This document shows positions 1 to 64,000 of a stretch of DNA of 64,000 nucleotides, one piece after another. A program made the position numbers and the translations under genes. The notes beneath the pieces are model-generated. The model did no database searches. It was given only the letters and a program-made list of their open reading frames with translations, and was not told the DNA's origin. The stretch's first letter is position 1. Each line of letters begins with the position of its first letter. The stretch lies in contig JAXDPE010000044.1 in the NCBI GenBank assembly GCA_034668565.1, positions 997 to 64,996 on the forward strand. The letters are read 5' to 3'. The stretch is from Sphingomonadales bacterium (lineage in GTDB: Bacteria; Pseudomonadota; Alphaproteobacteria; Sphingomonadales; Sphingomonadaceae).

Positions 1-1
1 G

Positions 2-310
2 CGGCCGATTACCTCGATCGCCCAATTTCCGAGCCTGGTCCCCGAGGCTCCACCCGAACGTCGGTGGAAGGGACTGTCGGCCGGCCTCGGGATCGTGACT
101 TTCGAGGGGCCGCAGGGGAGGGGTTTTTTCAAGGGGGGCCATAACGACAGCACGGCCAACATGTGGGCCTGCCTGGAGCGGGGCCGCCGCTGCGTCGTCA
201 TCCTCGCCAACGACGTCAGGGCCGAAGCCGCCTTCCCGGCTTTGGTCGACTCCATCCTCGGCGACTCCGGCCTCCCCTGGCACTGGGAATATTCGCGGCT
301 GCGCGATTGA
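2..310 (+). CDS. serine hydrolase / beta-lactamase-family protein, C-terminal fragment (5' end outside window)
   Basis: Frame open from nt 2 to the stop at 308-310. The tail GFFKGGHNDSTANMWACLERGRRCVVILAND resembles the C-terminal region of AmpH/class-C-type serine hydrolases. Confidence 0.55.
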   Translation, partial: RPITSIAQFPSLVPEAPPERRWKGLSAGLGIVTFEGPQGRGFFKGGHNDSTANMWACLERGRRCVVILANDVRAEAAFPALVDSILGDSGLPWHWEYSRLRD

Positions 311-374
311 GCCGTCGCTGCGGGTGACATGCCCGGCCGCGTCACTACATGTGAGCGATGATCGGGATGCCGGT

Positions 375-1031
375 ATGACAGTCGACCTTGACCCCGACCG
401 GCTCCTCGCGCTGAGCTACGTCCCGGCCCGGCGCCGCGCCGCCGTCGGCGCCTTGTGGCGGCTCGATTCGGCACTGGCGGCGGCTCTGACCGGAGGCCGC
501 GAGCCGCTGATCTCGCGGATCAAGCTGGCCTGGTGGCGCGAGGCTCTGGAGAAGCTCGACCGGGAGCCGGCACCGGCAGAGCCGGTGCTGGAAGCGCTGG
601 CGGAGCATGTCCTTCCCGCGGGCGTCAGCGGCGCCGAGCTTGCCGGGATGGAAGAAGGCTGGGCAATCCTCGCCAGCCCGGAAACCCTGACTCCGGACGA
701 GCTTGCCGCTTATGCCCGGGCCCGAGGGGCGCTGCTCTTCCGATTCACCGCGCGTCTGCTCGGCGAATCCGAAACGGCGAAGGAAGCCGGCGAGGCCTGG
801 GCGTTGGTCGACCTGGCGCGCCACTGCGGCGCGGCGGCCGATTCGGACGTCGCCTTGGCCGCGGCGCGACAGCGCCCTTTGCGCCGGCGCTGGCCCGCCC
901 GCTTGAGGCCGCTCGGAATGCTGGCCGTCCTCGCCGCTCGCGATCTCGATCCTGGGCGGCCGCCCTTCGAGACGCGCGGCGCGCCGGCCCGGATGTGGCG
1001 GATGCTTCGGCATAGAATTTCCGGATACTAG
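375..1031 (+). CDS. squalene/phytoene synthase family protein (small, non-carotenoid type)
   Basis: ORF 324..1031. ATG at 375 (MTVDLDPDRLLALSYVP) is the likelier start. The ISRIKLAWWREALEKLD motif is typical of this family. Confidence 0.6.
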   Translation: MTVDLDPDRLLALSYVPARRRAAVGALWRLDSALAAALTGGREPLISRIKLAWWREALEKLDREPAPAEPVLEALAEHVLPAGVSGAELAGMEEGWAILASPETLTPDELAAYARARGALLFRFTARLLGESETAKEAGEAWALVDLARHCGAAADSDVALAAARQRPLRRRWPARLRPLGMLAVLAARDLDPGRPPFETRGAPARMWRMLRHRISGY

Positions 1032-1110
1032 TCGTTTTCCATAAAAAGCAGTCGACTCGAAGCGCGTTTTTGAGTGATTTTGCTTCTTCTGATCAGGGAG
1101 GAGAGAGATC

Positions 1111-1557
1111 ATGGTTCGTTACATCGTCGCGGGCGCCTCGGCGCTGCTTCTGATCGCCGCGATATTCTTCATCTGGCGAAGCGGCGCCGAGGCTCAGGAT
1201 GCCATCCCGCCGGCGCCGCCCTCGACGGCTCGAAGCGGGGTCTACGAGACCGGCGCCGGCCCGCGGCTGCGGGCGCCGCCGGCAATGTCGGACCAGAGCC
1301 GGGAAGCGAAGCGCTTCGCCCGGGCCGACCGGAACCGCGACGGCCGGATCACCCTGGAAGAGCAGCTCCAGTCCCGCCGCAAGGCCTTCGCCAAGGCGGA
1401 TCGCGACGGTAACGGAAGCCTCAGCTTCGAGGAATGGACCGCGCCTTCCGCCGAGAAATTCGCCAAGGCCGACAAGGACCGCTCCGGCTGGCTCGACGCC
1501 GCGGAATATGAAGCGAGCCGGCCCAAGCCGAAGGCGAAGCCGAAATGTGCATGCTGA
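1111..1557 (+). CDS. EF-hand domain-containing protein with N-terminal membrane anchor/signal
   Basis: Three Ca-binding-loop-like motifs: DRNRDGRITLEE, DRDGNGSLSFEE, DKDRSGWLDAAE. Hydrophobic N-terminus VAGASALLLIAAIFFIW. Confidence 0.75.
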   Translation: MVRYIVAGASALLLIAAIFFIWRSGAEAQDAIPPAPPSTARSGVYETGAGPRLRAPPAMSDQSREAKRFARADRNRDGRITLEEQLQSRRKAFAKADRDGNGSLSFEEWTAPSAEKFAKADKDRSGWLDAAEYEASRPKPKAKPKCAC

Positions 1558-1582
1558 GCGAGGAAAATCGGCGGCGTCTCTG

Positions 1583-1637
1583 CCTCCCTGCGGCGAAGCC
1601 GCGGGGAGGGGGACCATGCGAAGCATGGTGGAGGGGT
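1583..1637. repeat. left terminal double-hairpin repeat of the DUF559 element
   Basis: CCTCCCTGCGGC-GAA-GCCGCGGGGAGG followed by GGGGGACC-ATGC-GAA-GCAT-GGTGGAGGGG. Its reverse complement recurs at 2009-2059, and related copies lie at 5707-5756 and 5793-5840. Confidence 0.8.
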
Positions 1638-1639
1638 AA

Positions 1640-2005
1640 ATGCCTCGGCCTGTGAACTGGAGCGACAGAAATGCTGCGATCCTTCGGGCGCGAGCGCTGC
1701 GACGGGCACCCACGCCACCGGAATACCGACTCTGGCTCTACCTTCAGCAGAGGCCCGACGGTCTGAAGTTCCGCAAGCAGCATCCGCTGGGGCCATACAC
1801 CCTGGATTTTTACTGCCCGAGCGCAAAACTCGGCATTGAAGGCGATGGCGATAGCCACAGTATGGGCGACAATCCGGCGCGGGACCGGCGTCGCGACGCC
1901 TGGCTGAGCGAGAAGGGACTTCAAGTGCTTCGATACGACGCGGCAGATGTGATGAGGGACGTGGAGTCGGTAGTCACGGCGATTGTTATAGCAGCGCGGC
2001 GCTAA
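1640..2005 (+). CDS. DUF559 (Vsr-like / PD-(D/E)XK-type) endonuclease domain protein
   Basis: 121 aa. [14 protein letters not shown]...[31 protein letters not shown]...[16 protein letters not shown] matches the DUF559 pattern. The ORF fills the space between the inverted repeats exactly. Confidence 0.85.
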
Positions 2006-3365
2006 TTACCCCTCCACCAGGCTTCGCCTGGTCCCCCTCCCCATCTTGCGATGGGGAGGCAAGCCATTGGTCCAGTGCCACTTTGGCTCTGTCGGTATAA
2101 GCCCGTTTCCGGTCCGCCTTCTTCGCCTTGGTGTCGACCGGCGGGAACAGGCCGAAATTGACGTTCATCGGCTGGTAGGTTGCCGCCTCGGCGCCGCCGG
2201 TGATGTGGCCGAGCAGGGCGCCCAGCGCGGTTTCGGGCGGGGGCGGGGCGAGAGTCGCGCCGCCAAGCTCGGCGGCGGCGAAGCGGCCGGCGAGAAGGCC
2301 GATGGCGGCGGATTCGACATAGCCTTCGCAGCCGGTGATCTGGCCGGCGAAGCGGATGTGCGGCGCCGCCTTGAGCCTGAGCGTTCCGTCCAGGAGCTTG
2401 GGCGAATTGATGAAGGTATTGCGGTGGAGGCCGCCGAGCCGGGCGAACTCCGCTTGTTCGAGGCCGGGAATGGTCCGGAACAGCCGGACCTGCTCGGCAT
2501 GCTTCAGCTTGGTCTGGAAACCGACCATGTTCCACAAGGTGCCGAGCGCATTGTCCTGCCTGAGCTGGACCACCGCCCAGGGCCAGTGACCCGTCTTCGG
2601 CTCATCGAGCCCAACGGGCTTCATCGGTCCGTAGCGCAAGGTGTCGAGACCCCGCTGCGCCATCACCTCGATCGGCATGCAGCCTTCGAAATAGGGCGTG
2701 TCCTTTTCCCATTCCTTGAACTCGGTCTTCTCGCCGTCGACCAGCCCCTGGTGGAAGGCGAGATACTGCGCCTTGGTCATCGGGCAATTGATATAGTCCT
2801 TGCCGCCTTTGTCCCAGCGCGCGGCCATCCAGGCGACGTCCATGTCGATCGAGTCCCGGTGGACGATGGGCGCGATCGCGTCGAAGAAGGCGAGGGCGTC
2901 GGAGCCGGTCGCCGCGCCGATCGACTCGGCGAGCTTCATCGCCGTCAGCGGACCGGTGGCGACGATGGTCGCGCCCGAGGCGGGGAGGGCGTCGACCCGC
3001 TCGCGGACCAGCTCGATATTGGGGTGGGCGGCGATCCGCTCCGTGACCGATTGGGCGAAGCCTTCACGGTCGACCGCGAGGGCGGATCCGGCCGGGACCC
3101 GGTGAGCGTCCGCGGCGGCCATGATCAGCGACCCGAGCCTTCGCATTTCGGCATGGATGAGCCCGACGGCATTGTGCTCGGCGTCGTCGGAGCGGAAGCT
3201 GTTCGAGCAGACCAGTTCGGCGAGGCTGTCGCCTTGATGCGCCGGAGTCGTCTCGCCCGATCCGCGCATCTCGGACAGGCGAACCTTCACGCCGGCTTCG
3301 GCGAGCTGCCAGGCCGCTTCGCACCCGGCGAGGCCGCCGCCGATGATATGGACCTGGAACGTCAT
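1986..3365 (-). CDS. trmFO: methylenetetrahydrofolate--tRNA-(uracil-5-)-methyltransferase TrmFO
   Basis: [29 protein letters not shown]-binding N-terminus and full-length TrmFO-like sequence. The last ~25 codons are read through the repeat at 2009-2059. Confidence 0.95.
2009..2059. repeat. right terminal double-hairpin repeat of the DUF559 element (inverted)
   Basis: CCCCTCCACC-AGGC-TTC-GCCT-GGTCCCCC followed by TCCCCATCTTGCGATGGGGAGG. This is the reverse complement of the 1583-1637 architecture with a different inner stem. Confidence 0.8.
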
Positions 3366-3407
3366 GGCGCGGCGATAGCCGCAGCCCGGCCGCCGGGAAA
3401 GGCTCGC

Positions 3408-3818
3408 TCACTCCCAATGACCCGAAAGCCGACAAATCCTCGCGCAGCAAGCGGAGGTGAAAATGAGTGCGAAGGCCGAAGGCGGTTGAGCGAAGGCCCC
3501 CGTCGCGCCGGCGATCGCAGCGCCTGCCAGGGCGCCGGCCGCGAACCATAGGGATCGCGCTCGGGCGGCAGGGAAGACTCCCCCGGTGAATTGCATGAGA
3601 TAGCTGCCTATCAGGTTGGGGATGATGGACAGGATGAAGCCGACGAAGACGGCCGGAATGAACAGCGCCATGCCGGGGAGGATCTGCGCGGGATCGATGA
3701 TCACGGGCCGGGGCAGCTCGAGATAGGCATAGGCCAGCGCTGTCGAGGCCAGGAAGATTGGGCCGGCGGCCAGCGAAGCCAGGCCGATCGAGCCGGAGAA
3801 TGAGTAGCCTGGGCGCAC
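3408..3818 (-). CDS. hypothetical membrane protein
   Basis: 136 aa with 3-4 hydrophobic segments and GC3-rich codon usage. No family recognised. Confidence 0.5.
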   Translation of the reverse strand: MRPGYSFSGSIGLASLAAGPIFLASTALAYAYLELPRPVIIDPAQILPGMALFIPAVFVGFILSIIPNLIGSYLMQFTGGVFPAARARSLWFAAGALAGAAIAGATGAFAQPPSAFALIFTSACCARICRLSGHWE

Positions 3819-3878
3819 GGCGTTTCCTCCACGAAAAAGTGAGGGCGCGGCCGGTGAAGGCCGCGCCCGTCCAAGGCG

Positions 3879-4253
3879 TCACATCGCGGCCGCGGCTCGC
3901 TGGTCGGAGAACCATTCGTTCACCTTGCGGCCGAAATGGGCGATCGCCGACATATTGAAGAAATGCATGCCGCCGAGCACGATTACGGCGAGGCCGACCT
4001 TGCTGCTGAGGAATCGGATCGCCTCGGCCGGGGTCGTCGGCTCGGCCCCCAGGCTGAGGGTCAGAGTGATGAAGCCGATATTGACGAGGTAGAAGCCGAC
4101 CACGAGCAGATGGTTGGTCGAATTGGCGAGCTCCTCGTTGTGGCCGAAGCACTGGACCAGGAAAACCTTGCCGTTGCGCGACAAAGTGCGGGCCACCCAG
4201 ATCGTGATGGCGAGGGTGATGAGCAGATAGAGGCCATAGGCGATCTCGACCAT
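3879..4253 (-). CDS. hypothetical small membrane protein (downstream of the GbsR-type regulator)
   Basis: 124 aa with 3-4 TM segments (LYLLITLAITIWV, LLVVGFYLVNIGFITLTL, VGLAVIVLGGM). An operator-like palindrome lies 25 nt upstream. Confidence 0.6.
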   Translation of the reverse strand: MVEIAYGLYLLITLAITIWVARTLSRNGKVFLVQCFGHNEELANSTNHLLVVGFYLVNIGFITLTLSLGAEPTTPAEAIRFLSSKVGLAVIVLGGMHFFNMSAIAHFGRKVNEWFSDQRAAAAM

Positions 4254-4277
4254 TCAAAGTTCCTTTCTCTTCGGTTG

Positions 4278-4295
4278 TTTCTGTAAACACTGAAA
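4278..4295. promoter_or_regulatory. operator-like palindrome TTTCTGTAAACACTGAAA
   Basis: Half-sites TTTCTGT/ACTGAAA match 6 of 7. Near-identical to the perfect palindrome at 4897-4914, just upstream of the regulator gene start. Confidence 0.4.
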
Positions 4296-4335
4296 ACTAC
4301 AGGCGTGGAAAAGGGCTGTGTGCGGTCTGTGGCTC

Positions 4336-4887
4336 CTATTTGGGGCTGGGCTTGCCGGCGCCGGGAATGAAGCGGGCGACCTTGCCGCCGAGCTTCATCA
4401 AGGTGACGAGGGTCGGCTTGGGCAGGCCGCGAACCTGCTCGTACCAATCGCCCAGGGTGGAAATGAATTCGTGCATCCGGGTGATGCGCTCGCGCACATG
4501 CCGCGGTGCGCTGTCGTCTTTCGCCAGCCTGGCCGAAAGCTCCGCGAGGAGGGCGACGGTCGGGTCGATCTCGCGCCGTTTACGCTCCGCGACGATCCGG
4601 CTCAGCATCTCCCACAGATCGGTCTCGGCCGTGAAATGATCGCGCCGGTCGCCCTCGATATGCACCCGGCGAACGATCCCGTAGCCCTGCAGCTCCTTGA
4701 GGCCGGTCGAGACGTTGGATCGCGCGAGCCCGAGCTGCTCGACGATATCGTCGGCGGGAAGGGCTCGGTCGGACAGATAGAGAAGGGCGTGGATCTGAGA
4801 TACCGACCGATTGACGCCCCATTGCGTGCCCATCTCTCCCCAATGGAGGACGAAGGCCTTGGCATCCGGATGATCGATCACGCTCAC
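4336..4887 (-). CDS. GbsR/MarR-type winged-helix transcriptional regulator
   Basis: WGVNRSVSQIHALLYLSDRALPADDIVEQLGLARSNVSTGLKELQGYGIVRR matches the wHTH of the GbsR/MarR class. GTG 4885-4887 is preceded by AAGGAA, and the ORF track ATG at 4938 is the alternative start. Confidence 0.8.
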   Translation of the reverse strand: MSVIDHPDAKAFVLHWGEMGTQWGVNRSVSQIHALLYLSDRALPADDIVEQLGLARSNVSTGLKELQGYGIVRRVHIEGDRRDHFTAETDLWEMLSRIVAERKRREIDPTVALLAELSARLAKDDSAPRHVRERITRMHEFISTLGDWYEQVRGLPKPTLVTLMKLGGKVARFIPGAGKPSPK

Positions 4888-4896
4888 TGCCGTTCC

Positions 4897-4914
4897 TTTC
4901 TGTAAAGACAGAAA
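4897..4914. promoter_or_regulatory. operator-like perfect palindrome TTTCTGT-AAAG-ACAGAAA
   Basis: 7+7 perfect inverted repeat, 10 nt upstream of the proposed GTG start of the regulator and overlapping its RBS region. Confidence 0.45.
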
Positions 4915-4960
4915 TAGCAGAACGGCCAAGGATGGCAAGCCTCATTTCCCTTGAACCAAT

Positions 4961-5053
4961 CCGTCATTGCGAGGAGCGAAGCGACGCGGCAATCCAGAAG
5001 CGGCGGCCGGGACGAACGCCGACCTGGATTGCTTCGCTTCGCTCGCAATGACG
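4961..5053. repeat. palindromic MITE/REP-like element, family A
   Basis: CCGTCATTGCGAGGAGCGAAGCGACGCGGCAATCCAG ... CTGGATTGCTTCGCTTCGCTCGCAATGACG. Other copies lie at 35905-35990 and 37947-38032. Confidence 0.85.
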
Positions 5054-5096
5054 CAATTCCAGGTAAGCCAGTCGGGGTTCAAGCGCGGAGGAAAGC

Positions 5097-5792
5097 ATGC
5101 GGACGAGTGCGTGGCTTTTGGTCACGACCAGCCTGGTCTTCGGACTTTCCTACCCCCTGCTGTGGGATCATCTGCCGAAGGCGGCGGACATCGCGGTGAA
5201 AGGGGCGGGGGTCGGCCTGCTCGCGCTTTCGGCGGCGCTGGGCCCGCGAGGCCCGGAGGGACGGCTGCTCGCCTTCGTGATGGCATTGGGAGCGATGGGC
5301 GACGTGTTGATCGAAGTTTCGCTTGCCGCCGGCGCCGCCGCCTTCGCCGCCGGCCATGTCGTCGCCATCCTGCTCTATCGCCGCAACAAGCGGGCGGGCG
5401 TCGGTCCAGCGGATTGGGCGATCGCCGCCATGATGCTGCTCGTTGCGGCGGCCGTGCCATTCCTTCTGCTCGAGGGTCGAGGGGAAGCCCTGCCTTTCAC
5501 CGTCTACGCCCTGCTCCTCGGGGGGATGGCGACGAGCGCCTGGCTAAGCCGTTTCCCGCGCGAGCTGGTCGCGCTCGGCGCGCTGCTGTTCCTCGCCAGC
5601 GACATGCTGATCGCGCTTCGAATGGGGAGCGGCCTCACCGGCCTCGGCGCGCCGATCTGGCTGCTTTACTATGTCGGCCAGCTGCTGATCTTCCTGGGAG
5701 TGACATCCTCCCCATCGAAGACGGGGAGGGGGACCGGGCGGAGCCCGGTGGAGGGGCAATTGGCGCCGATCTTTGAAAGTCCGCGCCGCTAA
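5097..5792 (+). CDS. lysoplasmalogenase (YhhN/TMEM86) family membrane protein
   Basis: Polytopic, 231 aa. GDVLIE...AAGHVVAILLY and LLFLASDMLIAL are YhhN-like. The last ~25 codons are encoded by the repeat at 5707-5792. Confidence 0.7.
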   Translation: MRTSAWLLVTTSLVFGLSYPLLWDHLPKAADIAVKGAGVGLLALSAALGPRGPEGRLLAFVMALGAMGDVLIEVSLAAGAAAFAAGHVVAILLYRRNKRAGVGPADWAIAAMMLLVAAAVPFLLLEGRGEALPFTVYALLLGGMATSAWLSRFPRELVALGALLFLASDMLIALRMGSGLTGLGAPIWLLYYVGQLLIFLGVTSSPSKTGRGTGRSPVEGQLAPIFESPRR

Positions 5793-5840
5793 CCCTCCAT
5801 CACACTTCGTGTGGTCCCCCCATGCTGTCGAATAGGGAGG
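5707..5840. mobile_element. cargo-less (MITE-like) derivative of the DUF559 element
   Basis: The same double-hairpin unit (5707-5756) and its inverted partner (5793-5840) are separated by only ~35 nt. That spacer retains the ...CGCCGCTAA end seen at the DUF559 stop. Confidence 0.7.
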
Positions 5841-5846
5841 ACGGAT

Positions 5847-8630
5847 TCATTCCTGGCTGTCCGGGAGCGTCTCCGGGCCGGTGCCGTCGTCGAGCTGGAC
5901 CGTGTCCGACGCCGCTTCGGGCGGCGCTTCGCCAAGCTCTTCGGCGACCAGCGCCTCGGCTTCGTTCTCGGGCTCCTCATCCTCGTCGATCCGCGCCGCC
6001 GAGACGACATGCTCGTCGTCGGCGACCCGGAAGAGGGTGACTCCCTGGGTGTTGCGCCCAGCGATCCTTATGTCGCCGACGGTGGTCCGGATGAGCTTGG
6101 CCTGATCGGTCACGAGCATCAGCTGCTGGCCGTTATGCGCCGGGAAGCTGGCGACGACGCAGCCGTTGCGGGCCGACGTCTCGATGTTGGTGATGCCTTG
6201 GCCGCCCCGCCCGGTCTGGCGATATTCATAGGCCGAGGTGCGTTTGCCGTAGCCGTTCTCGGTGACGGTGAGGATGAACTCTTCCGCCGCCTCGAACTCG
6301 GCCATGCGTTCCGGCGCGAGCGTCGGCGGATTCTCATTCTCCTTCCACGGCGCGGCGCGAAGATAGGCCTCGCGCTCGTCGGCGCTGGCGCCGAACCCCT
6401 TGAGAATGGACAGCGAAATGACCTCGTCGTCCTTCTGGAGCCGGATCCCGCGGACCCCGGCCGAAGTTCGCGACTGGAACTCGCGGACCTCGGTCGCGGC
6501 GAATCGGATCGCCTTGCCCTGCTTGGTCGCCAGCAGCGCGTCGTCCTCCTCGGTAAGCAGGGAAACGCCGATCAGCCGGTCGGTGGGATCGCCTTCCTCG
6601 TCATTGCCGAAGCGCATCGCTATCTTGCCGGCGGTGGGGACGTTGGTGAAGGCGTCCATCGAATTGCGCCGGACGGTGCCGTGCGCGGTGGCGAACAGGA
6701 TGTGGAGCTTGCCCCACTCGGCCTCGTCCTCGGGCAGCGGAAGAACGGTCGAGATGGTCTCGCCCTCGCCCAAAGGAAGCAGGTTGACCATCGGCCGGCC
6801 GCGGGCCTGCGGCTGGCCTTCCGGAAGCCGCCACACCTTGAGGCGGTAGACCTTGCCGGCCGTGGAGAAGAACAGGACCGGCGTATGGGTCGAGGTCACG
6901 AACAGGTTGGTGACCGCATCCTCGTCCTTGGTGGCCATCCCGGCCCGGCCCTTGCCGCCGCGGCGCTGGGCCCGGAAGGTGGCGAGCGGGGTGCGCTTGA
7001 TGTAGCCGCCGAGAGTCACGGTCACGACCATGTCCTCACGTTCGATCAGGTCCTCGTCCTCGATCCCGTCCCAGGCCGGGGCGATCTCGGTGGTGCGCGG
7101 AACCGCGAACTGCTCGATAATCTCGTCGAACTCGGCGCGCATCACCGCGTAGAGCTTGACCCGGTCGCCCAGGATATCGAGCAATTCGCCGATGGAGACG
7201 GCGAGCGTCTTCAGTTCGCCGGCGATCTCGTCGCGGCCGAGGCCGGTCAGGCGGTGGAGCCGGAGCTCGAGTATAGCCCGCACCTGGGTGTCGGAGAGGC
7301 GGTAGGTGTCGCCCTCGACCTCATGCTCGACCGCCTCCACCAAAGCGATATATTGGGCGATCTCGGCGATCGGCCAGTCGCGCGCGATCAAGGCGGCGCG
7401 GGCCTCGGCGGGAGACGCGGAGCCGCGGATGATCCGGACCACCTCGTCGAGGTTGGTGACGGCGATGACGAGGCCGAGCAGGATGTGGGCGCGGTCGCGG
7501 GCCTTGGCGAGCTCGAACTTGGCGCGGCGGGTGATCACCTCCTCGCGGAAGCGGACGAAGCTCTCGATGATGTCGCGAAGGTTCAAGGTCTCCGGCCGGC
7601 CGCCGCGGATGGCGAGCATGTTGGCCGGGAAGCTCGACTGGGCCGGGGTATGGCGCCAGAGCTGGTTGAGGACGACGTCGGGGGTCGCGTCGCGCTTGAG
7701 GTCGATGACGACCCGGACGCCCTCCCGGTTCGATTCGTCCCGGATGTCGGAGACGCCCTCGATGCGCTTGTCCTTGGCGGCCTCGGCGATCCGCTCGACC
7801 AGCGTGTTCTTGCCGACCTGGTAGGGGATGGAGGTGAGCACGATCGAGCGGCGGTCGCCGCGGCCTTCCTCGACTTCGTGGCGGGCCCGCATGATGATCG
7901 AGCCTCGGCCGGTATGATAGGCGCTGCGGGCGCCGGCCTGGCCGAGGATGAGCGGGGCGGTCGGGAAATCCGGTCCCGGGATGATCTCCATCAGCTGCTC
8001 GATGGTGATCGCGGGATCGTCCATATAGGCTTTGCAGGCGGCGACCACTTCGCCGAGATTGTGGGGCGGAATGTTGGTCGCCATTCCGACCGCGATCCCG
8101 CCCGCGCCGTTGACCAGCAGATTGGGGAAGCGCGCCGGAAGCACCTGAGGCTCCATCCGCGAGCCGTCGTAATTGGGCGTGAAGTCGACCGTGTCCTTGT
8201 CGAGGTCTTCGAGCAGGGTCATCGCGACCTTGGCGAGCCGCGCCTCGGTGTAGCGCATCGACGCGGGAGGATCGGGATCCATCGATCCGAAATTGCCTTG
8301 GCCGTCGATCAGCATCACCCGCATCGACCAGTCCTGGGCCAGGCGGGCGAGGGCGTCGTAGATCGCGCTGTCGCCGTGCGGGTGGTAATTGCCCATGACG
8401 TCGCCGACGATCTTGGCGCATTTGCGATAGGCGCGGCCGGGGACGAAGCCGCCTTCCTGGCAGGCGTAGAGGATCCGGCGGTGGACCGGCTTCAGGCCGT
8501 CGCGAACGTCTGGGAGGGCTCGGGCGACGATCACCGACATCGCATAATCGAGGTAGGAGGTCTTCATCTCCTCGACGATCTGGACCGGGGAAATATCGTG
8601 GCTGTCGATGGTCGGCGGGGCGCTGGCCAA
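5847..8630 (-). CDS. gyrA: DNA gyrase subunit A
   Basis: 927 aa. [29 protein letters not shown], the AAMRYTE-equivalent SMRYTEARL, and a C-terminal beta-pinwheel region. TTG start at 8628-8630. Confidence 0.97.
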
Positions 8631-8761
8631 GGGAGGTTTCCTGATTGTTGATCGTGATGCGCCGAAGCGCGGAAAGGGTCGTCTTATGCCTAGCGGAAGG
8701 GTCCGCCCGGCGCCACCCCGCGCACACGTACGCGTACGCGCGCGAGGCTTTTCCTAGATAG

Positions 8762-9520
8762 TCACGATCGGGAGAATCGCCAGCGGCCGATGTCGGAATT
8801 CATGGCATCGAAGACGTAGCCGTCGCTATCGAACCCCTTGAGCGCCTCCGGGTCGTCGAGTCGGTGCTCGCACAAATAGCGCGCCATCATCCCGCGGGCG
8901 CGCTTGGCGGCGAAGGTGTTGAAGCGCAGTCCGTCCGGCCCGATCTCGCGGAAGTCGATTTCGATCACTCGAACGTCGGCGGGCAGGCGGCCTTCGACCG
9001 CCCGCCAATATTCCCGGCTGGCGAGATTGATGACGACCCGGCTTCCCGCTTCGTCGAGATCGTCGGCGAGGGCGGCGGCGATCCGCCCCTCCCAGAAGGC
9101 GTAAAGGTTCTTTGCCCGCCCGGGAGCCCAGCGCGTTCCCATCTCCAGCCGATGGGGACGGATATCGTCGAGCGGACGGAGCAGGCCGTACAGCCCCGAG
9201 AGGATCCGCAAATGGCGCTGGGCGAAGTCGACGGCCTCCCGGTCGAGGCTGTGGACCTCGAAGCCCGTGTAGACGTCGCCGGCGAAGGCGTAGAGCGCCG
9301 GGCGCTCGGGCTGCTCGCCAAAGCCTCTGAAGCGGACCGCGTTGAGCTCGGCCAATGCGTCCGAAATGTGCATGAGATCGCCGAGCCGGCGCTTCGAAAT
9401 CTTCGCGGCGGCGCCGGCGAGCCGTCCGGCCTCCGCCTCGAAGCGCGGCGCGCTCGAGTCCAGCGGCGGCAGCGGGCGCCGATAATCGAGGCTTTTGGCG
9501 GGGGAGATCACGGCCAGCAT
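8762..9520 (-). CDS. yaaA: peroxide stress protein YaaA (DUF328)
   Basis: MLAVISPAKSLDY N-terminus with ATG at 9518-9520. The ORF track start at 9547 is probably too far upstream. Confidence 0.88.
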   Translation of the reverse strand: MLAVISPAKSLDYRRPLPPLDSSAPRFEAEAGRLAGAAAKISKRRLGDLMHISDALAELNAVRFRGFGEQPERPALYAFAGDVYTGFEVHSLDREAVDFAQRHLRILSGLYGLLRPLDDIRPHRLEMGTRWAPGRAKNLYAFWEGRIAAALADDLDEAGSRVVINLASREYWRAVEGRLPADVRVIEIDFREIGPDGLRFNTFAAKRARGMMARYLCEHRLDDPEALKGFDSDGYVFDAMNSDIGRWRFSRS

Positions 9521-9726
9521 GGCCGGTCCGGGTAGCCGCCGCGGCAAGCGCGGTCAAACCGCGCCAAATCGCTGAAATCCGTGTTCTTTTGAGTCCGGCG
9601 ACGGTTCAACGGCGGTTCAGCGCGCGGGCGCTAGAAACGATCTCCATTTGGCGGTAGAGGCCGCCTTCATACCCTTTTCGAACCCAGGGCCGCTTTGCTC
9701 AGGCGCGGTCAACAGGAGGCTCTTGT

Positions 9727-10989
9727 ATGAAATCCGTTTCCAGCTTCGCTCTCGCCGCCGCTCTCGTCATCGGCGGCGCCGTCGTGGTTGCCGCTCCGGT
9801 TGAAGCGAAGAAGAAACCGGAAGCCGCGCAGCCGTCGGCGTCGACCATCGTCCTGACCAAGGAAGAGCGGGCGGCGATGGCCCCCGTCCAGACCGCGATC
9901 ACCGCCAAGGATTGGGCGGCGGCCCAGGCCGCTCTGCCCACCGCGGCGGCCGCCGCCACCAGCCCGGGCGGGCGCTACGCCATCGGCCGCTTCCAGCTCG
10001 AGATCGGCGCCGCGACCAACAATGTCGCCCTGCAGTCGCAGGGCATCGATGCGCTGCTTGCCAGCGGCCAGGTCGGCGCCGTCGACCTCCCCAACATCTA
10101 CCGCAATCAGGGCATCCTTGCCGACAATGCCGGCAACAAGGCCAAGGCCGAGGCGGCCTTCGCCAAGCTGGTCGAGCTCAGCCCGAACGATCCGGAGGCC
10201 CTGATCAGCCTGGCGCGGGTCAAGAACGACCTCAAAAAGCCGGCCGAGGCGGTGCAGTACATTTCGCGGGCGATCGATATCAAGCGCGCCGCCGGCCAGC
10301 CGGTCGACGAGAGCTGGTACAAATATGCCCTGAAGCTGGCCTTCGACGGGCGCTCGAACCCGGCGCTTCGCGAGGCTTCCCAGAAGCTGAGCCGTGAGCT
10401 CGTCACCGCCTATCCGACCAAGGAGAATTGGCGCGACTCGGTGCTGATCTTCCGCGACACCAACAATCTCGATGCGGCGGCCGACCTCGACGTCCTGCGC
10501 TTCATGCGCGCCAGCGGTTCGCTGGCCGGCGAGCGCGACTGGTACGACCTCGTCGACGGCCTCTACAAAGCGGGCAATTACGCCGAGGCCAAGGCCGTTC
10601 TCGACGACGGCGCCGCCAAGCGGATGATCGACCTCAAGAAGCCGGCCTTCGCCGATCTCGTCCGGCTCGCCAACGCGCGCATGAACGGCGACCGCGCGTC
10701 GCTTCCCGGGGAGCAGACGAAGGCGATGGCGGCGGCGACCGGCGCCAGCGCGCTCAAGATCGGCGACGCCTTTTACGGCTACGGCGATCACGCCAAGGCG
10801 ATCGCCCTCTATCGCGCGGCTTTGACCAAGGGCGGAGTCGACGCCAACCTGGTCAACACCCGCCTTGCCATGGCGCTGCTCGCATCGGGCGATCGCGCCG
10901 GCGCCGAGGCCACGTTCAAGTCCCTGACCGGGCCGAGGCAGAATCTCGGCGCTTTCTGGCTCGCCTGGCTTGCGCGCTCGGGGGCTTGA
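9727..10989 (+). CDS. secreted TPR-like repeat protein
   Basis: Signal peptide MKSVSSFALAAALVIGGAVVVAAPVEA, followed by Ala/Leu-rich helical repeats (YRNQGILADNAGNKAKAEAAFAKLVELSPNDPEAL). Confidence 0.65.
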   Translation: MKSVSSFALAAALVIGGAVVVAAPVEAKKKPEAAQPSASTIVLTKEERAAMAPVQTAITAKDWAAAQAALPTAAAAATSPGGRYAIGRFQLEIGAATNNVALQSQGIDALLASGQVGAVDLPNIYRNQGILADNAGNKAKAEAAFAKLVELSPNDPEALISLARVKNDLKKPAEAVQYISRAIDIKRAAGQPVDESWYKYALKLAFDGRSNPALREASQKLSRELVTAYPTKENWRDSVLIFRDTNNLDAAADLDVLRFMRASGSLAGERDWYDLVDGLYKAGNYAEAKAVLDDGAAKRMIDLKKPAFADLVRLANARMNGDRASLPGEQTKAMAAATGASALKIGDAFYGYGDHAKAIALYRAALTKGGVDANLVNTRLAMALLASGDRAGAEATFKSLTGPRQNLGAFWLAWLARSGA

Positions 10990-11038
10990 AGCTGGTTCCG
11001 TGACGAAGGGATGGGGCGCTTCGGCGCCCCTTTTCTTG

Positions 11039-11104
11039 TTTCCCGGCGAAGGCCGGGGCCCAGTCGCACCGACTGAGAGCTGAGTCCCGGCCTTCGCCGG
11101 GAAG
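11039..11104. repeat. short palindromic element (CCCGGCGAAGGCCGG arms)
   Basis: TTCCCGGCGAAGGCCGGGGCCC ... GTCCCGGCCTTCGCCGGGAA inverted arms, related to the element at 30385-30481. Confidence 0.7.
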
Positions 11105-11238
11105 CACTGCTCCCGTCCCATATTGCGACGGCCCGCAAATGCCCCTCTTCCGCTGGCCGGGAGGCCGCGTTAACGATTGGCGGGGGCCGGCCTTCGGCCG
11201 CCGTTCACGAAGGGCTGGGCCGCTTGCGTTTCGACGAC

Positions 11239-12873
11239 ATGATCGCGACGGTGCTGAAGCAGAGCGAGGCGCGGCCGACCGCGCTTTCCGCGAAATGGCG
11301 CCAGCTCGTCGATCTCGTCGCCCAGGGGCGCAGCGAGGGGGAATATCATTCACAGGCTCTGGCCTGGCTGCGGGCGAACCGGGCTCGGATCCCGGCGGAG
11401 GCGAGGCGTGAAGTCGCCCGCGCTCTGGCCGGACGGCGACTGAGCCCGGCCGCGCTCGCTTTCTTCGCCGAGGACCTGCCCGCCGTCGCCGCCCCATTGC
11501 TCGCCGGCGCCCGGCTCGGCGCCGACGAATGGCTCGAGCTGCTGCCGAGCCTTGGACCGGTCGCCCGCGGCCTGCTTCGCCACCGGCGCGACCTTGACCC
11601 GGACGTGGTCCATGCCTTGGCGGGGTTCGGAGCCGGCGATTTCGCCCTCGGCGGCCAAGTAGCCGCTCCGGCCGATGAGGGCCTGAGCCCGGCGGCCGAA
11701 CGGAGCGAGGCGCAGATCCGCGACCTCGTCGCCCGGATCGAGAATTTCCGGCGACGGCGCGATGCGGCCGGCGCCGCCGCCGCGGCGGCCGCACAGCCGG
11801 CGCCCGTCGACGAGTTCCAGTGGGAGACCGGGCCGGACGGAGTGATCCTTTGGATCGAGGGCGCCCCGCGCGGACCCCTGGTCGGCCAGAGCATCGCCTC
11901 GATCGCCGAACGCGGCCAATATGGCGTGGACGGGCAGGCCGCCGGCGCCTTCGAGAAAAGGGCGCCGTTCCGCGACGCCCGCTTCAGCGTCCCCGGCGTC
12001 GGCGGCGCCTCCGGCGACTGGCGGATATCCGGGGTTCCCTTCTTCGACGCCGGTCAGGGCAATTTCCTCGGCTATCGCGGCAGCGCGCGCCGGCCCCGGC
12101 TCGACGAGGTCGCCCACGGCGCCGTGCCCGCGGAAGGCCCGACGGGACTGTTCGGGACCGATCTTCCCGCCGATTCCCTGCGCCAGCTGATCCACGAGCT
12201 TCGAACGCCCCTGAACGCGATCATCGGCTTCGCCGAGCTGATCGACGGCCAGTATATGGGTCCGGCCGCGCTCAGCTATCGCTCCCGGGCCTCCGACATC
12301 ATGGACCAGGCGCGGCGTCTGCTTTCGGCCGTCGACGATCTCGACACGGCGGCCCGGATCGAGACGCAGCGGCTCCAGCTCGCCGAAAGCTCAGTGGATG
12401 CGGTCGCCTTGCTCTGCCGCCTCCACGACGCTTACGAGCGGGTCGCCGCCCAGCGCGGGAGCCGGATCCTGATCGAGATCGAGCGCGACCTTCCCGACGC
12501 CAAGGTAGAGATCGACGCCGCCGAGCGGATGTTCGCCCGGATGCTCGCGGCGACGATCGGCCTCGCCCGCGAAGGCGAGACGATCACCGCCACCATGGCG
12601 ATGGGCGAGGACGGCGCCCGCAAGATGCTCTGCCTGGCAATCGACCGGCCCATGGCCATCGAAGGCCTCGACGAAAGCGCTCTGCTCGACCCCGGCTACA
12701 GCCCCGACGGCGACTGGCCGGGGGCGCCGGCGCTCGGCCTCGGTTTCGCCCTGAGGCTGGTTCGAAACCTCGCCGAGGCGGTTGGCGGGGCGCTCCAGAT
12801 CGGTCCCGCCCGCTTCTTCCTCTATCTTCCCTCGCTCGAGCCGGCGGAACGCTCTTCCGGCCGCAACGGTTAG
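11239..12873 (+). CDS. sensor histidine kinase (cytoplasmic, HisKA + HATPase-like)
   Basis: H-box LIHELRTPLNAIIGFAELI and a C-terminal ATPase-like region ending GLGFALRLVRNLAEAVGGAL. ATG at 11239 or TTG at 11224. Confidence 0.8.
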   Translation: MIATVLKQSEARPTALSAKWRQLVDLVAQGRSEGEYHSQALAWLRANRARIPAEARREVARALAGRRLSPAALAFFAEDLPAVAAPLLAGARLGADEWLELLPSLGPVARGLLRHRRDLDPDVVHALAGFGAGDFALGGQVAAPADEGLSPAAERSEAQIRDLVARIENFRRRRDAAGAAAAAAAQPAPVDEFQWETGPDGVILWIEGAPRGPLVGQSIASIAERGQYGVDGQAAGAFEKRAPFRDARFSVPGVGGASGDWRISGVPFFDAGQGNFLGYRGSARRPRLDEVAHGAVPAEGPTGLFGTDLPADSLRQLIHELRTPLNAIIGFAELIDGQYMGPAALSYRSRASDIMDQARRLLSAVDDLDTAARIETQRLQLAESSVDAVALLCRLHDAYERVAAQRGSRILIEIERDLPDAKVEIDAAERMFARMLAATIGLAREGETITATMAMGEDGARKMLCLAIDRPMAIEGLDESALLDPGYSPDGDWPGAPALGLGFALRLVRNLAEAVGGALQIGPARFFLYLPSLEPAERSSGRNG

Positions 12874-12879
12874 GGGAAG

Positions 12880-13893
12880 GTGGCTTTACCAAACCTCCTC
12901 GATCGGCTCGACCGTCCCCCGGCGGAGGAGCGCTATATCGCGCTCCCCGACAGCTTCGGCCGCCGCTTCACCGTCTTTTGCGACACCGAGGAGGAGTTCG
13001 ACTGGACCAAGCCCCGAAGCCGCGACAATCGCGCCACCACCCATATGGCGGCGATGCCCGACCTGCAGGAGCGGTTTCGCCGGCGCGGAGTCAAATGCGT
13101 CCATCTCGTCGATCATCCCATCGCCACCGATCCGGCCTCGATCGCCATGCTCCGCGAATGGCTCGAGCGGGATGAAATCTCGATCGGCACTCAGCTCCAT
13201 CCCTGGGTGAACCCTCCGCACGACGAAGACGTGAACACCTTCAACAGCTTCGTCGGCAATCTTCCGATCTCGCTGGAACGCGCCAAGATCCAGAACCTGA
13301 CCGAAACCCTCGAATCCGCCTTCGGCCGCCGCCCGGTCGTCTACCGGGCGGGCCGCTACGGAGTTGGCCCCAATACCGCCGGCCTGCTCGGCGACGCCGG
13401 CTATGAGGCGGACGTCTCGGTCCGAGCCCTTCATGATTATAGCGACGAGGGCGGCCCGGATTTCTCCAGGGTCAGGCCCTTTCCCTTCCGTCTCGGCGAT
13501 TCCGGCCTGATCGAGCTGCCCCTCAGCGCGGCCTATGTCGGACGATTGCGGGCGAAGGGACGGGCGCTCTACGGGGCCGCGGCGCGGGTGCCGCGGGGGC
13601 GGGGAATCCTGTTCCGGACCGGCCTTCTCAACCGTGTTCCGCTGACTCCCGAAGGCGTGCCGCTCGCGGAAGCGCTGGACGCCGTCCGGGCGCTGATCGG
13701 GGACGGCCTGCGCTGGTTCAGCCTGTCCTTCCATTCGCCCTCGGTAGAGCCGGGCCACACCCCTTTCGTCCAAACCGCGGAGGACCTGCGGACCTTCCAT
13801 GCGTGGTGGGACGGTATCTTCGACCTGTTCGAGCGCGAGGGCATCGCCCCGGCCTCGATCGAGGAGACGATCGCGGCGGCCAAAGCCGGCTGA
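12880..13893 (+). CDS. polysaccharide deacetylase-like protein (WalW-type)
   Basis: 337 aa. FTVFCDTEEEFDW, LHPWVNPP and YRAGRYGVGPNT resemble the WalW / polysaccharide deacetylase family. Confidence 0.65.
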   Translation: MALPNLLDRLDRPPAEERYIALPDSFGRRFTVFCDTEEEFDWTKPRSRDNRATTHMAAMPDLQERFRRRGVKCVHLVDHPIATDPASIAMLREWLERDEISIGTQLHPWVNPPHDEDVNTFNSFVGNLPISLERAKIQNLTETLESAFGRRPVVYRAGRYGVGPNTAGLLGDAGYEADVSVRALHDYSDEGGPDFSRVRPFPFRLGDSGLIELPLSAAYVGRLRAKGRALYGAAARVPRGRGILFRTGLLNRVPLTPEGVPLAEALDAVRALIGDGLRWFSLSFHSPSVEPGHTPFVQTAEDLRTFHAWWDGIFDLFEREGIAPASIEETIAAAKAG

Positions 13894-13946
13894 CCGCGCC
13901 TTGCCATCGCCGCCCGCCCTGCCTATCCGGCAAGGCCTGGAGTTAC

Positions 13947-14021
13947 GGGCCTGTAGCTCAATGGTAGAGCCGGCCGCTCATAACGGCTAGGTTGGGGGTT
14001 CGAATCCTCCCGGGCCCACCA
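13947..14021 (+). tRNA. tRNA-Met (anticodon CAT; elongator-like, tRNA-Ile2 not excluded)
   Basis: GGGCCTGTAGCTCAATGGTAGAGC...CTCATAA...GGGGGTTCGAATCCTCCCGGGCCCACCA folds as a cloverleaf. CCA is encoded and initiator-specific features are absent. Confidence 0.9.
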
Positions 14022-14027
14022 GAGTTT

Positions 14028-14050
14028 CGATCAAGGTGATACTTTGATCG
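14028..14050. repeat. mini-hairpin CGATCAAGGTGATACTTTGATCG
   Basis: TCAA(A/G)GT-N5-ACTTTGA hairpin. Related copies lie at 14093-14111 and 27473-27497. Confidence 0.55.
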
Positions 14051-14092
14051 AGGGAAGAGAGCGGAGCCTTTCCTCTTTCCTTCCTGCCCCGG

Positions 14093-14111
14093 GTCAAAGT
14101 AACACTTTGAC
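14093..14111. repeat. mini-hairpin GTCAAAGTAACACTTTGAC
   Basis: Same TCAAAGT-N5-ACTTTGA design as 14028-14050 and 27473-27497. Confidence 0.55.
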
Positions 14112-14120
14112 TCGATCCGT

Positions 14121-14197
<77 letters not shown>

Positions 14198-14217
14198 ACC
14201 GCCGCCCGGAAGCTTTG

Positions 14218-15594
14218 CTATTCCGCGGCCTTGGCCGGCAGCCTCACGATCTCCTCGGGCGCGTCGGCGATCAGGGACAGCATCGCCGTCCACGCCGCGA
14301 CATTCTGCGCCAGCTGCTCGCGATCGACCTTGTCGAGCGTGTCGTCGGGCGTGTGGTGGATGTCGAAATAGCGGGTTCCGTCCTGGTTGAGGTCGCCGCC
14401 GGCCACTCCGGCCTTGACCCAGGCGCCGAGGTCCGCCCCGGCCTCGACCTCGCCGGTGCCGCGATTGATCCCGAGCGGGAAGAGCGAAGCGGCGATTCGG
14501 TCGGAGAGCGGCTGGTTCGCTGGAGCGAAGGCGGATTCGAAGCGCCACACCCGGTCTGCGCCGAAGTCGCTCTCCGCGACGAAGACGACCTTCTCGGCTT
14601 TGTGCGCAGCGAAATAGGCCTTGCTTCCGGCCCCTCCGGTCTCCTCGTCGCCGAACCAAATGACCCGGATCGTCCGGCGCGGCCGGCCCTGATCCATCAC
14701 CCGCTTGGCCGCCGCCGCGACGATGGCCACGCCCGAGGCGTCGTCGATCGCTCCGGTACCCAGATCCCAGCTGTCGAGATGGCCGCCGACCAAAATCATT
14801 CCCGCTTTGGGATCGGTGCCGGGAACGTCGGCGATGACGTTGCCGGTCGGCTGGTCGCCGAGGAAGCGGGGGGTGAGGACGAGGTGCAGGCTCACCTTCT
14901 GCTTCCGCTTCAGCATTCGCTGCAGATTCTCGGCGTCCGGGATGCTGAGCGCCGCCGCGGCGATCGGCGTGACGTCGCCCCAGTTGGTGAGTCCGGTATG
15001 CGGATTGCGGTGATAGTCGGTGCCGAGCGATCGGATGACGACGGCGGCCGCGCCTTTCTGGGCCGCGATCGCCGGCGCCGAACGACGGACCGCGCCGTAA
15101 TAGCCATAGCCCGAGCCGTCCTGGTTAGGCTGCATGGCGTGGCTGACGAAGACGATCCGGCCTCGCACGGCCTCGGCGGGGGCCGCCTTCAGATCGTCGA
15201 TGCTGTCGAAGCCGACGACTTCGGCGGTGAGGCCCTGCGGCAGGGTGGCGCCGCTTCCGCCCAAAGCGGTGAGGACGAGCCGCTGCGGGAAGGGCGCGAC
15301 GATCTCGGCTGTCTCGGCGCCGCGCACCCAGGTCGGCATCGTCGTCATCTCGACATGGACGTTCTTGAAGCCCAGCGCCTTGAGCCTGCGCACCGCCCAG
15401 TCTCGCGCCCGGGCCTCCGCCTCGGTTCCGGCGAGCCGAGGCCCGACCTCCGTCGTCAGCCCCTCGACGATGTCGTAGGCGACCTCGTCCTTCAAGGCGG
15501 CATCGCGAAGCCGCCCCGCCTCGTCGGCGCCCTGCGCGAAGGCGGGGGAGGAGAGAAGAGCGGCAGCGGCGGCGAGCAGGAGGGTCTTTTTCAT
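14218..15594 (-). CDS. M28 family metallopeptidase (secreted aminopeptidase)
   Basis: Signal peptide MKKTLLLAAAAALLSSPAFA. GGHLDSWDLGTGAIDDASG and WFGDEETGG zinc-ligand motifs. ATG at 15592-15594. Confidence 0.85.
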   Translation of the reverse strand: MKKTLLLAAAAALLSSPAFAQGADEAGRLRDAALKDEVAYDIVEGLTTEVGPRLAGTEAEARARDWAVRRLKALGFKNVHVEMTTMPTWVRGAETAEIVAPFPQRLVLTALGGSGATLPQGLTAEVVGFDSIDDLKAAPAEAVRGRIVFVSHAMQPNQDGSGYGYYGAVRRSAPAIAAQKGAAAVVIRSLGTDYHRNPHTGLTNWGDVTPIAAAALSIPDAENLQRMLKRKQKVSLHLVLTPRFLGDQPTGNVIADVPGTDPKAGMILVGGHLDSWDLGTGAIDDASGVAIVAAAAKRVMDQGRPRRTIRVIWFGDEETGGAGSKAYFAAHKAEKVVFVAESDFGADRVWRFESAFAPANQPLSDRIAASLFPLGINRGTGEVEAGADLGAWVKAGVAGGDLNQDGTRYFDIHHTPDDTLDKVDREQLAQNVAAWTAMLSLIADAPEEIVRLPAKAAE

Positions 15595-15663
15595 GCGGCC
15601 TGCCCTAGCCACTCTCCTATTGCCGCGAAAGCGGGAATCCGGACCGCGGTGCCGCACGCGCCG

Positions 15664-15898
15664 CCCCTCCACCGCGAAGCGGCTCGAACCTTCTCTACGT
15701 TGTGCCTTCGTGCCTTTGTGCCTTCTCTCAAAATGAGTCCGGCGCTTCGTTTGGGGGAAAACGTCGGATGCATCGGCATCGCACTCGGTCGGGCGTCAGC
15801 TCATTGTACCGGACGCTCTAACACCCGACTTCAAGAGAAGGCACGAAGGCACGAAGGCACAACGTAGAAAGGGAGGTTTGCCGCTTCGCGGGGAGGGG
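15664..15898. mobile_element. ~235-bp MITE-like element with CCTTCGTG octamer repeats in its arms
   Basis: Arms CCCCTCCACCGCGAAGCGG...GTGCCTTCGTGCCTTTGTGCCTTCTCTCAAAA and their reverse complement. A second, inverted copy lies at 19998-20233. Confidence 0.75.
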
Positions 15899-15978
15899 AG
15901 GTGACATTCGCCCGCCGCCTCACTAACTAGGCGCCAAACCCGCATTCCCGCACAGATTCTTCCGGAGACCGCGCCGCC

Positions 15979-17658
15979 ATGGCTGCACAGTATAGCTTCG
16001 TCATGAAGAGCATGACCAAGACCTTCCCGGGCGCTGCCAAGCCCATCCTCAACAACATCAACCTGCAATTCTACCCGGATGCGAAGATCGCGATCATCGG
16101 GCCCAACGGCTCGGGCAAGTCGACCCTGATGAAGATCATGGCCGGCCGCGACAAGGAATATGTCGGCGAGGCCTGGCCGGGCGAGCATATCCGCGTCGGC
16201 TATCTCGAGCAGGAGCCCCAGCTCGATCCGACCAAGACGGTCAAGGAGAACGTCATGGACGGGGTCCGCGCCACCGCCGACATGATGGACCGATTCAACG
16301 AGATCTCGACGATCATGGGCGATCCGCCCGAGGACGCCGACTTCGACGCCTTGATGACCGAGATGGGCGAATTGCAGGAAAAGATCGACGCCGTCGACGG
16401 CTGGTCATTGGACAACCAGCTCGAAATCGCCATGGACGCGCTTCGCTGCCCGCCCGGCGACAGCCCGATCGACAATCTCTCGGGCGGCGAGAAGCGCCGC
16501 GTCGCGCTCACCAAGCTGCTGCTCGAAAAGCCCGACATCCTCCTCCTCGACGAGCCCACCAACCATTTGGACGCCGAGAGCGTGCAATGGCTCGAAAAGC
16601 ACCTCGTCGACTATGCCGGCAACGTCATCCTCGTCACCCACGACCGCTACTTCCTCGACAATGTGGTCAACTGGGTGCTCGAGCTCGATCGCGGCAAATA
16701 TTACATCTATGAATCCAATTATTCCGGATACTTGGACAAGAAAGCTAAAAGGCTTCAGCAGGAAGAGCGCGAGGACGAGGGCAAGCAGAAGGCCATCCAG
16801 GAGGAATTGGACTGGATTCGCCGCTCTCCCAAGGCCCGCCAGACCAAGTCCAAGGCCCGGATCAAAGCGTTCGACGAGCTCGTCGAGGCGCAGGAGAACC
16901 GGACGCCCGGCAAGGCCCAGATCCTCATCCAGGTCCCCGAGCGGCTCGGCGGGACCGTGATCGAGGCCAAGGGCCTGACCAAGGCCTATGGCGACAAATT
17001 ATTGTTCGACGATCTCAGCTTCAGCTTGCCGCCAGGCGGCATCGTCGGCGTGATCGGCCCGAACGGCGCCGGCAAGACGACCTTGTTCAAGCTCATCCGC
17101 GGCGAGGAGCAGCCCGACGAGGGCTCGGTTCGGATCGGCGAGACGGTGCGCCTGGGCTATGTCGACCAGTCCCGCGACGCGCTCGACTCGACCAAGAACG
17201 TCTGGGAGGAGATTTCGGGCGGCTCCGACGTCTTCCGCTTCGGCAAGCACGAGGTCGGCACCCGCGCCTATGTCGGCGCCTTCAACTTCCGAGGCCAGGA
17301 CCAGCAGAAGAAGGTCGGGCAATTGTCCGGCGGCGAGCGCAACCGCGTCCACATGGCCAAGATGCTCCAGCAGGGCGGCAACGTCCTGCTGCTTGACGAG
17401 CCGACCAACGACCTCGACGTCGAGACTCTGCGCGCCCTCGAGGAGGCGCTGGAGAGCTTCGCCGGCTGCGCCGTCGTCATCAGCCACGACCGCTTCTTCC
17501 TCGACCGCCTCGCCACCCACATCCTCGCCTTCGAAGGCGACAGCCACGTCGAATGGTTCGAAGGCAATTTCGAAGCCTATGAAGAAGACAAGCGGCGGCG
17601 GATGGGCCCGGAGGCGGACAGGCCGCATCGTATGACCTATCGGAAGCTTACGCGGTAA
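15979..17658 (+). CDS. ettA: energy-dependent translational throttle protein EttA (ABC-F)
   Basis: Two ABC cassettes (GPNGSGKSTLMKIMAG, LSGGEKRRVAL, GPNGAGKTTLFKLI, LSGGERNRVHMAKML). 559 aa, collinear with EttA. Confidence 0.95.
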   Translation: MAAQYSFVMKSMTKTFPGAAKPILNNINLQFYPDAKIAIIGPNGSGKSTLMKIMAGRDKEYVGEAWPGEHIRVGYLEQEPQLDPTKTVKENVMDGVRATADMMDRFNEISTIMGDPPEDADFDALMTEMGELQEKIDAVDGWSLDNQLEIAMDALRCPPGDSPIDNLSGGEKRRVALTKLLLEKPDILLLDEPTNHLDAESVQWLEKHLVDYAGNVILVTHDRYFLDNVVNWVLELDRGKYYIYESNYSGYLDKKAKRLQQEEREDEGKQKAIQEELDWIRRSPKARQTKSKARIKAFDELVEAQENRTPGKAQILIQVPERLGGTVIEAKGLTKAYGDKLLFDDLSFSLPPGGIVGVIGPNGAGKTTLFKLIRGEEQPDEGSVRIGETVRLGYVDQSRDALDSTKNVWEEISGGSDVFRFGKHEVGTRAYVGAFNFRGQDQQKKVGQLSGGERNRVHMAKMLQQGGNVLLLDEPTNDLDVETLRALEEALESFAGCAVVISHDRFFLDRLATHILAFEGDSHVEWFEGNFEAYEEDKRRRMGPEADRPHRMTYRKLTR

Positions 17659-17746
17659 CCTGACGGACGATCACACGACGGAGACGGTGCTGCTTGCTAT
17701 ATGCAGTTACGCTGCTGTAGAAAGTTGAGGCTTCGGGGGGAGCGCA

Positions 17747-18511
17747 ATGCGGGTCGGTGCAAGATTCTATTTACTTGTCTTTGCAAGTCTTTTTATTGGC
17801 GCCCAAGTCGGGGCACAAACTGTCCCGGAGCCTTCGATCGGCACACTCTGGCGCGATCTGCAGTTCGGTCAATCTCTTCAGGCCGTGTCCGCTCAGTTGG
17901 CACAATATTCGGAAGTTGCGAATGTTAAACCGAAGCCCGGAAAAAAGGGCAAGCCGTCCTCGCTGAAGATCGGCATGAACAAGGGTGGAATCCCGATCTA
18001 CGACAGCGCCTTTTCGCTGCAGACGACCTTTGGGGCGGACGAGCGGTTGCGCGAGGTGACCTTGGTCAGCGGAAGCGAATGCGCCAATGAGGCCACCGGC
18101 AAGTTCGACAAGATTTCCGATGCGTTGGCATCAAAATATGGCGACGAGCTCACCGAGCGCGGCGCGTTGGACCCACTGATGGTGTCGTCGGCGCTGTCCG
18201 AATCCTACGGAAGCCAGCGCGCCGAAACGATCACTTACGGTTATGCCAACGACTCTGTGGCGGTCGCCTTCGTTCTGGCCTTCAGCAAAACCCGGCCTCC
18301 CGAATATGTCGGTGGTGGGTCCCTGGCACGTGCGCTCTCCGGCATCGCTAAAGGGATCTACGATTCGCAGCGCCAGAAATGCCGGAATAGCGGCGATGAA
18401 ACAGTCGTCTACGCAATCAAATATCTGTCCCGGGCAGATTTCGATGCACGCGCGGCGAAGTTGGATGAGGAGCGCGATGCCGACGATGAGGAAGCGGACA
18501 AGAGCCTCTGA
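17747..18511 (+). CDS. hypothetical secreted protein (lower-GC islet)
   Basis: Signal-like N-terminus FYLLVFASLFIGAQVGAQ and acidic tail EERDADDEEADKSL. No family recognised. Local GC is visibly lower than the flanks. Confidence 0.55.
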   Translation: MRVGARFYLLVFASLFIGAQVGAQTVPEPSIGTLWRDLQFGQSLQAVSAQLAQYSEVANVKPKPGKKGKPSSLKIGMNKGGIPIYDSAFSLQTTFGADERLREVTLVSGSECANEATGKFDKISDALASKYGDELTERGALDPLMVSSALSESYGSQRAETITYGYANDSVAVAFVLAFSKTRPPEYVGGGSLARALSGIAKGIYDSQRQKCRNSGDETVVYAIKYLSRADFDARAAKLDEERDADDEEADKSL

Positions 18512-18767
18512 CTCGCTGAGCGAGGGCGGGGGGGTAACTCCGGTGTCCCGGGCTATCGATTTACGACGACGGCGCGACGAACCCTGTCTCTTGAAAATCC
18601 ATAAGGTTTTGCGCGTCGGCTCGCGCTGCTTCGTCGGGACCGAGCGAAGAATGGGATCGAAACTGGCGATCGACGGCCCGAGCTGCCTATGAACGGTTCG
18701 GCGATCACTGGGCGGCCGCGGTAGCCTATCACTTCTAAGTGGCAGACCGTGAACAGGAGGTAAGCGA

Positions 18768-19392
18768 GTGGCAGCGAGAATAGGCCTTTGGGAGCATTTC
18801 CGGACGCTCGCGAGCTTCAAGGGCCGGGAGGACCGGGCGAGCTTCTGGCCTTATGCGGCGCTGGTGCTGGGGATCGTCATGATCGCGAGCGCGGTCATGA
18901 CGATCCCGATCATGGCGCATTCGATGCGGGCGATGCACAATTTCCACGTCCAGAACCCGGGCGACTTCAACTTCGCCGTGGACCCGGACGAATTCAATTT
19001 CGCCGCGGACCCCGACAATTATTCCCTGTCGGTGCCGCCGCAGGCGGCCGCCCTGATGCCGTCCGCCGGCTCGCTGTCGGCTTATCTGGCCGTGACCCTT
19101 GGCCTGGCGGTGCTGCTTTACGCCGCCGCGGTCGCCCCGCCGGCTTCACGATCGCGGCCGGTCCGGCGCTTGGGGCCTGATGCCGCTGCCCTTCATCGCT
19201 TATTCGGCGGTCCAGATGCTTCGGCTGTTCGAAGCGATGGGCCGAGGCGGGCCGCTGAATGACAGCCTGTTCCTCACCATCGCGATCAGCAACATTCTCT
19301 ACTGGGCCGCGCTCCTGACCCTGGTCGTGCTGCTCGCGGGAGCGAGCGATCCAGAACCCAACCGCTACAACATGGACGACCGCACCTTATAA
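18768..19392 (+). pseudogene. DUF805 family inner-membrane protein, interrupted by a +1 frameshift
   Basis: The N-terminal DUF805 motif FKGREDRASFWPYAALVLGIV is in frame 18768. The signature RRLHDRGRSGAWG and the remaining TM segments are in frame 19099..19392. The frames join at the C-run 19135-19138. Confidence 0.7.
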
Positions 19393-19396
19393 AAAT

Positions 19397-19411
19397 GTTC
19401 TTGACTTGTTC
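19397..19411. promoter_or_regulatory. GTTC-N7-GTTC, alphaproteobacterial SOS (LexA) box-like, overlapping a TTGACT -35-like hexamer
   Basis: GTTCTTGACTTGTTC in an AT-rich stretch right after the DUF805 stop. An 8-nt match of this kind is expected by chance about twice in a window this size. Confidence 0.3.
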
Positions 19412-19861
19412 TCACCAATCGACTAGGAAGGAAGCCTGCCCGAGTCGTCTTGATCAAACGGCGGAGGCGGGGATCCGGCCGAGGGGTTCGCCTTAAGGCC
19501 GGGCGGCCGGCGCGAAGTCATCCGGGAACGTTTGAGCTCGCGTCTACCGAAGAGTCGGGACTGCGATTTGTCCTTACCGGAAAAAGGAGCCCGAAGGGCT
19601 TCCGACCCGGGTGACGCGTGGGCTTTTCGAGAGCCGAGGCGTTTGCCACCTGTCCTTCGCAAGAAGGATTTGGAGCCTCCTGAACAAGGAGGATAGGACC
19701 CGCCGGCTCTTCACTTAAGTCTGGACGCTTTCGAGTAACGACGAAAGCATACAAAAAGTCGTCCAGCCCCGGGTGCCGGTGGCAAGGACGCGCCGGCCGT
19801 ATTTTCCCACCGTGCTCCAGCGGACGCACAACCGCGCCCGCGCGCGCCCGTCATCCCATAA

Positions 19862-19975
19862 CCGTCATGCTGAACTCGTTTCAGCATCCAGTCCCGAGCC
19901 GCTCTATCGCCCGGCCATCATCTCCGAACACCGAGCCGCCCCACCATGGACCCAGAAACAAGTTCAGGGTGACGG
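19862..19975. repeat. palindromic MITE-like element, family D
   Basis: CCGTCATGCTGAACTCGTTTCAGCATCC ... GGACCCAGAAACAAGTTCAGGGTGACGG. A related copy lies at 24131-24217. Confidence 0.7.
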
Positions 19976-19997
19976 CGGTTGGGCGAGACCCCTCGCG

Positions 19998-20233
19998 CCT
20001 CCCGGCATTCCCGCGAAGCGGAATTCCCTCCTTTCCCTTGTCCCTTCGTGCCTTCGTGCCTTCGTGCCTTCTCTCAAAACGAGGGTGCCGAAACGACCGC
20101 GAGCAGGCACAAACGCCTGACCGAGTGCGAGGCCGCGCATCCGGCGTTCAGCTTCCAGCGACGTGCCTGGCTTTTTTGGGCAGAGCAGGCACGAAGGCGC
20201 AACGTTGTAAAGGGGATGGAGCCGCTTCGCGGT
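19998..20233. mobile_element. second copy (inverted) of the CCTTCGTG-repeat MITE-like element
   Basis: (CCTTCGTG)x3 at 20043-20066. The core ...CGCCGGATGCGCGGCCTCGCACTCGGTCAGGCGT (reverse strand) matches ...CGTCGGATGCATCGGCATCGCACTCGGTCGGGCGT in copy 1. Confidence 0.7.
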
Positions 20234-20317
20234 TGGCCTGAATTGCGCAAGCCCTCGATTAACTTCCTTATAACCATGTCCCGCTAGATCGGGCGCCCTG
20301 TCGAGGGGCGCGCGCGG

Positions 20318-21223
20318 ATGTTGAACAAGTCGATGCTGGGTCTTCCCGTGCTGCTGCTGGGGGCGTCCTGCGTGCCTCCGGTCGCGGCAGGGCAGGGGGT
20401 TGTCAGCCCGGGCTCGGCGCCCGTCAGCGCGCTCGGCGCCCGCGCCGTTCCGCTGCCGCCGGTCGAGGCGATCGCTCCGGGCGAGGCGGCGGAGCCGTTC
20501 GTCGTCGGCAAGCGAAGCGAGGCCGATCTCGCGGCGTCGCTGCAATGCCTCACCGCCGCCGTCTATTACGAAGCGCGCTCCGAATCGTTCGAGGGCCAGC
20601 GCGCCGTCGCCCAGGTCGTCCTCAACCGGGTTCGTCACCCCGCCTTTCCAAAGAGCGTCTGCGGAGTCGTCTATCAGGGCTCGCAGCGCCGCACCGGCTG
20701 CCAGTTCAGCTTCACCTGCGACGGCTCGCTCCGAGCCCGCCGCGAGCCCGCGGCCTGGGCGGTTGCACGGCGGATCGCCGGAGCGGCGCTGGCCGGAAGC
20801 GTCTACGGACCGGTCGGCCAGGCCACCCATTATCACGCGTCCTACGTCCATCCCTGGTGGGCGGCGTCGCTGAAGCGGGCGGTGACGGTAGGCTCCCACA
20901 TCTTCTATCGCTGGCGCGGCGACTGGGGCGATCCCAAATCCTTCCGCCGTCCCTATCTCGCGGCCGAAATCGTCGAGCGCCCCGGACCGGCGGCACGGCC
21001 CGTCGTCCGAACGGCCGAGAAGGCCGATTCCGGCGAGACGAGCCGGACCTTCGGAGTCACCGTCCGCCGCGGCGGCCCGCCGCCGCGCTTCTTGGCGTCG
21101 GCCACGGAAGAGCCGCCGGAACGCTCGGCAAACGCCGCCGGCGTTCGAGTCCATAGCGGGCTTCCGGACTTCGTCAGCGTCGACGACGACGCCGGGCAGG
21201 GGGACAGCGCCCCGGCCAGCTGA
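20318..21223 (+). CDS. cell wall hydrolase, SleB family
   Basis: LTAAVYYEARSESFEGQRAVAQVVLNRVRHPAFPKSVCGVVYQG...CQFSFTCDGS...THYHASYVHPWW is the Hydrolase_2/SleB core. N-terminal signal peptide present. Confidence 0.85.
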   Translation: MLNKSMLGLPVLLLGASCVPPVAAGQGVVSPGSAPVSALGARAVPLPPVEAIAPGEAAEPFVVGKRSEADLAASLQCLTAAVYYEARSESFEGQRAVAQVVLNRVRHPAFPKSVCGVVYQGSQRRTGCQFSFTCDGSLRARREPAAWAVARRIAGAALAGSVYGPVGQATHYHASYVHPWWAASLKRAVTVGSHIFYRWRGDWGDPKSFRRPYLAAEIVERPGPAARPVVRTAEKADSGETSRTFGVTVRRGGPPPRFLASATEEPPERSANAAGVRVHSGLPDFVSVDDDAGQGDSAPAS

Positions 21224-21226
21224 GGC

Positions 21227-21955
21227 CTAATTCACCCGCTTCACATAGACCCGCCCGTCCTCGCGCCTTTCGGTCGCGAAATTGGGCACCGCGTCGATCA
21301 GCTCGTGAAGGCCGGCATAGCCGTAGCTCCGGGCGTCGAACGAGGAGCGATTGCCGGCGCGCTGGCCGACCTCGGAGAGGCTGGCATAGCCGCGGCCGTC
21401 GCGCTTGGAGGCCCGGAAGGCCGCTCCGAGCAGCTTGACAAGCTCTTCGTCGACCTTGCGCTTGGGCGGGGCAGGGGCCGCCTCGGGTGCGGCGTCATGC
21501 TCCTGGCCCTGGGCGAGCGCCCCGACGTCGATGAACCGGCTGCAGGCCTGCTGGAAGGAGACCGGCGCCCGCGACGTCCCGAAGCCGTAGACCGGGACCC
21601 CGTCCTGCCGGATCCGCATCGCCAGCGGCATGAAGTCGCTGTCGCTCGACATGATCCCGAAGCCGTCGACCCGGGCTCCGAACAGGAGATCCATGGCGTC
21701 GATCGTCATCTTCATGTCGGTCGCGTTCTTGCCCTTGGTGATGTCGAACTGCTGGTGCGGCTCGATCGCATGGCGGTGGGTCATCTCCGCCCAGCCCTTG
21801 AGCCCAGGCTTGCTCCAATTCCCGTAGGCGCGTCGGATGTTCACCGTGCCGAGCTCGGCGAGCACCGTCAGCACCGAATCGAGATGGTCGGACGAGGCGT
21901 TGTCGGCGTCGATCAGGAGGGCGATGTTGCCGTCCTGGCGGTCGGTGTCGGCCAT
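21227..21955 (-). CDS. NYN (LabA/DUF88) domain protein with C-terminal OST-HTH/LOTUS-like domain
   Basis: IALLIDADNAS, ATDMKMTIDAMDL and IMSSDSDFMPLAMRIRQDGVPVYGFG match the NYN core. The C-terminal ~70 aa (GYASLSEVGQRAG...) look OST-HTH-like. Confidence 0.85.
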   Translation of the reverse strand: MADTDRQDGNIALLIDADNASSDHLDSVLTVLAELGTVNIRRAYGNWSKPGLKGWAEMTHRHAIEPHQQFDITKGKNATDMKMTIDAMDLLFGARVDGFGIMSSDSDFMPLAMRIRQDGVPVYGFGTSRAPVSFQQACSRFIDVGALAQGQEHDAAPEAAPAPPKRKVDEELVKLLGAAFRASKRDGRGYASLSEVGQRAGNRSSFDARSYGYAGLHELIDAVPNFATERREDGRVYVKRVN

Positions 21956-21956
21956 G

Positions 21957-22385
21957 CTAGCGCCGGCGTCCGCGGTCGAGGCCGGCGTCGACGCTCCACG
22001 GTCCGGCCCCGGCGGCGGCGATGTAGAGGAAGATGAAGCAATAGAGGATCGCGGCGTCGCCCATGTTGACCGCCGGAAACATCGACTTCGGGGCGTGGAA
22101 CATCCAGTAAGCGACCGCCATCTCGCCGGCGAGGATGAAGGCCGCGGGCCGGGTGAACAGGCCGATCAGAAGCAGCGCGCCCCCGACCAGCTCGAGGATT
22201 CCGCCGAACCAGAACAGGCTGAAGGCTGGCGGGATCATCCCCGGAGGCGGCATCGGCGGGAAGCCGAGAAGCTTCTGAGCGCCATGCTCCAGGAACAACA
22301 GCCCCGAGACGATCCTGAGAACGCTGAGCAGGCGGGGCGCCCAGGCCGTCGGCAGTCCCAGATCGCGCATCGACATTCCTTCCAT
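21957..22385 (-). CDS. DoxX family membrane protein
   Basis: LRIVSGLLFLEHGAQKLLGFP motif, 4 TM segments, 142 aa. Confidence 0.8.
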   Translation of the reverse strand: MEGMSMRDLGLPTAWAPRLLSVLRIVSGLLFLEHGAQKLLGFPPMPPPGMIPPAFSLFWFGGILELVGGALLLIGLFTRPAAFILAGEMAVAYWMFHAPKSMFPAVNMGDAAILYCFIFLYIAAAGAGPWSVDAGLDRGRRR

Positions 22386-22512
22386 TCAAGCTTGCGGCCA
22401 GTGCCTAACACCCCCGCGCCATGCGCGAAAGCCGCGACCGGCAAACCCTTGAGCCCGCGAGATTATTCGACGCTGGCGCTTTCCGGCTTTCTGCGGCAGA
22501 AGGTTTCGCGCC

Positions 22513-23181
22513 ATGGCCGGTCTTCGAAGCCTCTACGACGTCCTCAATGTCGCTCCCGAAGCGGAGCCGGTCGTCGTCGAGGCGGCCTACAAGGCGCTGA
22601 TCAAGAAATATCATCCCGACCAGGCGGTCGAGGCGCCGGTCCCCAAGGACGCGACCGCGATCAACGAGGCCTTCGCGATCCTCAAGGATCCGACCAAAAG
22701 GGCCGATTACGACCATCGTCTGTGGACCAAGCAGCAGGCGATCCGCCTCGCGGAGGCCCAGGTCGCCAGCGCCGGCCGGCCGCCGCGCTTCGTCGCGGTC
22801 AGCGGCTGGCTGATCGCCGGCCTGCTCGCCGCCGCGCTCGCCGCGGTCGCCATGGGCAAGAGCCTGGTGCCGCCCCGGATGAGCGAGATCGCCGAAGCCG
22901 CCGAAGTCCAGGATTCGGAAGCGCCGGCGCGCGCCGCCGCCTTCAAGGCCGCCGCCGCCGAAGCCGCGCAGGACCGGGTCGCGATGCCTTCGTCGGCGTC
23001 GGTGATCGCCCGGGTCCGGGGCGAGCAGGGACTGAGCGTGGCAGCGCCCGCCCGCCCGGCCCCCGCGGTTCGCGTGGTTTCCGGCGGCGGCCGGGCTCGA
23101 AAGGCGCGCCCTATGGCCCGGTCGAGGTCGCAGCCGCGCAAGGAAGGCGATTTCCTCGAGCGCCAGGGCTATATCTACTAG
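22513..23181 (+). CDS. J domain-containing membrane-anchored protein
   Basis: LYDVLNVAPEAEPVVVEAAYKALIKKYHPDQ (HPD motif), followed by one TM segment (VSGWLIAGLLAAALAAVAM) and a low-complexity tail. Confidence 0.75.
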   Translation: MAGLRSLYDVLNVAPEAEPVVVEAAYKALIKKYHPDQAVEAPVPKDATAINEAFAILKDPTKRADYDHRLWTKQQAIRLAEAQVASAGRPPRFVAVSGWLIAGLLAAALAAVAMGKSLVPPRMSEIAEAAEVQDSEAPARAAAFKAAAAEAAQDRVAMPSSASVIARVRGEQGLSVAAPARPAPAVRVVSGGGRARKARPMARSRSQPRKEGDFLERQGYIY

Positions 23182-23504
23182 CGTCCTCGGCAGGGCACCG
23201 CGCAGGGCTTTTGCGGCTCGCCCCGGTTGCGCCGCCGCACCCGGTCCGCTCCGGCCGAGCGCTCGACCTGCGCCTTCAGCCCGCTCCTCTCCTTGCGGTA
23301 GCCCATGGCCTCCAGGCAGTCATAGGCATTGAGCAGGGCCGCCACCGGATCCATCCAATATTTGTGGTTCGCCTCGCGGGTGCAGGAATCGATATCGACC
23401 TGCTGCTCGGCCAGCGTCTTCGTCGGGTGCGACACCTGTGCTGTGCAGGCCACCAAAACCGAGAGCGGGGCGAGGGCAAGCAGCGCGATCGGGACGAGCT
23501 TCAT
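23178..23504 (-). CDS. hypothetical lipoprotein
   Basis: Lipobox-like LSVLVAC after MKLVPIALLALAP. 108 aa, with a convergent 4-nt overlap with the J-domain gene. Confidence 0.5.
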   Translation of the reverse strand: MKLVPIALLALAPLSVLVACTAQVSHPTKTLAEQQVDIDSCTREANHKYWMDPVAALLNAYDCLEAMGYRKERSGLKAQVERSAGADRVRRRNRGEPQKPCAVPCRGR

Positions 23505-23549
23505 TCCCGCCTTCTTGCATCAGGCGCTCCGGATCGCAACTTTGGGGCT

Positions 23550-24119
23550 GTGAAACGCGCCGCCGCCGCCCTTGCCGCAATCCTTTTCCTCGCCGCCTGC
23601 AGCTCCGAATCGCGGCCGCCCTGGGCCGATGGCCGGATGGTCACCGAAGAGGTGCGACGCGGCGTCGAAGCGCAGGATCTCTCCGGGTTCGAACGGCGGC
23701 TGCTCGCCGTCCACAATCGCGAGCGGGCGGCTATCGGAGCGCGGCCGCTGGTCTGGGATCCCGGCCTCGCCGCCGCCGCCGCCGCTTACGGGCCAGCTCT
23801 GGAGCGGCTCGGCAAGCTCGCCCACTCGCCTCCCGAGGCCAGGCCCGGGCAGGGCGAGAATCTGTGGATGGGCACTCGCGACGCCTATGAGCTGGAGGAG
23901 ATGGTGGGAGGCTGGGCGGCGGAGAAGAGCCTGTTCCGGCCCGGAAACTTTCCGGCAGTCAGCACCAGCGGCAATTGGAGCGACGTCGGCCACTATACGC
24001 AGATGATCTGGAAGGACACGACCCGGATCGGCTGCGCCGTCCACAAGAGCCGTCAATGGGATTTCCTCATCTGCCGCTATTCGCCGCCGGGCAATGTCGT
24101 CGGGCAGCGCGTTCCTTGA
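23550..24119 (+). CDS. CAP/SCP/PR-1 domain lipoprotein
   Basis: GTG 23550 gives VKRAAAALAAILFLAAC (lipobox). HNRERAAIGARPLVWD, GENLW and HYTQMIWKDTTRIGCA are CAP-domain motifs. This is only the 3' part of the long track ORF 21837..24119. Confidence 0.8.
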   Translation: MKRAAAALAAILFLAACSSESRPPWADGRMVTEEVRRGVEAQDLSGFERRLLAVHNRERAAIGARPLVWDPGLAAAAAAYGPALERLGKLAHSPPEARPGQGENLWMGTRDAYELEEMVGGWAAEKSLFRPGNFPAVSTSGNWSDVGHYTQMIWKDTTRIGCAVHKSRQWDFLICRYSPPGNVVGQRVP

Positions 24120-24130
24120 ACGGTGCCGAC

Positions 24131-24217
24131 CCGTCATAGTGAGCTTGTTTCAGGATCCAGGGTAGAGCCGCCTCGCGGGCGAAGAACGGGACCTGCGAAA
24201 CGAGTTCAGGGTGCCGG
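24131..24217. repeat. palindromic MITE-like element, family D (degenerate)
   Basis: CCGTCATAGTGAGCTTGTTTCAGGATCC ... GGGACCTGCGAAACGAGTTCAGGGTGCCGG. Confidence 0.6.
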
Positions 24218-24295
24218 CAGAGGACCGGACTTTCACCCTTGTCCGCCTCGCCCGAATCGTTTCAACGTGCGTCCACAAATAGGGGAGGGCGCTTG

Positions 24296-25696
24296 ATGAA
24301 CCTGTTCGCGCGCAAGGCGGTCGTCGCCGACGAGGATATGGCGCCGGAGCACCGGCTCCACCGGAGCCTCGGGTGGCCGCATCTCGTCGCGCTCGGCGTG
24401 GGTGCCATCGTCGGCACCGGAATCCTCACCCTGATCGGAGTCGGCGCCGCCAAGGCCGGGCCGGCGGTGATCCTCTCCTTCGCCATCGCCGGCCTGATCT
24501 GCGCCTGCGCGGCGCTCGCTTATGCCGAGATGGCGACGATGATCCCGGCCTCGGGCAGCGCCTATACCTACTCCTACGTCGTCATCGGCGAGCTCGTCGC
24601 CTGGATCATCGGTTGGAGCCTGATCCTCGAATATTCGCTGGTGGTAAGCGCGGTCGCGGTCGGCTGGTCAGGCTATGCGGCGCCTTTGCTCCACGAGCTT
24701 GCAGGCTATCCGATGGCGCTCGCCCAGGGGCCGGAGCTGGGCGGGATCGTGAACCTCCCCGCCATCTTCATCATCGCCCTCGTCGCCGGCCTGCTCATCT
24801 ACGGGACCAAGGAGAGCGCGACGATCAACGCCGTGCTCGTCCTCGTCAAGATCGTCGCCCTCATCGTCTTCGTCGCCGTCGCCTTGCCCTATTTCAACGC
24901 CGCCCATTTCGAGCCGTTCATGCCCAACGGCTTTCCCAAGAGCGGGCTTCCCGGCAAGGAGGTCGGGGTGATGGCCGCCGCCGCCATCATCTTCTTCGCC
25001 TTTTACGGATTCGACGCCATCGCCACCGCGGCCGAGGAGGCCAAGGATCCCGGCCGCGACCTCGCCATCGGCATCGTCGGCTCGATGATCGCCTGCGTCA
25101 TCATCTACATGGCGGTCGCCGCGACCGCGATCGGGGCGCTCGCCTACACCCGCTTCGCCAACAGCCCGGAGCCGCTCGCCCTGATCCTGCGCGAGCTCGA
25201 CCAGCCCTGGGCGGCCCGCTACCTCGCCGCTTCCGCCGTGATCGCGCTTCCGACCGTGATCCTCGCCTTCTTCTACGGCCAGAGCCGGATCTTCTTCGTC
25301 ATGGCCCGCGACGGCCTGCTTCCGCGAAGCCTGGCGAAGGTGTCGGGCCGCGGGTCGCCGGTGCGGATCACCTTGTTCACCGCCTTGATCGTCGCCGCTC
25401 TGGCCGGGATCATCCCGCTCGCCGAGCTTGCGGCCCTGGCCAATGCCGGAACCCTCACCGCCTTCATCTCGGTCTGCGTGTGCATGCTGATCATGCGGGT
25501 GCGCGCCCCGGACGCGAAGCGCCGGTTCAGCACCCCCTTGCCCTGGCTGGTCGGGATCTTCGGGATCCTCGGCTGCCTCTATCTGCTCTACAGCCTGCCC
25601 TGGGCGACCCAGCGCTACTTCATGATCGCGCAGGTCGTCGGACTGGCGATCTATTTCGCCTACGGTGCGAGGCGGAGCGTGGCGTCGCAGGCCTAG
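24296..25696 (+). CDS. amino acid permease (APC superfamily)
   Basis: 12-TM profile. HLVALGVGAIVGTGILTLIGVGAAKAGPAVILSF is typical of APC/CAT-type permeases. ATG 24296 follows GGGGAGGG. Confidence 0.9.
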   Translation: MNLFARKAVVADEDMAPEHRLHRSLGWPHLVALGVGAIVGTGILTLIGVGAAKAGPAVILSFAIAGLICACAALAYAEMATMIPASGSAYTYSYVVIGELVAWIIGWSLILEYSLVVSAVAVGWSGYAAPLLHELAGYPMALAQGPELGGIVNLPAIFIIALVAGLLIYGTKESATINAVLVLVKIVALIVFVAVALPYFNAAHFEPFMPNGFPKSGLPGKEVGVMAAAAIIFFAFYGFDAIATAAEEAKDPGRDLAIGIVGSMIACVIIYMAVAATAIGALAYTRFANSPEPLALILRELDQPWAARYLAASAVIALPTVILAFFYGQSRIFFVMARDGLLPRSLAKVSGRGSPVRITLFTALIVAALAGIIPLAELAALANAGTLTAFISVCVCMLIMRVRAPDAKRRFSTPLPWLVGIFGILGCLYLLYSLPWATQRYFMIAQVVGLAIYFAYGARRSVASQA

Positions 25697-25780
25697 CCGT
25701 CATCCCGGCGAAAGCCGGGACCCCAAGACGAGAAGTCTCGGCGGGTCTCCCCGAGGTCCCGGCTTTCCGCCGGGATGACG
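25697..25780. repeat. palindromic MITE-like element, family B
   Basis: CCGTCATCCCGGCGAAAGCCGGGACCCC ... GGTCCCGGCTTTCCGCCGGGATGACG. It fills the gap between two convergent stop codons. Confidence 0.85.
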
Positions 25781-25784
25781 AGGC

Positions 25785-26408
25785 TCAGGCCGGCGCGAAT
25801 GCCCCGCTCGCTTCGTCAAGCAGGTGAAGCACGCCGTCGGCGATGGCGAAATAGGCGCCGTTGAGCTTCAACCGACCGTCCGCCTCGCGCTCGCGCACCC
25901 AAGGGAAGGTGCGCAGATTGGCGAGGCTGACCCGGACGGCCTCGAGCTCCATCGCCTTGAAATCCTCGCCATGCTCGGCTCTGACCTTGTCCCGGGCGCC
26001 GCGGAGCATCTCGATCCAGTCGGCGATGAAATGGCCCTCGCCATGGGCGGCGTCGTCGAACTGGCCGGTCAGCGCCGCCGCGCAGCCGCCGCAAAAGCCA
26101 TGGCCCATCACCACCAGCTCCTCGACCTGGAGCTGGGTGACGGCGAATTCGAGGGCGGCCGAAACTCCGTGATAGCCGCCGGTCGTCTCATAAGGCGGGA
26201 TCAGGGCCGCGACGTTCCGGACGACGAACATCTCGCCCGGGCCGGAATCGAAAATCTGGGTGGGGTCGACCCGGCTGTCCGAGCAGGCGATCACCATCAC
26301 CTTGGGGCTCTGCCCCTCGGCCAGCTGCGACCAGCGCTCGCGCTGCGGCGCCCAGCCGGTCTCGCGGAAGCGGCGATATCCGTCGATCAGGGTGTCCAGG
26401 CTGTCCAT
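25785..26408 (-). CDS. beta-class carbonic anhydrase
   Basis: [20 protein letters not shown] and [11 protein letters not shown] are the zinc-ligand motifs of beta-CA. Confidence 0.9.
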
Positions 26409-26437
26409 GGCTCGCCGCTAGCGGCAAGAGGGGAGGG

Positions 26438-27427
26438 GTGGCAAGACCCGCTTCGGATCGCTATCTGGCCGTCATGAGCGAAGCCGACCCGATCCTCACT
26501 CCGCCGCCGCGCCAGCGCAAGCCCGACTGGATCCGGGTCAAGGCGCCGACCAGCACCGGCTTCGCCGAGACCAAGAAGCTGATGCGAAGCCTCAACCTCG
26601 CCACCGTCTGCGAGGAGGCGGCCTGCCCCAATATCGGCGAATGCTGGACCAAGAAGCACGCCACGGTGATGATCCTGGGCGACACCTGCACGCGGGCCTG
26701 CGCCTTCTGCAACGTCAAGACGGGCATGCCGCGTGCCGTCGACCCGCTCGAGCCCGAGCATGTCGCCACCGCCGCGGCCGAGCTCGGCCTCACCCATATA
26801 GTCGTCACCACGGTCGACCGCGACGATCTTCCCGACGGCGGCGCCAGGCAGTTCGTCCGGGTGATCGAGGCCCTGCGCCGGACCACCCCGTCGACGACGA
26901 TCGAGATCCTGACGCCCGATTTCCGCAACAAGCCGGAAAGCGCCGTCGAGGCGATCGTCGCCGCCCGGCCCGACGTCTACAACCATAATCTCGAGACGGT
27001 GCCGAGGCTCTATCCGACCATCCGCCCGGGCGCGCGCTATTATGCGTCGCTTCGCCTGCTCGAGAGCGTCAAGCGCCAGGATCCGACCATCTTCACAAAG
27101 TCGGGGGTGATGGTCGGGCTCGGCGAGCAGCGCCTGGAGGTCCACCAGGTGATGGACGACATGCGCTCGGCCGACGTCGATTTCCTGACCATGGGCCAGT
27201 ATCTCCAGCCCACTCCGCGCCATGCCAAGGTCGACGAGTTCGTCACCCCAGCCGCTTTCTCCGCCTACGGCGCCATCGCCCGCGCCAAGGGCTTTCTTCT
27301 CGTCGCCGCCTCGCCTTTGACCCGGTCGAGCTACCATGCCGGCGACGACTTCGCGAAGATGAAGGCGGCGCGCGAAGCGAAGCTCTCTCCTCGTCACCCC
27401 GGCGAAAGCCGGGGCCTCGTCGGGTGA
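26438..27427 (+). CDS. lipA: lipoyl synthase
   Basis: [13 protein letters not shown] and [10 protein letters not shown] cluster motifs. An alternative ATG lies at 26474. The last ~12 codons lie inside the repeat at 27392-27514. Confidence 0.95.
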
Positions 27428-27514
27428 AGAGCTCGGCGCCTTTGCTCGCTGGGGTCCCGGCTTTCGGGTTCCCATCAAAGTATTACTTTGATGGGGTCCC
27501 TCCCGGGATGACGG
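27392..27514. repeat. family B-type palindromic element carrying a nested mini-hairpin
   Basis: CGTCACCCCGGCGAAAGCCGGGGCC ... GGGTCCCGGCTTTCGGG + CCCATCAAAGTATTACTTTGATGGG (27473-27497) + CCCGGGATGACGG. Confidence 0.7.
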
Positions 27515-27522
27515 GTTAAGCC

Positions 27523-27984
27523 ATGCCCCGCCACACCGAAACGCGGCGAATGCCCTACACGCCCGAGCAGATGTTCGATCTCGTCGCCGACGTGAAGCGC
27601 TACCAGGAATTCCTGCCCTGGGTGGCCGCGACCCGGGTGCGCTCCGACAGCGATACCCTGATGATCGCCGACCTCGTCGTCGGCTTCAAGGCGATCAAGG
27701 AGACCTTCGCCTCGCGGGTCGAGAAGCAGCGGCCGGTCCGCATCCACACCGAATATATCGAGGGTCCGCTCAAATATCTTCACAACAGCTGGGTCTTCAA
27801 GCCGGACGGGGAGGGCGGCACCGAGATCGATTTCTGCGTCGACTTCGCCTTCAGGAACCGGCTGTTCGAAAGCCTTGCCGGCCAGATGTTCGACCGCGCG
27901 CTGAGGCGGATGATCGGGGCGTTCGAGGACCGGGCGAGGGAGCTTTATGGGGAAAGCGGGTCGGACGCGCAAAGGGTGGCCTAA
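27523..27984 (+). CDS. SRPBCC-fold protein, RatA / COQ10-like
   Basis: MPYTPEQMFDLVADVKRYQEFLPW...FKAIKETFASRV matches the RatA/COQ10 (polyketide cyclase fold) family. It sits in the usual lipA-adjacent position. Confidence 0.85.
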   Translation: MPRHTETRRMPYTPEQMFDLVADVKRYQEFLPWVAATRVRSDSDTLMIADLVVGFKAIKETFASRVEKQRPVRIHTEYIEGPLKYLHNSWVFKPDGEGGTEIDFCVDFAFRNRLFESLAGQMFDRALRRMIGAFEDRARELYGESGSDAQRVA

Positions 27985-27986
27985 AG

Positions 27987-28069
27987 CCGTCATCCCGGCG
28001 AAAGCCGGGACCCCAGAACGAGAAGTCTCCACGGGTCTCCCCGAGGCCCCGGCTTTCGCCGGGGTGACG
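27987..28069. repeat. palindromic MITE-like element, family B
   Basis: CCGTCATCCCGGCGAAAGCCGGGACCCC ... GGCCCCGGCTTTCGCCGGGGTGACG, between convergent stops. Confidence 0.85.
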
Positions 28070-28070
28070 A

Positions 28071-28604
28071 TCAGCCGTCGGCCCCGCTCTCCACAGGCAT
28101 CAGCAGCTCCAGCGCGCAGAGCGCCGCCTCAAGCCGCACTCCGCCGCGGCCGCGGTCGCCGAAATGCCTGGTGTCGGCGACGATCTCCTTGGGGTCGGCG
28201 CCGCGGCGGGCCCGCGCGAAGATCACGGTCCCAACCGGTTTCTTGTCGCTTCCGCCGCCCGGTCCGGCGATCCCGGTGACCGCCACTGCGGTGTCGGCGG
28301 CGGTGCGCTTCAGGGCCCCCTGCGCCATCCCCCAGGCGACGGCGATCGAGACCGCCCCGAACGTCTCGACGACGTCCTCGCTGATCCCGAGCAAGGCTAT
28401 TTTCGACTCGTTCGAATAAGTGATGAAGCCGGCTTCGAGGACGTCCGACGATCCGGGAATCTCGGTCAAGGCGGCCGCGACGAGGCCGCCGGTGCAGCTC
28501 TCGGCCACCGCCAGCCTCAGCCCGGCGGCCCGGCTGGCCTCGACCACCCGGCGCGCCGCATCGAGCAGCTCGGGGGGAAGGACGGAGTCGCGCGTCTCGC
28601 TCAC
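28071..28604 (-). CDS. CinA-family nicotinamide-nucleotide amidohydrolase (PncC-like, C-terminal domain type)
   Basis: LAVAESCTGGLVAAALTEIPGSS and VTGIAGPGGG motifs. GTG 28602-28604 overlaps the upstream stop (GTGA). Confidence 0.85.
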   Translation of the reverse strand: MSETRDSVLPPELLDAARRVVEASRAAGLRLAVAESCTGGLVAAALTEIPGSSDVLEAGFITYSNESKIALLGISEDVVETFGAVSIAVAWGMAQGALKRTAADTAVAVTGIAGPGGGSDKKPVGTVIFARARRGADPKEIVADTRHFGDRGRGGVRLEAALCALELLMPVESGADG

Positions 28605-29128
28605 GGGCGGGTCGCGGGACACATGAAGGGGCGCTTGCCCTTCTTCCCGGCCGCCGCCGCTTTGCCGTCTTCCTCGCTCGCGATCTCGACGGCGAGGACG
28701 ACGAGCCCCGCCAGGTTTTGCGGGGGAAGGGGCGAAAGCAGGTCCGCGGCGCGGTTGATCCGCCCACATTGCGCCTGGCCGCCCTTGGCCGCCAGCCCGG
28801 CGGCGGCGAGATCGTGGAGCAGGCCCCGGGCCGTCGTCTCGCTAAGCCCGGCCGGGAACTTGTCGCCGGCCATCGTCGAAAGGGTCGAGCTGGCCCGGGC
28901 CCAGCGGGCCGAGCTTTCCGACGCAACCGTCCGGGCCAGAGCCCGGCCCTCGTTCACGAGATAGGCATCCGCGGGAAGCGCGGGAGCGCAGGCGGTCGCG
29001 GCGGCTTCGAGCAGCGGCGGCAATGCGAACAGCGCCATGTCCTCGACCTGGGCCTGGGTGAGGCAGGGGGGCGCCGCCGGCTGGGCGGGCGCGGTGGCGA
29101 GCATTGCGGCGATGAGGGCTGATTTCAC
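28601..29128 (-). CDS. hypothetical exported protein (between ispDF and cinA)
   Basis: MKSALIAAMLATAPAQP signal-like N-terminus, 175 aa, Cys at 4 positions. Start and stop are both in GTGA overlaps with the neighbours. Confidence 0.55.
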   Translation of the reverse strand: MKSALIAAMLATAPAQPAAPPCLTQAQVEDMALFALPPLLEAAATACAPALPADAYLVNEGRALARTVASESSARWARASSTLSTMAGDKFPAGLSETTARGLLHDLAAAGLAAKGGQAQCGRINRAADLLSPLPPQNLAGLVVLAVEIASEEDGKAAAAGKKGKRPFMCPATRP

Positions 29129-30282
29129 GAATATTCCTCCGGGAGTCGGACAGTGGCGATCGCCTGGGCGGCCATGCCTTCGCCGCGTCCGGTGAAGCCG
29201 AGGCGCTCGGTGGTCGTGGCCTTGATGCTAACCCGCTCCGGAGAAAGCCGCAACAACGCCGCGACCGAGGCCCGGATCGCCTCGCGATGCGGCCCGATTC
29301 GGGGCGCCTCGCAGATCAAGGTGGCGTCGACATGGTCGATCCGGCCGCCGCGCGCCTCAATGAGGGCCCGCGCATGCTCGACGAAGCGGGCGGAAGCGGC
29401 GCGGCGCCATTGCGGGTCGCTGGGCGGGAAATGGTCGCCGATGTCGCCGGCGCCGATCGCTCCGAGCAGGGCGTCGGTGATCGCGTGGAGGAGCACGTCG
29501 GCGTCGCTATGGCCCTTGAGCCCGCGCTCGCTCGGGATGAGCAGCCCGCCCAGCCACAGCTTTTCGCCGGCCGCGAAGGCGTGGACGTCGAAGCCCATTC
29601 CGGTTCGGCTCGTCATCGCCGCCGCCAGCCGGGCCTCGGCCCGGGCGAAATCCTCGTCATGGGTGATCTTGTCGAGTGCTTCCTCTCCGGCGACCGTCGC
29701 GACTTTGAGCCCGGCGGCGCGGGCGACCTGGGCGTCGTCGGTGGCGGCCGGGCCGCTCCATTGGCGATGCGCGGTGAGGATCGCCTCGAAGCGGAAGGCC
29801 TGCGGGGTCTGTACCCGCACCAGGCCCTCGCGGCTCACCGGATCGCCGAGCGCGCCGTCGGCGCGGGCGAGCGTGTCGACCACCGGAAGCACCGGCACCG
29901 CGCCGTCGGCTCCGGCCAGAGCGTCCCGAAGCCGGGCGACGACCGCCGCCGGGAGGAAAGGACGGGCGGCGTCGTGGATGAAGACCAGGTTCGCCCCGCC
30001 TTCGGCCGCGATCGCTTCCAGCCCGTTGCGGACGCTGTCCTGCCGTTCGCCGCCGCCGGCGACCGGGGAGGGGAGGGCCCGGCTTCCGATCGCCGCGAAG
30101 TAGAGCGCCTCCTGGCCGGAGCCGATCACGACCCGGATCTCGCTCATTCCGGAACGCTCCAGCCCTTCCAGGGCATGGACCAGCAGGGGCTTGCCGGCGA
30201 GACGGCGATATTGCTTGGGCAGCCCGCCGCCGGCGCGGCTCCCGCTCCCCGCCGCGACCACCAGGGCGACCATCCTCTCCAT
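29125..30282 (-). CDS. ispDF: bifunctional 2-C-methyl-D-erythritol 4-phosphate cytidylyltransferase / 2,4-cyclodiphosphate synthase
   Basis: The IspD part (VVAAGSGSRAG, VLVHDAARPF-like IHDAARPFL) is fused to the IspF part (GFDVHAF, GHSDADVLLHAITDALLGA). Start is ATG 30282 or 30273. Confidence 0.93.
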   Translation of the reverse strand: MERMVALVVAAGSGSRAGGGLPKQYRRLAGKPLLVHALEGLERSGMSEIRVVIGSGQEALYFAAIGSRALPSPVAGGGERQDSVRNGLEAIAAEGGANLVFIHDAARPFLPAAVVARLRDALAGADGAVPVLPVVDTLARADGALGDPVSREGLVRVQTPQAFRFEAILTAHRQWSGPAATDDAQVARAAGLKVATVAGEEALDKITHDEDFARAEARLAAAMTSRTGMGFDVHAFAAGEKLWLGGLLIPSERGLKGHSDADVLLHAITDALLGAIGAGDIGDHFPPSDPQWRRAASARFVEHARALIEARGGRIDHVDATLICEAPRIGPHREAIRASVAALLRLSPERVSIKATTTERLGFTGRGEGMAAQAIATVRLPEEYS

Positions 30283-30384
30283 CGAGGAGCGTCCTAGAAC
30301 ATTGGCGGCCGAATTGTACCCCAATAGCGTCGCCACCCTCGTCATTCCGGCCCTTCGACGCCGCCTGCGGCGGCGCTCAGGATA

Positions 30385-30481
30385 AACTTCGGCGAAGCCG
30401 AAGGCCGGAATCCATGAACACGGCCGGTCGACATCCTGACACGCCGGTGTTCATGGATCCCGGCCTTCGCCGGGATGACGG
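30385..30481. repeat. short palindromic element (CCGGCCTTCGCCGGG arms, nested GAACACCGGCG hairpin)
   Basis: ...GGCGAAGCCGAAGGCCGGAATCCATGAACACGGCC ... CGCCGGTGTTCATGGATCCCGGCCTTCGCCGGGATGACGG. Confidence 0.65.
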
Positions 30482-30535
30482 CTCCTGCCGCCCACCTTGC
30501 CCGCCGGCGCCTTTGCCCTTATCTCCCGGCCTCCC

Positions 30536-31534
30536 ATGAACAAAGTCGCGCCCATCCAGATCGGCCCCGTCCGGATCTCGTCGCCGGTCATCCTGGCGCC
30601 GATGACGGGCGTCACCGACCGGCCGTTCCGAAAGGCGGTCAAGCGCTACGGCGCCGGGCTCACCGTCACCGAGATGATCGCCAGCCAGGCGATGATCCGC
30701 AAGACCCGCCAGTCGCTCCGGAAAGCCGACTGGGACCCGATCGAGGATCCGGTCTCGATGCAGCTCGCCGGCTGCACTCCGCTCGAAATGGCCGAGGCGG
30801 CGAAGCTCAACGAGGATCGCGGCGCGGCGATCATCGACATCAACATGGGCTGCCCGGTCCGCAAGGTCGTCAACGGCGACGCCGGCTCGGCGCTGATGCG
30901 AGACTTGAAGCTGGCGGCCGAAATCGTTGATTCGACGGTGAAAGCCGTGAAGGTCCCGGTCACGCTCAAGATGCGCATGGGCTGGGACCATTCGAGCCTG
31001 AACGCCCCCGAGCTCGCCCGGATCGCCGTCGATCTCGGCGTCCGGATGATCACCGTCCACGGCCGCACCCGCAACCAGATGTACAAGGGCGAGGCCGACT
31101 GGGCCTTCGTCCGCCGGGTCAAGGAGGCGGTCGAGGTGCCCGTCATCGTCAACGGCGACATCTGCACCCTCGACGACGTCGAGACGGCGCTCGCCCAGTC
31201 GGGTGCCGACGGCGTGATGATCGGCCGAGGCGCCTACGGCCGCCCCTGGCTTCTCGCCCAGGCGATGCACTGGCTGGCGACCGGCGAGCGCCTCCCCGAT
31301 CCCAGCCTCGACGAGCAGTTCGCGGTGCTGATCGAGCAATATCGCGACATGCTCACGCTCTACGGTCCGGAGGTCGGCGTGAACTGCGCCCGCAAGCACG
31401 TCGGCTGGTATACTCGCGGCCTCCACGGCAGCGCCGAGTTCCGCAACGCCTTCAACAAGGAAGGCGATGCGAAGCGGGCCGAGGCGATGCTGTATGAGTT
31501 TTATGCGCCGTGGCCGAACCGCGCCGCCGCCTGA
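30536..31534 (+). CDS. dusB: tRNA-dihydrouridine synthase B
   Basis: [25 protein letters not shown] and TVHGRTR motifs. ATG at 30536. In the usual position upstream of ntrY/ntrX. Confidence 0.93.
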
Positions 31535-31551
31535 ACTGCACGGAAACAGCT

Positions 31552-31576
31552 CGGCCCGACGACAATCTTCGGGCCG
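31552..31576. terminator. 8-bp GC-rich hairpin between the convergent dusB and small ORF
   Basis: CGGCCCGA-CGACAATCT-TCGGGCCG. There is no strong T-tract, so function as a terminator is uncertain. Confidence 0.3.
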
Positions 31577-31594
31577 CCAGACTGCCTACGAATT

Positions 31595-31744
31595 TTATGG
31601 GATTTGTGTGCAGCCGTCTGGGGTGCAGTAAAAAGTCATGCAACCGCTCTCATTACAGATTGTGATTAATCTGCCTGTCCGCTGTGCATAGGTCGGCGCC
31701 AAGGGCAACGCCAAGGCCACTAATGCGAAAAGAGCCTTTCTCAT
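31595..31744 (-). CDS. candidate small secreted cysteine-rich peptide (49 aa; below the ORF-track cutoff)
   Basis: My translation: MRKALFALVALALPLAPTYAQRTGRLITICNESGCMTFYCTPDGCTQIP*. GGGGA lies 7 nt before the ATG. Signal-peptide-like N-terminus with TYA-Q site, and a regular CX4CX4CX4C spacing. Confidence 0.45.
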   Translation of the reverse strand: MRKALFALVALALPLAPTYAQRTGRLITICNESGCMTFYCTPDGCTQIP

Positions 31745-31824
31745 ATCTAATTCCCCATTGATTAGAGCTCAAATGCCCTGAGGCAATGTGACATAAGATT
31801 CTTATTGCTTCAACAGATCAGTTA

Positions 31825-32006
31825 CTGGCTCGGGCGTTACCGCAGCGCGATTGGAATGAACTGTGCCCGCACGCATGTCGACTGGCACATCTCCGGGTTT
31901 CAGGGCTCGGCCGAGTTCCGCAACGCCTTCAACAAGGAAGGCGAAGCGGGCGGAGGCGATGCTCTACGAGTTTTACGCGCCCTGGCTGAGCCGGGCGGCG
32001 GCTTAG
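31825..32006 (+). pseudogene. decayed duplicate of the dusB 3' end
   Basis: [32 protein letters not shown] parallels dus[34 protein letters not shown] 35-nt identical core (GCCGAGTTCCGCAACGCCTTCAACAAGGAAGGCGA) is followed by a 5-nt deletion that shifts the frame. Confidence 0.75.
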
Positions 32007-32032
32007 CGCATCGGGCGCTGAAATCCGCATCG

Positions 32033-32119
32033 CCGTCATGCCGGGCTTGACCCAGCATCCACCTTCTTCCGGACACTGGCGGAAAGAAAGGTGGACCCCG
32101 GGTCAAGCCCGGGGTGACG
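32033..32119. repeat. palindromic MITE-like element, family C
   Basis: CCGTCATGCCGGGCTTGACCCAGCATCC ... GGACCCCGGGTCAAGCCCGGGGTGACG. Confidence 0.8.
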
Positions 32120-32235
32120 ATCCAGGTTCTGCGCATTCCATCCTTGCGGCTCCATCCGTCCGCACTGCGGCCAAAGGAGCCTTTGACGCTACATACTGTG
32201 TTCTTTTTGCCACAATGTTGTGGTAGCGCGGTTGT

Positions 32236-34512
32236 GTGAACGCGGAACTTCCGATCCTCCCCGAATCCAACCCAAGGTGGCGCCGGCGGCTTTCGGTGGC
32301 ATTGAGGCGCGGACGTTTCATGCCGCTGGTCGAGGCTGCGACCCTGATCGCGCTACTTGCCGTGGCGACAGTCAGCTACTTCATCATCACCGAGGAAGGG
32401 TCGCCGGAAACGCTGCTGACCCCGCCCATGGTCGCGGCCCTGCTGGTGGCGAACCTCGTGCCGGCGATGGCGCTGATGGTCCTAGTGGCGCGCCGCTTGG
32501 CCATGCGCCGAGCGGCGGAGTCGCCGATCGGGGGCAGGGGACGATTGCACGTCAGGCTAGTGGCGCTATTCTCGGTCATCGCCAGCGTACCGACCCTGCT
32601 CGTCGTGATCTTCGCATCCTTGCTGTTCCAGAGCGGACTGAATTTCTGGCTATCGAACCGTGCGCAGACTGTGATCAAAAATGCTCAGGAGGTGGCAACC
32701 CACTACCGAAATGATCAGCGCAACGAAGTTCAGCTCGAAGTTCAGACCATGGGTAAGGACGTCGTGGGATGGGTCAACGAGCGTGGGTTCGACGATCCGC
32801 AGTTCGACGATTTCATGGTCGATCAAACCTCTCGACGTTATCTCCTCGAGACTGCACTTCTAACGATAACCCGCACCGGAGAGATCCAGATGCAGGGCGG
32901 GGTGAATTTGTATGATCGGCCGCTCGAGGATCGTTTTCCCGCGTCTACCTTGACGAAATTGAAGGCGGGGCAGGCAATAGCGAAAGAGGCAGGCGGCGAT
33001 CGAGTCGAAGCGGTTGTCCGGTTAGACCCGCAAGCGCTGGTATTCGTCTACGGGGCTCGCAAGGTAAATGCGCGGCTCCTGAAGCTGGCCGAAGAAGCTC
33101 AGAGCGCGGCCAGCGACTATCAGAAGACGCTCGCGCGAGCGCGCACTCTGCAGTTCCGGTTCAACGGTATAATGCTGCTTGTGTCGCTGCTGATCGTGGG
33201 TCTTTCCATCTGGATCGCTCTCAAGCTGGCCGATCGCCTGGTTCGGCCGGTCGGCGAGTTGGTCGATGCCGCCCGGCGGATCACCGCGGGCGATCTCACC
33301 ACCCGAGTCACCGCCGGCGAGCTGACCAGTCGGGTCACCGGCATGCGCGTGCAAGACGAGATCGGCATATTAGGGCGGGCGTTCAACCGGATGACCAAGC
33401 GCCTGGAGGAACAGACCGGCGATCTCGTTTCCGCCAACGCCCAGCTGGAAAGCCGACGCACCTTCATCGAGGCCGTGCTGTCCGGGGTGACCGCCGGTAT
33501 CATATCGGTCGATCAGGAGCGAAACGTCCGCCTCATCAACAGCTCGGCCGAGGCGTTGCTCAAGACCGAGCGGGGCCAGGCCGTCGGCCACAAGCTCGCC
33601 GAGCTCGCGCCGGAGCTCGACGCCCATCTCGACGGCGATCTGCGCGAGGACATCATCCAGTTCGCGTCCGGGGGCGAGCCGCGTACACTGGCCGTCAAGC
33701 GGGTGCGCGTGGAAGGAGGGCACGTCCTCACCTTCGACGACATCACCGAGCAATTGCTCGACCAGCGCCGGGCCGCCTGGTCGGACGTCGCCCGGCGGAT
33801 CGCCCACGAGATCCGCAACCCGCTGACCCCGATCCAGCTCGCCGCCGAACGGCTGCAGAGGCGCTACGGCAAGGAGATCACGTCCGACGCGGGAACGTTC
33901 GAGAAGCTCACCGGCACGATCATCCGCCAGGTCGGCGACCTTCGCCGGATGGTCGACGAATTCTCGTCATTCGCGCGGATGCCCAAGCCGGTCTTCCGCG
34001 AAGAGAAGATCGCCGACATCGTCGGGGAATCGCTCTTCCTCCATCAGGTCGCCCATCCCGACATCGCCTTCAGGCTCGACTCGCCCGATCCTTCGCCTCT
34101 GCTCGTCTGCGACCGCCGCCAGCTCGGCCAGGCGCTGACCAACGTCATCAAGAACGCGGTCGAGGCGATCCAGCAAAAGCGGGAGGACGGACGCAAGAGC
34201 GGCGACGACCGGGTCGCGGTCGCCATCCGCGACACCGAGAACCGGATCGTGATCGAGGTCGCCGACACCGGCATCGGCCTGCCCGCCGAGCGCGGCCGGC
34301 TGACCGAGCCCTATATGACGACCCGAGTGAAGGGCACCGGCCTCGGCCTCGCCATCGTCAAGAAGATCGTCGAGGAGCATTTCGGCAATATCGAGTTCGA
34401 CGATTCGGCCGGGGGCGGCACGCTCGTCAGGCTCGTCTTCGACGCCGAAGCCCTCGCCCGACTCGCCGGCGCCGCCGCCGAGCAACCCCAGAGCATATCG
34501 GCAGACGGATAG
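32236..34512 (+). CDS. ntrY: two-component sensor histidine kinase NtrY
   Basis: N-terminal TM block, HAMP, PAS, H-box AHEIRNPLTPIQLAAERL, and an ATPase domain with GTGLGLAIVKKIVEEH. The GTG 32236 start is uncertain, with an alternative ATG at 32320. Confidence 0.9.
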   Translation: MNAELPILPESNPRWRRRLSVALRRGRFMPLVEAATLIALLAVATVSYFIITEEGSPETLLTPPMVAALLVANLVPAMALMVLVARRLAMRRAAESPIGGRGRLHVRLVALFSVIASVPTLLVVIFASLLFQSGLNFWLSNRAQTVIKNAQEVATHYRNDQRNEVQLEVQTMGKDVVGWVNERGFDDPQFDDFMVDQTSRRYLLETALLTITRTGEIQMQGGVNLYDRPLEDRFPASTLTKLKAGQAIAKEAGGDRVEAVVRLDPQALVFVYGARKVNARLLKLAEEAQSAASDYQKTLARARTLQFRFNGIMLLVSLLIVGLSIWIALKLADRLVRPVGELVDAARRITAGDLTTRVTAGELTSRVTGMRVQDEIGILGRAFNRMTKRLEEQTGDLVSANAQLESRRTFIEAVLSGVTAGIISVDQERNVRLINSSAEALLKTERGQAVGHKLAELAPELDAHLDGDLREDIIQFASGGEPRTLAVKRVRVEGGHVLTFDDITEQLLDQRRAAWSDVARRIAHEIRNPLTPIQLAAERLQRRYGKEITSDAGTFEKLTGTIIRQVGDLRRMVDEFSSFARMPKPVFREEKIADIVGESLFLHQVAHPDIAFRLDSPDPSPLLVCDRRQLGQALTNVIKNAVEAIQQKREDGRKSGDDRVAVAIRDTENRIVIEVADTGIGLPAERGRLTEPYMTTRVKGTGLGLAIVKKIVEEHFGNIEFDDSAGGGTLVRLVFDAEALARLAGAAAEQPQSISADG

Positions 34513-34515
34513 ATC

Positions 34516-35904
<1,389 letters not shown>

Positions 35905-35990
35905 CCGTCATTGCGAGGAGCGAAGCGACGCGGCAATCCAGCTTCCGGCCTCGGCGCCACTGGATTGCTTCGCTGCGCTCGCAATGACGG
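35905..35990. repeat. palindromic MITE/REP-like element, family A
   Basis: Starts 1 nt after the ntrX stop, with the same arms as 4961-5053 and 37947-38032. Confidence 0.85.
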
Positions 35991-36124
35991 GAGAGGGGGG
36001 GCTAAGCTGGCGCCCGGCCTCCACCGATGCTATTGTTTCCGGCAAGGCTGCGCTCCACATTATGAACGACGCCCTTCGCGGGCGCCTGAAGCGGACAACG
36101 ATCCGCCAATAAGGAGAGTGGGAT

Positions 36125-36622
36125 ATGGCCGACAAGGTCAACAACCTCCAGGATCTGTTCCTGAACGGCCTTCGCCGGTCGAAGACTCCGGTGACCATGT
36201 TCCTGGTCAAGGGCGTGAAGCTGCAGGGCATCATAACCTGGTTCGACAATTTCTCGGTGCTCCTGCGCCGGGACGGCCAGGCCCAGCTCATCTACAAGCA
36301 CGCCATCTCGACGATCATGCCCGCCCATCCGATCGACATGGGCGAGATCGAGCGCGCCTTCGACGAAGGCGGCGCCGTCAAGAAGCCGGCCTTGCTCCAG
36401 GAAGCCTTTCTCGGCGCCGTCCGCCGCTCGGGCGAGCCGGTCACCATGTTTCTGGTCAACGGCGTGATGCTTCAGGGAGAAATCGCCGCCTTCGATCTGT
36501 TCTGCATGCTACTCCAGCGCGACGGCCTGTCGCAGCTCGTCTACAAGCACGCCATCTCGACCGTGCAGCCGGAACGGCCTGTGAGCTTCATGGAGCAGGA
36601 TGACGAGGAGCCGGCCGCCTGA
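36125..36622 (+). CDS. hfq: RNA chaperone Hfq, tandem two-domain form
   Basis: Two complete Sm-like modules: [57 protein letters not shown] and [57 protein letters not shown]. Confidence 0.9.
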
Positions 36623-36690
36623 GTTTCACCGAACATTCTTCCGACGGCGAGTTCAGCCGCGGCGCCAGGGCGATCGTCGCCCTTCCCGAC

Positions 36691-37926
36691 ATGAAGGCGG
36701 GGAGGGGACGGCGCGATATCGACGCTCGCCTCGAAGAGGCGGCCGGCCTCGCCGAAGCGATCGGGGTCGAGGTCTCGGACCGGCTCCACTTCAGGATCCG
36801 CTCGCCCAGGCCCGCGACCCTATTCGGATCGGGCCAGGTCGAATCGATCGCCGAGGCGGTAGTTCGCGACGAGGCCCAGCTGGTCATCGTCGACGCGCCT
36901 ATTACGCCCATCCAGCAGAAGAATCTGGAAACCGCGACCAAGGCCAAGGTGATCGACCGGACGGGCCTCATCCTCGAGATTTTCGGCGAACGGGCGGCGA
37001 CGGCGGAGGGCCGGCTCCAGGTCGAGCTCGCCCATCTCGACTATCAGGCGGGCCGGCTGGTCCGGAGCTGGACCCACCTCGAGCGCCAGCGCGGCGGCTT
37101 CGGCTTCCTCGGTGGCCCGGGCGAGACTCAGATCGAGGCCGACCGCCGGCTGATCCGCGACCGGATGGCCAAATTGAAGAAGGAGCTCGAGCAGGTCACC
37201 AGGACCCGCGCCCTTCATCGCGCCCGGCGCCAGCGGGCGCCCTGGCCGGTCATAGCCCTCGTCGGCTACACCAATGCCGGCAAATCGACCCTGTTCAACC
37301 GGCTGACCAAGGCCGACGTGATGGCGGAGAACCTGCTGTTCGCGACCCTCGATCCGACGATGCGCGAAATCCCGCTGGCCGGCTTCGACAAAGCGATCCT
37401 CTCGGACACGGTCGGCTTCATCTCGGAGCTTCCCACCCAGCTCGTCGCGGCTTTCCGGGCGACGCTGGAAGAGGTGATCTCGGCCGACCTCATCGTCCAT
37501 GTCCGCGACATCTCCCATCCCGACAGCGACGCCCAGCGCGAGGACGTCGAGACCGTCCTTACCGAGATCGGCGCCGGAGGGGAGGGGGGCGCCCCTCTCG
37601 TCGAGGCGTGGAACAAGATCGACCTGCTCGAGCCGGAGGAAAGCGAGCGGGTTCAGGCGGAGGCGGTCCGGCGCGACGATGTGATCCGCATCTCCGCCTT
37701 GACCGGCGAGGGGCTGGAAGCGCTTCTGGAATGCGCATCCGCCAAGCTCAGCAAGGGCGCCATGCTGCGCACCGTCACGCTCGGAGCATCCGACGGGGAA
37801 GCGATCGCCTGGCTCCACGCCAATGGCCGGATCGAGGGCCAGCGGACCGATGGGGTTGAGACGGTGTTCGAGGTTCGCTTGTCGGAAGCCGACTGGGCGC
37901 GGCTGCAGAGCCGGCAGCGAGTTTAG
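36691..37926 (+). CDS. hflX: GTPase HflX
   Basis: G1 motif GYTNAGKSTLFNRLT, DTVGFI and NKID. The frame is open back to 36604 with no SD before ATG 36691, so the true start may be CTG 36619 (see findings). Confidence 0.9.
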   Translation: MKAGRGRRDIDARLEEAAGLAEAIGVEVSDRLHFRIRSPRPATLFGSGQVESIAEAVVRDEAQLVIVDAPITPIQQKNLETATKAKVIDRTGLILEIFGERAATAEGRLQVELAHLDYQAGRLVRSWTHLERQRGGFGFLGGPGETQIEADRRLIRDRMAKLKKELEQVTRTRALHRARRQRAPWPVIALVGYTNAGKSTLFNRLTKADVMAENLLFATLDPTMREIPLAGFDKAILSDTVGFISELPTQLVAAFRATLEEVISADLIVHVRDISHPDSDAQREDVETVLTEIGAGGEGGAPLVEAWNKIDLLEPEESERVQAEAVRRDDVIRISALTGEGLEALLECASAKLSKGAMLRTVTLGASDGEAIAWLHANGRIEGQRTDGVETVFEVRLSEADWARLQSRQRV

Positions 37927-37946
37927 GGCGTAGCAGGCTTAGCAGA

Positions 37947-38032
37947 CCGTCATTGCGAGGAGCGAAGCGACGCGGCAATCCAGCGGGCCTCGGAGGCCGC
38001 ACTGGATTGCTTCGCTCCGCTCGCAATGACGG
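37947..38032. repeat. palindromic MITE/REP-like element, family A
   Basis: Lies between the convergent hflX and mazG stops, with the same arms as 35905-35990. Confidence 0.85.
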
Positions 38033-38038
38033 TGAGGC

Positions 38039-38788
38039 TCAGACCAGCCTCTTCGCCTTCTGCCAGAGCGCCTCCAGAGCCTCGATATCCATATCCTTCA
38101 ATGGCTTGTCCGTAATCTCTTCCACTTTACGGAAACGCCGTTCGAACCGTTTCGAAGCCTCCCGCAAGGCCGTTTCGGGGTCGATGTCGAGGTGGCGGGC
38201 GTAATTGACGACGCTGAACAGCAGGTCGCCGAGCTCGGCCGCGCGCTCTTCGGCGGTGGCCGCGGCGTCGATCTCGGCCAGCTCCTCGTCGATCTTGGCC
38301 CGCGGTCCGCCTGGGTCGGGCCAGTCGAAGCCGATCCGTGCGGCGCGGCGCTGGAGCTTCTCGGCACGCTTGAGGGCCGGCAAAGCCATCGCGACTCCGG
38401 CGAGTGCGCTCTTGTCCTGCTCGCCATGGCGCTCGGCGGCCTTGAGCGCTTCCCAGCCGGGGCTGGCCGCTTCGTCGCCGAAGATATGCGGGTGACGGCG
38501 GATCATCTTCGCGCAGATCGACGCCATGACGTCATCGAGCGCGAATGCGCCAATCTCTTCGGCCATTCGCGAATGATAGACGATTTGGAGCTGGAGGTCG
38601 CCGAGCTCGTCCTTGAGCGCCTCAAGATCCTGGCGCTCGATCGCGTCGGCGACCTCATAGGCTTCCTCGATCGTATAAGGCGCGATCGTCGCGAAGCTCT
38701 GGGCGACGTCCCATTCGCAACCGCTCGCCGGGTCGCGCAGCCGGCGCATGATTTCGACGAGGTCGGAGAGGGAGGAAGAACCGGTCAA
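38039..38788 (-). CDS. mazG: nucleoside triphosphate pyrophosphohydrolase MazG
   Basis: Tandem MazG domains: TIEEAYEVADAIE..ELGDLQLQIVYH and EELAEIDAA..ELGDLLFSVVNYARH. Confidence 0.9.
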   Translation of the reverse strand: MTGSSSLSDLVEIMRRLRDPASGCEWDVAQSFATIAPYTIEEAYEVADAIERQDLEALKDELGDLQLQIVYHSRMAEEIGAFALDDVMASICAKMIRRHPHIFGDEAASPGWEALKAAERHGEQDKSALAGVAMALPALKRAEKLQRRAARIGFDWPDPGGPRAKIDEELAEIDAAATAEERAAELGDLLFSVVNYARHLDIDPETALREASKRFERRFRKVEEITDKPLKDMDIEALEALWQKAKRLV

Positions 38789-38858
38789 AGCCTCAGCCTT
38801 TAAGTGTGATAATATACATTATGTAAAATCCCAAGTGAAAGCGGACGAGGCATCCCCC

Positions 38859-39455
38859 TCACGGCTTTAGCACCAGCCACTGGCCTTCCACGCTCCAGCC
38901 CGAAAGCGACGACAGGAAGTTCATTCCCAGAACCTGGGTGTCGCCAAAGGAATCGGAGACCTGGACGGCCAGATTCCGGCGCTCGATCGATCCGACCTTG
39001 AGCCGTTCGGCACGGCCGAGCCTGGCCTCCACCATTCCGTTCGCCGTCTGCACCAGCACCGGAAAGCCATCGGTCTCGATTCCGGCCGCAGCGGCAGTCC
39101 TGGCCGAGATGCTGGTCACCGTCGCCCCGCTGTCGACCAGGAAGCGGATCTTCCGGCCATTGAGGTCGCTGTTCACCCAGAAATGACCGTCCATCGACTT
39201 GCGAATCCGAAGCGCCTTGCCGACCGCGACCACCTCCCCCTCGCCTCGGCTCTCCGCCAGAACCCGCTTGCCGAGCGCCATGAAATCGTCCTTGAGCGTG
39301 AAGGCGACGAAGGCGGCTAGGAAGATCAGTACCCAGCCGGCGAACATCTTGAGACCCCGACCGAGCGGAATCCGGCGCACCAGAAGCGCGCTGACGACGA
39401 GGACCAGGACTCCGATCAGATAGACGAAGCTGAGCGCCTGGTCGCCGTCGTTCAC
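38859..39455 (-). CDS. retropepsin-like (clan AA) aspartic protease, membrane-anchored
   Basis: Two N-terminal TM segments followed by FLVDSGATVTSIS (DSG catalytic motif). The GTG start sits in a GTGA overlap with the upstream gene. Confidence 0.8.
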   Translation of the reverse strand: MNDGDQALSFVYLIGVLVLVVSALLVRRIPLGRGLKMFAGWVLIFLAAFVAFTLKDDFMALGKRVLAESRGEGEVVAVGKALRIRKSMDGHFWVNSDLNGRKIRFLVDSGATVTSISARTAAAAGIETDGFPVLVQTANGMVEARLGRAERLKVGSIERRNLAVQVSDSFGDTQVLGMNFLSSLSGWSVEGQWLVLKP

Positions 39456-40216
39456 AGCTCGATTTCCATGCCGTCATAAGCCGGCTCGACGCCGTCGGGC
39501 AGCTCTTCGATCAGGGTGTCGTAATCCATGCTGTTGTCCAAATGGGTCAGCAAAGCGCGTTTCGGCCCAAGCCGGGCGATCCACTCGAGCGCGAGGTCGA
39601 GATGCGGGTGAGTCGGGTGTGGCCGGCGCCTAAGGCTGTCGACGATCCACAGGTCCACCCCTTGGAAACGAATTTCCATCTCCGGAGTCAATTCGTTGAA
39701 ATCGGTTGAATAAACTATGGATGCTCCGCCCGCGTCGAAGCGCAGGCCGGCGGTCGTGATGTCGCCGTGCGGCTGGTCGACCACCTGCACCGACACGCCA
39801 TTCAGGTTCATATGGTCGGGAAGCAGGCTCCCGGTGGCGACGGCGGGATAGCCGCTCTTGCCGTCGAAGGCGTAGGCGAAGCGCTGCTTCAGGCTTTCCA
39901 GGGTCTCGAGCCGGGCAAAACCGGCTACCGGCTGGCGGCGGGCGTGGTAGAGCTGGCGAAGGTCGTCGATTCCGTGGCAATGGTCGGCATGGTCGTGGGT
40001 CCAGATCACGCCGTCCACGCCGGTCACGTTGGCGTCGAGCAACTGCTCGCGAAGGTCGGGGCCGGTGTCGACGAGGATCCGGGCCTTTTCGTGGGTGACC
40101 AGGATCGACACCCGGCGCCGGCGATTCCTCGGGTTGGCGGGATCGCATTCGCCCCAATCGTTGCCCACACGGGGCACTCCGCTCGAAGTGCCGGAGCCCA
40201 ATATGGTAACCTTCAT
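39452..40216 (-). CDS. MBL-fold metallo-hydrolase (PhnP/GPP-like)
   Basis: THDHADHCHGIDDL (HxHxDH motif), 254 aa. Its start overlaps the tatD stop by 1 nt. Confidence 0.85.
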   Translation of the reverse strand: MKVTILGSGTSSGVPRVGNDWGECDPANPRNRRRRVSILVTHEKARILVDTGPDLREQLLDANVTGVDGVIWTHDHADHCHGIDDLRQLYHARRQPVAGFARLETLESLKQRFAYAFDGKSGYPAVATGSLLPDHMNLNGVSVQVVDQPHGDITTAGLRFDAGGASIVYSTDFNELTPEMEIRFQGVDLWIVDSLRRRPHPTHPHLDLALEWIARLGPKRALLTHLDNSMDYDTLIEELPDGVEPAYDGMEIEL

Positions 40217-40989
40217 CAGGCCACCTTACTGAAAAGCTTGCGGAAATTGCCGCTGGTCCGCTCGGCCAGAACCTCGAGCCCCTCCCCCCGCAATTCGGCC
40301 AGGAAACGAGCGGTGTCGGCGACGAACGCGGGCTCGCAGGGGCGGCCGCGGTTCGGAACGGGCGCCAGGAAGGGCGCGTCGGTCTCGATGAGCAGGCGGT
40401 CGGAAGGGATCATTGTCGCCGAAGATTGCAAGTCTTTGGCGTTTTTGAAGGTCACGATGCCGGAAATCGATACATAAAGTCCCAGCGCCAGCGCCTTGTC
40501 GGCGAAAACCTGGCTCGCCGTGAAGCAGTGGATCACGCCCGAATAGGTGCCCTTCGCCATCTCTTCCGCGAGGATGGCGTGCGTGTCCGCCTCGGCCTCG
40601 CGGGTGTGGACGATGATTGGAAGGCCGGTTTCGCGGGCGGCGGCGATATGGGCCCGGAAACTGGCCCGCTGCGCTGCGCGGTCGCTATGGTCGTAATAAT
40701 AATCGAGGCCGCTTTCGCCGATCCCGACCACTCGGGGATGGGCGGCGCGCTCGACCAGGGTCGCGGTCTGGACGTCGGGATGGGCGTCGGCTTCGTGGGG
40801 ATGGATCCCGACCGAGGCCCAGACGTCGCTCTCGCGTTCGGCCAGCCCGATGACTTCGTCCCATTCCGACCGGCGGGTGGAGATGTTGAGCATGGTCGAG
40901 ACGCCGGCGGCGCGAGCACGGCCGAGCACCGCCTGCTGCTCCTCCACCAGTCCTTTGTAATTGAGATGGCAATGGCTGTCGGTGAACAT
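40216..40989 (-). CDS. TatD family metal-dependent hydrolase (DNase)
   Basis: MFTDSHCHL, GESGLDYYY, HCFT and IETDAPFLAP motifs. ATG 40987-40989 follows AAGGAA. The rest of track ORF 40216..42075 is a shadow. Confidence 0.9.
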   Translation of the reverse strand: MFTDSHCHLNYKGLVEEQQAVLGRARAAGVSTMLNISTRRSEWDEVIGLAERESDVWASVGIHPHEADAHPDVQTATLVERAAHPRVVGIGESGLDYYYDHSDRAAQRASFRAHIAAARETGLPIIVHTREAEADTHAILAEEMAKGTYSGVIHCFTASQVFADKALALGLYVSISGIVTFKNAKDLQSSATMIPSDRLLIETDAPFLAPVPNRGRPCEPAFVADTARFLAELRGEGLEVLAERTSGNFRKLFSKVA

Positions 40990-41181
40990 GGCTTTCCTTA
41001 GCCCCATCCCCTCCCCTTCGCGCAAGCGCCGTCTCGGTTTTCCCGACTCGGGCCGTCCTCCCCGCGCGCCGAACGGGCAATCAGGGCGCTGGTACGGAAC
41101 GGCATTTCTGCTACGAGGCGGCGCGGCGGGCTGATCTAAATCAGGTCTTCGACGCGTAGGGGGCTGCGGGACGGTAATTCG

Positions 41182-42231
41182 ATGAAGCGGCCTGACGAGT
41201 GGCGTAGCGCAGACTGGATCGATCCCGCTCACGGACCGCCCGCAAGCGAGGATCCGCGCGTCGCCGTCGTCATCCCCTCTTTCCGGGCGGCGGCCACGAT
41301 CGGCGCCGTGCTTCGGGCGATCGGTCCCGAAGTGAAGCATATCTACGTGGTCGACGACGGCTGCCCCGATGCCACCGGCGAGCGGGCGCTGAAGGATCAT
41401 CGCGATCCCCGCCTCATCGTCCTCCATAACCGCCGCAATCTCGGCGTGGGCGGGGCGATGAAGCGCGGCTATGCGCGCGCCCTCGCCGACGGCGCCGAGA
41501 TCATCGTCAAGGTCGACGCCGACGGCCAGATGGATCCGCGCCACATATCGCGCCTGATCGCACCGATCCTCGAAGGCCGGGCCGATTATTGCAAGGGCAA
41601 CCGCTTCGCCCCGGCGCGGCTGATGCCCTCGGGCAGCTCCCCGAGCGCTCTCAAGGCGATGCCGCCGGCCCGCCGGGCCGGCAACATGGCCTTTTCGGTG
41701 CTCCACAAGGCGGCTACCGGCTATTGGCGGATCGGCGATCCAGCCAACGGCTATACCGCCATCCACGCCCGCGCCCTCGAACGGATCGGGCTGGACGCCC
41801 TGGCGGACTGCTTCTTCTTCGAGACCGACATGCTCTTCCGGCTCAACCTGGTCGACGCGGTGGTCGCGGACGTCCCGCTTCCCGCCTGCTATCCCGGGTC
41901 CGGCAGCAGCCTCAGGCTTCGCCGGGTCGCGCCCCGCTTCGCCGTCATGACCGCGAGCCGGCTGGTTCGCCGCCTGCGCTCGAAATATTTCACCGGCGAG
42001 TGGAATCCAGGCTCGGTCAAGCTCGCGGCCGCGCTGGCGATGATCGCCGCGTCGGCGGGGCTGGCGGGGTGGCATTGGCTCGCGGCCGCGAAGGGCGGCG
42101 CCGCTTTCGGCGCCAGCGCCGCGGCGCTGGCCTGCCTGGCGCTGGGTCTCGCCTTGCTCGCGGCGGCCGGCCTGTACGATGCTCGAAGGACCGCTCGCGA
42201 GCCCCTGTCGAGCCGCAGCTCGACCTGCTGA
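41182..42231 (+). CDS. family 2 glycosyltransferase, polyprenyl-phosphate sugar synthase-like (GtrB/ArnC/DPM1 layout)
   Basis: VAVVIPSF, VVDDGCPDATGE and VKVDADGQMDP...CKGNRF, plus two C-terminal hydrophobic helices (LAAALAMIAASAGLAGW, ALACLALGLALLAAAGLY). Confidence 0.8.
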   Translation: MKRPDEWRSADWIDPAHGPPASEDPRVAVVIPSFRAAATIGAVLRAIGPEVKHIYVVDDGCPDATGERALKDHRDPRLIVLHNRRNLGVGGAMKRGYARALADGAEIIVKVDADGQMDPRHISRLIAPILEGRADYCKGNRFAPARLMPSGSSPSALKAMPPARRAGNMAFSVLHKAATGYWRIGDPANGYTAIHARALERIGLDALADCFFFETDMLFRLNLVDAVVADVPLPACYPGSGSSLRLRRVAPRFAVMTASRLVRRLRSKYFTGEWNPGSVKLAAALAMIAASAGLAGWHWLAAAKGGAAFGASAAALACLALGLALLAAAGLYDARRTAREPLSSRSSTC

Positions 42232-43419
42232 ATGGCGGCTTCAAGGTCGTTCTCGCCTTTCCTGGCCGCCGCCAGGGCGCCGTCCTGGTGGGTGGCGGCG
42301 CTGCTGGTCGGGGCCTGCCATGGCCTCTTCACGCTCGTCGCGGGGGTCGAGATGGCGCCCGACAGCCAGGCTTACGCTTATTTTTCGGCCCGTCTGATCG
42401 AGACGGGCTTCGACTATCCGACGCTGATCGACGAAGCGAGCGGCGGCTTTCCCGCCATCCTCTACGCCTTGTTCGCGACTCTCCTGGCCGGCCTGCGCCT
42501 CGCCTTCGGCGCCGAGTGGGGGACGGCCCTCGTCACGCTCAACCTGGTGGCCCACGTCGCCGTGGGGGCGATGGTCGTCCGACTGGCGGCGCGGCTTACC
42601 GGCGTCGGACTCGCCGCGTGGGGAGCGCTGATCCTCTATCTGATCTGCTTCGATCTGCTCATGTGGGTGCCCTTCATTCTCTCCGATGCGACGTTCGTCT
42701 TCATCGCCTTCGGCATCTTCACGCTCGCCGCCGCGAGAATCCTCGGCGATGCGCGAAGCTGGCTGGCCGTGGCGGCGCCGGCCGTGGCCGGAATCTTCTA
42801 CCGCCCGACGGGAATGGTCCTGATCCCCGACCTCGCCTGGGCGGTCTATCTGTCCAGGACCGGCACCGGGGCGATCCGGCGAGGACGGGCGCTGGCCGCC
42901 CTCGCCGCCGCCCTCGTAACCGGGGCCATGGCCTTTGCCTGGGTGATCCAGGATCCGGCGCGCTGGCCGTTCAACGCCCTGTCGGGCGCCTTCCGCAACG
43001 TCGCGGGGGAATATGCGCTCGGCCAGGTGGTGAGCGGCCGGCCCGAGACCAATCACGCCCCACCGGCCGCGCTGGGCGACTTCCTGCTCCTCTCGGCCGA
43101 CCGCTTCGTCCATTTCTTCGCCATCGGGGCGGCCGGCTACAGCGCAGGCCACTGGCTCGCCGGGCTGGCCTTCTTCCTCCCCTGCTACGCTTTGGCGGGC
43201 TGGCTGGCCGTCGCTTTGTGGCGCGGCCGAACGGCTTTCGGCGCGACCGAGCGCAAGGTGTTCCTGGCGGCGTTCGGCGCCCTTCTCTCCTACGCCGTCT
43301 TCCACGCTTTGGTTCAGGTCGATTTCGATTGGCGCTACCGGACCCCGATCCTGCCCCATCTCATCCTACTCGCGGCCGGAGGCCTTGCGGACCTCGTCCG
43401 GCGGATCGACCGACGGTGA
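42232..43419 (+). CDS. polytopic membrane protein, possible GT-C-fold glycosyltransferase
   Basis: 395 aa with at least 9 hydrophobic segments. The first loop APDSQAYAYFSARLIETG resembles the acidic loop of ArnT/PMT-type GT-C enzymes. ATG immediately follows the upstream TGA. Confidence 0.45.
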   Translation: MAASRSFSPFLAAARAPSWWVAALLVGACHGLFTLVAGVEMAPDSQAYAYFSARLIETGFDYPTLIDEASGGFPAILYALFATLLAGLRLAFGAEWGTALVTLNLVAHVAVGAMVVRLAARLTGVGLAAWGALILYLICFDLLMWVPFILSDATFVFIAFGIFTLAAARILGDARSWLAVAAPAVAGIFYRPTGMVLIPDLAWAVYLSRTGTGAIRRGRALAALAAALVTGAMAFAWVIQDPARWPFNALSGAFRNVAGEYALGQVVSGRPETNHAPPAALGDFLLLSADRFVHFFAIGAAGYSAGHWLAGLAFFLPCYALAGWLAVALWRGRTAFGATERKVFLAAFGALLSYAVFHALVQVDFDWRYRTPILPHLILLAAGGLADLVRRIDRR

Positions 43420-44264
43420 CCCGGCCCGCTTATCTCTTCAGCGTCGACGTCGAAGATCCCCGTCTAGATCTGCCGGACGGGGACAGGTTTCCGGCGCGGG
43501 TCCCCGCTCTGGTCGACACCTATCTCGATTTCCTTCGACGGCATGAGGCCAAGGGGAGCTTCTTCGTCGTCGGCGAAGTGGCCCGGCGGCACCCCGAGAT
43601 GATCGCCAGGATCGCCGCTGAGGGGCATGAACTCGGCTGTCATTCGGACTCGCACGTTCCGCTCGACCGGCTCGGCCAGGCCCGCTTCCGCGACGATCTT
43701 CTGCGCAACCTCGAGGCGCTCGATCGGGCCGGCGCCGGCGCGATCAAGGGCTATCGAGCGCCCTGTTTCTCGATGACGGCGCAGACGGGCTGGGCCTATG
43801 AGGCGCTGGCCGAACTGGGCTTCGCCTATTCGAGCTCGGTGCTTCCGGCGCGAAGCCCGCTCTACGGCCAGCCGGGCTTCGGCGCCCGGCCGCGGCTGAT
43901 CGAGGACGTGGTCGAGCTGCCGGTGACCTTGCTCCCGTTCCGTTGGCTGAAAGTGCCGGTCGGCGGCCTCTATTTCCGGGTGTTGCCCCGCTTCGTCCTG
44001 CGCCGGGCGCTGGCCAGGCGGCGGCGGGCCGGCGAGACCGTCGCAAGCTACCATCATCCCTACGACATCGACACCGAGCAGGCGTTCACCCATGCCGGCT
44101 TTCGCCGCTGGGGCGCCTTCGACCTGTTGATGCGGGCCAATCGCGGCTCGGTTCTGCCGCGGCTGGAAATGGCGAAATCGCTGGGCTTCGCCTTCACCGC
44201 TTATGGCGATCATGCCCGCCGGATCGGCGAGGAACTGCGCTCGAATCGAGGTGAGAATGGCTGA
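43416..44264 (+). CDS. polysaccharide deacetylase family protein (DUF3473-type)
   Basis: YLFSVDVEDP, SFFVVGEVARRHPEMIARIAAEGHELGCHSDSH, GYRAPCFSM and LGFAYSSSVLP. The GTG start is in a GTGA overlap. This is only the 3' part of track ORF 41589..44264. Confidence 0.85.
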   Translation: MTRPAYLFSVDVEDPRLDLPDGDRFPARVPALVDTYLDFLRRHEAKGSFFVVGEVARRHPEMIARIAAEGHELGCHSDSHVPLDRLGQARFRDDLLRNLEALDRAGAGAIKGYRAPCFSMTAQTGWAYEALAELGFAYSSSVLPARSPLYGQPGFGARPRLIEDVVELPVTLLPFRWLKVPVGGLYFRVLPRFVLRRALARRRRAGETVASYHHPYDIDTEQAFTHAGFRRWGAFDLLMRANRGSVLPRLEMAKSLGFAFTAYGDHARRIGEELRSNRGENG

Positions 44265-45105
44265 CCCCTACCGTTTCGAGATGCTCGAGCATACCGAACG
44301 CGGCTATGCCCGGATCTCCGCCCTGATGCGGGAGGTCTTTCCCAAGGCCCGGCACCTCACGCCGCGCTATTTCGAGTGGCATTACGGCCGCAATCCGGAC
44401 GGCCGGGCGATCGGCTGCAACGCCTTTGCCGGGGACAAGCTTGTCGGCCATATGGCCGCCATCGTCTTTCCCTGCCGGATCGAAGGCGAAGTGCGCCGGG
44501 CGATGTACACGGTGAACGGCTCGGTCCACCCCGAGCATCGCGGCCGCCGACTGCAGAGCCGGATCAGCGCCGCCATGTTCGAGGAGGCGGTCCGCCTCGG
44601 CTACGACTTGTGCCTGGCGACCGGCAACAAGTGGAGCACCGGCCCGCTCCTCACCCGGTTCGAGATGGTCCGGCCGCTCGGCGCGCGCCTCGGCATCGGC
44701 CTACCCGGGCGACGCGAGCCCGATCGGCCGCCGGCCTTCGAACGGATCTGGAGCGACGAAGCCTTGCGCTGGCGAATGGCGAACCCCGAAGCCCGATATT
44801 CGGCCGTCCGGCGGCACGGCGACCTGTCGCTACTCTCGGCGACCGGCACCCCCGGCATCGGCGCGATCCTCTATCAGGGCCCCGATTGCGATTCGCTTCC
44901 CGATTCGGGCCCCGCTGCCGGCCCGCTGCGCGTGTGGCTCGGGCTCGACCCGGGAACCGAGTGGAGCAGCTCGGCCTTTGTGCGCATCCCGATGCGCCTT
45001 CGCCCCTCCCCGCTCAACCTCGTCTGCAAGGATCTGACCGGGGGCGGCTTCGTCCCCGATCCGGACCGGGTCGTCTTCCGCGGAATCGACTTCGACGCTT
45101 TCTGA
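44257..45105 (+). CDS. GNAT-like acyltransferase (FemAB/Acetyltransf-like)
   Basis: GHMAAIVFPCRIEG...YTVNGSVHPEHRGRRLQSRISAAMFEEAVRLGYDL resembles a GNAT acetyl-CoA-binding core. ATG 44257 follows GAGGTGAGA and overlaps the upstream gene by 8 nt. Confidence 0.6.
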   Translation: MADPYRFEMLEHTERGYARISALMREVFPKARHLTPRYFEWHYGRNPDGRAIGCNAFAGDKLVGHMAAIVFPCRIEGEVRRAMYTVNGSVHPEHRGRRLQSRISAAMFEEAVRLGYDLCLATGNKWSTGPLLTRFEMVRPLGARLGIGLPGRREPDRPPAFERIWSDEALRWRMANPEARYSAVRRHGDLSLLSATGTPGIGAILYQGPDCDSLPDSGPAAGPLRVWLGLDPGTEWSSSAFVRIPMRLRPSPLNLVCKDLTGGGFVPDPDRVVFRGIDFDAF

Positions 45106-45164
45106 GCGGGTGGTTACGCGGCCCGCCTGCTGGGCTATGCAGCGGGAAGACCAGGGAGAGCGCC

Positions 45165-45530
45165 ATGACCGAAGATCGTTTCGATCCTTCCGCGACCGAA
45201 GGACGCTCGCCGGGGCTGGGCGCCGCCATCGACGCCGCGGTGGGCAAGATCACCACGGGGATCGTCATCGCCGGCGCGATCATCGGCCTCGCCGTTTACG
45301 CCCGGCCCGGTCCGCCGCGTTTCGAAGCCTTCGCCTTCGGCAACCGGATCGTCCGGGTCGACTCGCGCACCGGCTCGATCATCGCCTGCGAGGGGCAGCA
45401 GACCTGCGAGCTGGTCCTTCGCAAGGGCCAGCGCCTGACCCGGATCAAGAGGACCGATGCTTTGCCCGCCCCCAGCGCCGCCCCCGTCGCCGCTACGCCT
45501 CTGCCGGCAGCTCCAGCCGCGGGAAAATAG
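45165..45530 (+). CDS. hypothetical single-pass membrane protein
   Basis: 121 aa with TM segment ITTGIVIAGAIIGLAVY and a Pro/Ala-rich tail. The 3' end overlaps the metG 3' end by 38 nt. Confidence 0.4.
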   Translation: MTEDRFDPSATEGRSPGLGAAIDAAVGKITTGIVIAGAIIGLAVYARPGPPRFEAFAFGNRIVRVDSRTGSIIACEGQQTCELVLRKGQRLTRIKRTDALPAPSAAPVAATPLPAAPAAGK

Positions 45531-47055
45531 GCGTCGGCGGTTCCAGAATGAAGCCGGAGGCGGCCAGCCGGGCGTAGCGGCCGGTGTCGGCGAGGATCGT
45601 GAAATCGCGCTCGCCGGCCGGAACGCCCATCTGGTCGAGAAGCTTCGCCGCCGAGGCCGGCACGACGGGGGCGATGGCGATAGCGAGGTCGACAATGGCT
45701 TCGCACAGGCAGGCGAGGACGGCGGTCATCCGCTCCGGATCGGTCTTGCGCAGGGTCCAGGGCGCCTGGGCGTCGATATATTGGTTGCAGGCGAAGACGG
45801 CGCGGATCCAGGATTCGATCCCCTGGCTGAGGCCGAGGTCGGCGAACTGGCTGGGGAGGTCGACCGCCGTGGCCCGACGGACGAGGGCGAGAAGCTCGTC
45901 GTCGGCCCCCTCCCCCCGGCCGCCGGCGGGCAGGATCCCGCCGCAATTCTTGGCGATGAACGACAAGGTGCGCTGGGCGAGGTTGCCGAAGCTGTTGGCG
46001 AGGTCGGCATTGACCCGGGCGACGATCGCCTCGGGGCTGTAGCTTCCGTCCTGGCCGAACGTGACGTCGCGCATCAGGAAATAGCGCACGGCGTCGGCGC
46101 CGAAGCGGTCGATCAGATCGGCCGGGGCGACGACGTTGCCGGCCGATTTGGACATCTTCTCGCCGCGCAGGAGGACATGGCCGTGGCCGAACACCATCCT
46201 GGGAAGCTCGATCCCGGCCGACATCAGGAAGGCGGGCCAGTAGACGGCGTGGAAGCGGACGACGTCCTTGCCGATGATGTGGATGTCGGCTGGCCAGAAC
46301 TTCCTGTAAGCCTCTGATTCCGTGTCCGGATAGCCGACGCCGCTAAGATAGTTGGTGAGCGCGTCGAGCCAGACGTACATGACGTGGCGTCCGTCGCCCG
46401 GCACCTTCACGCCCCAGTCGAAGCTGGTCCGCGAAACCGAGAGATCCGACAGGCCGCCCTCGACGAAGCGGAGCACCTCGTTGCGGCGGCTTTCGGGGCG
46501 GATGAAGCCGGGATTGTCTTTATAATAAGCGAGCAACCTGTCCTGATAGGAGGAGAGGCGGAAGAACCAGCTTTCCTCTACCGTCCATTCGACCGCGGTG
46601 CCCTGGGGCGACAGCTTCTCGTCCCCTTCGCCGGGCGCGAGCTCGCTTTCATCGTAATAAGCTTCGTCGCGAACCGAGTACCAGCCTTCGTACCGGCCGA
46701 GATAGAGATCGCCGCGATCGGCCATGGCCTTCCAGATCGCCTGGCTGGCGCGGTGGTGGGCGGGCTCCGTGGTTCGGATGAAGCGATCGAAGCTGATCTC
46801 AAGCCTGCGATCCATGTCCTTGAACATCGAGGACATTTCATCGGCGAGCGCGGCCGGACTCATGCCTCTCTCGCGCGCGGCCTGAGCCATTTTGAGGCCA
46901 TGCTCGTCGGTTCCGGTCTGGAAGAAGACCTCCCGGCCCATGGCGCGCTGGAACCGGGCGATGACGTCCGTGGCTACCGCTTCGTAGGCGTGGCCGATAT
47001 GGGGCGGCCCGTTGGGATAGTTGATCGCGGTGGTGACGTAGAAAGGCTCGGACAT
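45493..47055 (-). CDS. metG: methionine--tRNA ligase
   Basis: YVTTAINYPNGPPHIGHAYE (HIGH) and KMSKSAGNV (KMSKS). 520 aa. Confidence 0.96.
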   Translation of the reverse strand: MSEPFYVTTAINYPNGPPHIGHAYEAVATDVIARFQRAMGREVFFQTGTDEHGLKMAQAARERGMSPAALADEMSSMFKDMDRRLEISFDRFIRTTEPAHHRASQAIWKAMADRGDLYLGRYEGWYSVRDEAYYDESELAPGEGDEKLSPQGTAVEWTVEESWFFRLSSYQDRLLAYYKDNPGFIRPESRRNEVLRFVEGGLSDLSVSRTSFDWGVKVPGDGRHVMYVWLDALTNYLSGVGYPDTESEAYRKFWPADIHIIGKDVVRFHAVYWPAFLMSAGIELPRMVFGHGHVLLRGEKMSKSAGNVVAPADLIDRFGADAVRYFLMRDVTFGQDGSYSPEAIVARVNADLANSFGNLAQRTLSFIAKNCGGILPAGGRGEGADDELLALVRRATAVDLPSQFADLGLSQGIESWIRAVFACNQYIDAQAPWTLRKTDPERMTAVLACLCEAIVDLAIAIAPVVPASAAKLLDQMGVPAGERDFTILADTGRYARLAASGFILEPPTPIFPRLELPAEA

Positions 47056-47064
47056 GATCAGGCC

Positions 47065-48042
47065 TTAGCGGTTCGGCGCCAGCGATGCGAGCATGCCGGC
47101 AAGCTCGAACACGACGCTCTCGGGCTCGAGCGAGAGGCCGCGGGCGCTGGAGGCCAGATCCTGGGCCCGCTCCCACGTCGCCAGCGCCTGGGCCAAAGCC
47201 GGTCCGCGGCGGTCTTTGGCCTCGGCCGCGATGACCGACGGGGCGCGGGCGAGAAAGGCTTCGTAACGGGGCTGGGCGGATTTGAGGGCAAGGCTCTGGG
47301 CCAGCGCCGAGCGGCGGGCATTGGCCGGATCGCCTTCGCGCAGGAGCTCGGCCATGGCCCGGTCGAGGGCGGCGACGTCGAGGCCCCGCCATGCCAGCGC
47401 CCGCCCCGGCGAGCCCGCGCCGGCCGCCCGCAGGTCCTCGATTTCCCGGTCGTCCGCGTCGGGAAGGGCTGTGCGCAGGGCTGACGTCATGGCGTCGTCG
47501 TCGAGCCTGGAAAGACGGAGCAGGCGGCAGCGCGAACGGATCGTCGGCAGCAATCGCTCAGGCGCGTGGCTGATCAGGAAGAAGACGCTGCTCGGCGGCG
47601 GTTCCTCCAGATTCTTCAGCAAGGCGTTGGCGGCGTTGCGCTCGAGGTCGTCGATCGAATCGACGATCACGGCCCGCCATGGGGACATCGAAGCGGTGGT
47701 GTTGAACAGCCGCTGCAGGGACCGGACCTGATCGACGTTGATGTTGCGGGCAAGCTCGCCGGTGGCGCTGGTCTCGCGCGGCAATCGTTCGAGCCGCATC
47801 AGATCGGGATGGCTGCCGGCCGCGATCAGGTGAGCGGCCGGGTGATCGTCGGGAACGTCCAGGCCGGGAGCCTCCACGCTCTTCTGGCCGTGGGCGAGCA
47901 CCCGGAGCGCGGCCTTGGCGGCGAACAGCGCCTTGCCGATGCCCTTCGGCCCCGAGATCAGCCAGGCGTGGTGGAGCCGCCCCGAATCGAACGCGTCGCG
48001 GAAGTCGGCGACGGCGGCGTCGTGGCCGTGGAGGGGGGTCAC
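47065..48042 (-). CDS. holB: DNA polymerase III subunit delta'
   Basis: HAWLISGPKGIGKALFAAKAA and LKNLEEPP motifs. In the usual tmk-holB-metG position. Confidence 0.85.
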   Translation of the reverse strand: MTPLHGHDAAVADFRDAFDSGRLHHAWLISGPKGIGKALFAAKAALRVLAHGQKSVEAPGLDVPDDHPAAHLIAAGSHPDLMRLERLPRETSATGELARNINVDQVRSLQRLFNTTASMSPWRAVIVDSIDDLERNAANALLKNLEEPPPSSVFFLISHAPERLLPTIRSRCRLLRLSRLDDDAMTSALRTALPDADDREIEDLRAAGAGSPGRALAWRGLDVAALDRAMAELLREGDPANARRSALAQSLALKSAQPRYEAFLARAPSVIAAEAKDRRGPALAQALATWERAQDLASSARGLSLEPESVVFELAGMLASLAPNR

Positions 48043-48662
48043 AGCAGATCCTCGACGGCGGCGAGCAGCCTTGCCGTCACCTCCTCCGCGGAGCCGCTCG
48101 CGTCCACGCGCCGGAACCGCTCCGGCTCGGCCTCGGCGAGCTCGGCGAAGGCGAGCGCGACCCGGTCATGGAAGCCGCCTCCCCTGCCCCCGATCCGGTC
48201 CGAGCCGGCCGAGTCCCGGACTTTCAGGCGCTCGCAGGCCGCCTCGGCCGGCAATTCGAGCAACAAGGTGCGATCGGGCAGGAAGCCCCGGCTTCCGATC
48301 TCGTGAAGCGCCCGCACCGCCTCGATCCCGACTCCGGCGGCGCCGCCCTGATAAGCGAGCGAGCTGTCGAGGAATCGGTCGCTGAGTACCCAGGCGCCCC
48401 GTTCGACCGCGGGGCGGATGGTCCTGGCGACATGGTCGGCGCGGGCCGCCGCGAACAGAAGCGCTTCCGCCTCGGGGGTCCAGCGGTCGTCGCGGCCCTC
48501 CAGAAGCAGCCGCCGGATCGCTTCGGCCCCGGGGCTTCCGCCCGGCTCCCTCGTCTCGATCACTTCGAGGCCGCGGCCGCGCAGCGCCAAAGCCAGCGCC
48601 TTGAGCTGGGTCGACTTGCCGGCCCCCTCGCCGCCTTCGAGGCTGATGAAGCGGCCTTTCAC
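48039..48662 (-). CDS. tmk: dTMP kinase
   Basis: ISLEGGEGAGKSTQ P-loop, TREPGGSP and DRFLDSSLAYQG. Confidence 0.93.
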   Translation of the reverse strand: MKGRFISLEGGEGAGKSTQLKALALALRGRGLEVIETREPGGSPGAEAIRRLLLEGRDDRWTPEAEALLFAAARADHVARTIRPAVERGAWVLSDRFLDSSLAYQGGAAGVGIEAVRALHEIGSRGFLPDRTLLLELPAEAACERLKVRDSAGSDRIGGRGGGFHDRVALAFAELAEAEPERFRRVDASGSAEEVTARLLAAVEDLL

Positions 48663-48663
48663 C

Positions 48664-49833
48664 TCAGCCGAACAGTGACGTCAGGCCGTTCCACATGCGC
48701 CCGAAGAAGCCGGCCTCGCCGACCGCTTCGGAAGCGACGAGCGGCATGGACTGGGGCGGCGTATCGGCCGTCGTGACGACGAGGTCGGCGACATGCTGGC
48801 CCTTGGCGATCGGCGCCTTCAGAGGGCCGTTATAGACGACCTTGGCCCGGATGCTCCCGGCCGATCCCGCCGGCAGGGTCACGGCAATACTGCGCGGGGC
48901 GACCAGGGGCACCGTATCCTCGCCACCGCCCTGGACCTGGGCGTCGGCGACCTTCTCGTTCTGGTTGAACAGAGGCTGCGACTTCCAGGCGCGGAAGCCC
49001 CAGTCCATGAACTTGACCGATTCCTCGATCCTGGCGTTGAAGCTGGGCAGCCCGGCGACGACCATGATGATCCGGCGACCATTCTGATCGGCCGAGCCCG
49101 TGAAGCCGTAGCCCGCCTCGTCGGTGTGGCCGGTCTTGAGGCCGTCGGCGCCGGGCACGCGCCCGAGCAGCGGGTTGCGGTTGCCCTGGGTGATCGGACT
49201 GCCGGCGCCCAGGGTCTTGCCCCAGGTGAATTCGGTCTGGGTATAGAATTGCTTGTAGAAATCGGGCGTCGTCTCGATCGTCGCCCGGGCGAGGGTCGCG
49301 AGGTCGCGGGCGGTGGTGTAGGTGACGCCCGCGTCGGGCCAGCCGTTCGAATTGCCGAAGTTGGAATTCGTCATTCCAAGCCGCTTCGCCTCCTGGTTCA
49401 TCAGGGCCGCGAAGGCGGGCTCGGTGCCGGCCAGGCATTCCGCGAGGACGACGCTGGCGTCGTTGCCGGACAGGGTGACGACGCCGTGGAGGAGGTTCTG
49501 GATGCTGACCTGCTCGCCCGGCGAGAGGAACATGGTCGAGCCGGCCTCGGGGCCGTGCCACTGCTTCCAGGTCTCCGGGCGGACCTGGCAGACGTCGCTC
49601 AGCTTCTTGTCGCCATGCTTGATCATGTTGAAGGCGATGTGCACCGTCATCATCTTGGCCATGGAGGCCGGCGGCATGCGCACGTCGGCGTTCTTCGCGT
49701 AGAGGACCGCGCCGGACGAGGTGTCGATCATGAAGGCGACCTTCGCCTCGGTCTCGAAAGGCGGCGCCGCGGCGGTTGCGGGAAGCGACGAAGCCGCGGC
49801 GAAAGCTATGAGAAACAGGCTTTTGCGGATCAT
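48664..49833 (-). CDS. D-alanyl-D-alanine carboxypeptidase (PBP5/6-type serine hydrolase)
   Basis: SxxK (PASMAKMMT), SGN (TLSGNDAS) and KTG (LKTGHTDEAG) motifs, with a signal peptide. Confidence 0.9.
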   Translation of the reverse strand: MIRKSLFLIAFAAASSLPATAAAPPFETEAKVAFMIDTSSGAVLYAKNADVRMPPASMAKMMTVHIAFNMIKHGDKKLSDVCQVRPETWKQWHGPEAGSTMFLSPGEQVSIQNLLHGVVTLSGNDASVVLAECLAGTEPAFAALMNQEAKRLGMTNSNFGNSNGWPDAGVTYTTARDLATLARATIETTPDFYKQFYTQTEFTWGKTLGAGSPITQGNRNPLLGRVPGADGLKTGHTDEAGYGFTGSADQNGRRIIMVVAGLPSFNARIEESVKFMDWGFRAWKSQPLFNQNEKVADAQVQGGGEDTVPLVAPRSIAVTLPAGSAGSIRAKVVYNGPLKAPIAKGQHVADLVVTTADTPPQSMPLVASEAVGEAGFFGRMWNGLTSLFG

Positions 49834-49920
49834 GGTTGAGACGAGTCCCCTGACGGTAAGATGCTTCGGCTGGAGCGTTGGGTCGTGCTTAACCCTTCCC
49901 CTCGGATCGCGCCAGACCGA

Positions 49921-50979
49921 TCAGCGCGCGATCGCGTCGGCGAGAAGGACGACCGAGAGGGCGTAGAAGTTGGAGCAATTATAGTCGAGGATGGTGCGGT
50001 AGTTGCTGGTGAGCAGGTAGGCGGTTGCGCCCGGGCCGTCGGGCTCGATCAACGAGGCCATCTCGGTGTCGCTCGGCCATGTGCCGTAGGAGGAGACGAT
50101 CCCGAGCCGGCGCCATTCGCCGATCGTCAGCGGGCGGCTGTGACGCTCGAAGACCCGGGGGCAGCGCGGCGCCCGGACGTCGTTGCGGATCCGGCTCCGG
50201 TCGAAGCCCTGCGGGACCCGGACGGCGAAGCCCCAGGGCACGCCTGGCCGCCAGCCGGCATTGTTGAGGTAATTGGCGATCGAGGCGAGCGCGTCGGGTT
50301 CGCTCCGCCAGATGTCGGCGCGGCCGTCGCCGTCGCCGTCGGCGCCGAGCCGAAGCCAGACCGAGGGCAGGAATTGCGGATAGCCGGTGGCGCCCGCCCA
50401 GCTGCCCTTCAATCGGGAGCGGGGGACGCCGCGGTCGATCATCTTGAGGGCGGCGATGAACTCGTCCGAGAAGAGCTGCCGCCGGCGCCCGTCATAAGCG
50501 AGCGAGGCGAGCGAGTTGAGAAGATCGAAATTGCCGGTGACGGCGCCGTAGCTTGTCTCATGACCCCAGATGGCGACGAGCACCGACGGGTTCACGCCAT
50601 AGCGCCGCCCGATTTCGCGAAGACGGGTCAGGTTGGCGTAATAATGGCGCTGCCCGTTGGCGATGAGCTGCGGGGTAACATGCTGAGCACGATAGGGAGC
50701 GAAGGGCGGATTGGCATTACTTCCGGGCCGCCCACCCGGCTGGGCGCGGTCCAGCTCGACCGTCCGCCGGCTGAAAACCAGGTTCGGGAAAACGCTTGCG
50801 ATCGTCGCGGGGCTGACCCCGGCGCGCCGGGCCTGGGCCTCGAGCTGGGGCAGATAGGCCTGAAAGCCCGACTCGAGCGAGCCCGACCCGCTGAACCCGG
50901 ATTGGGCCGGAGCCGAGTTCGACAGCGGAATCATCGCCGCCGCCACGGCCAAGGCCGCTATTCCCCTCACCAAACGCAT
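49921..50979 (-). CDS. lytic murein transglycosylase (MltB/Slt35 family)
   Basis: AIWGHETSYG, GAWAGATGYPQFLPS-like SWAGATGYPQFLPSVW and SNFYALSV. ATG 50977-50979 follows GGAAGGAAG. Confidence 0.85.
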   Translation of the reverse strand: MRLVRGIAALAVAAAMIPLSNSAPAQSGFSGSGSLESGFQAYLPQLEAQARRAGVSPATIASVFPNLVFSRRTVELDRAQPGGRPGSNANPPFAPYRAQHVTPQLIANGQRHYYANLTRLREIGRRYGVNPSVLVAIWGHETSYGAVTGNFDLLNSLASLAYDGRRRQLFSDEFIAALKMIDRGVPRSRLKGSWAGATGYPQFLPSVWLRLGADGDGDGRADIWRSEPDALASIANYLNNAGWRPGVPWGFAVRVPQGFDRSRIRNDVRAPRCPRVFERHSRPLTIGEWRRLGIVSSYGTWPSDTEMASLIEPDGPGATAYLLTSNYRTILDYNCSNFYALSVVLLADAIAR

Positions 50980-51093
50980 ACACTTCCTTCCGCTCGCCGT
51001 CCCTGATGCCACAGGGCCGCGGCCGCCGATACTCGGCTCGGCGCACCGCTTGCACGAGCGGCCCCGCCGCGACTAGAGCGGCCGGACGTCGAG

Positions 51094-51180
51094 GGACAGG
51101 TGGCCGAGTGGTTTAAGGCAGCGGTCTTGAAAACCGCCGTGGGTTCACGCCCACCGTGGGTTCGAATCCCACCCTGTCCG
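51094..51180 (+). tRNA. tRNA-Ser (anticodon TGA)
   Basis: GGACAGGTGGCCGAGTGGTTTAAGGCAGCGGTCTTGAAAACCGCC + long variable arm + GGGTTCGAATCCCACCCTGTCCG. CCA is not encoded. Confidence 0.9.
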
Positions 51181-51184
51181 CCGT

Positions 51185-52477
51185 TCAGCCCGGGCCCGCC
51201 GGCGGGGCAGCCTTGCCGAGCTGGCGAAACTGGACGTTTTTCGCGCCGTTGACGATGAACCGGTCGACCCAGCCGACATTGCCCTGGACGACGTGCCAGT
51301 TGACGAAGCCTCGGGCCGCGTTTTCGGGGTCGCGGAAATCTTCCCGGGTGACCTGATAGCCGTTGCCGAGGCTGAGATCGGCCGGATCGGTGGCTTCCGC
51401 CGCGGTGATCGAATGCTCCACATCGAGCTGCTCGATCGAGAAGCTGTGGCGGCCGGCGAAGGTGACGGGCGTCGTGACCCGATAGGCCAGGACCCGCCCG
51501 AACCTCGAGGCATGATAGCCCGCGTTGAACAGCAGGCCATTGCATCCGGCGCCGAGGTTGATCTCGTCGGCGTCGGTATGCTCGTTGACCTCGAGCAGGT
51601 TGAAATAGCCGGTGATGTTGATGTTCCGAAGCCAGGTGAGCGCCGCATTGTCGTTGCGCGGCGTGACGAGCCCCGAAGTGCCATGGGTGGGCCGGGCCGC
51701 CTGGACCGGGTAGATTCCGGTGTCGATCTGAAGGTTGGCGGCGGTGAGCTGAGACGCGTTGCCCATGTCCACGGCGCCGATCCCCGGATCGTCGTAGGTT
51801 CGGAAGTTGAGGTCCTCGAGCACGACATGGTACCCGGAAAAGCCGCCGAATCCATCGGAGGCGGCGACCTTGAGGATTGCCCCGCCGGTCTTCGCCGACG
51901 ATTTGATGATCGTCCCGGCGTTGCTGACCGGGATCGAACCCACGGACCCGAACTGGGTGACGGGCATCGAGGTGCCGCTGATCTCGATCACCTTGAGCGA
52001 ATTGCCGCCGGCAAGCGGGTAGGCCGGAATCGTCAGATTGGTGACGTTGTAAACGCCGGGCGGAACGACGATCCCGCCGCCGCCGCTTTTGACGACATAA
52101 TCGATCGCCCGCTGCAGCGCGGCGGTGTCGTCGCTTGCTCCGTCGCCTTGGGCGCCGAACCATCTGGCGTCGAGCTTGCCCGAATAGATCCGGACCCAGG
52201 TGCCGCCGGCGCCGGGGACGAACAGAGCCTGGCCGGAGTCGGCGGCGATGTCGGCGGCGCGGGGCCGCCGTTCGAAGCGAAACCACCCTTCCCGGCCCGG
52301 CTCGGTGAGATAGGCCCCCTGGCCCTCCGCAGGACCGGCGAGGGCGGCGAGGAGCGGCCGGCTGGCGACGCTGAGCGCGAACGAGGTCCCCGGCGGCTGG
52401 GCCAGCGTGCCTTCCGGCGCCGCTCCGACCCCGGCCAAGGCCAGCAGAGGCGCCCATCGCCATCGCGCTTTCATCAC
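51185..52477 (-). CDS. right-handed beta-helix protein (pectate lyase superfamily / tailspike-like glycosidase)
   Basis: Signal peptide, then [22 protein letters not shown] (Pectate_lyase_3-type N-terminal motif) and Gly/Asn-rich repeats. The stop lies 4 nt from the tRNA-Ser 3' end. Confidence 0.65.
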
Positions 52478-52573
52478 CGTCTCCTTTGCCGCAACTATGG
52501 CGGAGCGGCGCGGGAGTGGACAGCCCGCTTGCGATTGGCGAAAGGGAGCGATCCGAAGCCGCCGAGGATTTCC

Positions 52574-53764
52574 ATGGCCGATTCACGCCCCCTTCCCTTC
52601 GACTGGGCCGATCCGTTCGCGCTCGAGTCCCAGCTTACGGACGAGGAGCGCCTGGTCCGCGACACGGCCGAGGCCTATGCGCAGGAGAAGCTCCAGCCGC
52701 GGGTCACCGAAGCCTTTCTCGACGAGCGTTTCGACCGCGAGATCATGAGCGAGATGGGGGAGCTCGGACTGCTCGGAGCGACCATCCCGGAAGCTTATGG
52801 CGGGGCCGGCCTGAATTACGTCAGCTACGGCCTCGTCGCCCGGGCGGTGGAGCGGGTCGACAGCGGCTATCGCTCGGCGATGAGCGTCCAGTCCTCGCTC
52901 GTCATGTTTCCGATCCATGCTTACGGTTCGGAGGAACAGAAGCGCAAATGGCTTCCCGGGCTGGCGAGCGGGGCCCTGATCGGCTGCTTCGGGCTCACCG
53001 AGCCTGACGCCGGCTCCGATCCGGGCGGGATGCGGACCCGGGCCGCGAGGATCGATGGCGGCTATCGCCTGTCGGGCTCGAAGATGTGGATCACCAATTC
53101 GCCGATCGCCGACGTCTTCGTGGTCTGGGCCAAGTCGGACGCCCATGACGGCGCGATTCGCGGCTTCCTGCTCGAGAAGGGCATGAAGGGCCTTTCGGCG
53201 CCGAAGATCGGGATGAAGCTGTCGCTTCGCGCTTCGATCACCGGCGAGATCGTCATGGACGGAGTCGAGGTGCCGGAAGAGGCGCTCCTGCCCGAAGTCT
53301 CCGGCCTCAAGGGTCCGTTCGGCTGCCTCAACCGGGCGCGCTACGGGATCGCCTGGGGCTCGATGGGCGCGGCCGAGGCCTGCTATCACGCCGCCCGCAC
53401 CTACACGCTGGACCGCAAGCAGTTCGGCCGGCCGCTCGCCGCCACCCAGCTCGTGCAGATGAAACTTGCCAACATGGTCACGGAAATCACGCTGGGGCTT
53501 CAGGCGGCGCTCAGGGTCGGGCGGCGGATGGACGAAGGCGAGCTTGTCCCGGAGACGATCAGCCTGATCAAGCGCAACAATGTCGGCAAGGCGCTCGACA
53601 TCGCCCGGACGGCACGCGACATGCACGGCGGCAACGGCATCTCGGCCGAATTCCAGGTGATGCGCCACGCGATGAACCTCGAGACGGTCAACACATACGA
53701 GGGGACCCACGACGTCCACGGCCTGATCCTGGGGCGGGCGATCACGGGGATTTCGGCGTTCTGA
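52574..53764 (+). CDS. gcdH: glutaryl-CoA dehydrogenase (acyl-CoA dehydrogenase family)
   Basis: [41 protein letters not shown] and [21 protein letters not shown] at 52574. This is only the 3' part of track ORF 51293..53764. Confidence 0.88.
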
Positions 53765-53780
53765 CGGTGCGCGAGTTCTC

Positions 53781-53863
53781 CGTCGTCCCTGCGAAAGCCG
53801 GGACCCCAGGACGAGACGTCGCGGCGGGTCTCACCGAGGTCCCGGCTTTCGCCGGGATGACGG
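53781..53863. repeat. palindromic MITE-like element, family B
   Basis: CGTCGTCCCTGCGAAAGCCGGGACCCC ... GGTCCCGGCTTTCGCCGGGATGACGG. Confidence 0.8.
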
Positions 53864-53872
53864 TTCAGCGCC

Positions 53873-54982
53873 GTGGATAAGCCCCTCGCCGGCCTCAAGG
53901 TGGTCGAGCTGGCCCGGATCCTCGCCGGTCCCTGGGCCGGGCAGCTGCTCGCCGATCTCGGCGCCGAGGTGGTGAAGGTCGAGCGGCCGGGAAGCGGCGA
54001 CGATACGCGGCACTGGGGCCCACCGTTCGCGCCCGACGGCGCTTCGGCCTATTTCCACAGCTGCAACCGCGGCAAAAGCTCGGTGGCGATCGACCTCGAG
54101 ACTTCGCAGGGCCAGGCGCAGGTGCGCGGGCTCGCGGCCGAAGCGGACGTCCTCATCGAGAATTTCAAGGTCGGCGGGCTCGCCCGCTACGGGCTCGATC
54201 ACGCTTCCCTTTCCGCGCTCAACCCGAAGCTGGTCTATTGCTCGATCACCGGTTTCGGTCAGACCGGGCCCTACGCCCACCGGGCCGGCTACGACTTCAT
54301 CATCCAGGGGATGGGCGGTGCGATGTCGCTGACGGGGGAGCCGAACGGGCCGCCTCAGAAGTCGGGGCTGGCCTATGCCGACCTTTTCACCGGCCTCTAC
54401 GCCAGCGTCGCCATCCTCGCGGCACTGCGGGAGCGAGAGCGGACCGGGCACGGCGCCCATATCGACATGGCCCTGCTCGACACCCAGGTCGCCGTGCTCG
54501 CCAACCAGGCGTTGAACTGGATGGTGTCAGGGGACGTTCCCACCCGCATGGGCAACGGCCACGCCAATCTCGTTCCCTACCAGGCCTTCGCGGTCGCCGA
54601 CGGCGACATCATCGTGGCGGTCGGCAACGATGCCCAGTTCGAGAGGCTGTGCGGGACCCTGGGCCTCGAACCGCTCGCTCGGGACGACCGCTTCCGGACC
54701 AATCCGGGCCGGGTCGTGAACCGGGCGACGCTGATTCCCCTGCTGGAGCGGGCGATGCTGCGACGCGGTCGTCAGGAGCTGGCCGACGCGCTCGAAGCCG
54801 CCGGGATCCCGGCCGGACCGATCAACGCCGTCGACAAGGTCTTCGCCGATCCGCAGGTCGTCCACCGCGGCCTCCGGATCGAAAGCGAGGCGCCCGGCCT
54901 CGCCTCCCCCATCGTCATCGACGGCAAGCGCCAGGTCGCGGAGGCGCCGGCGCCCCGGCTCGGGGAGCCCGGCCGATGCTGA
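53873..54982 (+). CDS. CaiB/BaiF family (type III) CoA-transferase
   Basis: GLKVVELARILAGPWAGQLLADLGAEVVKVE N-terminus and YADLFTG. It follows gcdH directly. Confidence 0.88.
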   Translation: MDKPLAGLKVVELARILAGPWAGQLLADLGAEVVKVERPGSGDDTRHWGPPFAPDGASAYFHSCNRGKSSVAIDLETSQGQAQVRGLAAEADVLIENFKVGGLARYGLDHASLSALNPKLVYCSITGFGQTGPYAHRAGYDFIIQGMGGAMSLTGEPNGPPQKSGLAYADLFTGLYASVAILAALRERERTGHGAHIDMALLDTQVAVLANQALNWMVSGDVPTRMGNGHANLVPYQAFAVADGDIIVAVGNDAQFERLCGTLGLEPLARDDRFRTNPGRVVNRATLIPLLERAMLRRGRQELADALEAAGIPAGPINAVDKVFADPQVVHRGLRIESEAPGLASPIVIDGKRQVAEAPAPRLGEPGRC

Positions 54983-55395
54983 CCCAATATGGAGTCATTC
55001 CGGTCCGGCGGACGGCCCAGGGCGGGGTCGAAATCCTGCTGATCACCTCTCGCGAGACCCGGCGGTGGGTCGTCCCTCGAGGCAATCCGATCCCCGGCAA
55101 GAATTTCCTCGCGTCCGCGGCGCAGGAAGCTTTCGAGGAAGCCGGAATAAGCGGCCTCACCGAGCCCAAGCCGCTGGGCCGCTACCGCTATGCCAAGCGG
55201 CGACGCGACGGCACCTCGGTCGAGGCCGAGGTCATGCTCTTCCGGATGACGGTGCAGAAAGTCGCCAAGCATTGGCCGGAAATGCGGCAGCGTGAGCGAC
55301 GCTGGTTCGCGGTCGAGGAGGCTGCGGTCGCGGTCCACGAACCCGACCTCGCCGAACTGATCCGGAACGCCGGCAAGGACCCATCACAAAATTGA
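54976..55395 (+). CDS. NUDIX hydrolase
   Basis: Nudix-box-like GNPIPGKNFLASAAQEAFEEAGI. ATG 54976 overlaps the upstream stop by 7 nt. Confidence 0.75.
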   Translation: MLTQYGVIPVRRTAQGGVEILLITSRETRRWVVPRGNPIPGKNFLASAAQEAFEEAGISGLTEPKPLGRYRYAKRRRDGTSVEAEVMLFRMTVQKVAKHWPEMRQRERRWFAVEEAAVAVHEPDLAELIRNAGKDPSQN

Positions 55396-55447
55396 AACAA
55401 AGCCGCGGCGCCGTGCTAGGGAGCCGCGACCGCGCAAGGGGGACAAG

Positions 55448-56092
55448 ATGTTCAAGTGGTTCCGGACGATCATGCCCCAGGAGGCGGGCTTCTTCGACAT
55501 GTTCGAGCGCCACGCCGTGACCTTGGTCGGCGGATCCGAGGTGATGAGCCGGATGTTCGCCAAGGAGGAAGGCATCCAGGAGGCCTGCCGCCAGATCTCG
55601 AACTTCGAGGAGCAGGCCGACGAGGTCACTCGCGAGGTCCTCCACGCGGTCCGGCGGACCTTCATCACGCCGTTCGACCGGAGCGCGATCACCGATCTCA
55701 TCTCCTCGATGGACGACGCGATCGACGAGATGCAGAAGACGGCGAAGGCGATCACCCAGTTCGAGGTCGCCCATTTCGAGCCGCAGATGCGCGACATGGC
55801 CGCGCTCGCTGAACAAGGCGCGAGGCTGGTCGCCGAGGCGATGCCGCTGCTCCGCAGGATCGGAAGCAACGGCGGCAAGCTCGACGAGATCACCGAGAAG
55901 ATCGTTCACCTCGAGGAGGAGGCGGACAGCCTTCACGACGCCGGCATGAAGGCGCTCTTTCTAAGGCATCGCGACGGCAATGCGATGGGCTATATCGTCG
56001 GCCGCGAGATCTACAGCCATCTGGAGAGGGTCCTCGACCGGCTCGAGGATGTGGCGAACGAGATTTCCGGCGTCGTCATCGACCACGCCTGA
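55448..56092 (+). CDS. DUF47 (PhoU-like, YkaA-type) phosphate transport regulator
   Basis: 214 aa helical protein directly upstream of the PiT transporter. FFDMFERHA...EEQADEVTREV is the typical DUF47 pattern. Confidence 0.85.
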   Translation: MFKWFRTIMPQEAGFFDMFERHAVTLVGGSEVMSRMFAKEEGIQEACRQISNFEEQADEVTREVLHAVRRTFITPFDRSAITDLISSMDDAIDEMQKTAKAITQFEVAHFEPQMRDMAALAEQGARLVAEAMPLLRRIGSNGGKLDEITEKIVHLEEEADSLHDAGMKALFLRHRDGNAMGYIVGREIYSHLERVLDRLEDVANEISGVVIDHA

Positions 56093-56106
56093 GGAGCGCA
56101 ACAGCA

Positions 56107-57120
56107 ATGCACGAGCTGGCCCTGCCGCTGCTCATCGGCCTCATCGCCATCGCGCTCGCGTTCGATTTCCTGAACGGGCTCCACGATGCCGCGAACTCCA
56201 TCGCGACCGTGGTCGCGACCCGGCTGCTCAGCCCGGTGCAGGCCGTCGCCTTCGCCGCCTTCTTCAACTTCGCGGCCTATTTCCTCTCGTTGGCGGTGCC
56301 GAGCCTCCACAAGGTCGCGGACACGATCGGCAAGGGCCTGATCGACAAGGATCTGATCACGCCCGCCGTCGTGTTCGGGGCGCTGATCGGGGCGATGTTC
56401 TGGAACGTCGTCACCTGGCTCAAGGGCATCCCCTCCTCCTCCAGCCACGCTTTGGTCGGCGGCCTGGTCGGCTCGGGGGTCGCCCATGCCGGGCTGACCG
56501 GGGTGCAATGGACCGGGCTCAACAAGACCCTGATCGCGATCGTCCTGTCGCCGATGCTGGGAATGATGCTGGCGATGCTGCTCATGCTCGCGACGAGCTG
56601 GATGGCGGTGAAGGCCAGCGCCCGCGGCGCCGAAAGAAGCTTCCGTTCCCTCCACCTCGTCTCCTCCGCCGCCTACTCGATCGGCCATGGCCTCAACGAC
56701 GCCCAGAAGACGATGGGGATCATCACCGTCCTCCTCTACTCGACCGGCTATTTGACGGGCGAGTTCCACGTCCCTCACTGGGTGGCCATCAGCTGCTATG
56801 TCGCGATCGGCCTCGGCACGCTCAGCGGCGGCTGGCGGATCATCAAGACGATGGGGTCAGGAATCACCAAGCTTTCCCAGCACCAGGGCTTCAGCGCTTC
56901 GGCCGCGGGCTCCGTGATGCTGTTCGCGGCTTCCTGGCTCGGCATCCCGGTTTCGACCACCCACACGATCACCGGCTCGATCATCGGCGCGGGCGTCGCC
57001 CGCCGCCAGTCCGCGGTTCGCTGGGGAGTCGCCCAGAACGTCGTGCTGGCCTGGATCATCACGATCCCGGCCTCGGCGACGGTCGGGGCGATCTTCTACG
57101 GGGTGACTACCCTGTTCTAG
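56107..57120 (+). CDS. pit: inorganic phosphate transporter, PiT family
   Basis: Duplicated signature GLHDAANSIATVV and GLNDAQKTMGII. Polytopic, 337 aa. Confidence 0.92.
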   Translation: MHELALPLLIGLIAIALAFDFLNGLHDAANSIATVVATRLLSPVQAVAFAAFFNFAAYFLSLAVPSLHKVADTIGKGLIDKDLITPAVVFGALIGAMFWNVVTWLKGIPSSSSHALVGGLVGSGVAHAGLTGVQWTGLNKTLIAIVLSPMLGMMLAMLLMLATSWMAVKASARGAERSFRSLHLVSSAAYSIGHGLNDAQKTMGIITVLLYSTGYLTGEFHVPHWVAISCYVAIGLGTLSGGWRIIKTMGSGITKLSQHQGFSASAAGSVMLFAASWLGIPVSTTHTITGSIIGAGVARRQSAVRWGVAQNVVLAWIITIPASATVGAIFYGVTTLF

Positions 57121-57649
57121 ACCGCGCCGGGCGGCGGAAAAGCAGGATCGGCTCGCCCCTGTAGACCGCCTCCTCGCGGACGGTGAAACCGCCTTTCTCC
57201 GCGATCCGGATCGACGGCGCGTTGGCGTGATTGATGATCGCGACGATCTCCCGCCCGCCCAGGGCCTCGTCGGCCCAGGCCAGAGCGGCGAGGACGGCTT
57301 CCGTTGCATAGCCCTTCCCCTGCACCTCCCGGCCCAGGATCCAGCCCATTTCAGGGATACCCTCTATCGACGGCTCCATATCGCGCTTGAAGTCGGCGAA
57401 GCCGATCTGCCCGACATAGGCGCCGCCCTCGCGCCGCTCGGCGGCCCAATAACCGTAGCCGAGCAGGACCCACAGCCCCGGGGACGCGAGTATCTTGCGC
57501 CAGGTCTCCTCGCGAGTCGCCGGAGACCCGCCAAGATGGCGGTAGACCTCCGGATCGGTCATCGCCGCCAGTTGCGCATCGAGGTCCGACGCCTGGAAGC
57601 CGCGAAGCCGGAGCCGCGGGGTTTCGATCGTCGGGGCCGCCCCGGTCAT
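57107..57649 (-). CDS. GNAT family N-acetyltransferase (RimJ/RimL-like)
   Basis: IETPRLRLRGF, GWILGREVQGKGYATEA and NAPSIRIAEKGGF. ATG at 57647-57649. Confidence 0.8.
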   Translation of the reverse strand: MTGAAPTIETPRLRLRGFQASDLDAQLAAMTDPEVYRHLGGSPATREETWRKILASPGLWVLLGYGYWAAERREGGAYVGQIGFADFKRDMEPSIEGIPEMGWILGREVQGKGYATEAVLAALAWADEALGGREIVAIINHANAPSIRIAEKGGFTVREEAVYRGEPILLFRRPARSRTG

Positions 57650-57660
57650 GTCAGCGAGGC

Positions 57661-57891
57661 TTACTTCTTGCCGAGGGTGAGCCCGCCGAAGCGCTTGTTG
57701 AAGCGGGCGACCTGGCCGCCGCTGTCGACCATCTTGCCGTGGCCGCCGGTCCAGGCCGGGTGCACCTTCGGATCGATGTCGAGGGTCAGGGTGTCGCCTT
57801 CCTTGCCCCAAGTCGAGCGGGTGTCGAAGGTGGTGCCGTCGGTCATCTGCACCTTGATCATATGGTAATCGGGATGGGCGTCGGTCTTCAT
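57661..57891 (-). CDS. rpmE: 50S ribosomal protein L31
   Basis: [50 protein letters not shown]...RFNKRFGG. 76 aa, and only the 3' part of track ORF 57661..58218. Confidence 0.93.
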
Positions 57892-58011
57892 GTCGCTGAT
57901 TTCCTTGCGATGTGGCTGGTTCCGACCAGCCTCGAGCGAAGTCGAATGCGGGCCTGTACCCAATGCGCCCGAATTTGACAAGGCGACGCGCCGCCGACTA
58001 ACCCTGCGCCC

Positions 58012-58237
58012 AGCGAAGGTGCCCTTCACGCCGAAGCTACGGCGGGGGAAGGGTGAAAAGGGAAGCCGGCGGAAATCCGGCGCTGTGCCCGCAACTGTGA
58101 ACGGCCCCGGCCGCAAGTCAGGAACCTGCCTTCGCCGTCGTCCGCATCCGGCCGGGACCAGCCGAAATGCGTGGCGTCGGGGACGGACGATCCGGCCGCG
58201 ATTCCTCCGAGACGACAAATCGTCGTTGAAAGGAGGA
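58012..58237 (+). promoter_or_regulatory. cobalamin (AdoCbl) riboswitch with RBS-sequestering expression platform
   Basis: GGTGCC...AAGGGAAGCCGGCGGAAATCCGGCGCTGTGCCCGCAACTGTGAA...GTCAGGAACCTGCC matches the B12-box core. TCCTCC (58203-58208) can pair with the SD GGAGGA (58232-58237). Confidence 0.85.
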
Positions 58238-58242
58238 TCCCG

Positions 58243-60111
58243 ATGAATTTAATCCTGTTACTGGCCGCCGCCGCAACCCCCGCCCCGGCTTCCGGCGAGA
58301 CGATCGTCATCACCGCGTCGCGAGAGCCGGTGAGCCGATCGCAGGCCGCCGTCTCCACCGATATCGTGGACGAGGAAACGCTCGCAGCGCTGGCGCTGCC
58401 CGCCGCCGCCGACGTTCTGCGTCTGGTCCCGGGCGTCTCGGTCGGCGTCAGCGGACCACGGGGATCGCAGACCCAGATCCGAATCCGCGGCGCCGAGGCC
58501 AATCATACCTTGCTGTTCGTCGACGGCATCCGGTTCAACGATCCCGCCGCCGCCAACGAAGCCCGATTCGAGTTGCTGACGACCGATGCGCTCTCGCGGG
58601 TCGAGGTCGTTCGAGGCCCGCAATCGGCGCTGTGGGGCTCGGAGGCGCTCGGCGGCGTGGTCGCCGTCGAGACCGCGAATGCAAGGGAAGGGACGGATCT
58701 CAGCGCGCTCGCCGAATATGGCAGCCTCGACAGTTTCCGAGTCTCCGGCCAAAGCGCGATCCGGGCCGGAGCCCTCGGCCTTTCCGGTTCGGCGACCTGG
58801 CAGGGAAGCGAGGGCATCGACAGCTTCGCGGGCGGGCCGGTCGAGCGCGACGGCTTCGCCAACCGCTCAGGGCACCTGAAAGCCATCTACGGGCTAGGCG
58901 AAGGTTCGGAGCTCGGGATCGTCGGCCATTGGGTCGAGGGCCGGAGCGAATATGACGGCTTCGACCCGGCCACCTTCCGCCGAGCCGATACCGGCGACGA
59001 GACGAGAAACAGGATTGGCGCGGTTCGCGGCTGGGGACGCATCGAACGCGGCGCATGGACCGCTTCGGCCGATTTGTCCTTCCTCGACAGCGCCAACCGC
59101 AACCGGCTGGACGATGCGCCGCTCAACCGGACCGCCGGCGAGCGGCTGACCGGCGGCGCGCAGATCTCTCGGACCCTCGGCCGCCACCGCCTGACGGCCG
59201 CGCTCGAACATCAGGCCGAGTCCTTCCGGGCCCGCGACCAGAGTTCCTTCGGCGCCACCGACCAGGATCGTTCCCGGCACCTCACGGCGGCGATCGCGGA
59301 ATGGCGCGCGCAATGGCTTGGGGTCCTGACGACGGACGTTGCCGTGAGGCACGACGATTTCAGCGCCTTCGCCGACGCCACGACGGTGCGCGCCTCGGCG
59401 CTGCTCCGCCCGGGGAGGGGATTTCAAATCCACGGCGGCTACGGCGAGGGCATCGCCCAGCCCAGCTTTTACGACCTTTTCGGCTTCTTCCCGGGCAGCT
59501 TCGTCGGCAACCCGGCTTTGACCCCGGAAAGATCGAGCGGCTGGGAGGCGGGTATCGGCTGGCGCAGGTCGGGGCTGGAGCTCGGCCTCACGGGCTTCAC
59601 CCATCGCCTGAACGACGAGATAATCGACACGTTCGACCCGCTTACCTTCACCGCGGGCGCCGCCAACGCGACCGGAACGAGCCGCCGGCGCGGAGTCGAG
59701 GTCGAAGCGGCGTATCGCCCGGCCGAGCGGATTCATTTCGCCTTCAACTACACCTTCCTCGACTCGGAGGAAGGAAGGGTGGCGGGCGGAAGCTCGGTGC
59801 GCGAGGTGCGCCGCCCCAGGCACAGCGCGAACGTCGTCGCGGCAGGGGAAGCGGGAGCGCTGAGTTGGGGGGCGACCCTGGCTTATGTCGGAAAGCGTCG
59901 CGACACGGACTTCGACGTCTTTCCCTCGCAAGCCGTAACGCTCGACGATTATTGGCTGGGCTCGGTGAGGCTCGGCTGGAGGTTTGCCAAGCGGCTCGAA
60001 GCCTTTGCCCGGGTCGAGAACCTGCTCGACTCGCGCTACCAGGACGTGGTCGGCTATCGGACCGCGGGGAGGACAGCCTATGCGGGCCTTCGTTTTCGTT
60101 TCCGCGATTAG
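58243..60111 (+). CDS. btuB: TonB-dependent receptor, BtuB-like (cobalamin)
   Basis: TonB box ETIVITASR, plug motif [22 protein letters not shown] and terminal [11 protein letters not shown] 58243 follows AGGAGG and lies downstream of the B12 riboswitch. Confidence 0.85.
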
Positions 60112-60865
60112 CCTTGCCCTTGCCGGCGCGGCGGAGGCGGCGCCCCGACGGGTCGCTTCGCTCAATTTGTGCACCGACGAGCTGCTGCTGATGCTCGCCG
60201 AGCCGGCGCAGGTCGTCTCGGTCACCCACCTCGGCCAGCAGCCGGCCGAGACGACGCTGTGGCGGCAGGCTCGCCGCTATCGAAGCAATGACGGCAGCCT
60301 GGTGTCGGTGGCCGGCCTCCGCCCGGATCTGGTCCTGACCATGGGCGGCGGCGGCCGCGACGGGAGCCGGATCGCCCAGCGTCTCGGCATCCGGATGCTC
60401 GACCTTCCCTATCCCCAATCCCTGGGCGATATCGAGCAAGCGGTGCGCAGAGTGTCGGCCGCGCTGGGCCGGCCCGCCGCCGGACGGGTAGTGCTGGCCC
60501 GGATGGAAAGACTGGAACGCGGCCGACCCGCGCCGGCTATCGATACGATCTGGCTGAGCGGCGGCGGGCGCACGGTCGCGGCCGGAGGCCTGGCGGCGCA
60601 ATGGATGGCGCTCGCCGGTTTTCGCCAGCGATCCCTGGCCGGAGACCGAGTGTCGCTGGAATATCTGCTTCTCCGCCCGCCTTCGGTGATCCTTCGCAGC
60701 GACTATCGGCAGGGCCAATATTCAGGCGAGCAGCGATGGCTGTCGCATCCGCTCGCGCGGCAGGTTCGCGGCGCTCGAACCCTCGTCACGGACGGTCGCC
60801 CCTGGACCTGCATGGGGCCCCTCCTCGCGACCGAAATCGAACGGCTGCGGACGGCCCGGCAGTGA
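60080..60865 (+). CDS. ABC transporter periplasmic binding protein (BtuF/FecB-like)
   Basis: Signal peptide [20 protein letters not shown], then RVASLNLCTDELLLML and PDLVLT. The start overlaps the receptor gene by 32 nt. Confidence 0.7.
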   Translation: MRAFVFVSAISLALAGAAEAAPRRVASLNLCTDELLLMLAEPAQVVSVTHLGQQPAETTLWRQARRYRSNDGSLVSVAGLRPDLVLTMGGGGRDGSRIAQRLGIRMLDLPYPQSLGDIEQAVRRVSAALGRPAAGRVVLARMERLERGRPAPAIDTIWLSGGGRTVAAGGLAAQWMALAGFRQRSLAGDRVSLEYLLLRPPSVILRSDYRQGQYSGEQRWLSHPLARQVRGARTLVTDGRPWTCMGPLLATEIERLRTARQ

Positions 60866-61830
60866 AGGCCCTCCCCCTCGCCCTCCTCTGCCTGGCGACG
60901 CTGGCGGCCTTCGCCGCGTCGCTGCTGATGCCGTGGGCTCCGATCGCCGCCTTGCTCGGCGAAGACCGGCCGCTCGCGCTCGCTCTGCTTTGGGAGCTTC
61001 GGCTGCCGAGAGCGCTGCTCGCGCTCGCCTACGGCACCATGCTGGGAGCGTCCGGAGCGGCAATCCAGGGTCTGTTCGCCAATCCTCTCGCTTCGCCGGA
61101 CCTCACAGGAACGACCAGCGGAGCGGCGCTCGGCGCGGTGGTTACCGCTTATGGGTTCGGCTTCACCGCGCCGCTGGCATTGGCGTTCGGAGCGGTCGGC
61201 GGAGCCTTGAGCGCCCTGTTGCTCCTGCTCGCGCTCGCCGGGCCTCGCGCCGAGACCGCGACCCTGCTTCTGGCCGGCCTGGCGATCAGCGCCCTGGCGG
61301 GGGCGCTGACCACCCTCGCCTTGGCGCTCGCCCCCTCCCCCTTCGCTTTTTACGACGCCTATGAATGGCTGATGGGCTCGCTGGTCGACCGAAGCCTCGA
61401 GCAGGCCGCCTTCGCTGCGGGGCCGGCCGTCGCGGCGATCGCACTGCTGCTCCGGCTCGCGCGTCCGCTCGACAGCCTTACCCTCGGCGAGGAAGTGGCC
61501 CAGTCGTTCGGCCACGACGTCCGCCGCCTGAGAATCGAGATCGTCTGCCTGACCGCCTTCGGAGTCGGCACGTGCGTCGCCATTTGCGGAGCGATCGGCT
61601 TTGTCGGGCTGGTCGCGCCCATCTTCGCCCGCCGGCTGACCGGCGGCCATCCCGGCCGGGCGATAGCCCCGGCGGCTCTGATCGGCGGCCTTTTGCTGCT
61701 CGTCGCCGACCTCGTGGTTCGCGCCGCCCCGCTCGGCCGGACGCTTCCGATCGGAGTCGTCACCGCCTTGCTCGGGGCTCCCTTCTTTCTCTGGCTGGTG
61801 GCCCACATGCGCTGGAGGCTGGCTCGATGA
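60862..61830 (+). CDS. FecCD-family ABC permease (BtuC-like)
   Basis: LRLPRALLALAYGTMLGASGAAIQGLFANPLASPDLTG and IGVVTALLGAPFFLWL. The GTG start is in a GTGA overlap. Confidence 0.88.
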   Translation: MKALPLALLCLATLAAFAASLLMPWAPIAALLGEDRPLALALLWELRLPRALLALAYGTMLGASGAAIQGLFANPLASPDLTGTTSGAALGAVVTAYGFGFTAPLALAFGAVGGALSALLLLLALAGPRAETATLLLAGLAISALAGALTTLALALAPSPFAFYDAYEWLMGSLVDRSLEQAAFAAGPAVAAIALLLRLARPLDSLTLGEEVAQSFGHDVRRLRIEIVCLTAFGVGTCVAICGAIGFVGLVAPIFARRLTGGHPGRAIAPAALIGGLLLLVADLVVRAAPLGRTLPIGVVTALLGAPFFLWLVAHMRWRLAR

Positions 61831-62552
61831 CCGCGCTTCTGATCGCCCAGAAAGTGGGGCTCGCTGGGCGGCTCGATCCCGCCGATTTCCGAATGGATGG
61901 GCCGGAGCTGGTCTGCCTTGTCGGGCCCAATGGAAGCGGCAAGACCAGCCTGCTCCACGCTTTGGCCCGGATCGGCGGCGCCACCGGTGAGGTCAGGATC
62001 AACGGCCGGCGGCCCGAAGGCCTCGCCCCCGCCCAACGGCGACGGCTTCTGTCCTTCTTGCCCGCCTCGCGCGACGTTGCCTGGCCGCTCGCCGTTCAGG
62101 ACGTCGTCCGGCTGGGCGCGGACGAGGAGGAGACAAGCCAGGCGATGGCGGCGCTCGATCTCGACTCCTTTGCACGCCGCCGGGCCGACCGCCTCTCGAC
62201 CGGGGAGCGGAGCCGGGTCCTGATCGCCCGGGCATTGGCGCCGAAGGCGCGCCTGCTTCTGCTCGACGAACCCGTCGCCAACCTCGATCCGCTCTGGCAG
62301 CTCAGGCTGATGGAGCGGCTTCGCGCCTCCGTCCGCGACGGCCAGGGCGCCATCGTGGCAATGCACGACCTCGATCTCGCGGCGCGCTATGCCGACCGGC
62401 TCGTGCTGATGGCGAAAGGCCGGATCGTCGAGGATGGCGAGCCCCGGGCCATGCTCGGCTCGGAGCGGTTGGAGCGGGTGTTCGGGATCAGCAAGGCCGG
62501 CGGCGAATGGCGGCCGCTCAGTCGGCGGGAGGATCCGCGATCATCGCCGTGA
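61827..62552 (+). CDS. ABC transporter ATP-binding protein (BtuD/FecE-like)
   Basis: [20 protein letters not shown] and LLLLDEP. The ATG is in an ATGA overlap with the permease stop. Confidence 0.88.
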
Positions 62553-62994
62553 AGTTGGTTTCCGCGGCGACCTTGCCGTCGATCAGTACCCGGCCGGCGA
62601 ACTTGCAGACGCTGCCGCGGTCCTGGACGAGCTCGACCTCGATCCGAAGAAGCACTCCGGGCTCGACCGGGCGCCGGAACTTGGCGCTGTCGATCGCCAT
62701 GAAATAGACGAGCTTGCCGGTGCCGGCGAGACCGAGGGATTCGACCGCGAGAACGCCCGAAGCCTGCGCCATCGCTTCGACGAGGAGCACTCCGGGCATG
62801 ATCGGGCGGCCCGGAAAATGGCCCTGGAAGAAAGGCTCGTTGATCGTCACCGCCTTGATCGCGACGATCCGCTTCTTCGGCACCAGCTCCTCGATCCGGT
62901 CGATGAGCAGGAAGGGATAGCGATGCGGCAGCGCCGCCATCACCCGCCGGATATCGAGCGGGCCGATGGCGGCGGTTGCCGGGTCGGAGCTCAC
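62518..62994 (-). CDS. fabZ: 3-hydroxyacyl-ACP dehydratase FabZ
   Basis: [13 protein letters not shown] and [26 protein letters not shown] 62992-62994 is in a GTGA overlap with the skp stop. Confidence 0.95.
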
Positions 62995-63605
62995 CGGCCC
63001 TGGGGCTGCTGGGCCGGCTGCTGTCCGGCGGGCAGAGGCACAACGCTGACGGAGGGCAGCGACGCGTTGAGGGCGGTCAGGACGTCGTTGGTGACATCGA
63101 TAGCGCCGGCACGGGCCAGAGTGGCGTTGACGTCGAGAGCAACGTTGGCGCCGCGGGCGGTCATTACCTGGGTGATGACCGGATTGAGCTTGACGTTGAT
63201 CTGGCGAAGAACGTTCTGCTGGGTCGAGGTGATGTTCTGCTCGAGCCGCGCCAGCTCCTGCTGGGCGCTGGTCTGCTTCGCCTGGAACGCCTGGACTCGG
63301 GTGTTGAGGGCGGTCTCGGCGGCGGCCCGGGCCGCGCCGCTCTGGTTGCGAAGCGCCGCGCCCGCCTGTTCGATCGACTGCGCCTCCGTCTGGAGGGGCT
63401 GGCCGAGCTGGGTGCTGCGGGTACGCGCCGAGGTCAGCAGGCCCTGGAGCTGGGTCTGGGCCGCCTTGCAGGCGTTGCACTCGCGATAAATGCGGTCGGT
63501 ATCGACGACGACGATGACGGCGTCGGGAGCTTTTTGCGCCTGGGCAATGCCAGGCAACGCAAGCGAAAGGGCGGCCATGGCCGCTCCGAGAGCGATTTTG
63601 TTCAT
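62991..63605 (-). CDS. OmpH/Skp family periplasmic chaperone
   Basis: Signal peptide [23 protein letters not shown] and a Gln/Ala-rich coiled region. Sits in the bamA-skp-fabZ position. Confidence 0.85.
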
Positions 63606-64000
63606 CAGAATGCGGTTCCTACGTTGAAGGTGATCAGCTTGGTGTCGTCGCCCTTAGCCTTTAAGAGCGCTTTGGCTATATCGATCCTGAACGGACCGAA
63701 TGGCGAGTTCCAATTGACTCCGAAGCCTATCGAGAGCCGGGGCTTGGCGGTGTCGCCGAGATATTGCTCGTCGAAGGCCGTGATGCCCGGCACGAGGGTG
63801 GTTGTCGGATCGCAGCTGCCGCCTTCAGGGCGCAGCGTGAAGTTGCCGCTGGAGTCGAAGCAGCGATCCTTGGTGAGCGGGGTGCCCGGAAGGATCGGAT
63901 TGACCTGCGGATTCCTGAGGCCGAACAGAGCGCCGGCGTCGACGAAGATGGACGGCCGCAGGCCCATTTCCCGGATGCTGGAGCTTACCGGTATCTCGAG
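63605..64000 (-). CDS. bamA: outer membrane protein assembly factor BamA, C-terminal fragment (5' end outside window)
   Basis: The frame is open to the window edge. Terminal beta-barrel strands ...[25 protein letters not shown]...ITFNVGTAF end in aromatic F. Confidence 0.9.

Follow-up and report, generated by a model that had tools for sequence, protein, structure and literature searches.

A 49-codon reading frame in an inserted segment between dusB and ntrY of a soil sphingomonad: a candidate orphan gene for a Sec-exported mini-protein with four regularly spaced cysteines

Class IIa bacteriocins are marked by the "pediocin box", YGNGV-C-X4-C, whose CX4C disulfide holds together a small beta-sheet of three strands; in pediocin PA-1, four cysteines form two disulfides. 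Among Sec-dependent class II bacteriocins, some, such as enterocin P, have a Sec signal peptide instead of a double-glycine leader. Bufferin precursors (DUF2282 / BufA-type) also carry Sec signal peptides, followed by a short cysteine-bearing core, and bufferins act in the periplasm. Regular cysteine spacing is typical of several classes of RiPPs, and RiPP precursors are almost always encoded beside their enzymes. Type I toxins typically show little conservation and escape gene callers. MgrB, the partner of PhoQ, has 47 aa and functionally important periplasmic cysteines. Small partners have also been described for sensors related to NtrY: the gene for PlrP (DUF4390) lies directly 5' of plrS, and NtrZ is a periplasmic protein that acts on NtrY (PMC13001219; bioRxiv 10.1101/2021.04.17.440287). 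Members of the PlrP family have a DUF4390 domain (PF14334), are about 200 aa long and are encoded co-directionally 5' of the kinase gene (PMC13001219). DUF4390 has been reported to be absent from alphaproteobacteria, and NtrZ is found mainly in Caulobacter relatives (PMC13001219; bioRxiv 10.1101/2021.04.17.440287).

The locus compared here with these systems belongs to the window, that is, the whole 64 kb stretch of Sphingomonadales DNA that was analysed, and its neighbour genes are dusB, ispDF, cinA, ntrY, ntrX, hfq and hflX. Between dusB and ntrY, a small ORF is placed tail-to-tail with dusB and divergent from ntrY. A sequence-only reading had described it as lying inside an insertion and encoding a secreted, cysteine-rich peptide. 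The features of the gap and its edges are as follows.

31351 to 31534, plus strand: 3' end of the working dusB (tail 1), left copy of a direct repeat; the ORF with the Dus domain spans 30497-31534
31535 to 31827, no strand assigned: unique inserted segment of 293 bp, GC 0.49, which carries the small ORF
31552 to 31576, no strand assigned: GC-rich hairpin, 11-nt arms (31552-31562 and 31566-31576), 91% complementary, 3-nt loop
31595 to 31744, minus strand: small ORF of 49 codons, ATG at 31744-31742, TAA at 31597-31595
31736 to 31800, minus strand: predicted 5' hairpin in which UGGGG (Shine-Dalgarno, SD) is base-paired to CCUCA further upstream and a 9-bp stem includes the AUG
31745 to 31827, minus strand: AT-rich stretch, 83 nt upstream of the small ORF, GC 0.39 against 0.68 for the genome
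31752 to 31756, minus strand: GGGGA, a Shine-Dalgarno-like motif 7 nt ahead of the small-ORF ATG
31828 to 32007, plus strand: decayed duplicate of the dusB 3' end (tail 2), frameshifted by a 5-bp deletion
32034 to 32119, no strand assigned: long imperfect palindrome between tail 2 and the ntrY leader, 32-nt arms, 84% complementary, 22-nt loop
32166 to 32235, plus strand: conserved ntrY leader, where gap positions 632-697 match ten relatives (L001-L010) at 77-92%

The inserted segment coincides with a dip of the GC profile to 0.52. Its right edge falls somewhere in 31827-31856, which gives a length of about 293-322 bp. By blastn it is absent from all 80 related dusB loci and from the rest of the window; plasmids lack it too, and in most of the 80 relatives the gap between dusB and ntrY measures about 80-100 bp. 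Only the dusB relic and the ntrY leader are parts of the gap with counterparts in relatives, the leader matches in L001-L010 lying directly upstream of their ntrY. The palindrome is absent from relatives; it draws spurious miRNA-precursor matches on both strands, as a long hairpin does, and it has no further copies, so a dispersed REP- or MITE-like element was rejected. These comparisons indicate a lineage-specific insert flanked by the working dusB 3' end and by a decayed copy of it. The insertion proposed in the sequence-only reading is thus real and lineage-specific, but it is tiny (about 300 bp) and contains no mobile-element genes. Describing the peptide as cargo of an inserted element overstates the case: no integrase or transposase is present within about 9 kb on either side, terminal inverted repeats are absent, and the segment is single-copy in the window. 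The sole mark of insertion is the diverged direct repeat that flanks the segment and is formed by the two dusB tails.

Identity of tail 1 to two relatives (L001 and L002) drops toward the 3' end as does the identity between these two, and its GC3 is 0.87-0.90; by these measures it behaves as a native, vertically inherited gene end. A foreign block consisting of tail 1 and the segment, swapped in as one, was rejected because tail 1 tracks the relatives natively and no breakpoint occurs in dusB. Tail 2 has 11 changes at columns conserved in relatives, and its identity to tail 1 is a mosaic of 62%, a 31-nt identical block (31910-31940) and then 83%, the two diverged segments being different from each other (Fisher test, p = 0.009). 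This 62/100/83% pattern is at odds with a simple dusB duplicate that decayed uniformly in place. Recombination or gene conversion at the identical block is likely, and the event may have been a Campbell-type single crossover, homology-facilitated illegitimate recombination, or a duplication plus conversion. An assembly chimera is unlikely, since tail 2 carries a frameshift and is a pseudogene, unlike the working dusB that a second strain would have contributed. Exact NtrX and Hfq lookups for sister strains matched the source contig alone.

Translation of the minus strand at 31595-31744 gives the 49-aa sequence MRKALFALVALALPLAPTYAQRTGRLITICNESGCMTFYCTPDGCTQIP followed by a stop, in agreement with the ORF listing (ATG start), and the ATG is preceded by the 20 nt TAATCAATGGGGAATTAGAT. 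The sequence facts reported earlier (the ORF, its translation, the spacing of GGGGA from the ATG and the hairpin after the stop) were all verified. GGGGA is properly spaced and forms a duplex of -5.5 kcal/mol with the 16S 3' tail, a middling value, as -5 or better is reached at 30% of all ATGs in the window. The AT-rich stretch ahead of the ORF is presumed to be its promoter region; a promoter scan of 31300-32400 returned 0 sigma-70-like sites. The hairpin at 31552-31576 begins 18 nt past the small-ORF stop, forms in both folds computed and is equally near the stops of dusB (31532-31534) and of the small ORF (31595-31597), and could be a bidirectional terminator between these convergent stops. 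Neither strand has a clear U-run there, and the terminator scan did not accept the hairpin. Taken together, the low-GC upstream region, SD, ORF and hairpin make a compact, gene-like layout, which counts in favor of a mini-gene. A minus-strand operon headed by the small ORF with a 349-aa ORF at 30377-31426 was rejected, the latter being the opposite-strand shadow of dusB. A structured RNA in place of a gene was also rejected: no Rfam family was matched except for spurious miRNA-like hits on the palindrome. Folding z-scores of -1.7 and -2.1 show that the segment is not strongly structured overall.

A serious rival, and a possible one, is that the ORF arose by chance in a non-coding scar left by an old recombination at the dusB 3' end. 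According to this explanation, 49 open codons are to be expected at about 50% GC, and the features of the peptide are a rare post hoc coincidence. When the 293-bp unique segment is shuffled, 34% of the products contain an ATG ORF of 49 codons or more, and for the 701-bp gap the figure is 96%; length alone is expected by chance and is no evidence for a gene. The gene caller of the source contig skipped the small ORF and called instead a neighbouring 81-aa ORF which is a pseudogene relic, so that open frames here carry little weight. Codon composition is foreign and unlike that of native genes, with GC3 0.58 (native genes 0.82-0.91), GC1 0.40 and GC2 0.54, GC1 thus being lower than GC2. The missing promoter match, the missing U-run terminator and an SD no better than that of 30% of ATGs also favor a chance origin, as does the lack of a homolog in the collections searched.

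No relatives of the peptide, with the cysteine spacing or lacking it, appeared in any collection searched. The exact 49-aa sequence has no match among 15 billion proteins, nor does a word-indexed protein search return any. With exhaustive phmmer, only 4 matches were obtained against 1.84 billion representatives, all of them tandem-repeat proteins without the cysteine motif, and tblastn on the 80 related sphingomonad loci gave no homolog. In metagenome contigs, peptide patterns yielded no homolog among the matches listed, in which low-complexity signal-peptide patterns probably predominate, and a DNA pattern for the cysteine core yielded 3 matches, all due to chance. No homolog was detected in viral contigs or in plasmids, searched both as DNA and as protein; in phages, a single match (E = 0.4) lies on the strand opposite a real gene and retains one of the four cysteines. 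Pfam (E up to 1), NCBIfam, PHROGs, PADLOC and PDB sequences gave no match, and a literature search for CX4CX4CX4C found no paper on the motif. Two of the three signs that were said beforehand to count against a gene are present in weak form, namely the lack of a promoter match alongside a middling SD, and the lack of homologs; for the third, disruption in related copies, the data contain no related copy of the insert. The dusB-ntrY gaps of L002 and L005 also contain small ORFs, different ones, whose N-termini resemble signal peptides; they were rejected as kin of the small peptide or of each other, as they show no similarity.

The features of the encoded peptide exceed chance, unlike the length of the ORF. 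Residues 1-20 form a predicted signal peptide, MRK / ALFALVALALPLA / PTYA, followed by Q, and residues 21-49 are the predicted mature peptide, QRTGRLITICNESGCMTFYCTPDGCTQIP, 29 aa long and with a net charge of 0. The features of a Sec (type I) signal peptide are present, namely a basic n-region, an uncharged hydrophobic h-region and small residues at -3/-1. They were assessed with a home-made layout rule (positive n-region, h-region of about 7-15 residues, small -3/-1), which is passed by 0.05-0.2% of simulated ORFs of 40-100 aa; the layout proposed earlier stands. So does the regular spacing: Cys30, Cys35, Cys40 and Cys45 form a CX4CX4CX4C array, even in number and confined to the predicted mature part. 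In the window, 11 of the 335 ATG ORFs of at least 35 aa pass the rule, including the small ORF. The ten others (108-458 aa, GC3 mostly native at 0.67-0.91) are taken to be real exported proteins, and the small ORF is the sole short, low-GC3 ORF to pass, which argues against chance. Of the simulated ORFs, 0.015-0.1% have a regular four-cysteine pattern (spacing 1-8); in the whole window, translated in six frames, there is one such pattern. Signal layout and cysteine pattern were combined in 0 of about 92,000 simulated ORFs, and their joint chance is about 1e-7 to 2e-6 per simulated ORF, a figure to be read knowing that the ORF was picked post hoc by a reader scanning many windows, which leaves room for a rare coincidence. 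The cysteine periodicity does not stem from a DNA tandem repeat, as TRF detects no such repeat and the four 15-nt units have only TGCA or TGTA in common.

Structure prediction also bears on a chance origin. From the single sequence, AlphaFold2 folds the mature part into a three-stranded beta-meander (strands 25-31, 34-41 and 44-48) with pLDDT of 79, 93 and 86 per strand, 12 residues at 90 or above and five concordant models. An antisense control ORF on the same DNA, the one control on which this comparison is based, has a mean of 64 with no residue at 90 or above (models 47-64). Two-residue turns are modelled at 32-33 and 42-43, each bracketed by one CX4C, and with such turns C30 is predicted to lie opposite C35, and C40 opposite C45. 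DsbA by default joins consecutive cysteines, and the facing pairs of the model match this default pairing. The positions of the cysteines thus appear to fit both the turn-forming residues and a confidently predicted fold, which speaks for a gene and against coincidence. Foldseek of the predicted structure against PDB gave no match.

Altogether, the small ORF is a plausible, unproven orphan mini-gene candidate from one metagenome contig. The explanation preferred here, to which a probability of about 0.5 is given, is an acquired stand-alone gene for a Sec-exported, DsbA-oxidised periplasmic mini-protein of 29 residues. The course inferred for it, from translation and export through the cleavage site, disulfide pairing and periplasmic retention to any function, would be the following. 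A lineage-specific mini-gene would have arrived on about 300 bp of DNA, foreign or novel, that was inserted immediately past dusB. A classical signal peptide (n-region MRK, h-region ALFALVALALPLA, c-region PTYA) would take the 49-aa precursor through the Sec translocon, and signal peptidase I would cleave after Ala20 to release the 29-residue QRTGRLITICNESGCMTFYCTPDGCTQIP. In the periplasm, the DsbA system would oxidise the 29-mer to C30-C35 and C40-C45, each CX4C disulfide stapling a tight turn of the beta-meander (N-ES-G and T-PD-G), one per face of the sheet. The product would be a very small, stable, uncharged mini-protein that acts by periplasmic binding and not as a diffusible bacteriocin or pheromone. 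Retention in the periplasm is most likely, because no dedicated exporter is present and a peptide of 3 kDa exceeds what porins let through. Of the claim that the peptide is secreted, the signal-peptide layout therefore holds, but Sec export alone ends in the periplasm of a diderm cell. The bacteriocin, pheromone, toxin or metal-binding roles suggested by the sequence-only reading find no support, there being no homolog, exporter or immunity gene and a net charge of 0.

The neighbourhood is informative about another class of cysteine peptides. All Pfam-matching ORFs examined between 21.8 and 40.2 kb are ordinary cellular genes, non-mobile and non-RiPP, and among these scanned neighbours there is no exporter, ABC or small immunity-like gene; the earlier remark that no maturation or immunity gene lies nearby is borne out over this range. 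The peptide could be imagined as a RiPP precursor with cysteines modified by a distant enzyme, of the bufferin type (MNIO/DUF692) or forming sactipeptide-like radical-SAM crosslinks, since its regular cysteine spacing and Sec signal peptide resemble RiPP classes and bufferins. This is extremely improbable: no precursor family is matched in Pfam or NCBIfam, and no tailoring enzyme was found among the scanned ORFs, the only radical-SAM protein nearby being lipoyl synthase.

The predicted hairpin at the 5' end raises a different option. Its MFE is -18.6 kcal/mol (z = -2.3; 3/200 shuffles fold equally well), its stem recurs in a longer fold, and it could exert translational control, provided that the transcript begins upstream of it. 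A type I toxin-like or membrane-anchored small protein can be envisaged in which the N-terminus stays uncleaved, the hairpin blocks translation in a hok-like manner, and the peptide, when made, would damage or modulate the inner membrane. The length of 49 aa, an N-terminus that is basic at first and then hydrophobic, the status as an unannotated orphan ORF in an intergenic acquired segment, and the pairing of SD and AUG agree with this, and the poor conservation of type I toxins is counted in its favor. It is nonetheless improbable: the uncharged stretch (residues 4-21) has three prolines near its end and then the T-Y-A cleavage motif, which is signal-peptide architecture rather than a typical 20-residue transmembrane helix. 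Promoter, Rfam and folding scans found no antisense RNA or antisense promoter, the segment as a whole is not strongly structured, PADLOC and Pfam gave no match, and the C-terminal part is predicted to be a beta-sheet, unlike known type I toxins.

A further option is that the ORF is dead: in the donor it would have been a real gene for a small exported peptide, which recombination carried in and which is unexpressed or useless here and only still intact. Foreign composition, the lack of a promoter match and the visible decay of the adjacent relic are in line with such a fate, which is judged to have a small probability given that ORF, SD, start and all four cysteines are intact next to a relic with a frameshift and 11 conserved-column changes. 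If the two are equally old, the ORF has fared better than neutral DNA, an argument that is valid only where the divergence of the relic arose in place.

If the mini-gene reading is true, the peptide would rank with the smallest folded proteins predicted to be exported by Sec; its 29 residues would form a three-stranded sheet with two turn-stapling disulfides and would need only the general export and oxidation machinery of the cell. A few hundred bases of acquired DNA would thereby have added a periplasmic component to a core locus. The treatment of the small ORF and of the relic by the gene caller points to a weakness of annotation, and in practice the peptide is useful as a candidate to be synthesised and tested for export.

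With class IIa bacteriocins the peptide shares the form of a small ribosomal peptide with CX4C, but it lacks the YGNGV box, the C-terminal amphipathic helix, the cationic charge (net charge 0) and an immunity gene, and its host is a diderm alphaproteobacterium, in which Sec ends in the periplasm; Bacteriocin_II of Pfam (E up to 1) is not matched and no immunity or ABC gene is adjacent. From bufferins it differs in having no DUF2282 match and another cysteine context, and no MNIO (DUF692), DUF2063 or DoxX was found among the ORFs scanned at 21.8-40.2 kb. Hok/Gef and TisB type I peptides are similar in size (about 50 aa), in their hydrophobic N-terminal half, in being unannotated intergenic orphans and in the predicted mRNA hairpin over SD and start codon; the small peptide differs in its signal-peptide architecture and predicted cysteine-stapled beta domain and matches no such family. 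In PlrP-PlrS, NtrZ-NtrY and MgrB-PhoQ, too, a small protein has an export or anchor signal at its N-terminus, and PlrP is likewise encoded beside an ntrY-family kinase gene. There is no sequence similarity to PlrP, NtrZ or MgrB and no DUF4390 or other Pfam match, and the ORF, of 49 aa and on the strand opposite ntrY, is divergent from that gene with the dusB relic and the palindrome between them. Every relative lacks the ORF, so it has not co-evolved with NtrY, and the likeness is a positional analogy only. Modelled on PlrP and NtrZ in other lineages, it could be speculated, with very little probability, that the peptide is the first of a new class of mini-proteins, Sec-exported beta-meanders with two CX4C staples, that its place beside ntrY is functional, in that it tunes NtrY-NtrX by binding to the NtrY periplasmic domain, and that the gap is a recurrent landing site for lineage-specific periplasmic modulators of this kinase, as might be suggested by the signal-peptide-like small ORFs that L002 and L005 have there. 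Such a link, if true, would extend the recent idea of small periplasmic partners for NtrY-family sensors.

A small ORF of 49 codons in the gap between dusB and ntrY is a credible, unproven orphan mini-gene of modest interest, valuable chiefly in being inexpensive to test, and the probability that it is a real gene is put at about 0.5. Its host is a sphingomonad near Allosphingosinicella (DusB 90-91% identical to that of two Allosphingosinicella MAGs), with the gene order ispDF (-), dusB (+), a 701-bp gap, ntrY (+), ntrX (+), hfq and hflX. Within this gap the small ORF converges on dusB, tail-to-tail, and points away from ntrY; its stop and that of dusB are 60 bp apart, with a hairpin between them. 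A 349-aa minus-strand ORF below it was rejected as a gene, being a shadow frame of plus-strand dusB.

Features of the dusB-ntrY interval
30497-31534, plus strand: dusB, the real gene at this site (Pfam)
31535-31827: 293-bp segment with the small ORF, GC 49% in a 68% GC genome
31828-32007: diverged duplicate of the final ~180 bp of dusB
32008-32165: part of the gap with a long palindrome (32034-32119)
32166-32235: ntrY leader, conserved in relatives

The 293-bp segment has no match in 80 related dusB loci, the remaining window or plasmids, and the dusB-ntrY spacing is only about 80-100 bp in 7/10 of the closest relatives. The insertion proposed in the sequence-only reading is therefore real and lineage-specific, since relatives are without the segment, but it is tiny and carries no mobile-element machinery. 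The upstream dusB tail (31351-31534) is the native copy: its identity to the related loci L001 and L002 drops toward the 3' end exactly like the L001-L002 identity, and its GC3 is 0.87-0.90. The downstream copy is a decaying relic: a 5-bp deletion shifts its frame, and it shows 11 replacements where relatives are conserved. Identity between the two tails is a mosaic of 62% (82 columns), 31 identical bases (31433-31463 = 31910-31940) and 83% (63 columns), the two diverged segments differing from each other (Fisher p = 0.009). Uniform decay of a duplicate was rejected since it would not produce this pattern, which is indicative of gene conversion or recombination at those 31 bases. The event could have been the integration of a small circular fragment by a single, Campbell-type crossover, illegitimate recombination facilitated by homology, or a duplication that later underwent conversion.

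An 81-aa gene call in the source metagenome annotation (31805-32050, plus strand) follows the reading frame of the dusB relic and runs on past the 5-bp deletion; it is a pseudogene fragment annotated as a gene. Between the relic and the ntrY leader, the palindrome is imperfect (32-nt arms, 84% complementary, 22-nt loop), absent from relatives and without dispersed-repeat copies; it gives spurious Rfam miRNA-precursor matches on both strands and could insulate ntrY or terminate transcription before it. In two related Allosphingosinicella MAGs (L002 and L005) the gap is also filled, with ~500 bp, and each holds a small ORF just upstream of and co-directional with ntrY:

L002 5111-5425, plus strand: 104-aa ORF, signal-peptide-like N-terminus
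L005 5112-5369, plus strand: 85-aa ORF, signal-peptide-like N-terminus

These ORFs are related neither to each other nor to the window peptide, and this gap may be a place where insertions land repeatedly.

Read from ATG to TAA on the minus strand (31744 to 31595), the small ORF encodes MRKALFALVALALPLAPTYAQRTGRLITICNESGCMTFYCTPDGCTQIP, with cysteines at residues 30, 35, 40 and 45; a mechanical ORF listing also gives a 49-aa ATG ORF at the same place. A GGGGA motif ends 7 nt 5' of the ATG, and an inverted repeat (31552-31576; 11-nt arms, 3-nt loop) begins 18 nt past the stop. What had been stated of this sequence beforehand was all correct on minus-strand reading, translation and inverted-repeat search.

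Length is not significant, as 34% of shuffled versions of the 293-bp segment contain an ATG-started frame of 49 codons or more. A signal-peptide rule was applied, consisting of K or R near a start whose first 8 residues lack acidic residues, an uncharged core of ten residues averaging 2 or more in Kyte-Doolittle hydropathy, and a small residue at both -3 and -1 of a cleavage point predicted to fall after residues 14-31. Read in six frames, the window has 335 ATG ORFs of 35 aa or more, and 11 of these pass the rule; the other ten (108-458 aa, GC3 0.67-0.91) are taken to be genuine exported proteins, leaving the small ORF as the sole short, low-GC3 frame to pass. Among simulated 40-100 aa ORFs, the rule is passed by 0.2% at segment composition and 0.05% at whole-window composition, and a regular four-Cys pattern (spacing 1-8) appears in 0.1% and 0.015% of simulated ORFs, respectively; both together occur in none of about 92,000 simulated ORFs across three compositions. 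Across the window's six-frame translation, regular four-Cys spacing has a single occurrence, that in the small ORF. On the plus strand, 31608-31658 carries TGCA (TACA in the fourth unit) every 15 bp (GTGCAG, GTGCAG, ATGCAA, TTACAG), the remainder of each unit being unrelated. A DNA repeat was rejected as the source of the Cys spacing: TRF finds none, and the 15-nt units share the Cys codon and the next base only. The simulated probability of the conjunction is about 2e-5 to 7e-4 for a single window and argues against the rival view that the small ORF arose by chance, a tentative reading that gains from the post hoc choice of this feature from many scanned windows.

Foreign composition and weak expression signals also speak for a chance ORF. 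GC3 is 0.58 vs 0.82-0.91, and GC1 is below GC2. The SD duplex (-5.5 kcal/mol, correctly spaced) is equalled by 30% of all window ATGs, most real exported proteins in the window having -6 to -11 kcal/mol; no sigma-70-like promoter was found in a promoter scan, the 31552-31576 hairpin has no U-run, and the source metagenome annotation does not call the ORF as a gene. In the putative 5' leader, a predicted hairpin (31736-31800, minus strand; MFE -18.6 kcal/mol, z = -2.3) pairs the UGGGG of the SD with a CCUCA farther upstream and takes up the AUG as well; it may gate translation, provided that the transcript starts upstream of it.

Orphan status is a further point for chance. The peptide has no exact match among 15 billion proteins and none in a word-indexed search, and exhaustive phmmer against 1.84 billion representatives gave four matches, all long tandem-repeat proteins without the motif whose scores are sums of many weak stretches. 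No homolog was found by tblastn in the 80 related loci, in viral contigs, plasmids and phages, or in Pfam, NCBIfam, PHROGs, PADLOC and PDB sequences; metagenome scans with peptide patterns and a Cys-core DNA pattern gave three matches without start or signal peptide and with unrelated flanks. A 49-residue query against billions of sequences is estimated to reach significance only above about 60% identity, so that distant relatives would be invisible to these searches.

AlphaFold2 without alignment predicts three strands (residues 25-31, 34-41 and 44-48), with mean pLDDT of 79, 93 and 86 for residues 21-30, 31-40 and 41-49, 12 residues of at least 90, and agreement of five models (72-76). A control, the 51-aa opposite-strand ORF on the same DNA, has a mean of 64, no residue of at least 90 and models from 47 to 64. 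From the strand boundaries, two-residue turns at E32-S33 and P42-D43 would set C30 opposite C35 and C40 opposite C45, each CX4C closing one turn, one per sheet face; the residues at these turns, N-E-S-G and T-P-D-G, are of a kind that commonly forms turns. In the PDB, Foldseek matches generic beta-meander fragments only (best E = 1.8).

Altogether, the improbable conjunction and a coherent biological picture (a signal for export, cysteines even in number and confined to the mature part, well-placed turn residues, a small fold predicted with confidence, a compact arrangement resembling that of a gene, and a site within acquired DNA) weigh toward a real gene. The probability left after a real gene and a chance ORF is shared by a RiPP precursor, a peptide like a type I toxin, and a donor gene surviving as a dead remnant. 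From 21.8 to 40.2 kb, every examined ORF with a Pfam match is an ordinary cellular gene, and these include no integrase, transposase, peptide-modifying enzyme, exporter or immunity gene, which bears out the earlier remark that no maturation or immunity gene lies beside the ORF. In the same region, Hfq (36125-36622, plus strand; 165 aa) has two Pfam-matched Hfq-domain stretches and may be an extended or tandem-domain form. A 760-aa ORF (21837-24119, plus strand) ends in a CAP (cysteine-rich secretory protein) domain, its first ~620 residues having no other Pfam match. A metallo-beta-lactamase-fold protein (39452-40216, minus strand; 10937-11653 in L084) has PF23023 (Anti-Pycsar Apyc1) among its precomputed source-annotation Pfam matches; a Pfam scan of the longer 254-aa ORF gives Lactamase_B families only.

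As a real gene, the small ORF would yield a precursor exported by Sec, cut by signal peptidase I after T-Y-A20 and oxidised by DsbA at consecutive Cys (C30-C35 and C40-C45) into a stable, uncharged 29-residue beta-meander. Crossing the outer membrane of a diderm cell takes an additional system, none of which is encoded nearby, and 3 kDa is above porin limits; the product is therefore probably retained in the periplasm, acting by binding. The observation behind the sequence-only reading is confirmed, and its interpretation, a secreted disulfide-rich or metal-binding mini-protein, is partly supported; probable retention in the periplasm makes its bacteriocin or pheromone role less likely than a periplasmic one. 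The adjacent NtrY kinase is a speculative target, by analogy with NtrY-family sensors that use small periplasmic partners such as PlrP, encoded 5' of plrS, and Caulobacter NtrZ (PMC13001219; bioRxiv 10.1101/2021.04.17.440287). However, PlrP and NtrZ have no sequence relationship with the window peptide, and its ORF is on the opposite strand from ntrY and absent from every relative.

Among known systems, the defining features of PlrP/DUF4390 and bufferin precursors are lacking in the peptide, and those of mobile-element cargo in the insert; plrP-plrS geometry is resembled by the L002 and L005 gap ORFs. Class IIa bacteriocins have a pediocin box with a CX4C-stapled three-stranded sheet, which the predicted sheet of the peptide recalls, but it has no YGNGV, family match or immunity gene. 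For a type I toxin the observations point both ways: the leader hairpin predicted to pair SD and AUG would fit one, but no antisense promoter or RNA was identified, the hydrophobic segment resembles a signal peptide, and PADLOC gives no match. The closest functional parallel to the peptide would be small disulfide peptides that depend on Sec.

Follow-up and report, generated by a model that had tools for sequence, protein, structure and literature searches.

A four-gene cassette between metG and tatD in a soil sphingomonad may encode a donor-editing variant of three-component periplasmic glycosylation

In the LgmA/B/C system of Bordetella and the FlmF2/NaxD/FlmK system of Francisella, an Und-P-HexNAc synthase is followed by a deacetylase and by GT-C hexosamine transfer; the deacetylases are of the YdjC/NaxD type and not CE4 plus DUF3473, the acceptor is a lipid A phosphate, and no GNAT is known to be involved. 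PpgS is a polyprenyl-P-GalNAc synthase whose product serves a GT-C enzyme as donor, the final sugar being de-N-acetylated. Deacetylation comes first and N-acylation second in the LpxC/LpxD and NodB/NodA pairs, the XrtA/PEP-CTERM deacetylase is usually partnered by a VimA/FemAB-like acyltransferase, and PgaB and IcaB are active outside the cytoplasm. Three-component periplasmic glycosylation by GtrA, GtrB, and a Gtr-type GT-C transferase is established (Mann & Whitfield 2016; Kelly et al. 2024, PMC11127046), the Bordetella genes lgmA, lgmB, and lgmC are required for lipid A modification of the GlcN/GalN type (PMC4993483), and in Porphyromonas VimE, a CE4 enzyme, exposes an amine to which VimA adds Ser or Gly (PMC7468200).

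The locus analysed here belongs to an uncultured soil sphingomonad. Direct reading of the sequence showed that tatD and metG flank four plus-strand genes (41182-45105), which run antiparallel to both and overlap or abut one another; the features referred to below are as follows:

40990..41181, no strand: divergent intergenic region between tatD (minus) and g1 (plus), 192 bp
41182-42231, plus strand: g1, 349 aa, GT2 glycosyltransferase
42232-43419, plus strand: g2, 395 aa, polytopic membrane protein, predicted GT-C-fold transferase
43416-44264, plus strand: g3, 282 aa, GTG start, predicted CE4 polysaccharide deacetylase with C-terminal DUF3473
44257-45105, plus strand: g4, 282 aa, predicted tandem-GNAT N-acyltransferase
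45106..45164, no strand: spacer between g4 and the 121-aa ORF, 59 nt
45165-45530: g5, the 121-aa ORF, with one hydrophobic segment
45493-47055, minus strand: metG

The g1/g2 junction is a TGA-ATG abutment (42229-42234), the g2/g3 junction a GTGA overlap (43416-43419), and the g3/g4 junction an 8-nt overlap, ATGGCTGA (44257-44264); the 121-aa ORF and the 3' end of metG share 38 nt. The gene calls made independently by JGI on the source contig agree with the coordinates and junctions of g1-g4, and together with the sequence they bear out the layout given in the first-pass annotation, including the antiparallel placement between tatD and metG. As that annotation had also stated, no Wzx, Wzy, Wza, or sugar-nucleotide synthesis genes were found within +/-8 kb of the cassette. 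The 64-kb window, i.e., the whole stretch of DNA that was analysed, contains no flippase gene, either inside the cassette or outside it.

The setting of the cassette was compared across 65 related metagenomic loci in which both metG and tatD were visible. The spacing between the two genes was 60 nt or less in 51 of these loci, and the cassette lay between them in only two. In most related loci, holB, metG, tatD, and MBL, part of the block named as conserved in the first-pass annotation, were found to follow one another without interruption and in the same direction. The view of that annotation that the module looks inserted was upheld by the synteny comparison, the same genes not occupying the junction throughout the order. 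Synteny indicates that metG and tatD were ancestrally contiguous and that the cassette entered their junction in a subclade of Allosphingosinicella. Alignment of an empty locus (L077) with two occupied ones (L072 and L073) showed conservation limited to about 60 bp beside the tatD start, followed by divergence, which puts the left insertion boundary at about 41045-41050. Since L077 carries a metG-g5-tatD arrangement from which g1-g4 are absent, the 121-aa ORF stands apart from the cassette and does not belong to the module with which it had been listed, and the cassette ends before g5, with its right boundary within 45106..45164. No flanking repeats above chance were found at the insertion, and no sigma-70 consensus was found in 40990..41181, the interval within which the cassette promoter presumably lies. 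The same junction in related lineages also takes up other, unrelated small inserts.

The first gene matched PF00535 (8e-18), and its best NCBIfam matches were AglJ and PpgS at about 51 bits each, below cutoff. The closest PDB entries by sequence were DPMS 5mlz (2.8e-6) and ArnC (1e-4), and in the DPMS/ArnC alignments VDADGQMDPRHI of g1 pairs with MDADLQHPPEVI and LDADLQNPPEEI. The protein contains VDADGQMDP, the DAD-x-Q-x-x-P motif common to DPMS and ArnC, and two C-terminal hydrophobic segments (277-295 and 313-331). The motif, the two segments, and the nearest solved structures favor the polyprenyl-phosphate sugar synthase class to which g1 had been assigned at first reading, and our prediction for this protein is a polyprenyl-phosphate HexNAc synthase in the GtrB/DPMS/ArnC/PpgS class.

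For g2 itself, Pfam and NCBIfam searches gave no match. Relatives of g2 matched the GT-C family PMT_2 above its cutoff of 26.1 (27.7 bits for P0107 and 34 bits for L059), and other Pfam matches among them were to PMT and GT22, likewise GT-C families, and to DUF2142 and DUF6541. The AlphaFold model (pLDDT 85, pTM 0.87) has about 11-12 membrane helices and no large periplasmic domain, and the Foldseek search against PDB returned at a probability of at least 0.84 only the GT-C enzymes AftB, ArnT, Pmt4, and DPY19, with TMq of 0.41-0.47 and weak E-values of 0.15-0.8. The TM segments and the APDSQAYAYF loop on which the GT-C proposal had been based are present, with nine hydropathy peaks and with MAPDSQAYAYF after TM1. 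Within this first periplasmic loop D44 of PDSxxY is invariant in 53 family members, down to 20% identity, and the motif aligns to PDETRY of ArnT; the hhalign comparison of the g2 family with a single ArnT sequence gave a probability of 0.8%, which is not significant. With the Foldseek matches and the PMT_2 scores of its relatives both in agreement with the proposal, g2 is predicted to be a GT-C-fold transferase of an uncharacterised family, which comprises 591 clusters at 50% identity.

The third protein matched PF01522 (2e-18) and PF11959 (2.4e-15), as expected from its earlier description as a DUF3473-type polysaccharide deacetylase, and matched the PDB CE4 entry 3rxz at 5e-14. Its CE4 motifs are intact, including HSDSH, and no signal peptide or hydrophobic N-terminus was found, SVDVED beginning at residue 9. 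We therefore regard g3 as a predicted cytoplasmic de-N-acetylase of a sugar donor. The fourth had been called GNAT-like and given no role; the first part stands, with a match to Acetyltransf_9 (5e-9, residues 15-118). For its AlphaFold model (pLDDT 91.5), Foldseek ranked highest the N-myristoyltransferases (E 2e-10, TMq around 0.6) and 2hv2, an Eis-like protein. Members of the g4 family weakly matched AAC(3)-I, AAC(2')-I, MshD, and Eis, one member weakly matched NodA and one NMT, and g4 gave no match to TIGR03019 or the FemAB models. A role can now be proposed, namely that of a tandem-GNAT N-acyltransferase, predicted to be cytoplasmic and to acylate an aminosugar amine.

Co-occurrence was counted in 50 loci with flanks, each around a g2 homologue. 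Of these, 31 had a g1-like GT2 (E<=1e-40) no more than 3 kb from the g2 homologue, and 22 had all three partner genes near it. The check proposed at first reading found the four genes together elsewhere as well, arranged in three different orders and lying in at least four distinct annotated contexts. One variant order, GT2-deacetylase-GNAT-GtrA-GT-C, matches the succession of steps in the pathway proposed below. Because g4 is nearly always accompanied by the deacetylase (22/23 loci), the cassette product may be re-acylated rather than left as a free cationic amine. The pair of g1-like GT2 and GT-C was also found in Rhodobacterales, Burkholderiales, other Gammaproteobacteria, Nitrospina, a Bdellovibrio-like MAG, and Abditibacteriaceae; given this spread across many phyla, it is not sphingolipid-specific, and nothing links it to glycosphingolipids, which the first-pass annotation had put forward as an acceptor, alongside EPS or protein, on the premise of an LPS-less host.

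The cassette could well be a self-contained system for extracytoplasmic glycosylation via a lipid-linked donor, of the three-component type but with the donor edited, a reading that we hold with middling confidence. In this pathway, g1 would use a nucleotide sugar to load undecaprenyl phosphate on the cytoplasmic face with a sugar, presumably N-acetylhexosamine, and g3 would take off the N-acetyl group, as its family, intact CE4 motifs, and cytoplasmic location suggest. The exposed amine would be re-acylated with an acyl or aminoacyl group by g4, by analogy to VimE/VimA, NodB/NodA, and LpxC/LpxD, which is the least secure step. The lipid-linked donor would lose its N-acetyl group and probably be re-acylated. 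A flippase encoded outside the present copy would flip the donor, and on the periplasmic side the compact GT-C protein g2, for which the fold has support, would hand the sugar to a membrane-proximal acceptor, possibly a lipid-anchored glycan since g2 has no periplasmic domain. Among relatives, a GtrA gene (PF04138, 4e-21) sits between GNAT and GT-C in L024 and L026, GtrA is fused to GT-C in L059, a small EamA (ArnE/F-like) gene lies behind the GT2/GT-C pair in L064, and a GtrA gene is 3 kb off in L052; GtrA inside or fused to these cassettes, or an ArnE/F-like gene beside them, fits three-component periplasmic glycosylation. What speaks against this explanation is that g4 has its weak sequence affinities with aminosugar N-acetyltransferases that use acetyl-CoA and not with FemAB; removing an acetyl group only to restore it would be futile, unless the acyl donor or the amine were another one. 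Also weighed against it were the weak Foldseek E-values of g2 and its lack of a Pfam match, the non-significant hhalign comparison with ArnT, the absence of a flippase gene from the 64-kb window, the natural GT2+GT-C fusion P0255, whose GT2 is not g1-like, and the 19 of 50 loci without a g1-like GT2 within 3 kb of the g2 homologue.

The affinities of g4 would be accommodated by strict Arn-type logic, which we consider rather unlikely, in which N-acylation is transient and a free-amine cationic sugar lowers the negative surface charge. Here g4 would N-acetylate an aminosugar nucleotide supplied by genes in another part of the genome, as the ArnA formyltransferase domain does, g1 would load Und-P, g3 would deacetylate as ArnD, and g2 would transfer as ArnT, so that each of the four genes gets a necessary role. 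The g1, g3, and g2 proteins share superfamilies with ArnC, ArnD, and ArnT, the AAC(3)-I, AAC(2')-I, MshD, and Eis matches are to acetyl-CoA-dependent enzymes, and related GlcN/GalN lipid A modification systems such as lgmABC are known (PMC4993483). However, the genes in and near the cassette include none for aminosugar-nucleotide synthesis, such as an aminotransferase or a dehydrogenase, the GNAT would be superfluous if the donor were UDP-GlcNAc or UDP-GalNAc, there is no homology between a GNAT fold and the ArnA formyltransferase, and the Arn equivalog models scored far under cutoff.

Direct assembly of a glycolipid, resembling GPI or lipid A, is improbable. It would have g1 place HexNAc on ceramide or diacylglycerol instead of Und-P, g3 deacetylate it, the NMT-like g4 add a longer acyl chain, and g2 extend or modify the flipped glycolipid, for which the absence of a periplasmic domain in g2 suits a lipid substrate, and LpxC/LpxD and NodB/NodA offer precedents for a deacetylase acting before an acyltransferase. 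By fold, g4 comes closest to N-myristoyltransferases, and the single weak NodA and NMT matches in its family point the same way, but the likeness to NMT is explained by the shared tandem-GNAT architecture, and an Eis-like protein scores too. Bacterial ceramide glycosyltransferases known from the literature (PMC13318209), namely Sgt1/Sgt2 and the ceramide glucuronosyltransferases, are named as separate proteins. All nearest relatives of g1 use polyprenyl phosphate acceptors, and the GtrA genes and fusions indicate a flipped polyprenyl-P-sugar.

A PNAG/Ica-like exopolysaccharide synthase, with g1 processive, g2 an IcaC/PgaD-like export or acyl-modification partner, and g3 a polymer deacetylase, is very improbable. 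The ica and pga loci likewise combine a GT2, a membrane protein, and a CE4 deacetylase, but the match of g1 to PgaC_IcaA (32 bits, cutoff 422) is limited to the N-terminal GT-A core and is below the AglJ and PpgS scores, no QxxRW was found on reading the g1 sequence, in which the C-terminal TM helices number just two, PgaB and IcaB work outside the cytoplasm but g3 lacks a signal peptide, and g2 resembles GT-C enzymes and not acyltransferase-3 or PgaD. That the four genes are mere neighbours in a permissive intergenic hot spot, as the unrelated inserts at this junction might suggest, is scarcely credible given their overlapping or abutting start and stop codons, and is largely refuted by the occurrence of the same four families together in three orders and at other genomic sites.

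In comparison to the Arn pathway (ArnB, ArnC, ArnA, ArnD, ArnT, ArnE/F; L-Ara4N on lipid A), the cassette has three superfamilies in common, a similar proposed order (Und-P loading by the GT2, de-N-acylation by CE4 on the cytoplasmic face, and transfer by GT-C), and, as with ArnA, an N-acyltransferase in the operon, which is of the GNAT and not the formyltransferase fold. The similarity is at superfamily level only (g1/ArnC 27% identity across 116 aa, g3/E. coli ArnD E 6e-4, g2/ArnT not significant), and ArnE/F is missing from the present cassette. With 19 bits for g1 against an ArnC cutoff of 529, the weak g3/ArnD match, and no ArnA or ArnB equivalents, g1-g3 were rejected as Arn orthologues. 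The proposed succession of Und-P-HexNAc synthase, deacetylase, and GT-C hexosamine transfer is shared with Bordetella LgmA/B/C and Francisella FlmF2/NaxD/FlmK. Mycobacterial PpgS (Rv3631)/Rv3779, which puts GalN onto arabinogalactan, resembles the cassette in that PpgS is among the two best NCBIfam matches of g1; it differs in the score (51 bits against a cutoff of 370), in its GT-C family, and in the absence of the deacetylase and GNAT from the mycobacterial locus. The pairing of CE4 with a GNAT-superfamily N-acyltransferase, by which an N-acetyl group is exchanged, is found in VimE/VimA of the Wbp/Vim system and in the XrtA deacetylase and FemAB-like pair (PMC7468200). The XrtA-system model TIGR03006 is the closest NCBIfam model to g3, at 161 bits (cutoff 276); unlike VimA/FemAB, g4 matches neither TIGR03019 nor FemAB, and no exosortase or Wbp genes occur near the cassette.

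As in three-component systems, a GT2 polyprenyl-phosphate sugar synthase adjoins a GT-C transferase, and a GtrA-family protein is present in the sister cassettes L024 and L026 and fused to GT-C in L059. The present copy differs in having no flippase gene, in a GT-C family without a Pfam model, in its location outside any O-antigen locus or prophage, and in the added cytoplasmic CE4 deacetylase and tandem-GNAT acyltransferase, by which the donor would be edited. In general, these comparisons suggested that the cassette, first described as an undescribed envelope-modification system, is most likely a variant of a known strategy, three-component periplasmic glycosylation (PMC11127046), and is new in its predicted donor-editing genes and uncharacterised transferase family.

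The four plus-strand genes between tatD and metG (g1 to g4) form a real and coherent module, which the first-pass annotation described correctly. The features of the region are as follows.

40216-40989, minus strand, tatD, on one side of the cassette
41182-42231, plus strand, g1, GT2 protein of 349 aa
42232-43419, plus strand, g2, predicted GT-C transferase of 395 aa
43416-44264, plus strand, g3, CE4 and DUF3473 deacetylase of 282 aa with a GTG start
44257-45105, plus strand, g4, tandem GNAT protein of 282 aa
45165-45530, plus strand, 121-aa ORF (g5) with one hydrophobic segment, convergent with metG and overlapping its 3' end by 38 nt
45493-47055, minus strand, metG, on the other side of the cassette

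The coordinates of g1 to g4 obtained from the sequence are the same as the independent gene calls of JGI (Ga0467042_0000126, metagenome 3300044739), and direct reading of the sequence gave the gene junctions as claimed, that is, a TGA-ATG abutment, a GTGA overlap, and an 8-nt overlap. The GC and GC3 values of the four genes were on a par with those of the flanking genes, and the close homologues all carry the label Allosphingosinicella MAG. No promoter-like site was found in a promoter scan of the cassette, and the two terminator-like matches in it were both intragenic and fewer than the random expectation.

The proposal that the cassette was inserted at an otherwise contiguous metG-tatD junction was borne out by a tatD metagenome scan of 80 loci, in 65 of which both metG and tatD were visible. 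The distance from metG to tatD was 60 nt or less in 51 of the 65 loci, 61 to 400 nt in 8, and more than 400 nt in 6, and only two of these loci (L072 and L073, with tatD 89% to 93% identical to that of the window) carried the cassette, which was also seen in the fragment L075. The 121-aa ORF had been taken as a follow-on of the module, but at L077 (tatD 91% identical) it stands alone between metG and tatD, with g1 to g4 all absent; the ORF is therefore an independent, older resident of the junction, with the cassette on its tatD side. By alignment with L077, the left edge of the cassette was mapped to some 60 bp upstream of the start of tatD. At the cassette ends, neither direct nor inverted terminal repeats exceeded chance, no tRNA was adjacent, and integrase and transposase families were absent from the annotated neighbours. 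Among related sphingomonads, this junction acts as a hot spot for the insertion of small segments.

Several further observations were made at this junction and around it. Unrelated small genes occupy the metG-tatD gaps of L083, L086, L091, L102, L104, L109, and L117, with a lipoprotein-like ORF carrying AYRIGC in L083, L109, and L086 (the last having a 1.6-kb insert), a GKST-containing ORF of about 170 aa in L091, and ORFs of about 90 to 100 aa in L104 and L117. The 121-aa ORF has no family match and is kept in most of the cassette-bearing Allosphingosinicella loci. A palindromic repeat of 86 nt (CCGTCATTGCGAGGAGCGAAGCGACG...CGCTCGCAATGACGG) which looks like a REP/MITE-like element is located at 4961-4986, 35905-35990, and 37947-38032 of the window; its two full copies, 87% identical, bracket hfq-hflX, three copies of its first 26 nt are present in the window versus 0 expected by chance, and no copy was found at the cassette boundaries. 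The hfq gene (36125-36622, plus strand) encodes a 165-aa product with two Hfq domains and contains an internal duplication (36146-36312 versus 36395-36561, DNA 71% identical). The minus-strand gene at 38859-39455 encodes a protein of 198 aa that has a hydrophobic segment at its N-terminus and contains the retropepsin-like aspartic protease domains Asp_protease_2 and gag-asp_proteas; in the window and in L003 alike, it is kept beside an MBL-fold gene and mazG.

To describe the occurrence of the cassette in other genomes, we used a g2-motif scan with one genome per species, which gave 68 loci on which the window proteins were mapped by phmmer, and partners within 3 kb were counted for the 50 loci in which the g2 homologue has 2.5 kb or more of sequence on each side. 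The results showed that a g1-like GT2 (E<=1e-40) was near the g2 homologue in 31 of the 50 loci, a g3-like deacetylase in 23, a g4-like GNAT in 22, and all three partners together in 22. Sixteen of these 22 full sets were at the tatD-metG junction and six were elsewhere, with three of the six sites annotated as below.

L152, between a thioredoxin/Lon-N cluster and NTP_transf_5
L153, downstream of lepA, adjoining toxin-antitoxin and HamA genes
L154, within a ribosomal-protein cluster, between rplA and rplJ

Co-occurrence of the four genes, on which the first-pass annotation depended, was thus found at other genomic sites and in three gene orders: GT2-GTC-deacetylase-GNAT, GT2-deacetylase-GNAT-(GtrA)-GTC, and an inverted GNAT followed by GT2-GTC-deacetylase. 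Beyond the sphingomonads, the conserved unit is the pair of g1-like GT2 and GT-C, whose hosts include Anianabacter, Spiribacter, Burkholderiales, Nitrospina, a Bdellovibrio-like MAG, and Abditibacteriaceae. In the genome scan (L004-L071), all loci having the complete set of four genes belonged to MAGs, and the only matches free of a MAG or uncultured label were Anianabacter salinae and Spiribacter salilacus, in which the g1-like GT2/GT-C pair is present, and Pelagibacter HIMB1587, in which the GT-C is adjoined by a weak GT2 match only (2e-6). The deacetylase and GNAT are absent from all three loci, and direct genetics is therefore limited.

At L154 (Allosphingosinicella SMAG_U832, DASTDX010000113.1, 2488-6360), the GNAT is divergent from GT2-GTC-deacetylase between rplK-rplA and rplJ-rplL, and genes for a GT4 glycosyltransferase and GtrA lie between nusG and rplK, a conserved ribosomal-protein cluster being an unusual location for envelope genes. 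At L153 (SMAG_U3347, 1-4800 and 16943-17818), the variant cassette is adjoined by defence-type genes, namely HamA with a DEAD helicase (Hachiman-like), two ParE/PaaA2 toxin-antitoxin pairs, and a TIR_2 protein.

The assignment of g1 to the polyprenyl-phosphate sugar synthases held up. Pfam gave a Glycos_transf_2 match (PF00535, 8e-18), two hydrophobic helices are located at the C-terminus (277-295 and 313-331), and the only solved sequence relatives in PDB were dolichol-phosphate mannose synthase (DPMS) 5mlz (2.8e-6) and two ArnC structures (1e-4). The g1 segment VDADGQMDPRHISRLI aligned with MDADLQHPPEVIPKLI of DPMS and LDADLQNPPEEIPRLV of ArnC, and its DAD-x-Q-x-x-P motif aligns with both. 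Based on the domain, the motif, and the two helices, g1 has the layout of the GtrB/DPMS/ArnC class and is predicted to have the corresponding activity. The top NCBIfam models were AglJ and PpgS (about 51 bits each, far under the equivalog cutoffs), which represent an archaeal S-layer glycoprotein N-glycosyltransferase and a polyprenyl-phospho-GalNAc synthase, respectively, and by sequence g1 is an orthologue of no named synthase of this class.

For g2, Pfam and NCBIfam searches gave no match, and neither g2 alone nor a 28-sequence profile matched in the PDB sequence search, so the wider family and the structure model were considered. Only four of 53 diverse family members matched at E<=0.01 in the search against PMT_2; P0107, 59% identical to g2, scored 27.7 bits for PMT_2 versus a gathering threshold of 26.1 over profile positions 7-155 of 160, and the member at L059 scored 34 bits (PF13231, cutoff 26.1). 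Further members matched PMT, Glyco_transf_22, DUF2142, and DUF6541, the first two of which also belong to the GT-C group. The AlphaFold model (28 homologues; pLDDT 85.4, pTM 0.87) was compared with PDB by Foldseek, the fold test proposed for this protein, and the matches with probability of at least 0.84 were all GT-C enzymes: AftB (1.00), ArnT (0.98), Pmt4 (0.96), and DPY19 (0.84). The query-normalised TM-scores of the GT-C matches were 0.41 to 0.47 and their E-values were weak (0.15 to 0.8); ALG12 came next in the list with probability 0.35, and the other listed matches (channels, transporters, and assorted unrelated proteins) were at or below 0.11. Against viral structures, Foldseek returned uncharacterised proteins only. 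The loop after TM1 contains two short helices and Asp D44 in PDSQAYAYF, and D44 is invariant in 53 family members down to 20% identity. Together, the family Pfam matches, the Foldseek matches, and the conserved loop Asp argue with moderate strength for a predicted GT-C fold. In hhalign, the comparison of the family with E. coli ArnT was not significant (0.8% probability), with D44 opposite PDETRYAEIS, and the resulting PD(S/E)xxY alignment may be taken only as a hint. An O-antigen-ligase or Wzy type was rejected, no such entry being present among the Foldseek matches listed. Since a sizeable periplasmic domain is absent from the model, we infer that the acceptor of g2 would be close to the membrane. 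The family is of moderately large size, with 591 clusters at 50% identity having E<=1e-3, and is spread over many phyla, SAR11 and candidate-phyla-radiation (CPR) bacteria included.

The gene for a dedicated flippase is not part of the window copy, and phmmer queries with GtrA and ArnE/F gave no match anywhere in the 64 kb of the window. In related loci, a GtrA-family gene (PF04138, 4e-21 and 4e-19) lies between the GNAT and the GT-C (L024 and L026), a small EamA (ArnE/F-like) gene follows the GT2/GT-C pair (L064), and GtrA genes are found a few kb from the GT-C (L052 and L154). At L059 (936-2648, Candidatus Moraniibacteriota), the two are naturally fused, with the GtrA domain (60 bits) on the C-terminal side of the GT-C (PMT_2, 34 bits). 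The GtrA and EamA genes and the fusion in relatives support a predicted tie of the g2 family to flipped polyprenyl-phosphate sugars. Another natural fusion, the 700-aa protein P0255, has an N-terminal GT2 joined to GT-C; it was down-weighted as a Rosetta-stone link between g1 and g2, its GT2 half not being g1-like.

The g3 protein has Polysacc_deac_1 and DUF3473 domains (Pfam), with motif 1 SVDVED beginning at residue 9 and HSDSH also present. The position of SVDVED leaves no signal peptide, and g3 is therefore predicted to be cytoplasmic. Its top curated model was the XrtA/PEP-CTERM-system deacetylase TIGR03006, at 161 bits versus a cutoff of 276, and with no exosortase or EPS genes in the locus this identity was rejected. 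For g4, Pfam gave Acetyltransf_9 over residues 15-118, and the AlphaFold model (pLDDT 91.5) is a tandem GNAT whose closest folds are N-myristoyltransferases (E about 2e-10, TMq about 0.6), then an Eis-like protein. Members of its family match AAC(3)-I, AAC(2')-I, MshD, and Eis, all weakly; these enzymes N-acetylate amino groups of aminosugar-containing substrates. Membership of FemAB/VimA was rejected, g4 and its family having no match to FemAB-type models. In PEP-CTERM loci, a g3-type deacetylase is normally paired with a GNAT-superfamily acyltransferase. In Porphyromonas, an N-acetyl group is swapped for Ser or Gly by VimE (CE4) and VimA (acyltransferase) (PMC7468200). Based on these two analogies and on a variant gene order which is colinear with load, deacetylate, acylate, flip, and transfer, we favour the prediction that g4 would re-acylate the exposed amine.

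The best-supported reading of the cassette is a three-component-type extracytoplasmic glycosylation system with donor editing, the three-component periplasmic scheme having a known precedent (PMC11127046). An N-acetylhexosamine would be loaded on undecaprenyl phosphate by g1, the N-acetyl group would be taken off by g3 at the cytoplasmic face, g4 would act on the exposed amine, the donor would be exported by a flippase encoded outside this cassette copy, and g2 would transfer the sugar to a membrane-proximal acceptor. Tool results back the enzyme classes, the predicted placing of g3 and g4 in the cytoplasm, the conserved linkage of the genes, and the tie to GtrA; we infer the sugar, the acyl group, the acceptor, and whether g3 and g4 work on the nucleotide sugar or on the lipid-linked form. 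The main rival is a strict Arn logic, in which g4 would transiently N-acetylate an aminosugar nucleotide and the final sugar would be a free amine; the weak affinities of the g4 family to acetyl-CoA enzymes speak for it, but aminosugar-nucleotide synthesis genes are absent nearby. A PNAG synthase (PgaCD/PgaB, IcaAD/IcaB) was rejected, as g1 scores 32 bits for PgaC_IcaA versus a cutoff of 422 and ends in just two TM helices, and a signal peptide is missing from g3.

With donor editing as the preferred reading, one candidate acceptor is the glycosphingolipid outer leaflet or another lipid-anchored glycan, to which the N-edited hexosamine would be added from its undecaprenyl-phosphate donor on the periplasmic side. 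Glucosamine is present in the higher-order Sphingomonas glycosphingolipids GSL-3 and GSL-4 (PMC4018217), and the bacterial glycosphingolipid glycosyltransferases named in PMC13318209 add glucuronic acid or hexose, not glucosamine. The idea is weakened by the g2-motif scan, which found no homologue in records titled Sphingomonas, and by the core pair being found in many phyla, and we regard it as quite unlikely. If it were true, g2 would be the first known GT-C enzyme acting on a bacterial sphingolipid, and in bacteria where sphingolipids replace LPS, the cassette would be functionally equivalent to the aminosugar modification of lipid A. More generally, the donor-editing reading, if true, would describe a compact, portable cassette decorating the envelope with an N-edited amino sugar, would give a function to a GT-C family, and would unite three-component periplasmic glycosylation and deacetylase/acyltransferase N-acetyl editing in one operon. 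For sphingomonads, this could signal a new way of altering glycosphingolipids or EPS, with consequences for the surface charge, desiccation tolerance, and phage or antimicrobial-peptide resistance of these soil bacteria.

In comparison to known systems, the cassette shares with the three-component systems the GT2 synthase class and an adjoining GT-C-like transferase, but the dedicated small flippase (GtrA or ArnE/F type) is missing from the window copy. The ArnC-ArnD-ArnT-like logic proposed at first was retained at the level of shared superfamilies, but not as orthology: g1, g2, and g3 are not orthologues of ArnC, ArnT, and ArnD, the ArnC model NF007986 gives g1 19 bits versus a cutoff of 529, and BLASTP against the E. 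coli proteins shows no more than superfamily-level similarity (27% over 116 aa for g1 and ArnC; E 6e-4 for g3 and ArnD). In the Arn pathway, UDP-Ara4FN is supplied by ArnA (dehydrogenase/formyltransferase) and ArnB (aminotransferase), both absent within 8 kb on either side of the cassette. Since the equivalog scores are far below cutoff and the Arn similarity is superfamily-only, the cassette, as judged from sequence comparison, is a member of none of Gtr, Arn, and Lgm, which it appears to resemble in its working. The general logic of the scheme is already well established, and what is new in comparison to these systems is a GT-C family without a Pfam model, the coupling of a CE4 and DUF3473 deacetylase and tandem-GNAT pair to a lipid-linked donor system, and the portability of the cassette into housekeeping junctions.
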